Shown here: positions 1-64,000 of the stretch, in pieces
Layout of the letters: each line of letters starts with the position of its first letter
Numbering within the stretch: the first letter of the stretch is position 1
Assembly: GCA_963746875.1 (NCBI GenBank)
Contig: CAVVDA010000002.1
Location: 378,610 to 442,609 of the forward strand
Source: Thermoanaerobaculia bacterium
GTDB taxonomy: Bacteria; Acidobacteriota; Thermoanaerobaculia; UBA5066
Length of the DNA stretch: 64,000 bases
Direction: 5' to 3'
The notes under the pieces: model-generated
The model's input: only the letters and a program-made list of their open reading frames with translations
What the model was told of the DNA's origin: nothing
Databases searched by the model: none
Position numbers and translations under genes: made by a program

Positions 1-2294
1 AAGAGCGTCCTCGACGCGAACGCGAACCCGACGGACGAGGAGATCAAGCGGAAGCTCGATCCGCATCTGTGCCGGTGCACCGGCTACGTCAAGATCGTGG
101 ACGCGTTCCATGCCGCCGCCCGCCTGCGCCGGGGCGAGCCGCTCTCGCCGCCGGACGTCTCGGGCCGAGTCGGGACCAGCCTCGACCGCTACGAGGCCGA
201 GGAGCTGACGCTCGGCGACGCGGCCCTACGTCGCCGACCTCGTCTTCCCCGGCATGCTCCACGGCGCCGTCACGCTCTCGCCGCACGCGCGGGCCCGCGT
301 GAAGAGGATCGACACGTCGAGGGCGGCCGGCCATCCCGGCGTGATGGCGATCGTCACGGCGCGCGACGTGCCCGGCAAGCGCTTCTTCGGCCTGATCGTC
401 GACGACTGGCCGGGCTTCGTGGCCGAGGGCGAGGAGACGCACTACGTCGGCGACGTTCTCGCCGCCGTCGCCGCCGTCGACGCGCGCACCGCCCGCGCCG
501 CGGCCGCGCTCGTGGACGTGGAGTACGAAGTCCTCCCGCCCGTGACCGACCCCGAGGAGGCGCTGCGTCCCGGGCGCCCCGCGCGTCGGAGCGGGAGGGC
601 AATCTCCTCTCGCGCTCGGTCGTCAAGCGCGGCGACGCCGAGGCCGCGCTCGCGGCGTCCGCGCACGTCGTCGAGGGCACGTGGCAGACGCAGCGCATCG
701 AGCACCTGTACCTCGAGCCCGAGGCGTGTCTCGCCGCGCCGGGCGACGCCGCGGGGCAGAACCCGAAGGCCCGCGTGACTCTCTACACGCAGGGGCAGGG
801 CATCTTCGACGACCGGCGGCAGGTCGCCGCCTTTCTCGGCCTGTCCGCAGGACGAGGTGCACGTCGTCCTCGTCCCGAACGGCGGCGCCTTCGGCGGCAA
901 GGAGGACATGTCGATCCAGGCGCAGACGGCGCTCCTGGCCCGCGTCACGGGACGGCCCGTGCGCCTCGTCCTCTCGCGCGAGGAGTCCATGCGCCTCCAC
1001 CCGAAACGGCATCCCATCCGGATGCACTACCGCGTCGGGTGCGACGCCGAGGGCCGGCTGACCGGCGGTCCGGGCCCGGATGATCGGCGACTCGGGGGCC
1101 TACGCGTCCGTCGGCATGAAGGTGCTCGAGCGCGCGGCCGGACACGCGGCCGGGCCGTACAGGTGCGCGAACGTGGACGTCGAGGCGCTGGCCGTCTACA
1201 CGAACAACCCGCCCTGCGGCGCGATGCGCGGCTTCGGCGCGAACCAGGCCCACTTCGCGATGGAGGGCGCGCTCGACCTGCTGGCCGAGAAGGCCGGCCT
1301 CGACGGCTGGGAGATCAGGTGGCGAAACGCGCTCGAGGCGGGCGACGACTGGTCGTGCGGGCAGAAGCTCACGGCCTCCGTCGGCCTCAAGAAGACGCTC
1401 CTCGCCGTCAAGGACGTCTGGGAGAAGAACCGCGGGCGCGCGGGCATCGCCTGCGGCATCAAGAACTGCGGCATCGGAAACGGGCTGAAGGAGTGGGGAC
1501 GCGCGCGGCTCGTCGTGGAGGGCGACGGCACGCGTCACGCTCTACAACGGCTACACCGAGATGGGCCAGGGCCTCCTCACGGTCCTGATCCAGTGCGCGT
1601 GCGAGGTGACGGGCCTTCCGGCGTCCGTCTTCCGGGCGCGCGTCGACACGCGCTTCCCGATGGAGGTGGGCCAGACGACGGGCTCGCGGGCGACGTATCT
1701 CGGCGGACGCGCCGTCGTCGATGCGGCGCGGAAGCTGAAAGCCGACCTCGATTCCGGCAAGACGCTCGCGGAGCCTCGCCGGCACCGTCTACGTGGGCGA
1801 AGTCCTCGTGGACGACACGACGAAGCTCGGCCACGAGCCGCCTCCCGGCAAGCCGATGAAGCTCCACTCCGGCCTTCAGCTTCGCGACGCAGGTCGTCGT
1901 CCTGGACGAGAACGGCCGCGTGTCGAAGGTCGTGGCCGCCCACGACGTGGGGCGCGCCATCAACCCGAAGCTCTGCGAGGGGCAGATCGAAGGCTCCGTC
2001 CACATGGGCCTCGGCTACGCGCTCACGGAGGAGATGGTCTGCAAGGACGGCATGCCGACGTCGTTCCGCATCCGCGACTACGGCGTCCTGCAGGGCCAGG
2101 ACATGCCCGAGGTCGAGGTGATCCTCGTCGAGGACCCGCAGCCCGACGGCCCGTTCGGCGCGAAGGGCGTCGGGGAGATCGGCCTCGTGCCGACCGCGCC
2201 CGCCGTGGCCGCCGCCCTGTACGCGTTCGACGGCATCCGCCGGTTCACGCTGCCCATGCGCGATTCCGCCGCGGCCCGGGCGTTGAAACGGTGA
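1..2294 (+). CDS. XdhD/MOP-like molybdenum hydroxylase (2Fe-2S domain fused to molybdopterin-binding domain); 5'-truncated at window edge; at least 5 frame changes
   Basis: CRCTGY 2Fe-2S motif at start; MoCo-domain blocks (GKRFFGLIVDDWPGFVAEGE, MRGFGANQAHFAMEG, AKGVGEIGLVPTAPAVAAALYAFDG) spread over frames 97/254/857/1080/1561/1920. Confidence 0.75.
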
Positions 2295-2298
2295 GGGT

Positions 2299-3556
2299 GT
2301 GAGCCGCCCGCTCCAGAAGGTGACGGGCCTCCGGTGCGTCCTGTGCGGGGCCGTCTACGCGCACGGCGAGGAGGAGTACACCTGCCCGCGGTGCGGGATC
2401 GAGGGAATCCTCGACGTCGAATACGACCACGACCTCATCGCGCGGACGCTTCGGCCCGTCGGTCCTCGAGGCCGACCGCGAGCTGTCGCTCTGGCGCTAC
2501 CGGGCCCTCCTGCCCCTTCCCGACGACGTCGTCCCGCCGCGCCTGCAGGTGGGCTTCACGCCCGTCGTCGAGGCGCCGGCGCTCGCGAAGGAGCTCGGCC
2601 TCGGCGCGTTCTTCGTGAAGGACGACGGCCGCAACCCCACCGCCTCGTTCAAGGACCGCGCGAGCTCGGTGGGCGTCACGCGCGCGCGGTGGCTCGGGCC
2701 GGAAGGAGATCACGTGCTCGTCGACCGGCAACGCGGCTTCGTCGCTCGCCGGCTTCGCGGCCGAGGCGGGGATGAAGGCGTTCATCTTCGTGCCGGTTTC
2801 CGCGCCGGAGGCGAAGGTCGCCCAGCTTCTCGTGTACGGGGCGAAGGTGTTCCTCGTCGAAGGTGCCGTACGAGGACGCGTTCCGGACGTGCCAGTCCTC
2901 GGTCGAAAGCCTTCGGCTGGTACAACCGCAACTGCGCGATCAACCCGTATCTCGTCGAGGGGAAGAAGACCTGCGGCCTGGAGATCGCCGAGCAGATGCG
3001 CGGCCGGATGCCCGACGTCGTGACCGTCGCTCTCGGCGACGGCTGCACGACGGCGGGGATCTGGAAGGGGCTCGTCGAGATGAAGAGGCACGCCGTCATC
3101 GACCGCCTGCCGCGCCTCCTGGCGGTCCAGGCCGAAGGAGCCGCGCCGCTCGCGAAGACCTTCGCGCGCGGCGACGAGCGCATCGAGCCGGTCGAGGCGT
3201 CGACGCTCGCCGACTCCATCAACGTGGGCGCGCCGCGAAACGGCATCAAGGCTCTCCGGGCCGTCCGCGCCTCGGGCGGCGCGATCGTGACCGCGCGCGA
3301 CGAGGCGATCCTCGCGTGGATCCCGCGCCTCGCCCGCGCGACCGGCGTCTTCGCGGAGCCCACGGGCGTCGCCGCGCTCGCCGGCCTCGAGGTCGCGATC
3401 GAGAGGGGCCTCGTCAGGCGCGGGGAGCGCGTCCTCCACGTGGCGACCGGCAACGGCCTGAAAGATACTCGCGGCGCGATGCGCTCCGTCGGACCCCCGA
3501 GACGGATCCCGCCCTCTCTCGACGCCGTCCGTGCCGCACTGGAGCAAAGCGAATGA
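2299..3556 (+). CDS. threonine synthase-like PLP enzyme with N-terminal CxxC...CxxC zinc ribbon; frame changes at about 2700, 2870 and 2925
   Basis: CVLCGAVY...CPRCG; FKDRASSVGV PLP-lysine motif; TCSSTGNASSSLAGFAAEAGMKAFIFVP recovered by shifting +1 at the ctcGGGccgg homopolymer. Confidence 0.7.
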
Positions 3557-4917
3557 TTCATGGCCCGACCTATTCCGAAATGCGCGACCCCTCGAGCCTT
3601 CCCGCCGAAGCTCGCGGCGTCGCGCCGGCGTCGCCCGGCGCGAGGCGCCGCTCGATCCCGTCAACCTCTTCAACATCACGTGGCACGACGAGGACGGCCG
3701 CGTGCGGGCGCTCCGCCTGCCCGAGGCTCTCACCGGCGTTCCTTCGCCCATCGTGCTCCTCTACGCGAAGGACTTTCCCGACCGGCGCGCACAAGGTCGG
3801 GGCCACGTACTCCGTCCTCATGGAGCACCAGCTCGCCGGCGACGTCACGCCCGGCTCGTCGACGCTCGTCTGGCCCTCCACCGGCAACTACGGCATCGGC
3901 GGGCTCGTGGGTCGGCCCGCGCATGGGCTACGAGTCGGTCGTCATCCTGCCGGAGGAGATGAGCGCCGAGCGCTTCGAGAAGATCGCGGCGTACGGCGCC
4001 CGGGCCATCAAGACGCCCGGCTGCGAGAGCAACGTCAAGGAGATCTACGACGAGTGCAAGCGCCTCGCGGCGAACCCGCGCGTGAGGATCATGAACCAGT
4101 TCGCCGAGATGGCGAACTACCGCTGGCACTACCACGTCACCGGCGCCGCGGCCGCGGAGGCCGTCGAGACGCTCGGGGCCGGCCGGCCGGCCGCCTTCGT
4201 CTCGGCCATGGGCTCGGCGGGCACGATCGCGGCCGGCGACGCCCTCAAGGCGCGCTTCGGGACGCGCATCGTCGGTCTCGAGCCGGTCCAGTGCCCGACG
4301 CTCTCGTGCAACGGCTACGGCGGGCACGCCATCGAGGGCATCGGCGACAAGCACGTCACGTGGATCCACCACGTGACGAACCTGGACGCCATGATGTGCA
4401 TCGACGACGAGGAGTGCCTGCTGGGACTCCAGCTCGTGAGCCGAGCCCGTCGGGCCGCGACTTCCTCGCTTCGGGCGGCGGGCTCGGGCGAAACGGCGCA
4501 CCGCCTCTCGACGCTGCTCGGCATCAGCGGGGTCTGCAACATCCTCGGGGCGATCAAGACCGCGCGGTGGCTGGGCCTCGGAAAGGACGACGCCGTCGTC
4601 ACCGTGGCGACGGACGGCCTCGACCGCTACCCGTCGGTCCTCAGCGGCTCGCGGCGACGCACGGGCCCGCTCACGCGCGAGCGGGCCGAGGCGCGTCTCG
4701 CGTCGGTCTTCCACGGGCAGAAGCTCGACTGGATCGCCGAAGGGACCCGCGAGAACCGCGAGCGCTGGCACAACCTGAAGTACTTCACGTGGGTCGAGCA
4801 GCAGGGCAAGACCGTGGAGGAGCTCGACGCGCAGCGCTCCGAAACGCTGGTGGAGCGACCAGGCGGCGCTCGCCGGAGGACGTGGACCGCCGGCTCCGCG
4901 AGGCGCGTGGCTGGTGA
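3553..4917 (+). CDS. fold-type-II PLP-dependent enzyme (TrpB/CysK-like; possible YgeX-type role); several frame changes
   Basis: FPTGAHKVGATYSVL PLP-lysine block; NYGIGG; GSAGTIAAGDALKARFGTRIVGLEP; start ATG overlaps thrC-like stop (ATGA). Confidence 0.6.
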   Translation: MIHGPTYSEMRDPSSLPAEARGVAPASPGARRRSIPSTSSTSRGTTRTAACGRSACPRLSPAFLRPSCSSTRRTFPTGAHKVGATYSVLMEHQLAGDVTPGSSTLVWPSTGNYGIGGLVGRPAHGLRVGRHPAGGDERRALREDRGVRRPGHQDARLREQRQGDLRRVQAPRGEPAREDHEPVRRDGELPLALPRHRRRGRGGRRDARGRPAGRLRLGHGLGGHDRGRRRPQGALRDAHRRSRAGPVPDALVQRLRRARHRGHRRQARHVDPPRDEPGRHDVHRRRGVPAGTPAREPSPSGRDFLASGGGLGRNGAPPLDAARHQRGLQHPRGDQDRAVAGPRKGRRRRHRGDGRPRPLPVGPQRLAATHGPAHARAGRGASRVGLPRAEARLDRRRDPREPRALAQPEVLHVGRAAGQDRGGARRAALRNAGGATRRRSPEDVDRRLREARGW

Positions 4918-6146
4918 ACGCGGCCGGCGAGCACGGATCGGGCGCGGGCGGCCTCGCCATCGTCGGCGGGACCGTCGTGGCGCTCGACGCCGCCCGCCGT
5001 CGAGCGCCGTGACGTGCTCCTCGGGGCCGAGCCGCGCCGCACGCTCGACGCGTCGGGCTGCCTCGTCATGCCCGGGCTCGTCATCGCGCACACGCATCTC
5101 TACGCGGCGCTCGCGCGCGGGATGGCCGCCCCGGCGGAACCGCACGCGCTCTTTCCGGGAGATCCTCGAGCGCGTCTGGTGGCGGCTCGACGCGGCTCTC
5201 GACGAGAGCTCGCTCGAGGGCCTCGGCGGAAGAGGCTCTCCTGGACGCGGCGCTCTCGGGAGCGACGGCCGTCCTCGACCACCACGAGTCCCCGTCCTTC
5301 ATCGACGGCTCCCTCGACGTCCTCGCGCGGGCGGCGCAGGCGGTCGGCGTGCGGGTCGCGCTCGCCTACGGGGCGACGGACCGGCACGGGCCGGAAGGGG
5401 CGGCGGAGGGCCTCGCCGAGTGCGAGCGCGCGATCCGCGAAGGCCTGCCCGCGATGGTGGGCCTGCACGCCGGCTTCACGGTCTCGGACGAGACGCTTCG
5501 CGGCGGCCGCGGACCTGGCGCGGCGAAACGGGGCCTGGCTGCACGTGCACGCGGCCGAGGACCGCAGCGACGCGGACTCTTTCGAGCGCCTCGACAGGGC
5601 CGGGGCTCTCGGGCCGAAGACGATCCTGGCCCACGGCGTTCACCTCTCGCCGGGAGAGCGCGCGCGCGTCCAGGACGCCGGCGCCTGGATCGTTCACAAC
5701 CCGCGCAGCAACCTCCAGAACGCCGTCGGGATACGCCGACGTCGAAGACCTTCGGCCCGCGCGTCGCCCTCGGCACGGACGGGATGGACGGCGATCTCTT
5801 CACGGAAGCGCGCGTCGCGCATCTGCGCGCCCGGGAGGCGTACGGGCCGGTGGGCGGAATCGACGCGACCGCTCTTCTCGCCCGGAGCCAGCGTCTCGCC
5901 GACGCGGTCCTCGGGCCGCGCCCGGAGGACTGGATCGTCCTCGACTACGACCCGCCCACGCCGCTGACGGCGGCGAACCTCGCGGGACACGTTCTCTTCG
6001 GCCTCGGCGACGCGCCACGTGCGCGACGTCGTCGTGAACGGCGAGGTCGATCGTCGAGGGACGGCGGGCCGATGCGCGTGGACGCGGCCCGCGTCCACGC
6101 CCGCGCGCGCGAGGAGGCGGCCCGGCTGTGGGGGCGGATGGCGTGA
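4914..6146 (+). CDS. ssnA: SsnA-type amidohydrolase (chlorohydrolase/aminohydrolase family); frame-shifted
   Basis: MPGLVIAHTHLY metal-binding HxH; FREILERVWWRLDAALDESSL matches SsnA; C-terminal LGTDGMDGDLF. Confidence 0.75.
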
Positions 6147-8177
6147 GCGCGCTCCGCCCGCTCCCGCTTTCCGTCCTCGTGCGCCGCGCGGCGGAGGAGC
6201 TTCCCACGGGATCGGTCTACGACCTGCCGGCGCGCCACGTGTTCCGGGGTTTCCCGGGCCTCGACCTCTCGGTGAGGTTCCACGGCCATCGCTGCGCCGA
6301 CGCCCATCGGGCCGGCGGCCGGCCCGCACACGCAGCTCGCGCAGAACATCGCGCTCTCGTTCCTGGCCGGAGGGCGCATCCTCGAGCTCAAGACCGTTCA
6401 GGTGAACGACCGGCTCGCGATCCCGCGCCCGTGCATCGACATGCGGACGGTGGGCTTCAACGTCGAGTGGTCGCAGGAGCTCCTCGTCGAGGAGTCCCTC
6501 CGCGAGTACGCGAAGGCGCGCCTCCTCGTCGCGATCCTGGCCGAGCTGTGCGGCATTCCCGGCGCGGAGCGCGACGTCGTCCTCGACGTCTCCGTCGGCT
6601 ACAGCCTGGACGGCATCCGGTCGCGCAAGATCGCCGGGTTCTTCGAAGGGGTCCGCGACGCGAGCGCGCTCCTCGACCGGGAGCGCGTGGCGCTGCGACC
6701 GCGAGCTGCCCTCCTCCCTGCGGCGCCTCGCCGACGTCCCTGCGAGGCGCGCCTCTCCGACTCGGTCACGCTCTCCACGTTCCACGGCTGTCCGGCCGGC
6801 GAGATCGCCGCCATCAGCCGGCACCTCCTCTCGGAGCTCGGCCTCCACACGATCGTCAAGCTGAACCCGACGCTCCTCGGCTACGAGGAGGTGGAGGAGA
6901 TCCTGCACGGCCGCCTCGGGTACACGCACATCGCCCTCCGCCGGCGAGGCGTTCGAGCGCGACCTGCAATGGAACGACGCCCTCTCGATCGCCCGCGAGC
7001 TGTCCGGCGAGGCCGCCCGGCTCGGTCTCGACTTCGGCGTGAAGCTCACGAACACGCTCGTCGTCGTGAACCCCGCCGACTTCATGCCCGGCGACGAGGC
7101 GTACCTCTCCGGCGAGCCGCTCCACGTCCTCGCGCTGAGGCTCGGACTGAAACTGCGCGAGGAGCTCGGCGCCGGCTTCCCGGTCTCCTTCTCCGCCGGG
7201 ATCGACTCGGCGAACGTCGCCGAGCGCGGTCGCGTGCGGCTTCGTGCCGGTGACGAGCTGCACGGACCTCCTGCGCCCGGGCGGCTACCAGCGCCTGCAC
7301 CGGCAGGCCGAGGCCCTCGCGGCGGCGATGGACGACGCGGGCGCCGCGACGCTGCCCGACTTCATCCGGAAGCGCGCGGGGATCGCCGGGCGCCGACCTC
7401 GCCGACGCCTCGCTCGCGAATCACCGCCGCGCGGCGGAGGCAGCCGCTCGGCGACGAGCGCTACGCGGCCGCGCCGCACGGGAACGCCGCCGCGGAAGAT
7501 CGGGTCGCACCTGCACCTCCTCGACTGCATCAACTGCGACAAGTGCATCCCCGTCTGCCCGAACGACGCGAACTTCGCGTACGAGACGCCGCCCCGGACG
7601 ATCGCCTACCGCGATCTCGTCGTCCGGGACGGGCGCCTCGTGCCGGCCGCGGAGAGGACACTGGCGCTGGGCGGCGAGAAGTCCTCGCCGCACCAGCTCG
7701 CGAACTGGGCCGACGCCTGCAACGACTGCGGCAACTGCGACGTCTTCTGCCCCGAGGACGGCGGCCCGTACATCGAGAAGCCCCGCCTCTTCTCGTCCCT
7801 CTCCTCCTTCCTTGCCGACGCGCCGCGCCCGGGCTTCTTCGTCCGGCGCGAGGACGACGGCTCGCTCGCCGCCCGCGGGCGGTGGGGGGGCCGCGACCTG
7901 GAGCTTCTCGTCAGCGCCGGACGGCTCGGCGGTTTTCCGGGACGGCGTCGCCGAGCTGCTGTTCGCGTCCGCCGAGGCCGCGGCTCCGGAGGAGGCGCGC
8001 CTCCTCGCGCCGCCGCCGCCCGAGGGCCACGTCGTGCCGGTGGGGCACTACCACTCGCTCCGCGCGGTCCTGACCGGGCTCTTCGCGCCGGGCGCCGTCT
8101 CCTGGCTGACCGCCATGTTTCCGGAGGTGTCCGTGTCGCCGAAGATCCCTTCGCAACTCTCTGGAGAGCCGACGTGA
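6128..8177 (+). CDS. short YgfK-like oxidoreductase: DHOD/DPD-like TIM barrel plus C-terminal 2x[4Fe-4S]; lacks the GltD-like FAD/NAD(P) domain of E. coli YgfK; frame-shifted
   Basis: PIGPAAGPHTQLAQNI, KLNPTLLGY, FGVKLTNTL, LLRPGGY match YgfK N-terminal part; CINCDKCIPVCP and CNDCGNCDVFCP ferredoxin motifs. Confidence 0.75.
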
Positions 8178-9305
8178 AGACAACCGTGACCGCCGATCCC
8201 GACGCTCTCTCCAGCCTCCTGGGCCGAAGCCTGCTTCTGACGGACGACTACACGACGGCGGAGCTCTCGCAGCTCCTCGCCGTCGCCGAGCGCTTCTCCG
8301 CGTTGGACCGCGTCGGGAAGAAGGCGCCGCTCCTGCCCCACGAGCTCGCCTACGCGCTCTTCTTCGACAACTCCACGCGGACCAAGTCCGCGTGGGCGGG
8401 CGCCGCGGCCCGGCTCGGCATGCACCCCGTCATCGTGGACGGCTCGTCCACGCAGGTCTCGCACGGCGAGACCGCGGCCGGAGACCGGCGCCATGCTCGG
8501 AATGAACGCGCACGCGCTCGGCGTGCAGGCACGACCTGATCCTCGGCGAGGGAAACGCGTTCATGCGCGACGTGAAGAAGGGGATCGACGCCTACCTCGC
8601 GGCGACGGGCGACCCGAGGAGCGTGCCCGTCGTGAACCTCCAGTGCGACATCGACCATCCGACGCAGACGCTCGCCGACCTGTGCTGGCTGCGCGAGAGG
8701 TTTCCGGAGGGCCTCGCCGGCAAGCGCATCGCCGTGTCGTGGGCCTACTCGCCGAGCTACGCCAAGCCGCTCTCGGTCCCGCAGGGGCTCATCATGCTGC
8801 TGACGCGCTTCGGCGCCCACGTGACGCTGGCGCATCCGGAGGGCTATCGCCTCATGGAGCCGTGCCTCGCGTCCGCGGCCTCGCATGCGGCCTCTTCGGC
8901 GGCTCTTTCCGAACGGTCTCCTCGATGGACGAAGCGTTCGAAGGGCGCCGACGCGGTCTATCCGAAGAGCTGGGGACCGTACGACCTCATGCTCGCCCGC
9001 GTCGAGGCGAACCGCGCGCGCGACGCGAAAGCGAATGGCGGAGATCGAGAAGGAAGCCCTCGCGCTCGAACGCGCGGCACCGCGACTGGATCTGCGACGA
9101 GCGGCGGATGAAGACGACGCGCGGCGGCGACGCCCTCTACATGCACTGCCTTCCCGCCGACATCGGGGCGGAGGTCTCGCCCGGCGTCATGGCCACTCAC
9201 GCCGGGAACGTGGCGCGGGAAGCGAACTGGAAGGTCTACGTCGTGATGGCGCTGCTCGCGACGGCCAAGGTCCCCGGCCTCGCCCGGCGGCTGGAGGCGT
9301 TGTGA
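8173..9305 (+). CDS. ygeW: YgeW-type carbamoyltransferase; frame-shifted
   Basis: FFDNSTRTK; VNLQCDIDHPTQTLADL; WAYSPSYAKPLSVPQG; ALYMHCLPADI - near-identical blocks to E. coli YgeW. Confidence 0.8.
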
Positions 9306-9310
9306 GTGAA

Positions 9311-10867
9311 ATGGAGACGACGACGATGAACGAGCTCGACGCGAAGGTCGCGGAGCTCGCGGCCCGCTACCGGCCGCTCGCGGCGAGATTCTCAAGGAGG
9401 TCATCCGCATCCCGGCCGATTACGTCGACCGGCCGAAGGATGCCGGCGGCGACCCGAGCTGCGGCCTCTCGAACCACGAGAAGCCGAGGCTCGAGTACCT
9501 GAGGAAGAAGATCGTCGAGATCGGCGCCGTCCGCCGGCCGGAGGACGTCGGCTACGACGGCTACGGGAATCTCGTCTGGACGGTCGAGGATCCGGCCGAC
9601 GGCATTTCCGCGAAGGACAAGCGCGTCGTCTACTTCGACGGCCACACCGACACGGTGAAGGCCATCCGCCCGGCGTGGCGCGAGAAGACGGGCGGCGTCG
9701 ACGCCTACGACGGGCTCTTCGACCCCGCGCGCCTCGAGGCGCGACTTCCTGAAGACGCGAGCTGGGATACCTGCCGCCCGAGTCCGAGTGGGACAACCTC
9801 GTCTTCGGGCGCGGCTCGGCCGATCAGCTCTCGGGCGTCGTGGCGCAGGTCGTCGCGACGAAGATCCTGCTCGAGCTCGCCCCGCTGGGCGCGCTCCGGG
9901 GCGCGATCGTCCGCTCCTACGCGACCGTCGCCGAGGAGGACAACGACGGCGGCGGCCCGCAGTTCGTGATGCGGAAGGTCCTGCCCGGCGCCGGGCCGGA
10001 GCTCGTGCCGGACGCCGTCATCCTCACGGAAGGGCACGGGCGACTCCGCGAAGGGGGCGCTCGGGATCTACCGCGGCCAGCGCGGCCGCATGCAGATCGA
10101 GGTGACCGTGACGGGGAAGTCCTGCCACGGCTCGATGCCGTGGGAAGGAAAGAACCCGCTGGAATGGGGCGCGCCCATCCTCGCCGAAGCGGCGAAGCGA
10201 TACGACGCGCGGGACGGCTTCCTCGACCACGCGTTCCTCGGGCACGGCACGCGCACGGCCTCGTGGGCCCGCCTCGACACGCCGAGCGACTGCGCGGTCC
10301 CCGAGCGCTTCGTCTTCCGCTTCGACCGGCGCCTCACGATCGGGGAGACGCCGGAGAAGGCCGTCGCCGACGTCGAGGGCCTCGCGGCCGTGGCCGCCGC
10401 GCGGGCCGCGGGGCTGACCGTCGACGTCACCGTGCCGACGTACGACGAGCCGACGTGGACCGGCTTCGTCCTCGGCAACCCGCAGGTCTACATGGGCTGG
10501 CTCACGCCGGAGGAGCATCCGGCGATCCAGGCCGCCGTCGCGGCGTATCGCGGCGTCGTCACGCCGCACGTCCCGGCCGGAGGCCAGCGCGGCGCGCTCC
10601 GCAGGGAGCCGCGCGTGGACCGGTGGATCTTCTCGACGGACGGCGTCGGCTTTCCGGTGCCGGGTCGACGACACGTCGATCGCCGTTCCCGAGCGCAAGC
10701 GCTGGGTGACGTCGGGCGCCGTGAAGCACCCGGCCATGCTCGGCATCGGGCCCGGCATCGAGCAGAACACGCACAAGATCGGGGAGTGCGTCGACCTGCG
10801 CGAAGTGGTCAACGCGGTCGCGCTCCTGGCCCGCTTTCCGAGCGCGTTCGTGGCGACAGCGGGGTAG
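9311..10867 (+). CDS. ygeY: YgeY-type M20 family peptidase; frame-shifted
   Basis: YRGQRGRMQIEVTVTGKSCHGSMP; DCAVPERFVFRFDRRLTIGE; DRWIFSTDGVG match YgeY. Confidence 0.75.
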
Positions 10868-10872
10868 GCTGC

Positions 10873-13210
<2,338 letters not shown>

Positions 13211-13216
<6 letters not shown>

Positions 13217-15170
13217 AGCGCAGCGCCTCCATCGGAGAGAGGCGGCTCGCCTTCCACGCGGGGTAGAGCGCGAAGAGGAAGCCGAAGCCGGCCGCGAGGC
13301 GCGAAGGCCCAGAGGAAGCTCGCGGGCTGCATGTAGAGCGGGATCTCGAGGAACGACGTGATGACCTTCGAGAAGGCGACGCCGGCCGCGAAGCCCGCGA
13401 GGGCGCCGAGGCCCGTCAGGAGGAGCGCCTCGGTCATGAACTCCTTGAAGACCTCGCGGCCCGAGGCGCCGATCGCCATCTTGACGCCCACCTCGCGCAC
13501 GCGCTCCTTGAGCGTCGCCATCTGGATGTTCACGTTGACCATCCCGCCGCCGATGAGCGACAGGATGCCCGAGAGCATGAAGATCATGTTGTAGACGTCG
13601 CCCTGGCTCCGGCGCTTGCGGATGCGCGCGGCGATGTCGTCGATGCGGAAGTCCTCCTGCTGGCGGTGGTTCGCCTTGCAGGAGCGCCGTCGAGGCCCTC
13701 GCGTGAACGTCTCGCATGACGTTGAGGTCGCGGATCCGGAAGACGACGCGGTCGACGCGCTGCCAGCGGTCGCCCTGCATGCGCGTCGGCGACGAGCGTG
13801 GCCGGGACGGCGACGATCCGGTTCCGCCAGGCGAACTGGTTGCCCTGGTTGTCGCGCCAGCGGAAGATCTTCTCGGCGAAGGTCGCCGACGACGACGACG
13901 GGGATGTCGCCGAGCGCGGATCGTCTGGCCGACGGCGTCGCCCGTCGGGAAGAACGTGGACGTCGGCCTCGGCGCCGAGGAGCGCGACCGGCCTGTCCGT
14001 TCTCGAAGTCGTCCGCGGAGAAGCCGCGGCCCTTGTCGACCGTGTAGCCGTTCAGGGCGAGGTAGTCGCCGCCGATCCCGGTGATCTGGCGGTCCTGGTC
14101 GGCGTAGGGCGAGCGGACGCGCGCCCGCGCGAACTTCTGCTGCGCTGACGCCGGCGACGGCCTTCGCGTCGAGCGCGCTCGCCCTCCGCGGCGTCCTCGT
14201 TGCGGAGGCCGAGGTTCGCCGTCTGGAGCGCCGTCGGCTGGCCGTCGCGGATCGCCTCGCGACGGCTGGACGTTCAGGCGGTCCATCCCGCCGAGCTTCA
14301 CCCAGCGCTCGTCCGAGCGGCGCCGCTGGCTGTCGGAGATCGAGAAGCCCGCCGAGGACCGACGCGACGCCGAGGATGACGCCGAGCGTCTGGAGCGTCG
14401 ACCGGCCGAGGTTCTCGCGGATCTCGACCCAGGCGCCCGAAGAGGCGCTCGCGGAAGGCGCCGCGTGAACATCAGGCCGCCCGCTTCTCCGGACGTCGGA
14501 GACGATCAGGCCGTCGCGCAGCTCGACCCGCCGCTCGGCGAGGGACGCGATGTGCGGGTCGTGCGTGACGAGCATGACGGAGTTCCCCTGCCGGTGCAGC
14601 TCCTGGAAGAGGGCGAGGACCTCCTCGCCCGTCTTCGAGTCGAGCGCGCCCGTCGGCTCGTCGGCGAGGAGGAGCGCGGGCGTGTTCGCGAGGGCGCGCG
14701 CGATCGCGACGCGCTGCCGCTGGCCGCCCGAGAGCTGCGCCGGGCAGCACGTTCGCCTTCTCGGGGATCCCGACCCGCTCGAGCAGCTCGAGCGCGCGGC
14801 GCCGGCGCTCCTTGCGCGCCGAGGCCCGCGTAGAGGAGCGGCAGCTCGACGTTCCGGAGCGATCGACGCCTTCGGCAGGAGGTTGTAGCTCTGGAAGACG
14901 AAGCCGATCTTCTCGTTGCGGATGCGCGCGAGCGCGGCGCCGGACAGGCCCTCCACGTTCGCGCCGTCGAGCGCGTACGAGCCCGCCGTCGGCGAGTCGA
15001 GGCAGCCGATGATCGCCATGAGCGTCGACTTGCCGGAGCCCGACGGGCCGACGAGGGCCACGAACTCGCCGCGCCGCGACGGTGAGGTCGATGCCGCGGA
15101 GCGCGTGCACGGCCATGCCGTTCGCGCCGAAGACCTTCGTCAGGCCGCGTGTCTCGATGATCGGGCGCAT
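13211..15170 (-). CDS. macB: MacB-type ABC transporter (ATPase fused to FtsX permease); frame-shifted
   Basis: MRPIIETRGLTKVFG; GPSGSGKSTL Walker A; LSGGQRQRVAIARAL; LLADEPTGALD; permease RVREVGVKMAIGASGREVFKEF. Confidence 0.8.
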
Positions 15171-15173
15171 CGT

Positions 15174-16419
15174 TCAGTTGTCGTCGTCCTTCTCGACCTT
15201 CTTCTTCGTCGGGTCCTCGAGCGCGACCTGCTCGCCGCCCTTGAGGCCCGACAGGATCTCGACGCGCTCGAGCGTCGCGATGCCGGCGTTCACCGGGCAC
15301 GACGTCGTAGTAGTCCTTCCAGTGGTCCGAGAGCCAGATGTACTTGCCGCGCCCGTCGAGGCCTTCCTTCGCGGCGGCGATCTGCTTCGGCTTCGAGGTC
15401 GCTCTTCAGGCGGTAGACGACGGTCTTGCCCTTCGCGCGCGCTGGAGCGCCTCGAGCGGAATCGAGACGGCCTTTTCCCGCTTCTCGCCGAGGATCTCGA
15501 CGTTCGCGCTCATGCCCGTGCGGTAGGAGTCGCCGAGCTCGTCGAGCGCGATCTCGACGGGGAAGACCTTGATCTTCTCGAGGAGCTTCGCGGCGGGCGC
15601 CACGAAGCGCACCTTGCCCGTGAAGATCTTCTGCGGATACGCGTCGAGCGTGATCCGCACGGGCTGGCCGACCTTCACCTTCGCGATGTCGACCTCGTTC
15701 AGGTTCACCTTGATGAGGAGCGTCTTGAGGTCGGCCACCGTGAAGAGGACCGTGCCCGCGTTGAAGGACGACACGCCCGACGTCACGGTCTCGCCCAGCT
15801 CGACGCCCTTCGTGATGACGACGCCGGACATCGGGGCCGTGACGCGCGCGCGCTGGGTCACGGCGTCGCCGGAGATCGGGATGCCGTGCCCCTCGACGAT
15901 CTCGTAGCGCTGCCGCGCGGCCTTCACGTTCTCGGCCGCGAGATCGCGCTTCGTGACGTAGTCCTTCAGCGTCTCGCCGCCGATGAGGCCGTCCTTGAAG
16001 AGCCGCTCCTGGGAGCGGAGCTGGCGCTCGGCGTCCTTCAGGCCGACCTCGGCCTGCGTGACGCCGGCCCTCACGTCGGAGAGGGACTGGGCCTGGGTGA
16101 CGTCGGGCTCGACCTCGGCGAGGATGTCGCCGGACTTCACGACGGCGCCGTCGCGGACCTTCAGGGCGACGACCCGGCCCGACACGACGGACTTGACGTC
16201 GACCTTCGTCTCGGGATCGACGACGCCGACCTCGCGGACGCTCACCTGGAGGTCCTCGGCCTGCACTTTCCCGATCCGGAAGGGCGGCTGGTCGGGCCCC
16301 TTGGCCTTGTCCTTGCCGCGCGAGGCGAAGAGGACACCCCCGCCCGCGAGCAGGATGACGCCGGCGGACGCCAGGATCCATTTGAGTCTTCTTGGACATG
16401 CGGGACCTCTCTCCCGCAT
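15174..16419 (-). CDS. macA: efflux membrane fusion protein (MacA/HlyD family)
   Basis: N-terminal TM; coiled-coil region; GQPVRITLDAYPQKIFTGKVRFVAPAA; C-terminal frame change (VVYRLK...). Confidence 0.75.
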
Positions 16420-16487
16420 ATACGGACGCGGGCGGCCGAAAGTTCGCTGATTTCCCTCAGCCCCCCGGCGGCCCCTACAATCGCCGG

Positions 16488-17337
16488 ATGGACGAGGCGC
16501 GAATCCGGCAGCGCGTGGCCGCGGCGAGGCGGATCGTGGTGAAGGCCGGGACGAACGTGATCATGCGCGACGACGGCGCCGTCGCGCTGGGGCGCCTGTA
16601 CGGCCTCATCGAGTCCGTCGCGACCCTGAAAAAGCAGGGGCGGCAGGTTCTGATCGTCTCTTCGGGGGCCGTCGGGCTCGGAGCGCAACGGCTGCGCCTC
16701 GAAAAGAAGCCGGGCTCGCTCACGCTCAAGCAGGCCTGCGCCGCCATCGGCCAGAGCCGGCTGATGTCCGTCTACGAAGAGGGCTTCGAGAAGATGGGCC
16801 TCCTCACCGCGCAGGTGCTCCTCACCGAGGACGACTTCACCGACCGGACGCGCTTTCAGAATCTCTCGGCCACGCTCGAAAAGCTCTTCGAGCTGGATGC
16901 CGTGCCGATCCTGAACGAGAACGACACGGTCTCGACGCTGGAGCTGGAGTCGCCCGACGGCAAGGGGGCGCGCGGCCTTTTCGGCGACAACGACCGGCTC
17001 TCGGCGCTCGTCATGAGCAAGGTGAGGGCGGACGTCCTCGTCATCCTCTCCGACGTGGACGGTCTTTACACGGGCAACCCGGCGCACGACCGCACGGCCA
17101 CGCTCATCCCGCTCGTTTCCGAGATCACGGAAGAGATCGCGCGGTACGCCGACGGCGGAAGCGGGCGCGGCAGGGGCGGCATGGCCTCGAAGCTGGACGC
17201 CGCGAGGATCGCGACGGCGCGCGGGCGGCGTCGCCGTCATCGCGAACGGCCGGATGCACGGAGTCCTCGACCGGCTCTTCGCGGGCGAGGCCGTCGGCAC
17301 CGTGTTCGGGCCGAAGGCCGGGACGAGAGATCGATGA
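16488..17337 (+). CDS. proB: glutamate 5-kinase; C-terminal frame change
   Basis: RIVVKAGTNV; LIVSSGAVGLG; ILNENDTVST; SDVDGLYTGNP. Confidence 0.85.
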
Positions 17338-18684
17338 CGGAAGAGAAGACGGAAGAAGATTTCTTAGAAGGGAATATGGGGCCGGTCGAGATCGCGAAGC
17401 GCGCGCGACTCGCCGCGAGGAGACTGGCCGCCGTGCCGACGAGGACGAAAGACGATCTTCTTCGAAAGGTGGCCGACGGGATGGAGCGGCGATCGCGACG
17501 CCATCCTGAGCGCGAACCGCAGCCGATCGTGGACGCCGCCCGCACCACCTTCAAAGAAATCCCTCTCGCGGCGTCGGCCTTCGAACGCCTGAAGCTCGAC
17601 GAGACCAAGGTGCACGGAATGGCCGACGGCGTCCGTGCCGTGGCCGATTTGCCCGACCCTTCCGGCCGCGTCCTCTCCCGCACGCTCCTCGACGACGGCC
17701 TCGTCCTGGAGAAGGTGACGTGTCCTCTGGGCGTTCTCCTGGTCATCTTCGAGTCGCGCCCCGACGCGGTGGCGCAGATCGGCTCGCTGGCGCTGAAGTC
17801 GGGCAACGCGGCGATCCTCAAGGGCGGGCGCGAGTCCGCCCGCTCCACGGCGGCGCTCCTCGACGTCTTCGCGAAGGCGCTCGCGTCCTTTCCCGAGATC
17901 CCGGAAGGCGCGCTCTCCTCCGTGGCGGGCCGGGCCGAGGTGGACGCGCTCCTCGCGCTCGACGAGCACATCGACCTCGTCATCCCGCGGGGCGGGTACG
18001 ACCTCGTCCGGCACGTTCAGGCCGCGACGCGCATCCCGGTGCTCGGCCACGCGGAGGGCGTCTGCCACGTCTACGTGGACCGCGCGGCGGACGAGGCGAT
18101 GGCGACCGGCGATCGTCCTCGACAGCAAGCTCCAGTACCCGGCTGCGTGCAACGCCGCCGAGACGCTTCTCGTCCACGGCGACGCGGCGGCGCGCTTCCT
18201 CGTCCCGCTGCTGAGACGGCTCCTCGAGGCGGGCGTGGAGATCCGCGCCTGCGGGAAGACGCGAGCCCTGGCGCCGTCGCTCCGTCTCGCGCCCGCCACG
18301 GAGGAAGACTGGCGCACGGAGTACGGCGGGCCGACCCTGTCCGTCAAGGTGGTGGAGTCGCTCGACGAGGCGGTGGAGCACGTGAACCGCTACGGCTCGC
18401 ACCACACGGAGGCCATCGTCACCGCCGACGAGGCCGCCGCCGAGGCGTTCCTCTCCCGCGTCGACGCGGCCGGCGTCTTCCACAACGCCTCCACGCGCTT
18501 CGCCGACGGCTACCGCTACGGCTTCGGGGCGGAGGTCGGGATCTCGACGAGCCGCATCCATGCCCGCGGCCCCGTGGGCCTCGACGGGCTCGTCACGTAC
18601 AAATACCTGCTCAGGGGCAGCGGCCAGATCGTCGCGACGTACAGCGGGAACGACGCCCGCCCGTTCCGGCATCGGAAGCTGTGA
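17334..18684 (+). CDS. proA: gamma-glutamyl phosphate reductase; frame change near 18100
   Basis: [15 protein letters not shown]; VIPRGG; [10 protein letters not shown]; ATG overlaps proB stop (ATGA); 5' end lies in a repeat copy. Confidence 0.85.
17337..17381. repeat. dispersed repeat copy at the proB/proA junction
   Basis: gacggaagagaagacggaagaagatttcttagaagggaatatgggg. Confidence 0.45.
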
Positions 18685-18703
18685 CGGCGAAGCCGCCTGC
18701 TAA

Positions 18704-20206
18704 ATCCGCGTGCACACCGCCTTGGTCTGCGTGTAGAGCTCGAAGACGTCCTTGCCCATCTCGCGTCCCCAGCCCGACTGCTTGTAGCCGCCGAAGGGGA
18801 GCGCCGCGTCGAAGATGTTGTAGCAGTTGATCCAGACCGTCCCGGCCTTGAGCGATGCCGCCGAGCCGGTGGGCCTTGGAGATGTCCTTCGTCCAGATGC
18901 CCGCCGCCAGGCCGTAGACGCTGTCGTTCGCCGCGCGGCGTCAGCTCTTCGGGGTCGTCGAACGGAATCGCCGTCACGACCGGTCCGAAGATCTCCTCCT
19001 GCACGACCTTCATTTCTCGGTCGTGTTCACCAGCACGGTCGGCTCGACGAAGTAGCCCTTGCCGGCGATCTTCTTTCCGCCGGTCACGGCCCTGGCGCCC
19101 TCGGACATGCCGCACTCCAGGTAGCCGCACACGCGCTGCAGCTGCTCCTCGGAGACCATCGGGCCCATGCTCGTGTCGGGCTCGAGTCCCGACCCGACCT
19201 TGATCTTCTTCGCCTCGGCCGCGACTCCCTCGACGACTCGATCGAAGGCCGGACGCTCGACGTAGAGACGCGAGCCGGCGCAGCAGCACTGCCCGTGGTT
19301 GAAGAAGATGGCGCTGGCCGCGCCCGCGATCGCCGTGTCCAGGTCGGCGTCCTCGAAGACGACGTTCGGCGACTTCCCGCCCAGCTCGAGCGAGACCTTC
19401 TTCAGGTTGCCCGCCGCCGCCTGCACGATGAGCCTGCCGACTTCGGTCGAGCCGGTGAACGCCACCTTGTCGACGCCGTCGTGCGCCGCGAGCGCCGCGC
19501 CGGCGGTCTCTCCGTATCCGGGCACGATGTTCACCACGCCATCCGGGAACCCGGCTTCCGCGATCAGCTCGCCCAGCAGCAGCGCGCTGAGCGGCGTCTG
19601 CTCCGCCGGCTTCAGGACGACCGTGCATCCCGCCGCCAGCGCCGGCCCCAGCTTCCAGGCCGCCATCAGCAGCGGGAAATTCCACGGGATGATCTGCCCG
19701 ACGACGCCGACCGGCTCGCGCAGCGTGTATGCGAGGTACTTCGCGCCCGGCGTGTAGGGCACGGAGAGCGGAATCGTCGTCCCTTCGAGCTTGGTCGCCC
19801 ATCCGGCCATGTAGCGGAACAGGTCGACGGTCAGCGGAACATCCGCTGCCCGGGCGACCACCAGCGGCTTGCCGTTGTCGAGCGATTCCAGGAGCGCGAA
19901 CTCTTCCGTGTGCGCTTCGATCAGGTCGGCCAGTTTCCACATCAGCCGCCCGCGCTCGGACGCAGTCATGCGCGGCCAGGGGCCGCTTTCGAAGGCCTTG
20001 CGCGCCGCCCGGACGGCGGCGTCGATGTCCTCGCGATCGCCTTCCGCGATCTTGGCCAGGACTTCTCCGGTGGCCGGGTTGTAGGTTGGAAAAGTCTTGC
20101 CGGACGCGGCGTTCACCGATTTGCCGTCGATCAGCATCTGGCGCGGCCTGGCGATGAAGTCGCTGACTCGCGGGTCGATTTTGACTGGAGAAACGGCTAC
20201 GGACAT
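18704..20206 (-). CDS. NAD(P)-dependent aldehyde dehydrogenase; one C-terminal frame change
   Basis: intact 398-aa ORF 19010-20206 with [20 protein letters not shown], catalytic CCAGSR; tail EEIFGPV in a shifted frame. Confidence 0.85.
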
Positions 20207-20407
20207 AAAACCTCCTTGGGTGCTGTTCCGAAAAAAATCCCCTCCGGCGGGTTCGAGGAGCGGGAATCGTATTCCCGCTCCTGACCGGAGGGCAACGGGC
20301 TTGGAAGCCGTGGAGCCCTTGTGCGTGTCTTGAACAAGCTTGCGGGAGACAACTGCCGGCGACCCGCGTCGCCCGTGCCGTTACACTTCGCCCACCTCGG
20401 AGGTCTC

Positions 20408-21806
20408 ATGCGGATTTCGGCTCTTCTCGTCGCGCTTGCCGCCTGTTCGTCCGCGCTCGCAGTCGCCGGTCCGCCCGCGCCGGGTCAGGACTGGTTCGCG
20501 TCGCACCGCGCGGCGCTGGCCGCGAAGCTGCCGCCGGACGCGGTCGTCGTCCTGCGCGCCCCCGCGGAGCCCGACGCGAATCTCCTCGATGCCTACCGGC
20601 CCGACTCGAATTTCTGGTACCTGACGGGCTTTTCCGAGCCGGACGCGGTCGCGGTCTTCCGGCCGGGCGCCCCGGAAGGAAAGCGCTACACGCTCTTCGT
20701 CAAGCCGAAGAGCTGGGCCGAGGAGCGGTGGACGGGACGCCGCGCCGGAGTCGAGGGCGCGAAGGAGTTCCGGGCCGACGCCGCCCATCCCGATCGCCGA
20801 CTTTCAGAAGGAGTCCCGGGCGCTTCTCGCGGGAGCGAAGGCTCTCTATTACGCCGATGCGCACGACAGGGAGTTCCGCGAGAAGCTCGTCTCGGCCTGG
20901 CAGACGCACGCGGCGGCCGGCACCGAGCCGCTCCCCGCGCTCGACGTCGCGCCGCTCCTCGGGCAGATGCGCCTCGTGAAGGACGCGACGGAGATCGCGA
21001 TTCTGCGCGAAGCGGTCAGGCTTTCGATCGAGGCTCACCTCGCCGCGCTGACGCGCGCGCGCCCCGGAGTGAGCGAGGGCGTCCTCAAGGCCGCCATGCT
21101 CGAGCGCTGCCTCTCGGGCGGCGCCGCAGCGGATGGCTTACGCCGCCGATCGTGGGGTCGGGGCCGAACTCGGTGATCCTCCACTACCCCCAGGCGAATC
21201 GCACGATGCTCGCCGGGGAGATGATCGTGAACGACACGGCGTGCGAGTACGGCCTGTACGCCGCGGACGTGACCCGTAGCTATCCCGTCGAGCGGCACGT
21301 TCTCGCCCGAGCAGCGCGCGCTCTACGCGATCGTCCTCGAGGCGCAGAAGGCCGGGATCGCGAAGGCGGTGCCCGGCGCGAAGCACCACGAGATCCAGGA
21401 CGCCTCGTACGAGGTCATCGTGGACGGGCTCCTGAAGCTCGGCCTCCTGAAGGGCACGCGCGAGGAGGTGAAGACCTCGCGCTCTTTCGCCGCGTTCTTC
21501 CCGCACGGCATCTCGCACTGGCTCGGGCTCGACGTCCACGACGCCGGCAGCTACGAGTTCGGGGATCCGACGGACCGCTGGACGCGCTACTTCTCGTCGA
21601 ACGCGACGCTTCGCCCCGGGATGGTCCTCACCGTGGAACCGGGCATCTACATCCCGGAGAAGAGCGAGGGCGTCGACCCGAAGTGGTGGAACATCGGCGT
21701 CAGGATCGAGGACGACGTCCTCGTCACGGAAAAAGGGCCGGAGTGCCTGTCGTGCGCGGCTCCGCGGGAGATCGCGGACGTGGAGAAGGCGATGGCGGCA
21801 CGCTGA
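20408..21806 (+). CDS. pepP: Xaa-Pro aminopeptidase (M24B, PepP-like), secreted; frame-shifted
   Basis: signal peptide; N-terminal AMP_N region ([13 protein letters not shown]); [13 protein letters not shown]; VLTVEPGIY; IEDDVLVT. Confidence 0.8.
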
Positions 21807-21841
21807 ACGCGACCTGCTCCGAAGCCGATAACATCCCCGGC

Positions 21842-23744
21842 GTGGCGGGACTCATCCAGGTTCTCCCCGACGCGCTCGTCGACCAGATCGCCGCGGGCGA
21901 GGTCGTGGAGCGCCCGGCGTCCGCCGTCAAGGAGCTCGTCGAGAACGCGCTCGACGCCGGCGCGCGGCGCGTCCCGTGGACGTCGAAGGCGGGGGGATCG
22001 CGCGGATCGAGGTCGTGGACGACGGCTCCGGCATGTCCCCCGAGGACGCGCGGCTGGCCCTCGAGCGGCACGCGACGTCCAAGATCCGCACGTTCCAGGA
22101 CCTGACCTCGATCGGCACGATGGGCTTTCGCGGCGAGGCGCTGCCCTCGATCGCGTCCGTCTCGCGCCTCGTCCTCACGACGTCGCCGGACGAGTCCGGC
22201 CTCGGGACCGAGGTCGTCGCCGAGCGGGGCGCACCGCCGCGCGTTTCGCCCGCGCGGCACCCGAAGGGCACGCGCGTCGTCGTCGAGGACCTCTTCGGCA
22301 ACGTTCCGGCGCGCCGCAAGTTCCTGAAGAGCGCGGAGGCCGAGCTCCGGGCGGTCGTGAAGGCCGTCACGGCGCTCGCCCTCTCCCGCCCGGACGTGGC
22401 GTTCACGCTGCGCGCCGGGCCGCGGCTCCTCCTCGATCTGCCGCCGGCGGCCGGGATCGCGACGCGGTTCCGCGAGGTCCTCGGCCTCGCGGCCCCGGCG
22501 CCCCCGCGTCGACGTGGACTTCGCGTTCAACGGCATGACGCTGACGGGCGCCGTCACGCGGCCGGACGCGACGTTTCCGTCGCGCGCGCACCAGTGGTTC
22601 TTCGTGAACGGCCGCGCCATCCGGGACGCGACCGTGGCGCATGCCGTCGCGCTCGCGACGCGCGAGGTGCTGCGCTCGGACCGCCACGCGGGATTCGCGC
22701 TGTTTCTGGCCTGCGACCCGGAGCTCTGCGACGTGAACGTGCACCCGCAGAAGCTGGAGGTCCGCTTCCGCGACCCGAGCGCCGTGCACGCGCTCGTCCA
22801 CCGCGGTCTCGTCCATGCGCTCACGGGGGGAAAAGGCGCGGTCGCCGTGGAGGGAGAGGCGTTTCGGGGAGTCGGAAGGAGCGAAGGATGGGAAGAGGAA
22901 GAGAAAGAGAGAGAAGAAGAGATTTCTTAGAAAGGGGAACTGCAGGCGGGGTGCGTCTGAGGTTGGCGAGGGGGCGGCTCGCTACGGCGCTGCCTCGGAC
23001 TGCGCCATTGGGCGCACCTCGATGCGGCTATGGCGCGGGCGGCGGCGCGGCACCGGAACGCTGCTCGACGCGCGCGCAGCCGGCCCGTCCCCCTCTTCCT
23101 ATTCAGAAGAAATCTTCTTCTTCTCTTCTTCTTCTTCTCTCTCTTCTTCCCCTCTCGGCCCCCTTCGCCTCCTCGGCCAGTACCGCGATTCGTTCCTCGT
23201 GGCCGAAGGCGAGGAGGGCCTGGTTCTCATCGACCAGCACGTCGCGCACGAGCGCGTGCAGGTACGAGAGGTTCCTCGCGAGGCTCGAGACCGTCGGAGG
23301 TCTCCTCGCAGAGTCTCCTGACGCCGGTGACGTTCGAGGCGACGCCGGACGAGGCGGCGCTCCTCTCGCGGTCGGACGACTTCCTCGCCGAAGCGGGCTT
23401 CGTGGTCTCGGAGCTCTCGGGCCGGACGTTCCTCGTCTCGGCCACGCCGCCCGAGACGCCGGTCTCCTCGGTCCGTCCCCGCGCTCCGCGACACCCTCGC
23501 GCGCCTCGCGGCGCTGCCCGAGGGCTCCGCGACCTCGCCCGCGCTCAGGCGCGAGGTCCTCGCCGCGTCCCTCGCCTGCCGCGGCGCGATCACGGTGAAC
23601 CACCGCCTCGCGCCGGCCGAGGCCGCGCGGCTCCTCGCGGACCTCGCGGCCTGCCGCGACCCGTGGACGTGCCCGCACGGGCGGCCCATCCTCCTCGCGT
23701 TTTCGCACGAGGAGCTCGAGAGGCGTTTCGGGCGGCGCGGATGA
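21842..23744 (+). CDS. mutL: DNA mismatch repair protein MutL; frame changes, and a stop in the main frame inside the linker, which holds two inverted repeat copies
   Basis: [26 protein letters not shown]; [14 protein letters not shown]; C-terminal [14 protein letters not shown]. Confidence 0.8.
22886..22937. repeat. dispersed repeat copy in mutL linker (GA orientation)
   Basis: ggatgggaagaggaagagaaagagagagaagaagagatttcttagaaagggg. Confidence 0.5.
23090..23157. repeat. dispersed repeat copy in mutL linker (CT orientation, inverted partner of 22886)
   Basis: ccctcttcctattcagaagaaatcttcttcttctcttcttcttcttctctctcttcttcccctctcgg. Confidence 0.5.
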
Positions 23745-24674
23745 GCGATCGCAACGATCTCTTCGCGCCGAAGCTCGGCCTCACGCTGCCGCTCTGCAGC
23801 TTCCACTTCATCTTCTTCTTCCTCTCGAAGATGAATCCCGAACAGACGTACGCGCTCTTCGCGTTCGATCCCAGGGCGGCGCTCGAGAGGCCGTGGACGT
23901 TCGTGACGTACCAGTTCCTGCACGGCGAGCCCTTCGGGCTCTTCTTCGGCACGCTCATCCTCTACATCCTCGGCTCCGCGCTCGAGGCGGAGTGGGGAAC
24001 CGGCGAGTTCACGGTCTTCTGGCTCGTCTCGACGCTCGGCGCCTCGCTCGCGGCGCTCGTCACGGGAAACGCGCTCGTCTCGGGGGGCGTCGTGACGGGC
24101 GCGTCGATGCTCTTCGCCTACGCGTACCTCTTCCCCGACATGCAGTTCCTGATCTTCTTCGTGATCCCCGTGAAGGTGAAGTGGCTCGCGTGGCTGGCCG
24201 TGGCCGTGCCTCGGCTGGGGTCTTCTGAAGGCGACGCTCGCGGGGCGGCCGGGAGCCGGGTTCGTGACGGTGGCCGGCGCCGGGGCGGGATTTCTCTTCT
24301 TCTGGATCCGGCACCACGGCCGGTACCGGGTGAAGAAGGCGGCGAAGTCCGCGGTCGTCGCCGTGAAGTCCGCGGGCGCGCTGCGCGAGGACGCGGCGCT
24401 CGAGCGCCGCAACCGCGAGCTGTTCCCGAAGGTCGAGGACCTGCGCCGGGCGACGCAGGGAGGCGGCGACCCGCCGCCGCGCCAGCGCGAGTTCGCGGCG
24501 GAGCTCGGGAAGCTCGTCGTCCCCGGCGTGAACATCTGCAAACCCATCGACTTCAAGGGCGACAAGGACGGCATCTGCGTCAAGTGCGAGGGCTTCGCCG
24601 AGTGCTCGCTCCGCTACGTGGCGGGGCAGCCCGACCGAGATCGTCGTGAAGACGCGGGAGTAGGAAGCCGGTAG
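23741..24674 (+). CDS. rhomboid family intramembrane protease with C-terminal Cys-rich tail (alternative start 23831); one frame change
   Basis: ERPWTFVTYQFLHGE; multiple TM helices; CKPIDFKGDKDGICVKCEGFAEC tail. Confidence 0.6.
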
Positions 24675-24683
24675 AATCCTCCC

Positions 24684-25215
24684 GTGTCGATCGCTCTCGC
24701 CCTCGCCCTCGCCCTCGCGGCGCCCGCCTCGCCGATCCCGGGCGTGCCGTTCCCTCCGGGAGGGGAGATCGACCCGGTCCTCACGCAGGTCTTCACCGAC
24801 CGCGCCGCCGTCGAGACGACGGCAGGCCGTGGCGCGCCTCGACGCCGACACGTCGCGGAGCGCGGCCGAGAAGGCCGAGCTGAAGAAGCGGCTCGGGAAG
24901 CTCAAGATCGCGGTCTTCACGACGCCGAAGTCGGTGGACGAGAGCGTCGCCGCCTACGAGCGGCAGGTCCCGCAATCGCGCTTCATCTTCGCCGAGCGCA
25001 ATCTCGAGGCCGACCTGAGGGACGGCATCAAGAGCGGCGCGATCCAGGCGGACGCGGCGGCGGTCGCGAAGGCGGCGGGCCAGAGAGGGCGGTCCGCGCG
25101 CTGGAACCGCGCGGACGGGGCCCTCGAGATCGACATCGAGGACCACTTCATCGATCCGCGCACGGGCGCGATCCTCGCCAAGACGATCGTCCTCGTCACC
25201 TCACTGGGGGACTGA
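24684..25215 (+). CDS. hypothetical secreted protein; one frame change
   Basis: signal peptide (Ala-Leu repeat); no recognisable family. Confidence 0.4.
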
Positions 25216-25788
25216 GCCCTCACTCGAAGCCGGCCGCTTGCCCTGGTAGTGGCGGAACACCTGCCACGCGCCGAAGGCGACGAGGAGGACCGGCCACCAG
25301 TCGTTCAGGAACGACAGGTCGATCGTCACGAGCCGGTCGAGGAGCAGGAACCCGCCGATCAGGATGAGGAGCAGGCCGGCCGTGAGGCTTCCGCTCACGC
25401 GCACCGGCTCGTCGGAGCCGAGGATGTTCGACTCGGGCCGGCCCGTCGCGTTGATCGCCTTCGCCTGGCGCGACGCGTCGATGATCGAAAAGACCATCCA
25501 GAACGGAATTGCGATGCCCGGAAACGGACCGTGGGAGTGTCCGGCCACCGAGATGAACAGGACCCAGACGCCGAAGAGGATCGCGGCGCGCTGGTAGAGG
25601 CCGAGGTAGAGGTGACCCATGCCCGGAATGATCCCGAGAGCGCCCGCGGCGCCGGGGTTCTTCGGCAGCGGCGCGGGCGGCAGCGCGCCCGCGGGTCCGA
25701 AGGCGATCGGGGGCGGCGGCGGCGCGGGCGAGAGAGAAGGCGTGCTCGGGGGTTGGGGGTTCGTGCCGGTGTCGTTCATCGTTTCCAC
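25201..25788 (-). CDS. hypothetical membrane protein with Pro-rich N-terminus
   Basis: intact 195-aa ORF; 3-4 predicted TM helices. Confidence 0.5.
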   Translation of the reverse strand: METMNDTGTNPQPPSTPSLSPAPPPPPIAFGPAGALPPAPLPKNPGAAGALGIIPGMGHLYLGLYQRAAILFGVWVLFISVAGHSHGPFPGIAIPFWMVFSIIDASRQAKAINATGRPESNILGSDEPVRVSGSLTAGLLLILIGGFLLLDRLVTIDLSFLNDWWPVLLVAFGAWQVFRHYQGKRPASSEGSVPQ

Positions 25789-25794
25789 CTGTCG

Positions 25795-26577
25795 TCAGGA
25801 ACGTCGAAAGGGTCGGAAGGTTCCGGCGTTTCGTGCGAGGCCTGCAGGGCGTCGACCGATCCGCCGAAGAACCTTCTCGAAGACGAGCTGCGAATAAGCG
25901 ACGGCGCGGGCGCGGCCCGCGGCGAACGCGCGATACACGCGATAGTCGAGCCGCTTCGTGATCGGGGCGGCGGCCCGGCCGAGGGCGCTCTCGTCGAAGC
26001 GCTGGACCGCGGCGACGCGCGCTTCGGAGAGCGCGCGCTCGCCCGCGGACGTCAGATCGTTCGCCGCGCCGCGGGCCGCCGACATCGGGTCGAGGCGCAG
26101 GAGCGCGACGATCAGGAACGTCGCCGCGTACGCGGCCACGACGGCGAACCGCCAGTCGGTCACGACGGGTTTCAGCCGGCCGAAGACGCCGCGCGAGACG
26201 TTCGACTGGGCGCCGGACGGCGCGGGCTCGGGGACGGCGAGGAGGCGCTTCAGGAGCGCGCGCGAGGGTTCCGGCCGCGCGAGCGCCCCCGGCGTGAGGA
26301 ACGAGAGGACTTCCGAGGCTTCCTGGCGCGCGCGGACGTCGGCCGGAGTCTCCGAGAGGCGCGAGAGAAACTCGGGCGAGGGCTCGGGACGCGCGAGGAA
26401 CGCGAAGACGCCCACGTGCCCGGCGACGAGCGTCGCGAGGAGCGCGCAGTCGGGGCATTCGGCCGCGTGCGCGTCGGCGGCCGCGAGGGCGCGGGCGGCC
26501 GCGGCCGTGGCGCCCTCCCCGGCCCGGTCGAGGGCCTCGGCGAGGCGCTGCTCGAAGGCGCGGCAGGCCGCGTTCAT
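25795..26577 (-). CDS. anti-sigma factor (zinc-binding, membrane-anchored)
   Basis: AECPDCALL Cys motif; single TM; immediately downstream of the ECF sigma gene. Confidence 0.6.
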   Translation of the reverse strand: MNAACRAFEQRLAEALDRAGEGATAAAARALAAADAHAAECPDCALLATLVAGHVGVFAFLARPEPSPEFLSRLSETPADVRARQEASEVLSFLTPGALARPEPSRALLKRLLAVPEPAPSGAQSNVSRGVFGRLKPVVTDWRFAVVAAYAATFLIVALLRLDPMSAARGAANDLTSAGERALSEARVAAVQRFDESALGRAAAPITKRLDYRVYRAFAAGRARAVAYSQLVFEKVLRRIGRRPAGLARNAGTFRPFRRS

Positions 26578-27216
26578 CGCGCGCCTCCCGTGGCCGTCGT
26601 GGTGCGCGGGCCGAAGGGCGAATAGAGCGACCTTCCGTCTCCCGTCGAAGCCCCGACGCGCCCCCTGACGACGCGCGCGAGCTCGATCCGCGCGCGGTTC
26701 AGGCGCGACTTCACCGTGCCGTCGGCCAGCTTCAGGAGGTCGCCGATCTCGCGGTAATCGAGGCCGTCGAGGTCGCGCAGGATCACGACCTCGGCCAGCT
26801 CGTCGGGCAGCTCGGAGATCGCGTCGAGCAGCATTCTCACGCGCTCGCGGCGTACGGCGTCCGCCTGCGGATCGTCCGTCGCGGGAAGGAGCGTCGAGAC
26901 GGCGTCGTCGGAGAGGAACGAGAAACCCCTTCTCCCTCTTTCTCCTTCTGTAGTGATCGATGCACAGGTTCCGCGAGAGCGCCGCGATCCAGGCGAGAAG
27001 CGAGGCTTCGGTGGGCTCGTAGCGGTCGAGGTTCTGCCAGACCTTGAGGAAGCAGTCCTGGGTCAGCTCCTCGGCCTCCGCGCGGTCGTACGTCATGTGC
27101 CAGGCGATCCCGTAGACCTTCTTTCCGTAGGCCGCGACGAGGTCCGCCCAGGCGCCCTCGTCCCCCCTCTGGCAGCGGGCGACGAGCTCGGCATCGGGGT
27201 GAGGCTCTGCGGTCAT
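26574..27216 (-). CDS. ECF (sigma-70 family) RNA polymerase sigma factor; one frame change
   Basis: region 2 LVARCQRGDEGAWADLV...TQDCFLKVW; region 4 YREIGDLLKLADGTVKSRLNRAR. Confidence 0.8.
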
Positions 27217-27312
27217 CGGTCCTCGAGTCGGTGTAACGAAAAAGCGGCCGGATCGGTTCCGGCGCCGCTAAGTCTATAATCGTCAAGAGTTCCGGAGGAG
27301 GGCAGAAAGTCG

Positions 27313-27920
27313 ATGCGGACCCTTTCCGCCCGTTTCGCGCTTCTCGTGCTGCTGACCTCGGGGGCGGCCGCGGCGCAGAACCAGCCGCGCCTCAGCCCGC
27401 TGCCACCCCCGCGGCGGCTCCAGCGCCCGCCACGGCAGGTCCCGCGCCGGCCACGGCGGCGGCGTCGCCGGCCTGGCGGCCGTTCCAGGAGCTCGCGTTT
27501 CTCGTCGGGTCGTGGTCGGGCAGCGCGGAGTCCGGCGCGCGCGTCGGAGGACGCGTCGCGCGCTTCACGCCGGAGTTCACGGGGAATTACCTCGTCCACC
27601 GCGGAAGCACGATCCTGACCGCCGACGACGGCAAGGAAGAGACGATCGAGGAGGTCGGCTACTTCGCGTACGACCGGGAAAAGCGGCGGTACGTCGCCTC
27701 GTATTTCTTCTCGACCGGCATCAGCGCCACGTTCGACGTCGAGATCGCGCCCGAGGGCGTGCGCCTCGCGTCACGCGAGCTCCTGAACGCCGAGGCCGGG
27801 ACGAAGGCGCGGATGCTTTTCGCGCGCAAGGCCGACGGCGAGCTCTCGCTCTCGATGGACCTCGCGCCCCCGGGCAAGGACTTCGTGCCCTGGCTCGTCA
27901 GCGCGCTGAAGAAGAAATAG
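27313..27920 (+). CDS. hypothetical secreted protein (DUF1579/lipocalin-like); early frame change
   Basis: signal peptide; ELAFLVGSWSGSAESG ... YFAYDREKRRYVASYFF. Confidence 0.45.
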
Positions 27921-29373
27921 CGGCCCATGCCGCGACGCGCTCCTCGAGGTACGGGAAGAACGGGTTCCACGACAGGCGCATCCACTGGTCGAACGGGACC
28001 GTGAGGATCGAGCGCTCGCCTCGCGGGCCGACGCGCCCGAGCCGGAGGCCGAACGTGGGCGGCGGGTCGGGCAGCCGGCCGTAAAGATCGTCGCTCTCGG
28101 GGAACGGGATCGCGACGTGCGAGAGCGAGAAGACCTCCGGCGGCCACGCGAGGCCGAGGGGGCGGGCCTCCAGCTTGACGGGCCCGGGCCCCGCGGACGA
28201 CACGGCGACGTCCCGCGTGTCGCGCCGCGCATTCGAGATCGCCGTGAGGCGGTAGCGGAGGTCCGTGCGCGCCTTGAGGTCGAGGAGGAGGTCCTGCTCG
28301 GGCCGCTCGAGGAAGGGCGCGAGGTCGCTGACGCGGTTGATGTCGAAGAGGACGAGCTCGCTCCCGTTCGCGGGGAGCCTGTCGTAGAGCCGATGGACGA
28401 TCGCGGAGGTGGAGACCGTCGCGTCGACGAGCGACTGAAAGGTGAGGACGGGCGCGAGGTCCTTCAGCCGGCCGTTCGCCGCGAGGCGCTCGGTCTGGGC
28501 GTTCAGCGCCTGCGTGAGCTTCCAGGTCTGGAGGCCGGCGTTCGCCGGGAACGAGCTGTACTTGTACGGGTTGTACTCGGGCAGGACATCGAGCCACGCG
28601 TTCTTTTCGAAGAACGGGATGCGGTGCAGGAGGCTCACGACGCGCGCGAAGCCCGCGAAGGGGGTCACGCCGATCATGGGCGACATCAGGACGATCCGGT
28701 CCGGCCGCGGGAAGGCCCGAGCCTTCGAGGACGTCCTGCGCGTACTTGACCGCGAGCGCGCCGCCGTTCGAGTAGCCGACGAGGACGAACGGGCTTGCCC
28801 TCTCCCGCCTTCGAGCGGACGTGGCGGGCGGCGAGCCGCACGACGCTCATCCAGTCCTGCCACTCCACGGGGACGAGGCCCGCGGGCGCCGTGCCGTGGC
28901 CCGGCATCCGCGGCGCGAGAGCGTAATAGCCGAGGCGCTGCAGAGTCTCGGCGATCGGCCTGACGCTGTACGGCGCGTCCGTGAGGCCGTGAAGGAGGAG
29001 CGCGCCGCCCGCGATCGTCTCCGGCAGGAGCTCGAACGTCCGGTTGCCGTCGGCCGAGCCGAGACGCGTCGGGTCGAGCGGGCCGCCCGCGAGGTAGCGG
29101 TTGCCTGCCGTGCGGTCCTCGGCGGAGACGGTATCCAGCACGCGCGTCTTGAGCGCCCGGAAGACCGCGTCCTCGCGCTCGAGGTAGTCGGCGAGCGTCG
29201 CCGTGTCGGGCAGCTCACCGGCCTTGACGTCGCCGAGGTCGGCGCGGTGCCACGGCTTGAGGTCCGGTAGGGAGCGTGCCTGGAAGCCGCGGCCGAGGAG
29301 GATCGTGAGAAAGACGGCGGCGAGAGATTTCCACGAGGTTGAGCGAGGCCGCGCGGCTCTTCTTCATGGACGT
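27898..29373 (-). CDS. secreted alpha/beta-hydrolase (lipase/esterase-like); frame-shifted
   Basis: LLHGLTDAPYS; nucleophile elbow GYSNGG recovered in a shifted frame. Confidence 0.6.
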
Positions 29374-29389
29374 GCGACAGCCTATCGCG

Positions 29390-29429
29390 CTCTTACTCAT
29401 TCGAAGAAATCTTCTTCCCGTCTCTCTGG
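29390..29429. repeat. dispersed repeat copy in the divergent intergenic region hydrolase<->typA
   Basis: ctcttactcattcgaagaaatcttcttcccgtctctctgg; near-identical to 58319-58359. Confidence 0.55.
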
Positions 29430-29489
29430 TATCCTGTCCAACCCCGCGGAGCGGCCGCCTCCCGGCCCCGCGTCCCGAAAGCAGGCTCC

Positions 29490-31328
29490 ATGTCCGGACT
29501 CCGCAACATCGCGATCATCGCGCACGTCGACCATGGCAAGACCACGCTCGTGGACTGCCTCCTGAAGCAGTCCGGCACGTTCCGCGCGAACGAGGCGATG
29601 TCCGGCACCGAGCGGATCATGGACAGCAACGACCTCGAGCGAGAGCGCGGCATCACGATCCTCGCGAAGAACACGTCCATCCACTACCACGGCACGAAGA
29701 TCAACATCGTCGACACGCCGGGCCACAGCGACTTCGGGGGCGAGGTCGAGCGCGTCCTCAAGATGGTGGACGCGGTGCTGCTCGTCGTGGACGCGGCCGA
29801 GGGCACGATGCCCCAGACGCGCTTCGTCCTGCGCAAGGCGTTCGAGCTGGGGCTGAAGCCCATCGTCGTCGTGAACAAGGTCGACCGGCCGGACGCGCGG
29901 CCGCATCAGGTCATCGACGAGGTGTTCGACCTCATGGTCGACCTCGGCGCCACGGACGAGCAGCTCGACTTCCCGATCGTGTACACGTCCGCCAAGCACG
30001 GCTTCGCGCGCCGCGAGGTGGATCACACGGAGACGGACGTGCGGCCGCTCCTGGACGCGATTCTCGTGGAGGTGCCGGAGCCCGGCGGCGACCCCGCCGC
30101 CCCGCTGCAGATCCTCGTGGCCTCGCTGGACTACGACAACTACCTCGGCCGGCTCCTCATCGGCCGCATCGTGAACGGGACCGTCGCGCCGGGCCAGCAG
30201 GTCTCGGTCTGCAAGCTCGACGGCACCGTGACGAAGGCGAAGATCGTGAAGCTCATGGCGTTCGAGGGGCTGAAGCGCGTCGAGGTCGAGGAGGCGCGCG
30301 CCGGCGACCTCGTCGTGATCTCCGGCATCGAGGAGGTCACGATCGGCGAGACGCTGGCCGATCTGGAGAATCCCGTCGCCCTCGCGCCGATCGCCGTCGA
30401 CGAGCCGACGGTCTCCATGACGTTCCGCGTGAACGACTCGCCGTTCGCCGGCCGCGAGGGCAAGTACGTCACGAGCCGCAATCTCGGAGAGCGCCTCCAG
30501 AAGGAGCTGCGCACGAACGTCGCGATGCGCGTGGAGGAGACCGACAGTCCCGACGCCTTCCGCGTCTCGGGGCGCGGCGAGCTGCATCTCGCGATCACGG
30601 TCGAGATGATGCGCCGCGAGGGCTTCGAGTTCGCGCTCTCCCGTCCCCAGGTCATCCTGAAGGAGATCGACGGGCAGACCTGCGAGCCGATCGAGGAGCT
30701 CGTCATCGACGTTCCGGAAGTCGCGATGGGGACGGTCATCGAGAAGCTCGGCCAGCGCAAGGCCGAGATGACGAACATGACGAACCACGGCTCGGGACGC
30801 GTGAAGATCGAGTTCAAGATCCCGACCCGCGGCCTCTTCGGGTACCGCAACGAGTTCCTGACGGACACGAAGGGCGAGGGCCTGCTGTACCACGTCTTCC
30901 ACGGCTACGAGCCGTTCCGCGGCGAGGTGACGGGCCGCGGGCGGGGCGCGCTCGTGTGCAAGGAGGCGGGAGAGACGACGGCGCATTCGCTCGAGCGGCT
31001 CGAGGAGCGCTCGACGCTGTTCCTGCCGCCCGGCATCGAGGTCTACGGCGGGATGATCTGCGGCGAGAGCGCGCGGGAGAACGACCTCGTCGTGAACCCC
31101 TGCGTCAAGAAGCACCTCACGAACATGCGCTCGTCCGGCTCGGACTTCGCGATCCGCCTCACGCCGCCGCGCCCGATGCCCCTCGAGCTCGCCATCGAGT
31201 GGATCGAGGACGACGAGCTCGTCGAGGTGACGCCGAAGTCCGTGAGGCTGCGCAAGCGCATCCTCGACCACTCCCTGCGGCGTGTCTCCGAGAAGAGGAC
31301 CGCGGTGGTGGAAGAGGAAGAGGCGTGA
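29490..31328 (+). CDS. typA: translational GTPase TypA/BipA
   Basis: intact 612-aa ORF; [23 protein letters not shown]. Confidence 0.95.
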
Positions 31329-31965
31329 GCGCGCGCCGCGCGGTCGTCGCCGTCTGCCTGCTCTTCGCGCGGCCGCTCGTCGCCGACGGAGGCCGGGCCG
31401 CGGAGGTCGCCTCCTGGCTCGCGGGCACGTTCGAGCTGAAGGACCCGGGTTCGGGCGGAGCGCCGGAGGCCGTCCGGATCGTCATCGTCGCGGTGCCGAA
31501 GAGCCGGATCGCGAACGGCGCCCTCGTCCTCTATCGCGAGGAGGCCGCCGCCCCGAAGCTCGACGAGCCGTCGCAGCAGCGCTTCTACCGCCTCGAAGAG
31601 GACGGGGACGTGGTCCGGCTGCGCGCGTTCGATCCGAAGGACCCCATCCTCGTGCGCGGCAAGTGGCGCGAGCCCTCCGCTCTCGCGCTCTACGGCGCGA
31701 ACGACGTGCGCGAGAGGCCCGGCTGCACGATGCTGCTCAGGAAGAAGGGCGACCTCTGGGAAGGCGAGACGCCGGGAAAGGACTGTCCCTCGACCGTGAA
31801 GACCGCGGCGACGATGACGTCCGTGCTGATCCTCGCGCAGGACGGCTTCACGCTGTGGGAGCGGGGATTCGACGAAAATGGCCGCCAGACGTGGACGTCC
31901 CCGGAGGGCGGCACGCGGTTCCTGAAGAGGTCGATGAACGCGCCCGTCGACGACAAGCTCATCGA
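31325..31965 (+). CDS. CpcT/CpeT-like (DUF1001) protein; 3' end uncertain (probable undetected frame change)
   Basis: FYRLEEDGDVVRLRAF ... CTMLLRKKGDLWEGETPGKDC ... GFTLWERGFDENG. Confidence 0.5.
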
Positions 31966-32395
31966 GCGCCCGGTGGGGCGGCGCGGTGCGGACTCGAAGC
32001 GACCCTACTCCGGGTCGACGACGAGCGTTCCCGTCATCTCCTCGTGGCCGTCGCCGCAGAAGACGTCGCAGTGGAACGGGAACGTGCCCTCCTTGTCGGG
32101 CGTGAGCGTGACCCGCGTGACGTCTTTCGGGACGATGTCCTTCCGGATCTTGAACGCGCGGCAGGTTGAAGCCGTGAACCCGATCCAGCGACGTGAGCTC
32201 GAGTACGACGGTTTCTCCTTTCTTGACGTGCACCTCGGCGGGCGTGAACGAGAACCTCTTCGCGGAGATCTTCACGACCCGGGGCTCGGCGCCGCGCCCG
32301 GCCGTCACGGCGAGAAGAACGGCCAGACCGAGCGCGTGGCCCGCCAATCCCTGCGGAATCGCACGCTCAGCCTGCTTTCGCGGCGGCGCCGGCAC
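31966..32395 (-). CDS. small secreted cupredoxin-fold protein with CuA-like site; one frame change
   Basis: KRFSFTPAEVHVKKGETVVLELTSLDRVHGFN ... FHCDVFCGDGHEEMTG. Confidence 0.55.
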
Positions 32396-33273
32396 CGGCC
32401 GCCTTGATCGGCTTCTCCTCGAGACGATACGTGCCCTTCGCGGGATAGGCCTCGACGTCCCGCCACGCGAGGCCGCGGTACGGCTGTTCGTCGTCCCACG
32501 GGACCGGCGCTCTCTTCGGGACCGAACCGGGCGCGGGGAGCGGGAACATCAGGGACATGGCCGAGTGGTGCTCGATGTGGCCCGTCTTGTGGTGGTGCTC
32601 CTGGTGGATGTGCCCGTAGAAGACGGTCACGTGCGGGTACGGCTCGAGGATCTCGAGCGCGGCCGCGCCGTCCTTCGTGGCCCAGTCCCACGAGGGGTAG
32701 AGGTCGAAGAGCGGGCGGTGCGTGAGGATCGCGATCGGCGCGTCGGCCTTCCGTTTCGCGAGATCGGCCTTGAGCCAGGCGAGCTGCGCCTCTCCGACCG
32801 AAGCGCCCGGGTCGGAGACGTTGTCGAGGACGGCGAAGTGGACGCCCTTGTGGTCGAAGGAGTAGTGCGGCGTCCCCGAAGAGCTCCTGGTACGCCTCGC
32901 CGCGGTCGAGGGAGGCGTCGTGCTCGCCCGGCAGGAAACGGACCGTCTTCGCCTTCAGCTTTCCCGGCGATGTCGCGGAACTGCTTCATCCGGTCCCGTC
33001 GCTTCACGGCGTCGTCCGTCGTGTGCGTGAGGTCGCCCGTGAAGACGACGAAGTCCGGCTGCTCGGACAGCGCGTTCACGGCCTCGATCGCCTTCGGAAG
33101 CGTGCCTTTCGCATCCGGGTTCGGGGGGCCTTCGAACCCCCAGTGCGTGTCCGAGAGCTGGACGAAGTGAAACTCGTCGGCGGGCCCCGCCAGCGCGCCT
33201 CGCCACAGGCTCGACGCGAACACGACGCCACCCCCCAGTCCCGCCAGCTTCAGGAACTCCCGTCGATCGGTTC
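32367..33273 (-). CDS. Tat-secreted metallophosphoesterase (calcineurin-like); frame-shifted
   Basis: RREFLKLAGLGG Tat motif; FVQLSDTHWG; VVFTGDLTH; GHIHQEHH. Confidence 0.7.
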
Positions 33274-33371
33274 GGGTTTTCATGGGGCCTCCCTCAGCGC
33301 GAGGAGACTCGCGCGCCCGCCCCGGTATTCCCGGAGGCCGGGAATAAGATCGCGGCGGCCGGGTCTGAGGG

Positions 33372-33916
33372 ATGGGAGGCGTTCCCTGCGCGAACCGGAA
33401 CCGGGAGCGGACTTCGAGGAGCTGGTGCTGCCGCTCCTCCCGTCCGCCTACAACCTCGCGCGCTGGCTCACGCGCAACGACCACGATGCAGAGGACGTGG
33501 TTCAGGAGGCATTTCTGCGGGCTTATCGGTTCTTTCCTTCGTTCCGTGGCGGCGACCCGCGGGCCTGGCTGCTCACGATCGTGCGCAACGCGTGCTGGAC
33601 CTTCCTGCGCGCCAACCGCGCGCGCGAGGTCGCGACGGCCCTCGAGGACGTCGACGAGCCGGTCGACGACGCCGCCTCCGTCGAGGAGGATCTCGTGCGG
33701 CGCGCCGACGGCCCGCGGCTGAGGCGGGCGCTCGACGAGCTGCCCGGCGAATTCCGCGAAGTGATCGTGCTCCGCGAGCTCGAGGAGCTCTCGTATCGCG
33801 AGATCGCCGAGGTCGCCGGAGTCCCGGTGGGAACCGTGATGTCGCGTCTCGCGCGGGGGCGGAGGCGTCTCCAGTCGGCGCTCGCGCGGCCGGTGGCGGC
33901 CGAGGTGGGGACATGA
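33372..33916 (+). CDS. ECF sigma factor (probable early frame change)
   Basis: VVQEAFLRAYRFFPSF; YREIAEVAGVPVGTVMSRLARGRRRL. Confidence 0.8.
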
Positions 33917-34653
33917 GCTGCGACTTTCCCCGCGAACACGCCCATGCCTGGCTCGACGGGGAGCTCTCGGTCGAGGCGACGCTGGAGGCGGAGCGCCACG
34001 CGCGCGAGTGCGCGTCGTGCGCCGCGGAGTACCGGCGGGCGCTCGCCCTGCGGTCGGCGCTCCGGGACGCCGGGCTCGTCGCCGTTCCGCCGGCTTCCCT
34101 CGAGGCGCGCGTCCGCGCCCGCCTCGCGGCGAAGCGCCGGCCTTCCTGGCGGCGCGGCGTGCCGCAGTGGGCCGCGCTCGCCGCGGCGCTCGTCCTCGGG
34201 GCCGCTCTCACGGCCCTCCTGATGCCGTTTCGCGCGTCGATCTCGGCGCGGAGCGTCGACGATGCGCTCGCCATCGCCCACGTGCGGGCGCTCATGAAGG
34301 GGCCTCTCGTCGAGGTCGTCTCGTCCGACCGTCACGCGGTCAAGCCGTGGTTCGCCGGGCGCGTCGACCTCTCGCCGAAGGTGAAGGACCTCGCGGATCG
34401 AGGTTATCCGCTCTCCGGCGGGCGCGTGGACGAGGTCTCGGGCCGTCGCGCCGCCGTCCTCGCCTACACGCACGGGCGACACGAGATCGACCTGTTCGTC
34501 TGGGTCGCCTCGGCGCCGGCACCGGCCGTGACCGTGGGCGTTGCGCGCGGCTACCACGTCGCGCGCTGGACGGAAGGCGATCTCGAGTACGCGGCGGTGT
34601 CCGACATGGAAGAGGGCGAGCTGCGCGCGTTCGTCGACCTCGTCCGCGACTGA
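33913..34653 (+). CDS. anti-sigma factor, zinc-finger type
   Basis: intact; HAWLDGEL...ARECASCAAEY; TM; 4-bp overlap with the sigma gene. Confidence 0.7.
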   Translation: MSCDFPREHAHAWLDGELSVEATLEAERHARECASCAAEYRRALALRSALRDAGLVAVPPASLEARVRARLAAKRRPSWRRGVPQWAALAAALVLGAALTALLMPFRASISARSVDDALAIAHVRALMKGPLVEVVSSDRHAVKPWFAGRVDLSPKVKDLADRGYPLSGGRVDEVSGRRAAVLAYTHGRHEIDLFVWVASAPAPAVTVGVARGYHVARWTEGDLEYAAVSDMEEGELRAFVDLVRD

Positions 34654-34659
34654 GCCCTC

Positions 34660-35868
34660 AGCGCCCGGGCACTTTCGTCTTCGCGCCCGGCGCGCCGAGG
34701 ACGAGGCCCGCCATCGCGTCGGCGACCTCCATGCCGACGTCGCCGTCCGTGTTGCAGAGAACCACGACGGTGACGTCGTCGTCCGGGAAATACGCGACCC
34801 ATCCGTCGAATCCGGGCAGCCCGCCGCCGTGGAAGAGTCGCCGGTGGCCGCCGAACGAATCCGACGCCGAGTCCGTAACCGTACGAAAGCGCCTTCCCGT
34901 TCGGGAGCGTCGCCGGCGTCGTCATCGCGCGGTATGCCGGCGGCGCCCACGGGCGGCTCGGTGTGGAGGCGGCGCGTCCACGTGGCGAGATCCGAAACCG
35001 TCGAGAGAAGGGCGCCGGCGGCATATCCCTGCGTGAGGTTCACTCCCCAGGCGTTCTCGAATCCGCCCGACTTGCGCCGCGAGAAGCCTCGGGCGCGATG
35101 CGGAACGAGATCGGAGGTCTCGCCGTCGCGCGTGGCGGTGAGGCCGAGCGGGAGCAAGAGTCGTCTGGTGACGAACGCGCCCCACGGCTCGCCCGAGGCT
35201 TTCTCCACGACCATGCCGAGAAGGACGTAACCCGAGTTGCTGTACCGGTAATCCGTTCCGGCCGGAAAGTCCGCCGGCTCGCTCGCGAAGAGCGCGACGA
35301 GGTCGGAGGGGGCGATCTCGCGGCCGGTCTGCGCCCAGTATTTCGGTCCGAGGCTCGTCATGCTTCGGATCCCCGAGGTGTGGTTGAGGAGCTGGCGGAC
35401 GGTCGCGCTCCGGCCGGGTTCGGGAAAAGCGGGAACGAACTTTCCGAGCGGATCGTCGAGGGAAAGCTGTCCCTCGTCCGCGAGGAGAAGCACCGCCGCC
35501 GCCGTGAACTGCTTCGTCAGGGAGCCGATCGCGTAGACGGTGTCCACGGCCGCCGCAACGCGGTTCTCGAGATCCGCGAATCCAAACGCGCCTTCCGAGA
35601 GAACGGACTTTCCTCTTCGCACGGTGAACGAGATGCCCGCGGTCCTTCCGTCCTTGACCGCGGCTTCGGCGAGTGAAGAGAGGGAAGAAGAGAGATCTTT
35701 CTTAGAAGGGGAAGAGGCGGGCGGCGATGCGTTGGAAGCCGGTCCGGCGGCGCCCATCGCTGCAGTCTCGGGAACCGGCCCGGCGGATCTTAGCGGCGGT
35801 GCGGCGATCAGGCAGGCGCAGAGCACGAACCGGGCGCCGTGGCTCGGGACCATTCGAAGAATCTTCAT
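34660..35868 (-). CDS. secreted serine hydrolase, beta-lactamase/PBP4* family; one frame change
   Basis: AIGSLTKQF (SxxK); YSNSGYVLLG; signal peptide; repeat copies at the start codon and at the PSKKDLSSSLSSL linker. Confidence 0.75.
35671..35717. repeat. dispersed repeat copy in beta-lactamase-like gene
   Basis: gagtgaagagagggaagaagagagatctttcttagaaggggaagagg; partial copy cattcgaagaatcttcat forms the start codon at 35851-35870. Confidence 0.45.
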
Positions 35869-35905
35869 CTGCTCATCCTGAATGCGTGCGGCTCTTATGC
35901 CCCAT

Positions 35906-36747
35906 GCCGCCTGCCGCTTTCGCATCGTATGACGCCTATGATGTCTCCGTGCCCCGATCCATTCTGAGAATCTCTCTCTTTCTTCTCGTCGTCGTTTCCA
36001 CGTCTTCCGCGCGCGCTCAGGACGCCTCGGGCCGCCGCAGCGCCTCGGGCATGGAGGAGCGCTATGCCGAGCGCGCGAGCTCGAGCATCCTCCTCGTCTA
36101 CGACGGGAAGCGCCTGGAGCCGGGGCTCGAGCGTGTGCTCCTCTCGGCGCTCGAGCAGGCCTACGCCGACCTCGTTCAGGATTTCGGCTCGGGTCCCGTC
36201 GAGAAGGTCGTGGTCGTGGTCTACGCCGAGCGCGACTTTCAGGCTTCGACGCAGGCTCCCGCCTGGGCCGACGGCCTCTTCGACGGCAGGGTGCGCGTGC
36301 CGGCGCGCGGCATCACGGGCGTCACGCCGGAGCTGCTCTCCGTTCTCAAGCACGAGATGACGCACAGCTTCGTCCATTTCCGCGCGAAAGGGCGCGCCCC
36401 GACCTGGCTGCAGGAGGGCCTCGCGCAGGTGGAGGAGGGCAAGACGTCCGCGCCGTTCGCGTCGGCGCTGGCAGGTTCCTATGCCGCGCGTGGCACGTTC
36501 GCGCTGCAAGGCCTCGAAGGCGGGCTTCGCCGGTTTTTCCGCGTCGCAGGCGCGGGGCGGATATGCGATCTCGCTCGCCGCGTCCGAGATGCTGAGGGAC
36601 ACGCGCGGCTTCGGCGCGGTCGCGCATTTTCTCGACCGCCTCGGCGACGGCTCTCCCGTCGAGGACGCCATGCGCGAGACGCTGCGCGCCGACTACGCGC
36701 GGCTCGAGTCCGACCTCGCGGACTGGCTGAAGCGCCGCGCGCGCTGA
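35906..36747 (+). CDS. hypothetical secreted protein with HExxH metallopeptidase-like motif; one frame change
   Basis: signal peptide; LKHEMTHSFVHF. Confidence 0.45.
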
Positions 36748-36760
36748 CCCGCAGACCTGC

Positions 36761-38157
36761 CTAGGCCGGCGCGGCCGAGAACTGCGGCCGGCGGCGGCGG
36801 CCGCCGCGGCGGCGTTTGCGGCCGGGCGGCAGGCCGCCTGGCGCGGGATGAGTGAACGTGTCCGGCGGGCCGGGCGCCTCGGGGTGCGGCGCGGCCGGAG
36901 CGCGCGAGGCGAGGCCCTGGTCCATGGCCAGCTCCCAGGCCGCGGCGGCCTCGCGGTAGCGGCCGGATGCGCGCGCATAAAGAGAGAGAAGCGCGACGGC
37001 GGCTTCGAGGTACGGCCTGCCGGCGAGGCGCCGCGCGCCGGGATCCGCCGGGCGCGTGCTCGTGAGCCGGCCGAGCGTCTCGAGGACGTGCTTGACGGTC
37101 TGCGTGAGATGGTTCGGAAGCGCCATCCGGAGCGCGAGCGGATTCACGGCGTCCTCGAGGACGAGGAGAATCTGGCCGGGGCTCGGCGAGAGGCCCGCGG
37201 CGCCGCACGGCGTCGAACACGACGGGCAGGAACATCGCGGAGAGGAGCGTGGCGTCCTCGAGCCTCTTCCCGAGGGACCGCTTCGCGTCGACCTCGCGCA
37301 GCAGCGCGAAGAGAAGCCCTCGGCGTCCCCTCGGCCGCGCGCGCGGCTCCGACGCCGTCGAGCTCGGGCAGGAGGGCGTCGAGGAGTCCTGCTTCAGACC
37401 AGAGGCGATACGTGTCGTGACCCCACCCCCGCCGCAGCGGGTCGAGCAGCTCCTCCGTGACGCGCGGCGCGGCGCTCTTCGTGACCTCGCGGTTGAGCTC
37501 GGCGATCGCCGCGCGCGCGTCCTCGGACATCTCGAACGAGAGGCGTGCCGCGAACTCGCAGGCGCGGAGCATCCGGACGGGATCCTCGCGGAACCGGATG
37601 AGGGGATCGCCGATCGTGCGCACGACGCGCCGTTCGAGGTCCTCGACGCCGCCCGACGAAGTCGAGGACGGCGTACGTCGCGATGTCGTAGAAGAGCCCG
37701 TTGATCGTGAAGTCGCGGCGGAGGGCGTCCTCCTCGGGGGACCCGAACGTGTTGTCCGAGCGGATGAGGAGATCCTCGTCCCCCTCCTGGCCCTGTGCGC
37801 CCTGCACGGCGTCGGGCGTCTTGCGGAACGTCGAGACCTCGACGACCTTCCCGCCCTTCGAAGAGGATGTGCGCGAGCCGGAAGCGCCTCCCGATGACGC
37901 GCGAGTTGCGGAACAGGCGGCGGATTTCCTGGGGACGCGCGTCGGTTCCGACGTCGAAGTCCTTCGGCGTGCGGCCCGTCATGAGGTCGCGCACCGACCC
38001 TCCGACGAGATACGCCTTGAAGCCGGCGCGGTGCAGCCGGTACAGGACGCGCAGGGCGTCGGGATCGATGTAGCCGCGCGATATCGGATGCTCGGCGCGA
38101 GGCAGGATGCGGGGAATGCTCATCCCGCGGGATGTCGAATCGACATCGAGCCTCATT
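36761..38157 (-). CDS. tRNA nucleotidyltransferase / poly(A) polymerase family (PcnB/CCA-like); frame-shifted
   Basis: YLVGGSVRDLMTG; RRDFTINGLFYD; Arg-rich C-terminus. Confidence 0.75.
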
Positions 38158-38199
38158 GTAACTGTTTCGGCGCGGCCCGAAAGATGAAACACTCGGACG

Positions 38200-48127: not shown

Positions 48128-48733
48128 CCGTTTCCCCGCCGGCCGCGCGAGGAGAGCAAGGCGGCGGCCCTTGTCGGAGTCGTCCACGAGCTGCGCGAGG
48201 CGGCGCTGGCGTGTCTCGGGCTTCTTGGCGCTCATGACCCAGAACGTCGCGACCTTTCGGTACCCGGGCGGCTGCACCTGGAAGAACTCCCACGCCAGCG
48301 GTCTCGCGCGGAACGCCTTCGCCGAGGCGGGATCCAGTTTCGGCGCGCTTCTCTGCTCGAAGGAGTAGACGCCGGTGCGCTTCGCCTCGCGCGCTTCGAA
48401 CGCCCGGAGCCCCGCGGGCTCCATGCGGCCCGCCTTCCGGAGGCGTGCGACGTGGCGGATGTTGATGAGGCTCCAGATGCTACGGGGCCGGCGGGGCGAA
48501 AAGCGGATCGTCCAGCGGCCGTCGCCGAGCGAGCGGCGGACTCCGTCGATCCAGCCAAAGCACAGCGCCTCGTCGAGCGCCTGCTGGTAGGTGAGGCTCG
48601 TGCGGCAGGGCGCCTTCCTGAGGAAGCCGACGAAGAGCTCGGCCTCCTTCGCGTGGTGCTTCCCGAGCCAGCGCCGGAACGCGGCGGCGTCGTCGAAGAA
48701 GAGGGACTTCGGGGCGCTGGGCGACTTCGGCAT
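48122..48733 (-). CDS. YdeI/OmpD-associated family protein
   Basis: FFDDAAAFRRWLGKHHAKEAELFVGF ... ALCFGWIDG. Confidence 0.6.
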   Translation of the reverse strand: MPKSPSAPKSLFFDDAAAFRRWLGKHHAKEAELFVGFLRKAPCRTSLTYQQALDEALCFGWIDGVRRSLGDGRWTIRFSPRRPRSIWSLINIRHVARLRKAGRMEPAGLRAFEAREAKRTGVYSFEQRSAPKLDPASAKAFRARPLAWEFFQVQPPGYRKVATFWVMSAKKPETRQRRLAQLVDDSDKGRRLALLARPAGKRS

Positions 48734-48740
48734 GCGCGGA

Positions 48741-49694
48741 TCACGCCCCGTCCAGCGGGCTCCGGACGCCGCGGCCTCCGGTGTTGAGGACGTGTGTGTA
48801 GATCATGGTCGTCGCGACGTCGCGGTGGCCGAGGAGCTCCTGGATGGTGCGGATGTCGTAGCCGCTCTCGAGGAGGTGCGTCGCGAAGCTGTGGCGCAGG
48901 GAGTGGCAGGTCGCGAGCTTCGCGATCCCGGCGTCCGCGACGGCCCTCTTCACGGCGCGCTGGACGGCGGTCTCGTGGAGGTGGTGGCGGCGGATCTCGC
49001 CGCCGCGCGGGTCGGCGCTCTCGCGGTCCGCGGGGAAGACGAACTGCCACGGCCAGCTCTTCGCGGCGCCGGGATACTTGATGCGAATGGCGTCGGGGAG
49101 GTGGACGTCGCCGCAACCCCGCGCGAGCTCGGCGTCGTGCCGGGCGCGGACTGTCCTCAGGTGCGCCGCGAGGTCGGGCTTGAGCGCGGCGGGAACCATC
49201 GTGACGCGGTCCTTCTGGCCCTTGCCGTCCCGGACGAGGATCTCGTTGCGGGAGAGGTCGAGGTCCTTGACGCGCAGGCGCAGCGCCTCCATCAGCCTGA
49301 GGCCCGAGCCGTAGAGGAGGGTCGCGACGAGGCGCGGCTCGCCGCCGAGGCGGGCGAGGACGCGGCGGACTTCGTCGCGGGTGAGGACGACGGGGAGCCG
49401 CGACGGCCGCCGGGCCCGGACGAGCGCGGGCATCTCGGGAAAGGGCTTCTCGAGGACGTGCCGGTAGAGGAAGAGGAGCGCGGAGAGGGCCTGGTTCTGG
49501 GTCGAGGCCGCGACTCGGCCGTCCGTCGCGAGCGAGGACAGGAAGGCGTTGATCTCGGGCTCGCCCATCTCGTCGGGATGCCGTTTGCCGTGGAAGACGA
49601 CGAACCGCCGGATCCACCCGGCGTAGGCCTCTTCGGTCCGAAGGCTGTAGTGGCGCGCGCGGAGCGCGGCACGGACGCGGTCGAGGAGCTTCAT
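48741..49694 (-). CDS. intI: integron integrase IntI (tyrosine recombinase)
   Basis: intact 317 aa; block-by-block match to IntI1 including the IntI-specific insertion ([24 protein letters not shown]) and [39 protein letters not shown]. Confidence 0.9.
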
Positions 49695-49818
49695 GGGCTG
49701 CCGTGAAGAACTTAGGTCCGTCGCGAGCGTAAGTCAACCGTAAGTTTGATCCGAAAATGAGCCGCCATTCATTTTTTCCATGACGCGCCGCGAAAGGCGT
49801 GCTAGGTTCCCGGGCTGC

Positions 49819-50608
49819 CATGAATCAGATCGTCTGCATCGCCTATGTTCCCGACACGGAAACGAGGATCCGCATCGCCGAAGGCGGCGTCTCGATCGAC
49901 GAAGCCGACGTGAAGTGGATCGTGTCCCCCTACGACGAGTACGCGCTCGAGGGCGCGCTCAAGGCGAAGGAAGCGAAGGGCGGCAACGTCACCGCCCTGA
50001 CGTTCGGCCCCGCCCGCGCCGACACGGGGCTGCGCGAGTGCCTCGCCCGCGGCGCCGACGACGCGATCCGGATCGCCTCCGAGGGCCTCGGCGGCGTGGA
50101 CTCGCTCGGCGTGGCGCGGCTTCTGGCCGGCGTCATCAAAACGCTGCCTTTCGACGTCGTGTGGATGGGCAACAAGGGCGTCGGCACGGACGCGCAGCTC
50201 CTCGTGCCGATGCTGGCCGAGCTGCTCGACCTGCCGCACGTGAACCTCGTGACGCAGCTCGAGTGGAAGGACGGCGCGGTCCTCGCGCACCGCGAGATCG
50301 AGGGCGCGCAGGAGATCGTCGAGATGCCGCTGCCCGGAATCATCGGCGCCACGAAGGGGCTCAACGAGCCGCGCTACGCGTCGCTGAAGGGCATCATGGC
50401 CGCGAAGAAGAAGGCGATCGCCACGAAGACGCCCGCCGACGCCGGCGTCGACCCGGCGACGATCTCCGGCGACGCCGCGCACGTGCGCTGGACGAAGCTC
50501 GAGCTGCCGCCCGCGCGGGGGGCCGTGAAGCTCGTCCCGGGCGACGACCCGGCAAAGGCCGCGACGGAGCTGCTGCGGCTGCTGCGCGACGAGGCGAAAG
50601 TACTTTAG
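49819..50608 (+). CDS. etfB: electron transfer flavoprotein beta subunit
   Basis: intact 269 aa; VCIAYVPDTE... Confidence 0.9.
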
Positions 50609-50653
50609 AAAAAGAGAGAGAGAGGGAACGAAGATTTTCTTAGAAGGTGAATG
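50605..50653. repeat. dispersed repeat copy, etfB-etfA intergenic
   Basis: ttagaaaaagagagagagagggaacgaagattttcttagaaggtgaatg. Confidence 0.5.
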
Positions 50654-50705
50654 CGGGCGCCGCACGCCGGAACGCCGCACCTCGCGAGCGAGCCGCGCGC
50701 CAGAG

Positions 50706-50750
50706 CCCTCTTACCTTTCTAAGCAAATTCTTTTTCCTTCTTTTATTCGG
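50706..50750. repeat. dispersed repeat copy upstream of etfA (inverted partner of 50605); further copy 50836-50863 inside etfA
   Basis: ccctcttacctttctaagcaaattctttttccttcttttattcgg. Confidence 0.5.
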
Positions 50751-50758
50751 AGTTTGAA

Positions 50759-51740
50759 ATGAGCAACGTCCTCGTCTTCATCGAGCAGCGCGACGGAAAG
50801 ATCCGCAAATCGTCGCTCGAAGCATTGACTCTCGGCATACTCACTTTCTAAGAAAATCAACGGAGCGCTTGGCGCAGTCGTTGCCGGCTCTGGGATCTCG
50901 TCCCTGGCCGCCGAGCTCGCCGCGTACGGCGCCGCGAAGGTGTTCGTCGCGGACAAGCCGGAACTGGCGCTCTTCTCGTCCGAGGGCTACACGGCGGCCC
51001 TCGACGCCGCCGCGACCGCGTTCAAGCCGTCCATCGTCCTGGCCTCGGCCACGGCCATGGGCCGCGACGTCGCTCCGCGCTTCGCGGCGCGGCGCGGCGT
51101 GTCGGTGCTGTCGGACGTGATGACGCTCGACGTCGTGTCGGGCCGGCTCGCGGGCGAGCGGCCGGTCTATTCGGGCAAGGCGCGCGTTCTCGTCACGGCC
51201 GCTCCGAGCTCCGAAATCCAGATCGCGACGCCGCGCCCGAACGTGTTTCCGGCGTCGAAAGCCGACGCGCCGGGCGCGGGCGAAGTCGTGAACCTCGACC
51301 TGCCGGCGCTGAAGATCCGCGCGAAGGTCGTGAAGGTGGAGGCGGCCGAGGCAGGGGAGATCGACGTGGCCGAGGCGGACAAGATCGTCACCGGCGGGCG
51401 CGGCATCAAGGGACCCGAGAGCTGGCCGGTGCTGCGCGCGCTGTGCCACGAGCTGGGCGCCGCGCTGGGCGCCTCGCGCGCCGCGGTGGACGCGGGCTGG
51501 ATCGGGCACGAGCACCAGGTGGGGCAGACCGGCAAGGTCGTCTCGCCGTCGCTCTACATCGCGTGCGGCGTCTCCGGCGCGATCCAGCACCTCGCGGGCA
51601 TGGGCTCGTCGAAGGTCATCGTGGCCATCAACAAGGACCCCGAGGCGCCGATCTTCAAGGTCGCGACGTACGGCATCGTGGGCGACCTCTTCCAGATCGT
51701 GCCCGCGATGACGGAAGCGGCGAAGAAGCTGAAGGCCTGA
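50759..51740 (+). CDS. etfA: electron transfer flavoprotein alpha subunit; one N-terminal frame change next to a repeat copy
   Basis: [10 protein letters not shown]; [28 protein letters not shown]. Confidence 0.85.
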
Positions 51741-51778
51741 GGGCGCCTGTCCCAGGTGCGTGCGAAGCTCGCGGCGCG

Positions 51779-53584
51779 CTAGTTGACCGTCGCCGTGAAC
51801 ACGGAGAAGACGCGGCCCGCACCCGTTCGTGTAGAACATCGCGCACGATGTCCACGCCCGGGAACGGCCCGGGGAGGTAGGTGAAGACGCCGGGCGTGTC
51901 CGTGAACGCGAACTGGCCGCCGCTCTTGCTCTGCACGAGGACGAAGCGGAGCAGCGTCGGGTCCGGGACGCCCGTCACCGTGACGAACACGTAGCCGGAG
52001 CTCCGCCGGGACGGTGACGCTGCTCGGGTTCAGGATGGGCGTATACGGCTGCGTATCGACCGGAACGGTGAGCGTCTGCGAGACGACGTCCCCCGAGAGA
52101 ATCGGGAAGGCGTTCAGCGTGAAGACGGTCGTGCCGGTGATCGTCGTGCCGACCGCGCCGTTCGGCGCGAGGCCGAAAGGCGCCGACACCGGATCGATGG
52201 TGACGACGCGCGTGTTCTCGGTCTGCCACGACAGGACGATGTTCGACGACGCGCCGCACCCGCGCGAGGGATCGGCCGTGAAGAAGGTGATCACCGGTTC
52301 GCCGGGCTCGATGACGGTGGCCGTGAACGTGGCGGTCGCGGGCCCGCAGGCGCCGCCGGGAACGGTGAGGCGCACGATGTCGGTGCCGGTCGCCGTGCCG
52401 GACCTGTAGGTGAACTGGTTGCCGGTCACGATGAACGACGAGCCCGTGGACTCGTGCTTCTCGAACGCGATCGTGACGAGGGTCCCGGTGTACGCCACCG
52501 GGATCGAGCCCTGCACGGTCTGGCCGATGCCCACGGTCGCCGTGGCGGGCGTGGGCGTGGGCGGCGTCGTGGGCGGCTGAAGAGTGACCCTGCGCGTCGA
52601 CGTGGAGGTGGCGCCCGAGAGCGCGACGGCCGTGAGCGTGAGGTCGCCCGCCGACACGACCTGGAGGCTCACCGTGCCCGAGGCCGCGAGGTCGCCCGCG
52701 GCGCCGGTGATGTTCACGTGGTCCGCGCCCGTCGTCGTCCACGTCGCGGTGACGGCGAGAGGCGGGCAGCCCGTGGAGGGCGAGATCGAGAAGCTGGTGA
52801 TGACGGGCGCCGTCGAGAAGGCGCCGCGCGAGACGGACAGCGACAGGGCGCTGCCGTCGCTCGTGAGGTTGTCGTTCTTGATGGCGTACGGCAGCCCCGC
52901 CCCGGTGAGCATGCGGAAGCGCAGCGCGAGGTGCGATTTCTCGGCGGCCGCGGGCACGAGCGAGGCGAGCGACTGCTGCGCGGCCGAGCCCGGGACGGTG
53001 AAGATCTGGCCGGCGCCGATGGGGGCGCCGTCCTCGAAGGCCGCGACCTCGACCGAGCAGCCCTGCGACGAGAGCGGGCTGCACAGGACGCCCGCGTTCG
53101 TGCGCGCGCGGCCGGCCTCGGCGGAGGACGACGCGTCGGCGCCGCCGCCCCACGACTCGTCGCCCGCGGCGAGGAAGTCGGAGACCGGAAAGGCCGTGGT
53201 CACGGTGCCGAAGCGGCCGCTCGGCGTGTCGTTGAACGTCTCGGACCAGGCGTTCACGGGGGAGTCGCTCCTCAGGTGGTAGAGGAAAGGCCCCTTGCCG
53301 TCGACGGCCGCGGGCGCGGGGACGACGGCGACGTCGCGGGCGGACAGCGTGAACGGCACGCTCGCGAGCGCCGCGCCGCCCACGAGGAAGTCGATGGAGC
53401 CCGTGGCCGCGCCGACGCTCGAGACGTAGATGTTCGTGTCGAACCGCGCGTTCGCGCCCAGGCCCTTCGCGCCGGGACCGCCCCAGAGATCCGTGCCCGC
53501 GGGCGCGGCGGCCTGAAGGGCGCCGGCGGCGGCCAGCGCGAACACGATCGAAGCGGCCCGGAAGGACCTTCCCGGATGTGTCAT
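51779..53584 (-). CDS. large secreted Thr/Gly/Ala-rich beta-repeat protein (Ig-like/adhesin-like); C-terminal frame change
   Basis: signal peptide; repetitive TATGT/TGTT-rich low-complexity sequence. Confidence 0.45.
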   Translation of the reverse strand: MTHPGRSFRAASIVFALAAAGALQAAAPAGTDLWGGPGAKGLGANARFDTNIYVSSVGAATGSIDFLVGGAALASVPFTLSARDVAVVPAPAAVDGKGPFLYHLRSDSPVNAWSETFNDTPSGRFGTVTTAFPVSDFLAAGDESWGGGADASSSAEAGRARTNAGVLCSPLSSQGCSVEVAAFEDGAPIGAGQIFTVPGSAAQQSLASLVPAAAEKSHLALRFRMLTGAGLPYAIKNDNLTSDGSALSLSVSRGAFSTAPVITSFSISPSTGCPPLAVTATWTTTGADHVNITGAAGDLAASGTVSLQVVSAGDLTLTAVALSGATSTSTRRVTLQPPTTPPTPTPATATVGIGQTVQGSIPVAYTGTLVTIAFEKHESTGSSFIVTGNQFTYRSGTATGTDIVRLTVPGGACGPATATFTATVIEPGEPVITFFTADPSRGCGASSNIVLSWQTENTRVVTIDPVSAPFGLAPNGAVGTTITGTTVFTLNAFPILSGDVVSQTLTVPVDTQPYTPILNPSSVTVPAELRLRVRHGDGRPGPDAAPLRPRAEQERRPVRVHGHARRLHLPPRAVPGRGHRARCSTRTGAGRVFSVFTATVN

Positions 53585-53640
53585 CGGGCTTAGAGCTACC
53601 ACGGCTTATCTTACAACATGCTGCGCTATCCTCCCTTGCG

Positions 53641-55764
53641 ATGACGCTCACGCCGGCCCAGGCCACGTATTTCGGGCTCCCCGGAACACTCCTCTTCGCT
53701 CTTCTGCTGCTCGCCGCCCTTGCCTTTTTCACGTACACCGTCTCGCGCCGCGTCCAGCTCCTCACGCTCGGCGGGTCCCCCGAAAACCGCCTCGACCATC
53801 CGCTCGCGCGCCTCTGGCACATGGCCGAGTACGGGCTCCTGCAGCGGAAGATGTTCCGCGACCCGTACGCGGGCCTCTACCACGCCCTCATCTTCAGCGG
53901 TTTCGTCGTGCTCCTGCTGCGCACGCTGATGCTCGTCTTCGAGGGCCTCTTCCCCGGAGCCGGCCTGCCGTTCCTGCCGCGAGGCTTCTGGCAGGGCTAC
54001 CTTCTCGTCAAGGACCTCGTCCTCGTGACGACCTTCGCCGGCGTCGTCCTCGCCCTCGCGCGCCGCCACGTCGTGAAGAAAGAGCGGCTCGACCCGTCCT
54101 TCGACGCGGACCTCATCCTCCTGCTCATCGGCTTCCTGATGGTGACGGACTTCGGCGCGGGCGCCGCGAAGATGGCGCTGGAGGCGGCGAAGACGCCGGC
54201 TTCGATCGTCGCGGGGACCTCTGCGGCAGCCGCAAGCGCCGCCCTCGCCCGAAACGCTCTGTGGGAACCTCTGACCTATTCCCTTTCCAAGCAATTCTTT
54301 TCTTCTCTTTCTTTCTCTTCTCTTCAGTCAATCTATTTCGGCGCATGGTGGGCCCACCTCGTCGCGATCTTCGTGTTCGGGAACTACCTGCCGTTCGCGA
54401 AGCACTTCCACGTGATCACGGCGCTCCCGAACCTGTTCTTCGCGAAGCTCGAGCCGGCCGGGAAGATGGCGACGTTCGACATCGAAAAGGCGGCCGAGGC
54501 CGAGAAGTTCGGCGTGGCGAACATCGAGGACTTCACCTGGAAGCAGAAGCTGGACATGTTCACGTGCACCGAGTGCGGGCGCTGCCGCGAGGTGTGCCCG
54601 ACGCACCTCACAGGAAAGCCGCTCACGCCGAAGGGCTTCATGGTGGACCTGCGCAACGCGCTCTACACGGACGCGGACGCGCTCATCGACGCCGACGCGG
54701 GGCGCGGCGACGGCTCGGCGGAGGCCGCGCTCGCGGCGCGGAGGCCGCTCGTCGGAGGCTGGATCGACGAGGAGACGATCTGGGCCTGCACGACGTGCCG
54801 CTACTGCGAGCACGCGTGCCCCGTGGGCATCACGTACGTCGACAAGATCACCGACCTGCGCCGCCACCTCGTGCTCGCGAGGAGCGAGTTTCCGAAGGAG
54901 GCGCAGACCGCCTTCAACGGCATGGAGCGCCAGGGCAATCCGTGGAACCTCGCCGCCTCGGACCGCGCGGCGTGGACGAAGGACCTGCCGTTCCCCGTGC
55001 TGACCATGGCCGAGGCCGGCGCCGCGAAAGTCGAGGTCCTCTTCTGGGTGGGCTGCGCGGGCTCGTACGAGGAGCGGGGCAAGCGCGTATCGCGCTCGCT
55101 CGCGCTCCTCCTCCACGAGGCAGGCGTGACGTTCGCGATCCTCGGCACGGAGGAGACGTGCACGGGCGACGCGGCGCGCCGCCTCGGGAACGAGTATCTC
55201 TTCCAGACGCTGGCGCAGCAGAACGTCGAGACCATGAAGGGCTACGGCGTGACGAAGATCGTCACGAACTGCCCGCACTGCTTCAACACGCTCGCGAACG
55301 AGTACCCGGACTTCGGCGGCACGTTCGAGGTGATGCACGGGACCGAGCTCGTGTCCCGGCTCGTTCGCGAGGGGCGGATCCGTCTCGTGAACGGCGAGGC
55401 CCGCTCGATCTCGTTCCACGATCCCTGCTACCTCGGGCGACACAACGGCATCTACGACGCGCCGCGGGAACTGCTGAACGCGATCCCGGGGATCGCGCTG
55501 AAAGAGCTGCCCAGAAGCCGCGAGAACGGCATGTGCTGCGGCGCGGGCGGCGGGCGGATGTGGCTGGACGAGACGATCGGCGCGCGCGTGAACCAGGCGC
55601 GGTTCGCCGAGATCGAGGAGAACGGGACGGACGCCGTCGGCGTCTCGTGCCCGTTCTGCATGGTGATGCTCGGCAACGCGAAGACGGAGCTCGCGGGCAA
55701 GACCGAGGCGTACGACGTCCTCGAGCTGGCCGCAAGGGCGCTGCCCGTCCACCCTGGCCAGTGA
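53641..55764 (+). CDS. membrane-anchored (Fe-S) oxidoreductase, HdrD/GlpC-like
   Basis: intact; N-terminal TM domain; two ferredoxin CxxCxxCxxxCP motifs; two CCG (CX31-38CCX33-34CXXC) domains; carries an in-frame repeat copy. Confidence 0.8.
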   Translation: MTLTPAQATYFGLPGTLLFALLLLAALAFFTYTVSRRVQLLTLGGSPENRLDHPLARLWHMAEYGLLQRKMFRDPYAGLYHALIFSGFVVLLLRTLMLVFEGLFPGAGLPFLPRGFWQGYLLVKDLVLVTTFAGVVLALARRHVVKKERLDPSFDADLILLLIGFLMVTDFGAGAAKMALEAAKTPASIVAGTSAAAASAALARNALWEPLTYSLSKQFFSSLSFSSLQSIYFGAWWAHLVAIFVFGNYLPFAKHFHVITALPNLFFAKLEPAGKMATFDIEKAAEAEKFGVANIEDFTWKQKLDMFTCTECGRCREVCPTHLTGKPLTPKGFMVDLRNALYTDADALIDADAGRGDGSAEAALAARRPLVGGWIDEETIWACTTCRYCEHACPVGITYVDKITDLRRHLVLARSEFPKEAQTAFNGMERQGNPWNLAASDRAAWTKDLPFPVLTMAEAGAAKVEVLFWVGCAGSYEERGKRVSRSLALLLHEAGVTFAILGTEETCTGDAARRLGNEYLFQTLAQQNVETMKGYGVTKIVTNCPHCFNTLANEYPDFGGTFEVMHGTELVSRLVREGRIRLVNGEARSISFHDPCYLGRHNGIYDAPRELLNAIPGIALKELPRSRENGMCCGAGGGRMWLDETIGARVNQARFAEIEENGTDAVGVSCPFCMVMLGNAKTELAGKTEAYDVLELAARALPVHPGQ
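54275..54341. repeat. dispersed repeat copy, in-frame inside the HdrD-like gene
   Basis: cctattccctttccaagcaattcttttcttctctttctttctcttctcttcagtcaatctatttcgg encodes YSLSKQFFSSLSFSSLQSIYF. Confidence 0.5.
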
Positions 55765-55796
55765 GACGGATTCGCGCGAGGGTGTAATCTTTCCGC

Positions 55797-56228
55797 ATGG
55801 CCGAAGACTCGAAACCCCCGGGCTCGCCGACCCCGGCGGGCGGCGTGCGGCCGACGACGCGCATCGTCGGGCCCGTGGCGCCGCCGGTCTATACGGCCGG
55901 CGCGAAGACGGGCGCGGCTCGCATCTCGTCGGAAAACGAGCCTCTCGTCACCGAGGGCATGAAGGCCCGGCAGCGCCACATCCAGAAGAAGCGCCGCGTC
56001 GTGGCTTTGCTCCGGCAGGTCGAAGAGGAAGAGGTCTCCGAGCGCTGGCGGCGAGCCCGGGCCTGGATCCTCCGGGGCGTCGCCATCCTCGTCTCGATCG
56101 GCGTCTACCTGAAGATCCAGTCGATGTACGGCAACCGGTGGCCGATGCTCGCGGTGTGGGTCTTCCTCACCGTGATGCTCGGCGTGGCCGTCACCTGGCT
56201 GCTCTGGTACCTGGACTACTCAGACTAG
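55797..56228 (+). CDS. hypothetical membrane protein
   Basis: intact 143 aa; two C-terminal TM helices. Confidence 0.45.
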   Translation: MAEDSKPPGSPTPAGGVRPTTRIVGPVAPPVYTAGAKTGAARISSENEPLVTEGMKARQRHIQKKRRVVALLRQVEEEEVSERWRRARAWILRGVAILVSIGVYLKIQSMYGNRWPMLAVWVFLTVMLGVAVTWLLWYLDYSD

Positions 56229-56298
56229 ACAAAAAGGGAAAAACCCGACGGTTTCCTGAAGATTTCCCTCTCGCGGGTCCGCATGTTGTTCAGCGGCC

Positions 56299-57849
56299 AT
56301 GCGAAGACTCCGTATCGTCGTCATCGATCTCGTGAGCAAGGGTCCGACGCGTGCGACGTACGCGCGCCTCATGAACGCGAACTTCGCGAGCATCATGCCG
56401 CAGGTGGTCGCCGTGTGGTGCGCCGAGCTCGGCCACGACGCCTCCCTGGTCTGCTATACCGGATTCGAAGATCTCGTGGAGGAGCTTCCGCGCGACGTGG
56501 ACCTCGCCTTCGTCGGGGCGTTCACCGAGGCGGCTCACACCGCCTACGCCGTGAGCGCGCTCCTGAAATCCCGCGGGGCCGTGACGGCCCTGGGCGGGCC
56601 CCACGCCCGCTGTTATCCGCAGGACGCGGCCCGGTACTTCGACTACGTCCTCGGGTTCACAGACAAGCCGCTCGTCGAGGATGTCCTGCGCGACTGCGCG
56701 CAGCACAGACCCCGAGGCGCGCTCCTGTCGGCGAGAGGTCAGCCGGAGGCGCTGCCCGGGATCCGCGAGCGCTGGCCTTTCCTCGAGGCCATCCTTCGGA
56801 AGGCGCCGGCGTTCAAGATCGTCTCGATGCTCGGCAGCCTCGGCTGCCCGTACACGTGCAACTTCTGCATCGACTCGACGGCGCCCTTTCGCCCCATCGA
56901 CCCCGGGGTCCTGAAGGAGGACCTGTCTTTCCTGGTCCGGAAGCTCCGCCACCCGCGCGTCGGGTGGCACGACCCGAACTTCGGCGTGCGCTTCGATGAG
57001 GTCATGGACGCGATCGAGTCCGCCGTGCCGCCGGGCCGCGCGGACTTCATCGCGGAGAGCAGCCTCTCGCTCCTCTCCGAGGCGCGCCTGAAGCGGCTCG
57101 CCCGCAACGGATTCAAGGCGCTGCTGCCCGGAATCGAATCGTGGTTCGGCCTCGACGAGAAGTCCCGGACGGGCGGTCTGAAGGGAATCGAGAAGGTCCG
57201 CAGGGTCGCCGAGCACGTCAACCTCATCCTTCGCTACGTCCCGTACGTCCAGACGAACTTCGTGCTCGGACTCGACGTCGACGATGGCCCCGTTCCGTTC
57301 GAGCTGACGAAGCGGTTCGTGGACCTGACGCCCGCGGCTTACCCGTCGCTGCACCTGCTCACGGCCTTCGGCCAGGCCGCGCCGGTCAACCTCGAGTATC
57401 AACGCGCGAACCGCGTCACCCCCCTCCCGTTCCACTTCCTCAACAACAGTGAAGGCATCAACGTGAAACCGAAGAACTACGCCTGGAGGGAGTTCTTCGA
57501 TCACGTCATCGACCTGACCCGGTACGCGCTCTCCTGGCGGGCCATCGCGAGGCGATGGAGCGCCGGGCGGGGCTCGACCACGCGGGGGCTTCACCTCGTG
57601 AGGGGCGTCTCCGCGGGCGGCCGCGGATGGTTGAGGTCTCTCGTCGAGTTGCGGCGACGGATGGACGCCGACCGGGAGGTCCGCCGGTTCTTCGAAGACG
57701 GCCACGCGGCGCTCCCGGGGTTTTTCGAGAGGCGCATCCGGAGGGATCTGGGCCCGCTCTGGGAGTGGCTCCCGGCCGGGGCCCTGACCCACGACCCGAA
57801 CGAGTGGCTTGCCGCCTCGGGTGAGGCGGCGAAGACGCGAAAAGGCTAG
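56299..57849 (+). CDS. B12-binding-domain radical SAM protein (class B)
   Basis: intact 516 aa; CPYTCNFC radical-SAM cluster motif after an N-terminal Rossmann-like B12 domain. Confidence 0.7.
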   Translation: MRRLRIVVIDLVSKGPTRATYARLMNANFASIMPQVVAVWCAELGHDASLVCYTGFEDLVEELPRDVDLAFVGAFTEAAHTAYAVSALLKSRGAVTALGGPHARCYPQDAARYFDYVLGFTDKPLVEDVLRDCAQHRPRGALLSARGQPEALPGIRERWPFLEAILRKAPAFKIVSMLGSLGCPYTCNFCIDSTAPFRPIDPGVLKEDLSFLVRKLRHPRVGWHDPNFGVRFDEVMDAIESAVPPGRADFIAESSLSLLSEARLKRLARNGFKALLPGIESWFGLDEKSRTGGLKGIEKVRRVAEHVNLILRYVPYVQTNFVLGLDVDDGPVPFELTKRFVDLTPAAYPSLHLLTAFGQAAPVNLEYQRANRVTPLPFHFLNNSEGINVKPKNYAWREFFDHVIDLTRYALSWRAIARRWSAGRGSTTRGLHLVRGVSAGGRGWLRSLVELRRRMDADREVRRFFEDGHAALPGFFERRIRRDLGPLWEWLPAGALTHDPNEWLAASGEAAKTRKG

Positions 57850-57926
57850 GGCCCGTCTGAGTATCGGGCCGCCCTTGGTGCTCGCCCGCCTTCTCCCGGT
57901 CGCGGGCGAAGCCCGCGTCGGGCGAG

Positions 57927-58220
57927 CTACTCGTCGTCGAAGATCCCCTTCGGTTTTCCGGGGTCCTTCTGCGCCTGCTCGAGCGCCTGCCGGAACGTCT
58001 TGTCGAGGATCTCGCTCTTGTGCTTCTCGCGCTCGACCGTCGCCGCGAACAGGTCCTCGGCGCGGTCCTTGCGCCGCTGGTTCTCGCGGGAGGCTTCCTC
58101 GAACGAAGAGAGCTTGTTCTTCGAGGCCGCCGATTCGTGCGAGAGCACGGCGCCCGTGTCCGGGTCGACCTTCAGCGTGGAGCCGCAGTCGGGGCACAGG
58201 ACGAGGACGGTGTCGCTCAT
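57927..58220 (-). CDS. small zinc-ribbon protein (MJ0042-type)
   Basis: LCPDCGSTLKV...; 97 aa. Confidence 0.5.
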   Translation of the reverse strand: MSDTVLVLCPDCGSTLKVDPDTGAVLSHESAASKNKLSSFEEASRENQRRKDRAEDLFAATVEREKHKSEILDKTFRQALEQAQKDPGKPKGIFDDE

Positions 58221-58318
58221 GACTTCGGGGAATTATCCTCCGAAGGTGAATTCCCCGGGAGGAGAAGACTGGAAGAAGCGGCTGAAGGCGCTCGGCATCG
58301 TGCGGAAGAGGCGGACAG

Positions 58319-58359
58319 CCCCTCTTTCATTCGAAGAAAATCTTCCTCGTTCTCTTCGG
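58319..58359. repeat. dispersed repeat copy in the divergent intergenic region Zn-ribbon<->yraN
   Basis: cccctctttcattcgaagaaaatcttcctcgttctcttcgg. Confidence 0.55.
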
Positions 58360-58362
58360 ACT

Positions 58363-58719
58363 TTGCGAAAGGTAGAGAGCGGCCGGATCGGCGAAGACAT
58401 CGCCTGCGCCCTACTAGCAGAAAATTCTCTTCTCGTCCTCGCCCGAAACGTCCGCTACCCGGACGGGGAAATCGACATCGTGGCCCTGGAAGGCACGACG
58501 ACGGTCTTCGTCGAGGTCAAGCGCCGCCGGGACGGGGCGCTGGGGACGCCGGGCGAGGCCGTCACGCGGACGAAGCGCGCGCGCGTCGTCAGGGCCGCCC
58601 GCCGCTGGCTCGCGGCGCATCCTTCGCGGGCGGGCTCGGTGCGCTTCGACGTCGTCGCCGTTCAGGACGATCCCCCTTCGGTCGAGTGGCTGCGCGGGGC
58701 GTTCGACGCGTCCCGGTGA
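58363..58719 (+). CDS. yraN: YraN (UPF0102) family endonuclease; TTG start (alternative GTG 58300; the ATG-58219 ORF is probably over-extended)
   Basis: GRIGEDIACALL...ARNVRYPDGEIDIVALEG...FVEVKRRR. Confidence 0.7.
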   Translation: MRKVESGRIGEDIACALLAENSLLVLARNVRYPDGEIDIVALEGTTTVFVEVKRRRDGALGTPGEAVTRTKRARVVRAARRWLAAHPSRAGSVRFDVVAVQDDPPSVEWLRGAFDASR

Positions 58720-58744
58720 GCCGACGGTTCGAGTGTTTCGTTCT

Positions 58745-58786
58745 GAAAAAACGAGGCCCGGCTCGTGCCGGGCCTCGGATTCGACT
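58745..58786 (-). terminator. intrinsic terminator downstream of tRNA-Gly
   Basis: GAGGCCCGG-cacgag-CCGGGCCTC hairpin followed by TTTTTT on the minus strand. Confidence 0.6.
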
Positions 58787-58787
58787 T

Positions 58788-58862
<75 letters not shown>

Positions 58863-58924
58863 TCAGGAGCGCGGAATATAGCAGCGTTCGGGCTGCCAGG
58901 GAAGGTCCGCAGGCGGGCCGGCGC

Positions 58925-59326
58925 TCAGGAAGGTCGCGCGCTGAAGTGCGGCGTCGGCTTCAGGATGTCTGCGGGGCCCGGTGTCGGCGTGGGCACGATC
59001 TTGTCGCCCGGCTCTCCGCCCGGCGTCCGACTGATTCCGGGCGTCCGCAGCGGGTCGAGCTTTCCGATTCCGGGAGTGCGCGAGCCGCGCAGCTCGGGGG
59101 TGGGGTTGGGAGTCGGGATGATCTCGGGCGCTGGCGTCGCCGGTGGCGAACCCTCCGGCCGCGGCGAGGGCGTCACCTGGGGCGTGAGCTCGAGCGGCGG
59201 AACCGGCGTCGGAGCCGGCCTCGGAACGGGTGGAGGAACGGGTGTCGGAACGGGCGTCGCCTCCTGGATCGCACCTGCCGTCGCGCCGCCCAGGACCCCC
59301 GCCAGGATCAGCGCTTTGTAATTCAT
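58925..59326 (-). CDS. secreted proline-rich protein
   Basis: signal peptide then PxP repeats. Confidence 0.4.
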   Translation of the reverse strand: MNYKALILAGVLGGATAGAIQEATPVPTPVPPPVPRPAPTPVPPLELTPQVTPSPRPEGSPPATPAPEIIPTPNPTPELRGSRTPGIGKLDPLRTPGISRTPGGEPGDKIVPTPTPGPADILKPTPHFSARPS

Positions 59327-59381
59327 GCCCCTCCTGGTGGGCAAAAGGCACGGCGCATGCCAGCCGCGCCGTTTTGCCGCG

Positions 59382-59805
59382 TCACGCCGCCGCGCGGACG
59401 ACGACGACGGGGCAGAGCGCCTCGCAGACGACGCGCATCGCGACGCTGCCGAAGACGAGCCGCGACACTCCCGTTCGACCCTGCGTGCCGAGGACGAGGA
59501 GCGCCGCGTTCGCTCGCGCCGCCGCTTCCACGAGCACCGTGTGCGGCGTGCCGTCGAGAAGCTCGATGCGCACCGCGACGCCTTCGGCTCTCGGCCCGGC
59601 GCCTCAGCGCCTCGAGCTTCTTCAGGCAGATCGCGCGGAGCGGCGCCACTTCGCCGATGCCGTGGTCGAGCAGGACTTCGGTCGGGATGACGTGCGCCAC
59701 GACGAGCTCGGCCGACCGCAGCTTCGCCTCGTCGAGCGCGGTCAGGAACGCGCGGTCGGACGCGGGCGAGAAGTCCGTTCCGAAAAAGATGGTCCCGTCG
59801 CTCAT
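59382..59805 (-). CDS. universal stress protein (UspA family); one frame change
   Basis: GTDFSPASDRAFLTALDEAKLRSAELVVAHV ... ALLVLGTQGRTGVSRLVFGSVAMRVV. Confidence 0.7.
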
Positions 59806-59827
59806 GGAGTCCTCCGATCCTGCCAGG

Positions 59828-60283
59828 TCACCCGCGGGCTCGGCCGGATTTCTTCGGCGGCCCGATCTTCACCACACGCTTCGTCCGGTTCGCGCGCGCG
59901 GGCGCGGGAACCTGCTCGGCGAGGAGCCGCAGGAGGTCCGAGACGGTGACGATGCCCGCCAGCTTGCCGTCCGCCTCGATCACCGGCAGGCAGCCGATGT
60001 TCCAGCCGCGCATGACGTTCGCGGCCTGGCGCACGGGCATGGCCGGCGTCGCCTTGACCGCGTAGGCGGTCATCATCGCGGAGATCGGGCGCATGCGGCG
60101 GATCTCGTCGCGGTCCCGCCCGCCGAGGTCGCGCGCGGACACGACGCCGACGACTTCACCGCCTTCGCCGGTCACGACGAGGTGATGGATGCGCTTCCAG
60201 CGCATCAGATTCCAGGCCGCTTCCGCGTTTTCCGTGTGGGCGACGGTCTGGACGCGCCTCGTCATGATGTCCTGGACTCGCAT
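59828..60283 (-). CDS. CBS-pair domain protein
   Basis: intact 151 aa; two CBS motifs. Confidence 0.75.
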   Translation of the reverse strand: MRVQDIMTRRVQTVAHTENAEAAWNLMRWKRIHHLVVTGEGGEVVGVVSARDLGGRDRDEIRRMRPISAMMTAYAVKATPAMPVRQAANVMRGWNIGCLPVIEADGKLAGIVTVSDLLRLLAEQVPAPARANRTKRVVKIGPPKKSGRARG

Positions 60284-60379
60284 GAAACCCTCCCTTCATA
60301 CAATCGGGAGGTGACGAGCGTCACGCCATGAGCCACCTGAATCAGGCACAATGGGCGAGGTTCCGGAGAGGTGAGTTTC

Positions 60380-60805
60380 ATGGCGACGATCGCGGGCCGG
60401 AGCGACGCTCCCGGCCTTCAGGAGATTGAGCGGGAGCACGAGCTTCAGATCGCGCTCGTCGACGCTTTCGAAAAGGCCGCAAACGCGAACGAGCGTCTCG
60501 AGGCGAAGAAAATCCTCGAGGAGATGGCGGGCCTTTCCGCGACGCACTTCCAGGCCGAGGAGCTCGTCATGCGTTTGCATCAGTACCCGGCCTTCGAAGC
60601 GCACGCCGCCGAGCACGTGAGGCTGATCCGGGAGATGAACGAGCTGCTGCGCCAGAGCGCGTCCGGCACGCTGGAGATGACCCTGGAGCTCGCCGAACGC
60701 CTCCGGCGCACGCTCAGGGGTCATCTCCGCTCGACCGACCACGCCCTCGCGACGTTCATTCGCCGCGAGGGCGCCGCGAAACCTCCGGGGGCGCCTTCGG
60801 CCTGA
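60380..60805 (+). CDS. hemerythrin-like (HHE cation-binding) protein
   Basis: HELQIALVD...THFQAEELVM...HAAEHVRLI...LRGHLRSTD. Confidence 0.55.
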   Translation: MATIAGRSDAPGLQEIEREHELQIALVDAFEKAANANERLEAKKILEEMAGLSATHFQAEELVMRLHQYPAFEAHAAEHVRLIREMNELLRQSASGTLEMTLELAERLRRTLRGHLRSTDHALATFIRREGAAKPPGAPSA

Positions 60806-60841
60806 CGCCCCCGGACGGTCGTCCGCTTTCCAGCGGTCCGC

Positions 60842-63800
60842 TCAGAAGATGACGCGGACGCCGAGCTGCACCTGGCGCGGGTCGCCGGAGCCGCTCTGGA
60901 CGGTGCCGTCGAAGTTGAAGATCAGGTTCGTGACCTCGGGGCTCCTGGTGTTCTTCGAGTTGAAGATGTTGAAGACCTCGAAGATGGGCTCCACGGTCAC
61001 GGCGCCCAGGCCGAAGGCCCGCGAGATGCGCAGGTCGAGGGACGAAAACTGGTTATCCTTTCGCCCGGTGTTCCGCTCGACGACCGTCGAGCCCGCGGTG
61101 CAGGCGGCGTTGACGACAGCCGAGCAGCGGTCCTGCGGCGTGTTCGCGACGGCGCCGGTCGCGGTGAGCGAGAGTGGCTGCGCCGAGCGGTACGAGTACC
61201 TCAGGTTCAAATTGATTTCGCCCGGGGCAGTCCAGAGTATCCAGCCGTTGACGCGGTGGCGCTGGTCGCGGTCCGAGTAGCCGTACTCGGGGCCCAGGTC
61301 GGTGATCTTCGCGTAGCGGAACGTGAACGGATCGCGCTCGTTGTCGTCGTCCGACTTGTCCCAGGAGAGCGTGTAGTTGAGCTGGAAGCCCCAGCGGTTC
61401 GCGTACCGCTTGTTCACGCCGAACGTGACGCCGTTATAGAGCGAGTGGCCCGTCGAGGAGTGGACGTAGAGGGCGCCGATCCCGTTGGTGTTGCCGCCGC
61501 TCGCGTCCGGGAGGCCCGTCGACCAGGGCGAACCGAGGAGCGGGTCGTTGAGGTTGAGGAAGCGCGTGAGGTGCGTGGTGTGCGCGTAGTTGTACTTCAA
61601 GAGGACGCCGTAGTCCTTCAGGACCTCGCGCTCGAATCCCACGCTGGCAGCGACGGTCTTCGGGTTCTGGAAATCGCTGTTGAAGACGTGCACGTCCGGG
61701 TGGTCCGGACTGCCGGTGGTCTGGTCCGGCGGAACGAGGTTCGGGTACGTCGGGGGGGTGAGGCCGAAGCCGTTGAAAAAGCTCGCGCGGAAGATGTTCT
61801 GGCCGACGCTGCCGTTCGTGCTGCGCACGGAGGCCACGACGAGGCCCGGGATGCGGGCGTAGAAGATGCCGCCGTTCGCGCGGACGACGGTTTTCCCGTC
61901 GTTCGACGGGTCCCACGTGATGCCGAGGCGCGGCTGCCACATCTTCTTGTCCGACGGGAGCGTCCCGTCCGACGGGAACTGCTGACCGTTGACGGTCTTG
62001 CCGATGAAGGGCGCGAAGAAAACCTGCGACGGCGGCGTGATCGGGTCGGGCTCGATCTGCGCTTCCCAGCGGAGGCCCGCCTGGATCGTCAGGTTCGGGA
62101 GCGGCTGCCACTTGTCCTGGATGAACACCGCCGGCTCGTCCTGCGGGATCGACTGCGTTCCCGCCTGCTCGGCCGTCAGGCCGTTGACGCCCGCGAACTG
62201 GAGGAACAGGAGGAGCGGTCCGGTGATCGTAGAGCCCGCGGGGCACGCGCCCGTCTCGGAGTGCGAGCCGTTCGAGCACTCGACGTATTTCGGGTTCCGC
62301 GCGTAGTTCAGGAAGCCGTCGGTCGAGTCGAAGATGTAGCGCCCGTTCGCGAAGCCGAGGAACGTCTGGTTCGACTCCACGCGGTTGTACTCGACGCCGG
62401 CCTTGATCTCGTGCTTGCCCATGATGTACGTGAGGTTGTCGTTGAACTGGATGCGCGTGTCGTAGTACGTGACGGGGATGAAGAATGGCTCGCCGAAGCG
62501 GTAGCTGCGGCCGAAGTCGAAGGCCGTGTCGGGGAGCGGCCGGGCCTGTCCCGTTATGTCCTGGTGGTTGTAGGGGCGGGGGCGGTCCTCCCGCGAGAAC
62601 TGCCCGCGGAACTCGTTCAGGACCTGCGGCGAGAAGGTGGAGAGGACGGCCCCGGAGATCGTGTTCGAATTGTCCTGCTCGGACGCGTTCGCGCTGAGGC
62701 CCCACGAGTCCACGTCGAAGGTGCCGTTCTCCTGCACCGACCACGTGTAGTTGTACCGAAGGGTCACGAGGTTCTTGTCGTTCGCGTTCCAGTCGAACTT
62801 CGCGAGGAAGACCTTCGCGTCGTTCGAGCGGTCGACCGGTGCGTTCTCGTTCGGGTAGCCGAGCGTCGCGAAGTAGTCGACGACGCTCGGCTCGATGCGG
62901 TTCGCCTCGGTCTGCTTCGTGGAGCGCCCACGCTGGTAGTCGAAGGATGAGAAGAAGAAGAGCTTGTCCTTCACGAACGGCCCCCCGATCGTCGCGCCCG
63001 CCTGGGTCTGGCTGAAGTCGAAGGCGGGCTTGGACGAGTCGTCGGCGCGCTTCGGCCGCGCCGAGAGCGAGTCGTCCTTGTAGTAGCCGTGGACCGAGCC
63101 GTGGAAGTCGTTCGTGCCCGACTTCGTGACGACGTTCACGAAGCCCGAAGACGAGCGTCCGAACTCGGCGTTCGCGCCGTCAGCGACGACCACGACCTCC
63201 TTGACGGCGTCGAGATTGAACGTGAAGGCGGGACGCTGGCCGCCCCGCTGCTCGCCGAAGAACGGGTTGTTGAAGTCGGCCCCGTCGACGGAGACGTTGT
63301 TCTGGATCCCCTTCTGTCCGTTGATCGAGAGCTCGTCGCCGTCGGGTCCCTGCACGATCGCGACCCCGGGCGTCAGCTTCGTGAAGTCCAGGTAGTTGCG
63401 CCCGTTGTTCGGGAGCGATTCGACGGCCCTGTCGTCGATGCGTGTCGAGCCCTCGGCGCGCGTCGTCTCGACGACAGGGGCCGCGGCGGTCACGGTCACG
63501 GACTCCGCCCGCTGGGAGAGCTTGAGCGCAAGAGGGAGGTTGATCGTCTGGCCGAGGCCGAGGTCGAGTCCCTCGCGGACGAGCGTGGCGAACCCCGCCA
63601 GGCTCACGGTGACCCGGTACGGGCCCAGCGGCAGGGCGAGGCCGCGGAAGCGGCCGTCCGCGCCCGTTATCGTGGTTTTTTCGAAGTTCGTGGCCGTGTT
63701 GCGGAGCGCGACCGAGGCTCCGGGCAAAGGAGCGCCCGCCTCGTCGGAGACGGTGCCCTCGATGACGCCCGTCGTGGCCTGCGACTGGGCGAGCAGGACG

Positions 63801-63862
63801 CCCGGCAGGGCCGCGAGAAGGAGGGCCAGACCGACGGCTACAGTTCGAAAACGCAGCATCAC
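60842..63862 (-). CDS. TonB-dependent receptor with N-terminal carboxypeptidase-regulatory-like domain
   Basis: intact 1006 aa; signal peptide; GVIEGTVSDEAGAPLPGASVAL; plug; C-terminal ...GVRVIF. Confidence 0.85.
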   Translation of the reverse strand: MMLRFRTVAVGLALLLAALPGVLLAQSQATTGVIEGTVSDEAGAPLPGASVALRNTATNFEKTTITGADGRFRGLALPLGPYRVTVSLAGFATLVREGLDLGLGQTINLPLALKLSQRAESVTVTAAAPVVETTRAEGSTRIDDRAVESLPNNGRNYLDFTKLTPGVAIVQGPDGDELSINGQKGIQNNVSVDGADFNNPFFGEQRGGQRPAFTFNLDAVKEVVVVADGANAEFGRSSSGFVNVVTKSGTNDFHGSVHGYYKDDSLSARPKRADDSSKPAFDFSQTQAGATIGGPFVKDKLFFFSSFDYQRGRSTKQTEANRIEPSVVDYFATLGYPNENAPVDRSNDAKVFLAKFDWNANDKNLVTLRYNYTWSVQENGTFDVDSWGLSANASEQDNSNTISGAVLSTFSPQVLNEFRGQFSREDRPRPYNHQDITGQARPLPDTAFDFGRSYRFGEPFFIPVTYYDTRIQFNDNLTYIMGKHEIKAGVEYNRVESNQTFLGFANGRYIFDSTDGFLNYARNPKYVECSNGSHSETGACPAGSTITGPLLLFLQFAGVNGLTAEQAGTQSIPQDEPAVFIQDKWQPLPNLTIQAGLRWEAQIEPDPITPPSQVFFAPFIGKTVNGQQFPSDGTLPSDKKMWQPRLGITWDPSNDGKTVVRANGGIFYARIPGLVVASVRSTNGSVGQNIFRASFFNGFGLTPPTYPNLVPPDQTTGSPDHPDVHVFNSDFQNPKTVAASVGFEREVLKDYGVLLKYNYAHTTHLTRFLNLNDPLLGSPWSTGLPDASGGNTNGIGALYVHSSTGHSLYNGVTFGVNKRYANRWGFQLNYTLSWDKSDDDNERDPFTFRYAKITDLGPEYGYSDRDQRHRVNGWILWTAPGEINLNLRYSYRSAQPLSLTATGAVANTPQDRCSAVVNAACTAGSTVVERNTGRKDNQFSSLDLRISRAFGLGAVTVEPIFEVFNIFNSKNTRSPEVTNLIFNFDGTVQSGSGDPRQVQLGVRVIF

Positions 63863-64000
63863 AGCCTCCTTGAAATACGAGAGTTGAAAACGAAGTGACG
63901 AGTCGCTTCGCGGAATGGCGGAACGCTATTGGGAGGCCAGTTCCCAGTCAAGCTATTTTCGCGGGAGCCCGTCCGCGAGGGCTTTCTGTCTTCTCCCGAG

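Follow-up and report, generated by a model that had tools for sequence, protein, structure and literature searches.

A seven-gene cluster of reductive uric-acid pathway type with a short YgfK and two PLP enzymes in a Thermoanaerobaculia-like genome

A reductive, oxygen-free route for purine breakdown, the uric-acid / 2,8-dioxopurine pathway, was described in 2025 (Li et al. 10.1101/2025.05.19.654654; Liu et al. 10.1101/2025.04.24.650524). The cluster of E. coli comprises xdhD-ygfM, ygfK, ssnA, hyuA, ygeW, yqeA, ygeY and ygeX, and that of C. sporogenes includes xdhAC (10.1101/2025.05.19.654654; 10.1101/2025.04.24.650524). The same two studies supply the pathway chemistry and a precedent for FAD-less reductases with a non-pyridine donor. 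An external donor was proposed for clostridial XdhAC and for UacX, that of UacX being ferredoxin (Li et al. 10.1101/2025.05.19.654654). In counting neighbours, Li et al. took any PF00291 protein as 'YgeX' (10.1101/2025.05.19.654654).

The locus considered here lies in a 64-kb stretch of DNA (the window) from a Thermoanaerobaculia-like (Acidobacteriota) genome. A first-pass annotation had called it an SDMH-type purine catabolic cluster, which was right in kind, and its gene set can now be matched to the reductive uric-acid / 2,8-dioxopurine pathway. Our favored reading, to which we give a probability of about 60%, is that it is a poor-quality copy of a functional seven-gene operon for a variant of this pathway. 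The pathway itself is known; what is new is a version that does not have the NADPH-using part of YgfK and in which the final enzyme is swapped for two uncharacterised PLP enzymes.

Operon layout and frame disruptions

Seven co-directional, mostly overlapping genes occupy the + strand of the window at 1-10867, in the order Mo-hydroxylase, PALP1 and PALP2 (the two PLP enzymes), SsnA, short YgfK, YgeW and YgeY. Identities were assigned by NCBIfam and Pfam profile matches, and the coordinates and protein lengths given throughout are those of reconstructed, frame-corrected genes, for which a relative at 87-96% identity served as the guide. All seven homologues named in the first-pass annotation were recovered essentially where it had placed them, together with the motifs that it quoted (CxxC...CxxC in PALP1, FPTGAHK in PALP2 and two CxxCxxCxxxCP in YgfK). 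As in E. coli and C. sporogenes, a single operon unites a Mo-hydroxylase, SsnA, YgeW, YgeY and a YgfK with an N-terminal reductase domain and a C-terminal 2x[4Fe-4S] module, and to this extent the locus does reproduce the E. coli ygeW-ygfM neighbourhood, as had been stated. The resemblance ends there, however: the 64-kb window and the flanks fetched for two syntenic relatives, L001 and L002, yielded no homologue of hyuA, yqeA, yqeB, yqeC or ygfM and no YgeX orthologue, and two PLP enzymes take the position of YgeX. HyuA is a hydantoinase, YqeA a carbamate kinase, and YqeB and YqeC serve Se/Moco maturation; the pathway is thus incomplete as seen in the window and these flanks.

The operon is conserved: three relatives (L001, L002 and L012) have the same seven genes intact and in the same order, with stop and start codons that overlap, and a fourth (L007) keeps this gene order but has its YgfK split between two called ORFs of 450 and 191 aa. 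In the window, every one of the seven ORFs is interrupted, the coding frame switching every 200-500 bp. Comparison with an intact relative (90.8% nucleotide identity) identified 57 indels (49 of +1, one of +2, six of -1 and one of -6); a control pair of equal divergence (L002 versus L001) differed by only 5. Once the indels were removed, the roughly 3,600 corrected codons were free of internal stops, and per-gene dN/dS values were 0.09-0.22, the level of the intact controls, as expected of genes under purifying selection. The same insertions occur in unrelated flanking genes (Sua5, MacB/FtsX, ABC and MFP), and frame switches become sparser across the window, their density going from 23 to 2 per 8 kb. 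Given the spectrum dominated by +1 changes, the absence of stops after correction, the control-like dN/dS and the equally affected flanking genes, the frame disruptions are the result of poor-quality sequence with spurious single-base insertions and not of gene decay. The first-pass annotation did not recognise these insertion errors, which pervade every gene.

It is very improbable that the locus is instead a genuinely decaying pseudogene array with real frameshifts and a lost pathway. Such decay would account for the repeated disruption of each of the seven genes, and the presence of intact conserved genes elsewhere in the window (TypA at 29343-31325 and genes at 48-64 kb) could resemble selective decay. 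However, natural gene decay is deletion-biased and leaves indels of varied length, in contrast to the spectrum above, and it would explain neither the stop-free codons with dN/dS identical to that of intact relatives nor the insertions in flanking genes and the smooth fall in error density.

The hydroxylase, the short YgfK and the hydrolases

The Mo-hydroxylase gene (1..2294, +) extends beyond the window edge, which removes the N-terminal ~109 aa, and contains about 10 frameshifting indels; the corrected protein is 93% identical in amino acids to that of L001, with no stops and a dN/dS of 0.16. The stitched partial protein scored 803 bits with TIGR03311 ('selenium-dependent xanthine dehydrogenase') and the intact L001 orthologue 912.9 against a cut-off of 830.45, aligned to profile positions 2-845 of 848. 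Pfam identified Fer2_2, Ald_Xan_dh_C, MoCoBD_1 and MoCoBD_2. On these profile matches we classify the enzyme as TIGR03311-type with the fused XdhAC/DOPDH architecture; like clostridial XdhAC, it has the architecture of a fused Fe-S/Mo protein without FAD. The earlier label of an XdhD/MOP-like hydroxylase was therefore correct as to a Mo-hydroxylase but not as to the XdhD type, which we rejected because the TIGR03313 score of only 211-227 bits falls far short of the cut-off (1102). The 2Fe-2S domain fused in cis had also been listed as a departure from the E. coli system, a point that we withdraw because the fusion is canonical in the family: it lies within the TIGR03311 model, and E. coli XdhD is also annotated as fused.

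The short YgfK (6143..8177, +) is 677 aa long, close to the length of about 680 aa first reported. It consists of a DHOD/DPD-like FMN barrel (residues ~1-400), a 2x[4Fe-4S] module (~455-540) and, at the C terminus, about 130 aa that form a beta-rich domain. TIGR03315 aligned at profile positions 3-398 of 1012 only (401 bits, cut-off 835), and the protein aligned to E. coli YgfK only at residues 5-408, where the barrel is 40-42% identical, and 905-979. The Fer4_20 (453-532) and Pyr_redox_2 (552-839) domains that Pfam places in the E. coli protein, a GltD-like FAD/NAD(P)H module of roughly 500 aa, were absent from the short YgfK in the Pfam analysis. The possibility that this module was hidden by frame changes was examined, and the domain is truly absent, as had been claimed: intact homologues of 665-680 aa are abundant, and in other phyla they adjoin Mo-hydroxylases or YgeW/YgeY. 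The short YgfK is therefore a widespread intact family that has not been truncated by frame changes. Some of its members adjoin three-subunit XDH/CODH-type enzymes in loci that do not have the remaining pathway.

An AlphaFold model of the short YgfK (pLDDT 83.7) was matched by Foldseek to DHODH and pig DPD, the predicted fold corresponding to DHODH and to DPD domains IV-V. UacX of C. difficile, clostridial PydA and PreA of E. coli likewise carry a di-cluster ferredoxin domain after an FMN barrel and have no FAD/NADPH subunit in cis, and this shared domain logic implies an external electron donor. Unlike those proteins, the short YgfK has a YgfK-homologous barrel, which Pfam DHO_dh (PF01180) did not recognise, and the additional ~130 aa beta-rich C-terminus.

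The remaining three proteins were related to, but scored below the curated cut-offs for, the corresponding E. coli families, and they may thus act on related but different substrates. The SsnA-like amidohydrolase (4914..6146, +; 407 aa; no stops and a dN/dS of 0.20 after correction) scored 327/318 bits with PRK07203/TIGR03314 (cut-offs 444/455) and is 36-37% identical to E. coli SsnA across residues 8-438. The YgeW-like knotted carbamoyltransferase (8174..9305, +; 375 aa; Pfam OTCace_N and OTCace) scored 363 bits with PRK07200 (cut-off 453) and 334 with TIGR03316 (cut-off 500), and is 47% identical to E. coli YgeW. The YgeY-like M20 hydrolase (9326..10867, +; Pfam M20_dimer and Peptidase_M20) scored 195 bits with PRK13004 (cut-off 321). 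It is a long form of 512 aa, about 110 aa longer than the 403-aa E. coli YgeY, to which it is 29-30% identical with about 100 extra aligned columns, and such long forms also occur in two other Acidobacteriota loci (L045 and L051) at 67-72% identity.

The paired PLP enzymes

PALP1 (2299..3556, +; 417 aa) is a ThrC-like fold-type-II PLP enzyme. It shares the PLP core and the SFKDR lysine motif with threonine synthases (PDB 2zsj, 2d1f, 6cgq and 1uim; PRK08197), and threonine synthases in the PDB matched it at E 5e-60 (overall homology at E about 1e-60), although the alignments begin only at residue ~65. Its orthologue in L001 scores above the cut-offs of PRK08197 (310 versus 303) and TIGR00260. 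Unlike ThrC, PALP1 has an N-terminal CxxC...CxxC Cys-rich (zinc) ribbon and is encoded within urate-pathway operons. In addition, two residues that are invariant in solved threonine synthases are replaced: the Thr of 'STGNT' is Ala and the Arg of 'NPxRxEGQKT' is Leu. Both invariant residues are missing in 37/37 PALP1 members (the window copy and 36 cluster-linked homologues from other loci), the Arg being replaced by Leu, Thr or Met. The replaced positions are equivalent to T88 and R160 in the ThrC of T. thermophilus, reportedly phosphate-binding residues (Omi et al. 2003). Judged by these replacements, PALP1 appears not to be an ordinary ThrC.

PALP2 (3553..4917, +; 451 aa; Pfam PALP) is a distant CysK/CBS-like PLP enzyme with the lysine motif FPTGAHK; it is extended at both its N and C termini, by about 75 and 90 aa, and these extensions are conserved. 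Its best NCBIfam match was cysK, at 105 bits against a cut-off of 351, its best PDB match was CysK (E 3e-27), and the family is 60-65% identical across phyla. The JGI label for this protein is cysteine synthase. Both enzymes resemble YgeX/DpaL (2,3-diaminopropionate ammonia-lyase) in fold type (PF00291) and operon context, but neither matches a DpaL model, and the sole match to YgeX in the window and the L001/L002 flanks was the fold-family likeness of the relatives' PALP1 to the E. coli protein (~23% identity over 191 aa).

The association of the pair with pathway genes extends well beyond the relatives of the window. Of 80 PALP2 loci, 40 had flanks of 8 kb or more on each side, and among these 40, 28 had two or more pathway-type neighbours (PALP1 in 22, SsnA in 21, YgeW/OTC in 20, YgeY in 16 and YgeX in 1), and about 30% had none. 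Linkage of the pair to SsnA, YgeW, YgeY and the Mo-hydroxylase was found in Chloroflexota, Acidobacteriota, Gemmatimonadota, Verrucomicrobiota, Bacteroidales, Elusimicrobiota and Bacillota. The proposal that two tandem fold-type-II PLP enzymes stand in place of YgeX was thus borne out. A true DpaL (PRK08206, 300 versus 276) was present in 1/80 PALP2 loci, L045, where PALP1 is absent. Since DpaL co-occurs with PALP2 there, and since about 30% of loci are without pathway neighbours, PALP2 is not simply a YgeX replacement.

We considered whether PALP1 and PALP2 could be housekeeping threonine and cysteine synthases that happen to lie inside the operon, with the true ammonia-lyase encoded elsewhere. 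This would fit the scores of PALP1 above the PRK08197 and TIGR00260 'threonine synthase' cut-offs and the cysteine synthase name and best matches of PALP2. We nevertheless give it very little credence, as the pair is syntenic in relatives and tied to the pathway genes over the seven taxa listed, PALP1 has the extra zinc ribbon and not the ThrC-invariant residues, and PALP2 falls far below the cysK cut-off and has conserved extensions.

Proposed pathway and alternative substrates

From the domain architectures and the gene context we infer the following scheme, including its substrate, its electron donor and the separate tasks of PALP1 and PALP2. The FAD-less Mo/2Fe-2S hydroxylase would convert urate to 2,8-dioxopurine, which the short YgfK, with its FMN barrel and two [4Fe-4S] clusters, would dearomatise. 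Because the NADPH/FAD module is missing, its electrons would probably be supplied by an external carrier of low potential, for example ferredoxin; no electron-donor gene was linked to the cluster. SsnA would then open the ring of the reduced purine, and YgeW and YgeY would remove the ureido groups. In the place of E. coli YgeX, PALP1 and PALP2 may turn the resulting C3 diamino/ureido amino acid into pyruvate and ammonia, possibly with one enzyme each for the D- and L-stereoisomers. The earlier suggestion that the cluster may differ from the enterobacterial pathway in how its reductant and ammonia-lyase steps are arranged is supported by these sequence comparisons.

A functional operon for another N-heterocycle or ureido compound (another purine, or a pyrimidine-like or hydantoin-like compound), in which the PLP pair would receive another amino acid, is unlikely but deserves more weight than decay or housekeeping synthases. 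The scores of SsnA, YgeW and YgeY below their cut-offs (327 versus 444, 363 versus 453 and 195 versus 321) would all be consistent with it, as would the low identity of YgeY (about 29%) to the E. coli enzyme, the missing HyuA and YgeX in the window and the L001/L002 flanks, two PLP enzymes without known function, and the short YgfK genes found beside XDH/CODH-type enzymes only. Against this, the Mo-enzyme orthologue exceeds the TIGR03311 equivalog cut-off. Furthermore, related clusters that are complete and co-directional, in Gemmatimonadota and Akkermansiaceae, also contain a cyclic amidohydrolase and have a YgeY above its cut-off (439 versus 321), giving a full pathway complement, and L045, of the same class as the window, has PALP2 alongside the complete canonical set.

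Reading frames and sequence quality

The cluster occupies positions 1-10867 of a window with a GC content of ~72%. Its third-position GC signal followed the + strand throughout and switched frame every 200-500 bp, and the per-frame translations were those of continuous, recognisable proteins. Because of the frameshifts, a plain ORF listing with a GC3 filter was unusable in 1-11 kb, and since alternative frames stay open at 72% GC, the frameshifts could not be placed by tblastn HSPs. In place of listing and filter, GC3 Viterbi segmentation and homologue-guided correction were used, and the DNA was aligned to that of L001, an intact syntenic relative (ENA ERZ27262737, k141_1816849) with which the window is collinear over 18 kb at 87% identity. 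The DNA alignment gave 90.8% identity and 60 indels, 58 of which were not a multiple of three, versus only 5 indels in the control comparison of L002 with L001, an intact pair of equal divergence. Within 1-10867 there were 49 insertions of +1, one of +2, six indels of -1 and one of -6. Identity of the window to a further syntenic relative, L007, was only 87.5%.

Such broken frames could represent an array of pseudogenes left by genome decay, which would be expected to show in-frame stops, relaxed dN/dS and deletion-biased indels of mixed length confined to dispensable genes. Once the window-specific insertions were removed, however, all seven genes were free of internal stops, encoded proteins 87-96% identical in amino acids to those of L001, and had dN/dS values (0.09-0.22) that were, gene by gene, equal to those of the intact controls L002 and L007. 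In addition, 49 of the 57 indels were +1, and the same insertions strike unrelated flanking genes (Sua5, MacB/FtsX, ABC and MFP) equally, and decay was rejected on these grounds. Homopolymer-type sequencing error was also rejected, given that the same base was adjacent in 15 of the 49 insertions as against the ~53% expected by chance. Counted per 8 kb along the window, same-strand frame switches numbered 23, 21, 14, 6, 12, 0, 2 and 2. Based on the indel spectrum, the lack of stops, the dN/dS values, the affected flanking genes and this density gradient, we attributed the frame changes to an insertion-biased consensus artefact, not to pseudogenisation, and concluded that the genes are to be treated as intact in the organism. 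As the window shows, broken reading frames in a long contig may reflect no more than a sequencing artefact.

The insertion errors are distributed very unevenly between window 1-40000 and 48000-64000, for which coverage, polishing or the merging of assemblies are possible causes, and TypA/BipA (29343-31325) is intact amid the error-rich part. The border between the error-rich and clean parts is marked by a stretch of lower GC (40500-49733; ~62% versus ~70%), which contains two IS110-family transposase ORFs (43140-44264 and 45176-46273) and a tyrosine recombinase (48744-49733) and is probably a mobile-element island. An rRNA operon was considered for the 62% GC stretch (40.5-48.2 kb) and rejected, as Rfam identified one tRNA only in the window and the IS110 transposases lie there.

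Gene content and pathway assignment

The seven genes follow one another in an identical order, stop codons overlapping the next start codons, in the syntenic loci L001, L002, L007 and L012, which belong to Thermoanaerobaculia/Acidobacteriota MAGs; in L007 the YgfK is split into two called ORFs (450 + 191 aa). The first-pass annotation had designated the genes a purine cluster of the selenium-dependent molybdenum hydroxylase (SDMH) type, which was right in kind, because studies from 2025 assign this gene set to the reductive uric-acid pathway and have since defined its chemistry (Li et al., 10.1101/2025.05.19.654654; Liu et al., 10.1101/2025.04.24.650524). According to both studies, urate is reduced to 2,8-dioxopurine (step 1), in E. 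coli by XdhD-YgfM at the expense of NADH and in C. sporogenes by XdhAC/DOPDH, which is Se-dependent and needs no NAD(P)H; NADPH-dependent YgfK and SsnA then produce ureidomethylhydantoin (step 2), HyuA opens the hydantoin ring (step 3), YgeW, with YqeA generating ATP, is followed by YgeY (steps 4-5), and YgeX converts diaminopropionate to pyruvate (step 6). The pathway was worked out only in that year, in gut Enterobacteria and Clostridia, and is pursued for gout probiotics. Our results extend it to Acidobacteriota, Gemmatimonadota, Verrucomicrobiota, Chloroflexota and other environmental phyla, and the locus in the window is a real, conserved operon, a new variant of this pathway, on a low-quality stretch of sequence.

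Stitched window translations and the intact L001 orthologues were scanned with NCBIfam and Pfam. The Mo-hydroxylase matched TIGR03311 ('selenium-dependent xanthine dehydrogenase') over profile positions 2-845 of 848, the L001 orthologue passing the cut-off (912.9 vs 830) and the copy truncated by the window start reaching 803 bits; it is of the XdhD or XdhAC (DOPDH) type, as the pathway requires. The 2Fe-2S domain fused in cis, which had initially been listed as unusual, is no departure: the nearly full-length profile match places the N-terminal 2Fe-2S domains within the family, the fusion is built into TIGR03311, the name XdhAC itself implies it, and the annotation of E. coli XdhD likewise shows a fused protein. 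For PALP1 (2299-3556), a ThrC-like fold-type-II PLP enzyme, the L001 orthologue passed PRK08197 (310.1 vs 303) and TIGR00260 (199 vs 167), both ThrC models. PALP2 (3553-4917), a CysK-like PLP enzyme, matched as a PALP domain only and failed its best model (cysK, 105 vs 351 bits) as well as cysM (74 vs 394). The remaining proteins also failed their cut-offs. SsnA, at 36-37% identity to the E. coli protein, had SsnA models as its best matches (IPR017700/TIGR03314; 327/318 bits vs 444/455), YgeW had 47% identity to E. coli YgeW (363 bits vs 453), YgeY was YgeY-like (195 vs 321) and YgfK matched profile positions 3-398 of 1012 only (401 vs 835). This YgfK N-terminal domain homologue lies directly 3' of SsnA, and in the relatives its start codon overlaps the SsnA stop codon; the pathway calls for a dearomatising flavin reductase of the YgfK, UacX or F420 type at that place.

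Several E. coli K-12 cluster proteins had no counterpart. Searched by tblastn against the window, L001 and L002, hyuA, yqeA, yqeB, yqeC, ygfM, mocA and ygfT gave no match, and ygfS was not found in the window and its close relatives. Consequently, neither the HyuA hydantoinase, in the window, L001 and L002, nor the YqeA carbamate kinase partner of YgeW, in the window, was found; these enzymes may be encoded elsewhere, or their lack may be a sign of a modified route. A cyclic amidohydrolase is present in two related clusters with a short YgfK (L053 and L066). The genes yqeB and yqeC, which besides SelD mark the SDMH system (Haft & Self 2008), were found neither in the 64-kb window nor in the retrieved flanks of L001 and L002, and they lie beside the cluster of a related-class genome (L045).

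Published surveys have probably missed these environmental lineages. The InterPro families that the surveys used are based on TIGR03314 and TIGR03315, and the SsnA and YgfK of these lineages fall below the cut-offs of both models; moreover, Li et al. (10.1101/2025.05.19.654654) scored any PF00291 neighbour as YgeX.

A short YgfK and its electron supply

The YgfK of the cluster had been noted as lacking the GltD-like module, and this was borne out. Of E. coli YgfK (1032 aa), residues 5-408 (40-42% identity) and 905-979 were all that aligned with the short form; residues 409-904 had no counterpart, and Pfam found neither the Fer4_20 (453-532) nor the Pyr_redox_2 (552-839) domain of the E. coli protein. 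The short form therefore does not have the full TIGR03315 (DOPOR) architecture of barrel, GltD-like Fer4_20 plus FAD/NAD(P)H (Pyr_redox_2) module and C-terminal 2x[4Fe-4S]. Nor is the module hidden by frame changes, since intact proteins of 665-680 aa that align over the full length of the query are plentiful in Acidobacteriota, Eisenbacteria, Myxococcales and other phyla. As a sequence search of the PDB with the short YgfK found nothing, structure prediction was needed. The AlphaFold model of the L001 protein (pLDDT 83.7, pTM 0.86) matched class-2 DHODH (E ~4e-8, target TM 0.62-0.67) and, over ~610 columns, pig dihydropyrimidine dehydrogenase, and the protein is accordingly modelled as an FMN-type barrel with 2x[4Fe-4S], followed by a beta-rich C-terminal domain. 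PreA and UacX have a comparable FMN-type barrel and 2x[4Fe-4S], to which the short YgfK would add the beta-rich domain. Reductase variants without the FAD domain were already known, namely UacX of C. difficile, for which ferredoxin is the suggested donor, and an F420-type variant in Chloroflexota (Li et al., 10.1101/2025.05.19.654654).

The form of YgfK without the NADPH module is common. It was identified beside three-subunit Mo-hydroxylases in L004 and L006, beside YgeW and YgeY in L005, and inside full clusters in L053, L066, L067 and L070. No conserved electron-donor gene was found beside it, the neighbours being inconsistent among loci, and none was found in the window's lineage; possible donors are FAD/Fe-S XDH subunits in L004, L006 and L053 and a PduS-like protein in L067. 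The physiological donor is one of two open questions about the pathway, the other being which stereochemistry its C3 intermediates have (Percudani, PMC12990295). Given that both reductive steps are without a pyridine-nucleotide module, they probably draw their electrons from ferredoxin or a different low-potential carrier, which would be encoded elsewhere.

In the Ignavibacteriales MAG with a short-YgfK cluster (L067, 11688-15300), three genes lie between PALP2 and YgeY and encode an uncharacterised 544-aa protein, a PduS/RnfC-like flavo-Fe-S protein (Complex1_51K + Fer4_17 + RnfC_N) and a BMC shell protein. This insert might supply a candidate electron donor and tie the cluster to a microcompartment. 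The sole obvious Fe-S electron-transfer protein in the window is intact, has 803 aa and combines HdrD/GlpC-like CCG domains with a 4Fe-4S dicluster (53353-55761, + strand); it lies 43 kb from the cluster and has no link to it.

PALP1 and PALP2 in place of YgeX

That a tandem PLP pair is present instead of YgeX (DpaL, 2,3-diaminopropionate ammonia-lyase), as was first suggested for the window, was upheld by the wider survey. No protein of the cluster reached the DpaL models (E<=1e-5 and 1e-20), and E. coli ygeX gave by tblastn only a fold-family match of 23% identity, to PALP1, in the relatives. The PALP2 family is strongly conserved (60-65% identity across phyla) and was identified at no fewer than 597 loci among species-representative genomes. 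Neighbours were scored in the best 80 of these and included PALP1-like proteins in 38, SsnA in 34, YgeW/OTC in 28, YgeY in 23 and a true YgeX in 1, and of the 40 PALP2 loci flanked on each side by 8 kb or more, 28 had two or more pathway-type neighbours. In most surveyed PALP2-linked clusters, two uncharacterised PLP enzymes stand where YgeX is expected. Full co-directional clusters were present in L066 (Gemmatimonadota) and L053 (Akkermansiaceae), in the order Mo-enzyme, short YgfK, cyclic amidohydrolase, SsnA, PALP2, YgeY, OTC-like gene and PALP1.

A canonical-type cluster was identified in the same class as the window, in Thermoanaerobaculia ACID-3 (L045; JASNYI010000001.1, locus 55-20277), with a long YgfK, HyuA, YgeW, SsnA, YqeA, a true DpaL, the Mo-enzyme, YqeB/YqeC and a YgeY of the long form. 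The canonical and the PALP1/short-YgfK types thus coexist in the lineage. PALP2 is present in L045 in addition to DpaL, and PALP1 is absent, which points to PALP1 and YgeX as alternatives to each other and to PALP2 as a further member.

PALP1 matched solved threonine synthases at E 5e-60, and nearly all of the 37 cluster-linked sequences have an N-terminal Cys-rich ribbon. In all 37, however, the Thr of 'STGNT' is replaced by Ala and the Arg of 'NPxRxEGQKT' by Leu, Thr or Met, both residues being invariant in four solved ThrCs. These residues correspond to T88 and R160 of T. thermophilus ThrC, where they bind the substrate phosphate, and their replacement makes PALP1 unlikely to be a threonine synthase despite its passing the ThrC HMM. 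The PALP1 family (window 2299-3556 and 36 other loci) passes the PRK08197 'threonine synthase' equivalog cut-off though the two ThrC-invariant residues are missing and the genes stand in urate-pathway operons, and systematic mis-annotation as threonine synthase in public genomes is therefore likely.

ThrC-like and CysK-like enzymes are unmentioned in both pathway papers, and a full-text search for them alongside the pathway genes found no paper that mentions them. In the proposed mechanism, SsnA, YgeW and YgeY would carry out the ring opening and ureido cleavages, and the PLP pair would turn the C3 amino acid so formed into pyruvate and ammonia; one possible rationale for two PLP enzymes is the D-configuration that has been proposed for the intermediates (Percudani, PMC12990295). 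Taken together, we tentatively propose, at slightly below even odds (about 0.45), that PALP1 (ThrC-derived, its phosphate-binding residues lost and a zinc ribbon gained) and PALP2 (CysK-like, with no curated model) are unrecognised catalytic members of the reductive urate pathway, forming a terminal branch that would be the prevalent one in environmental phyla, for example for the proposed D-configured albizziin or diaminopropionate intermediates, and that, with the short YgfK and an FAD-less Mo enzyme, the entire pathway would run without pyridine nucleotides, on ferredoxin or a different low-potential carrier. The PALP1/PALP2 module and the predicted NADPH-independent short YgfK are the most valuable leads.

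PALP2 also seems to have a second type of partner. At deltaproteobacterial loci (L008, Desulfovibrionales, 8395-11416; L015 and L016) it is paired not with PALP1 but with a different PALP protein of 531 aa, and in L008 the pair adjoins YgeY, AA_kinase and OTCase genes.
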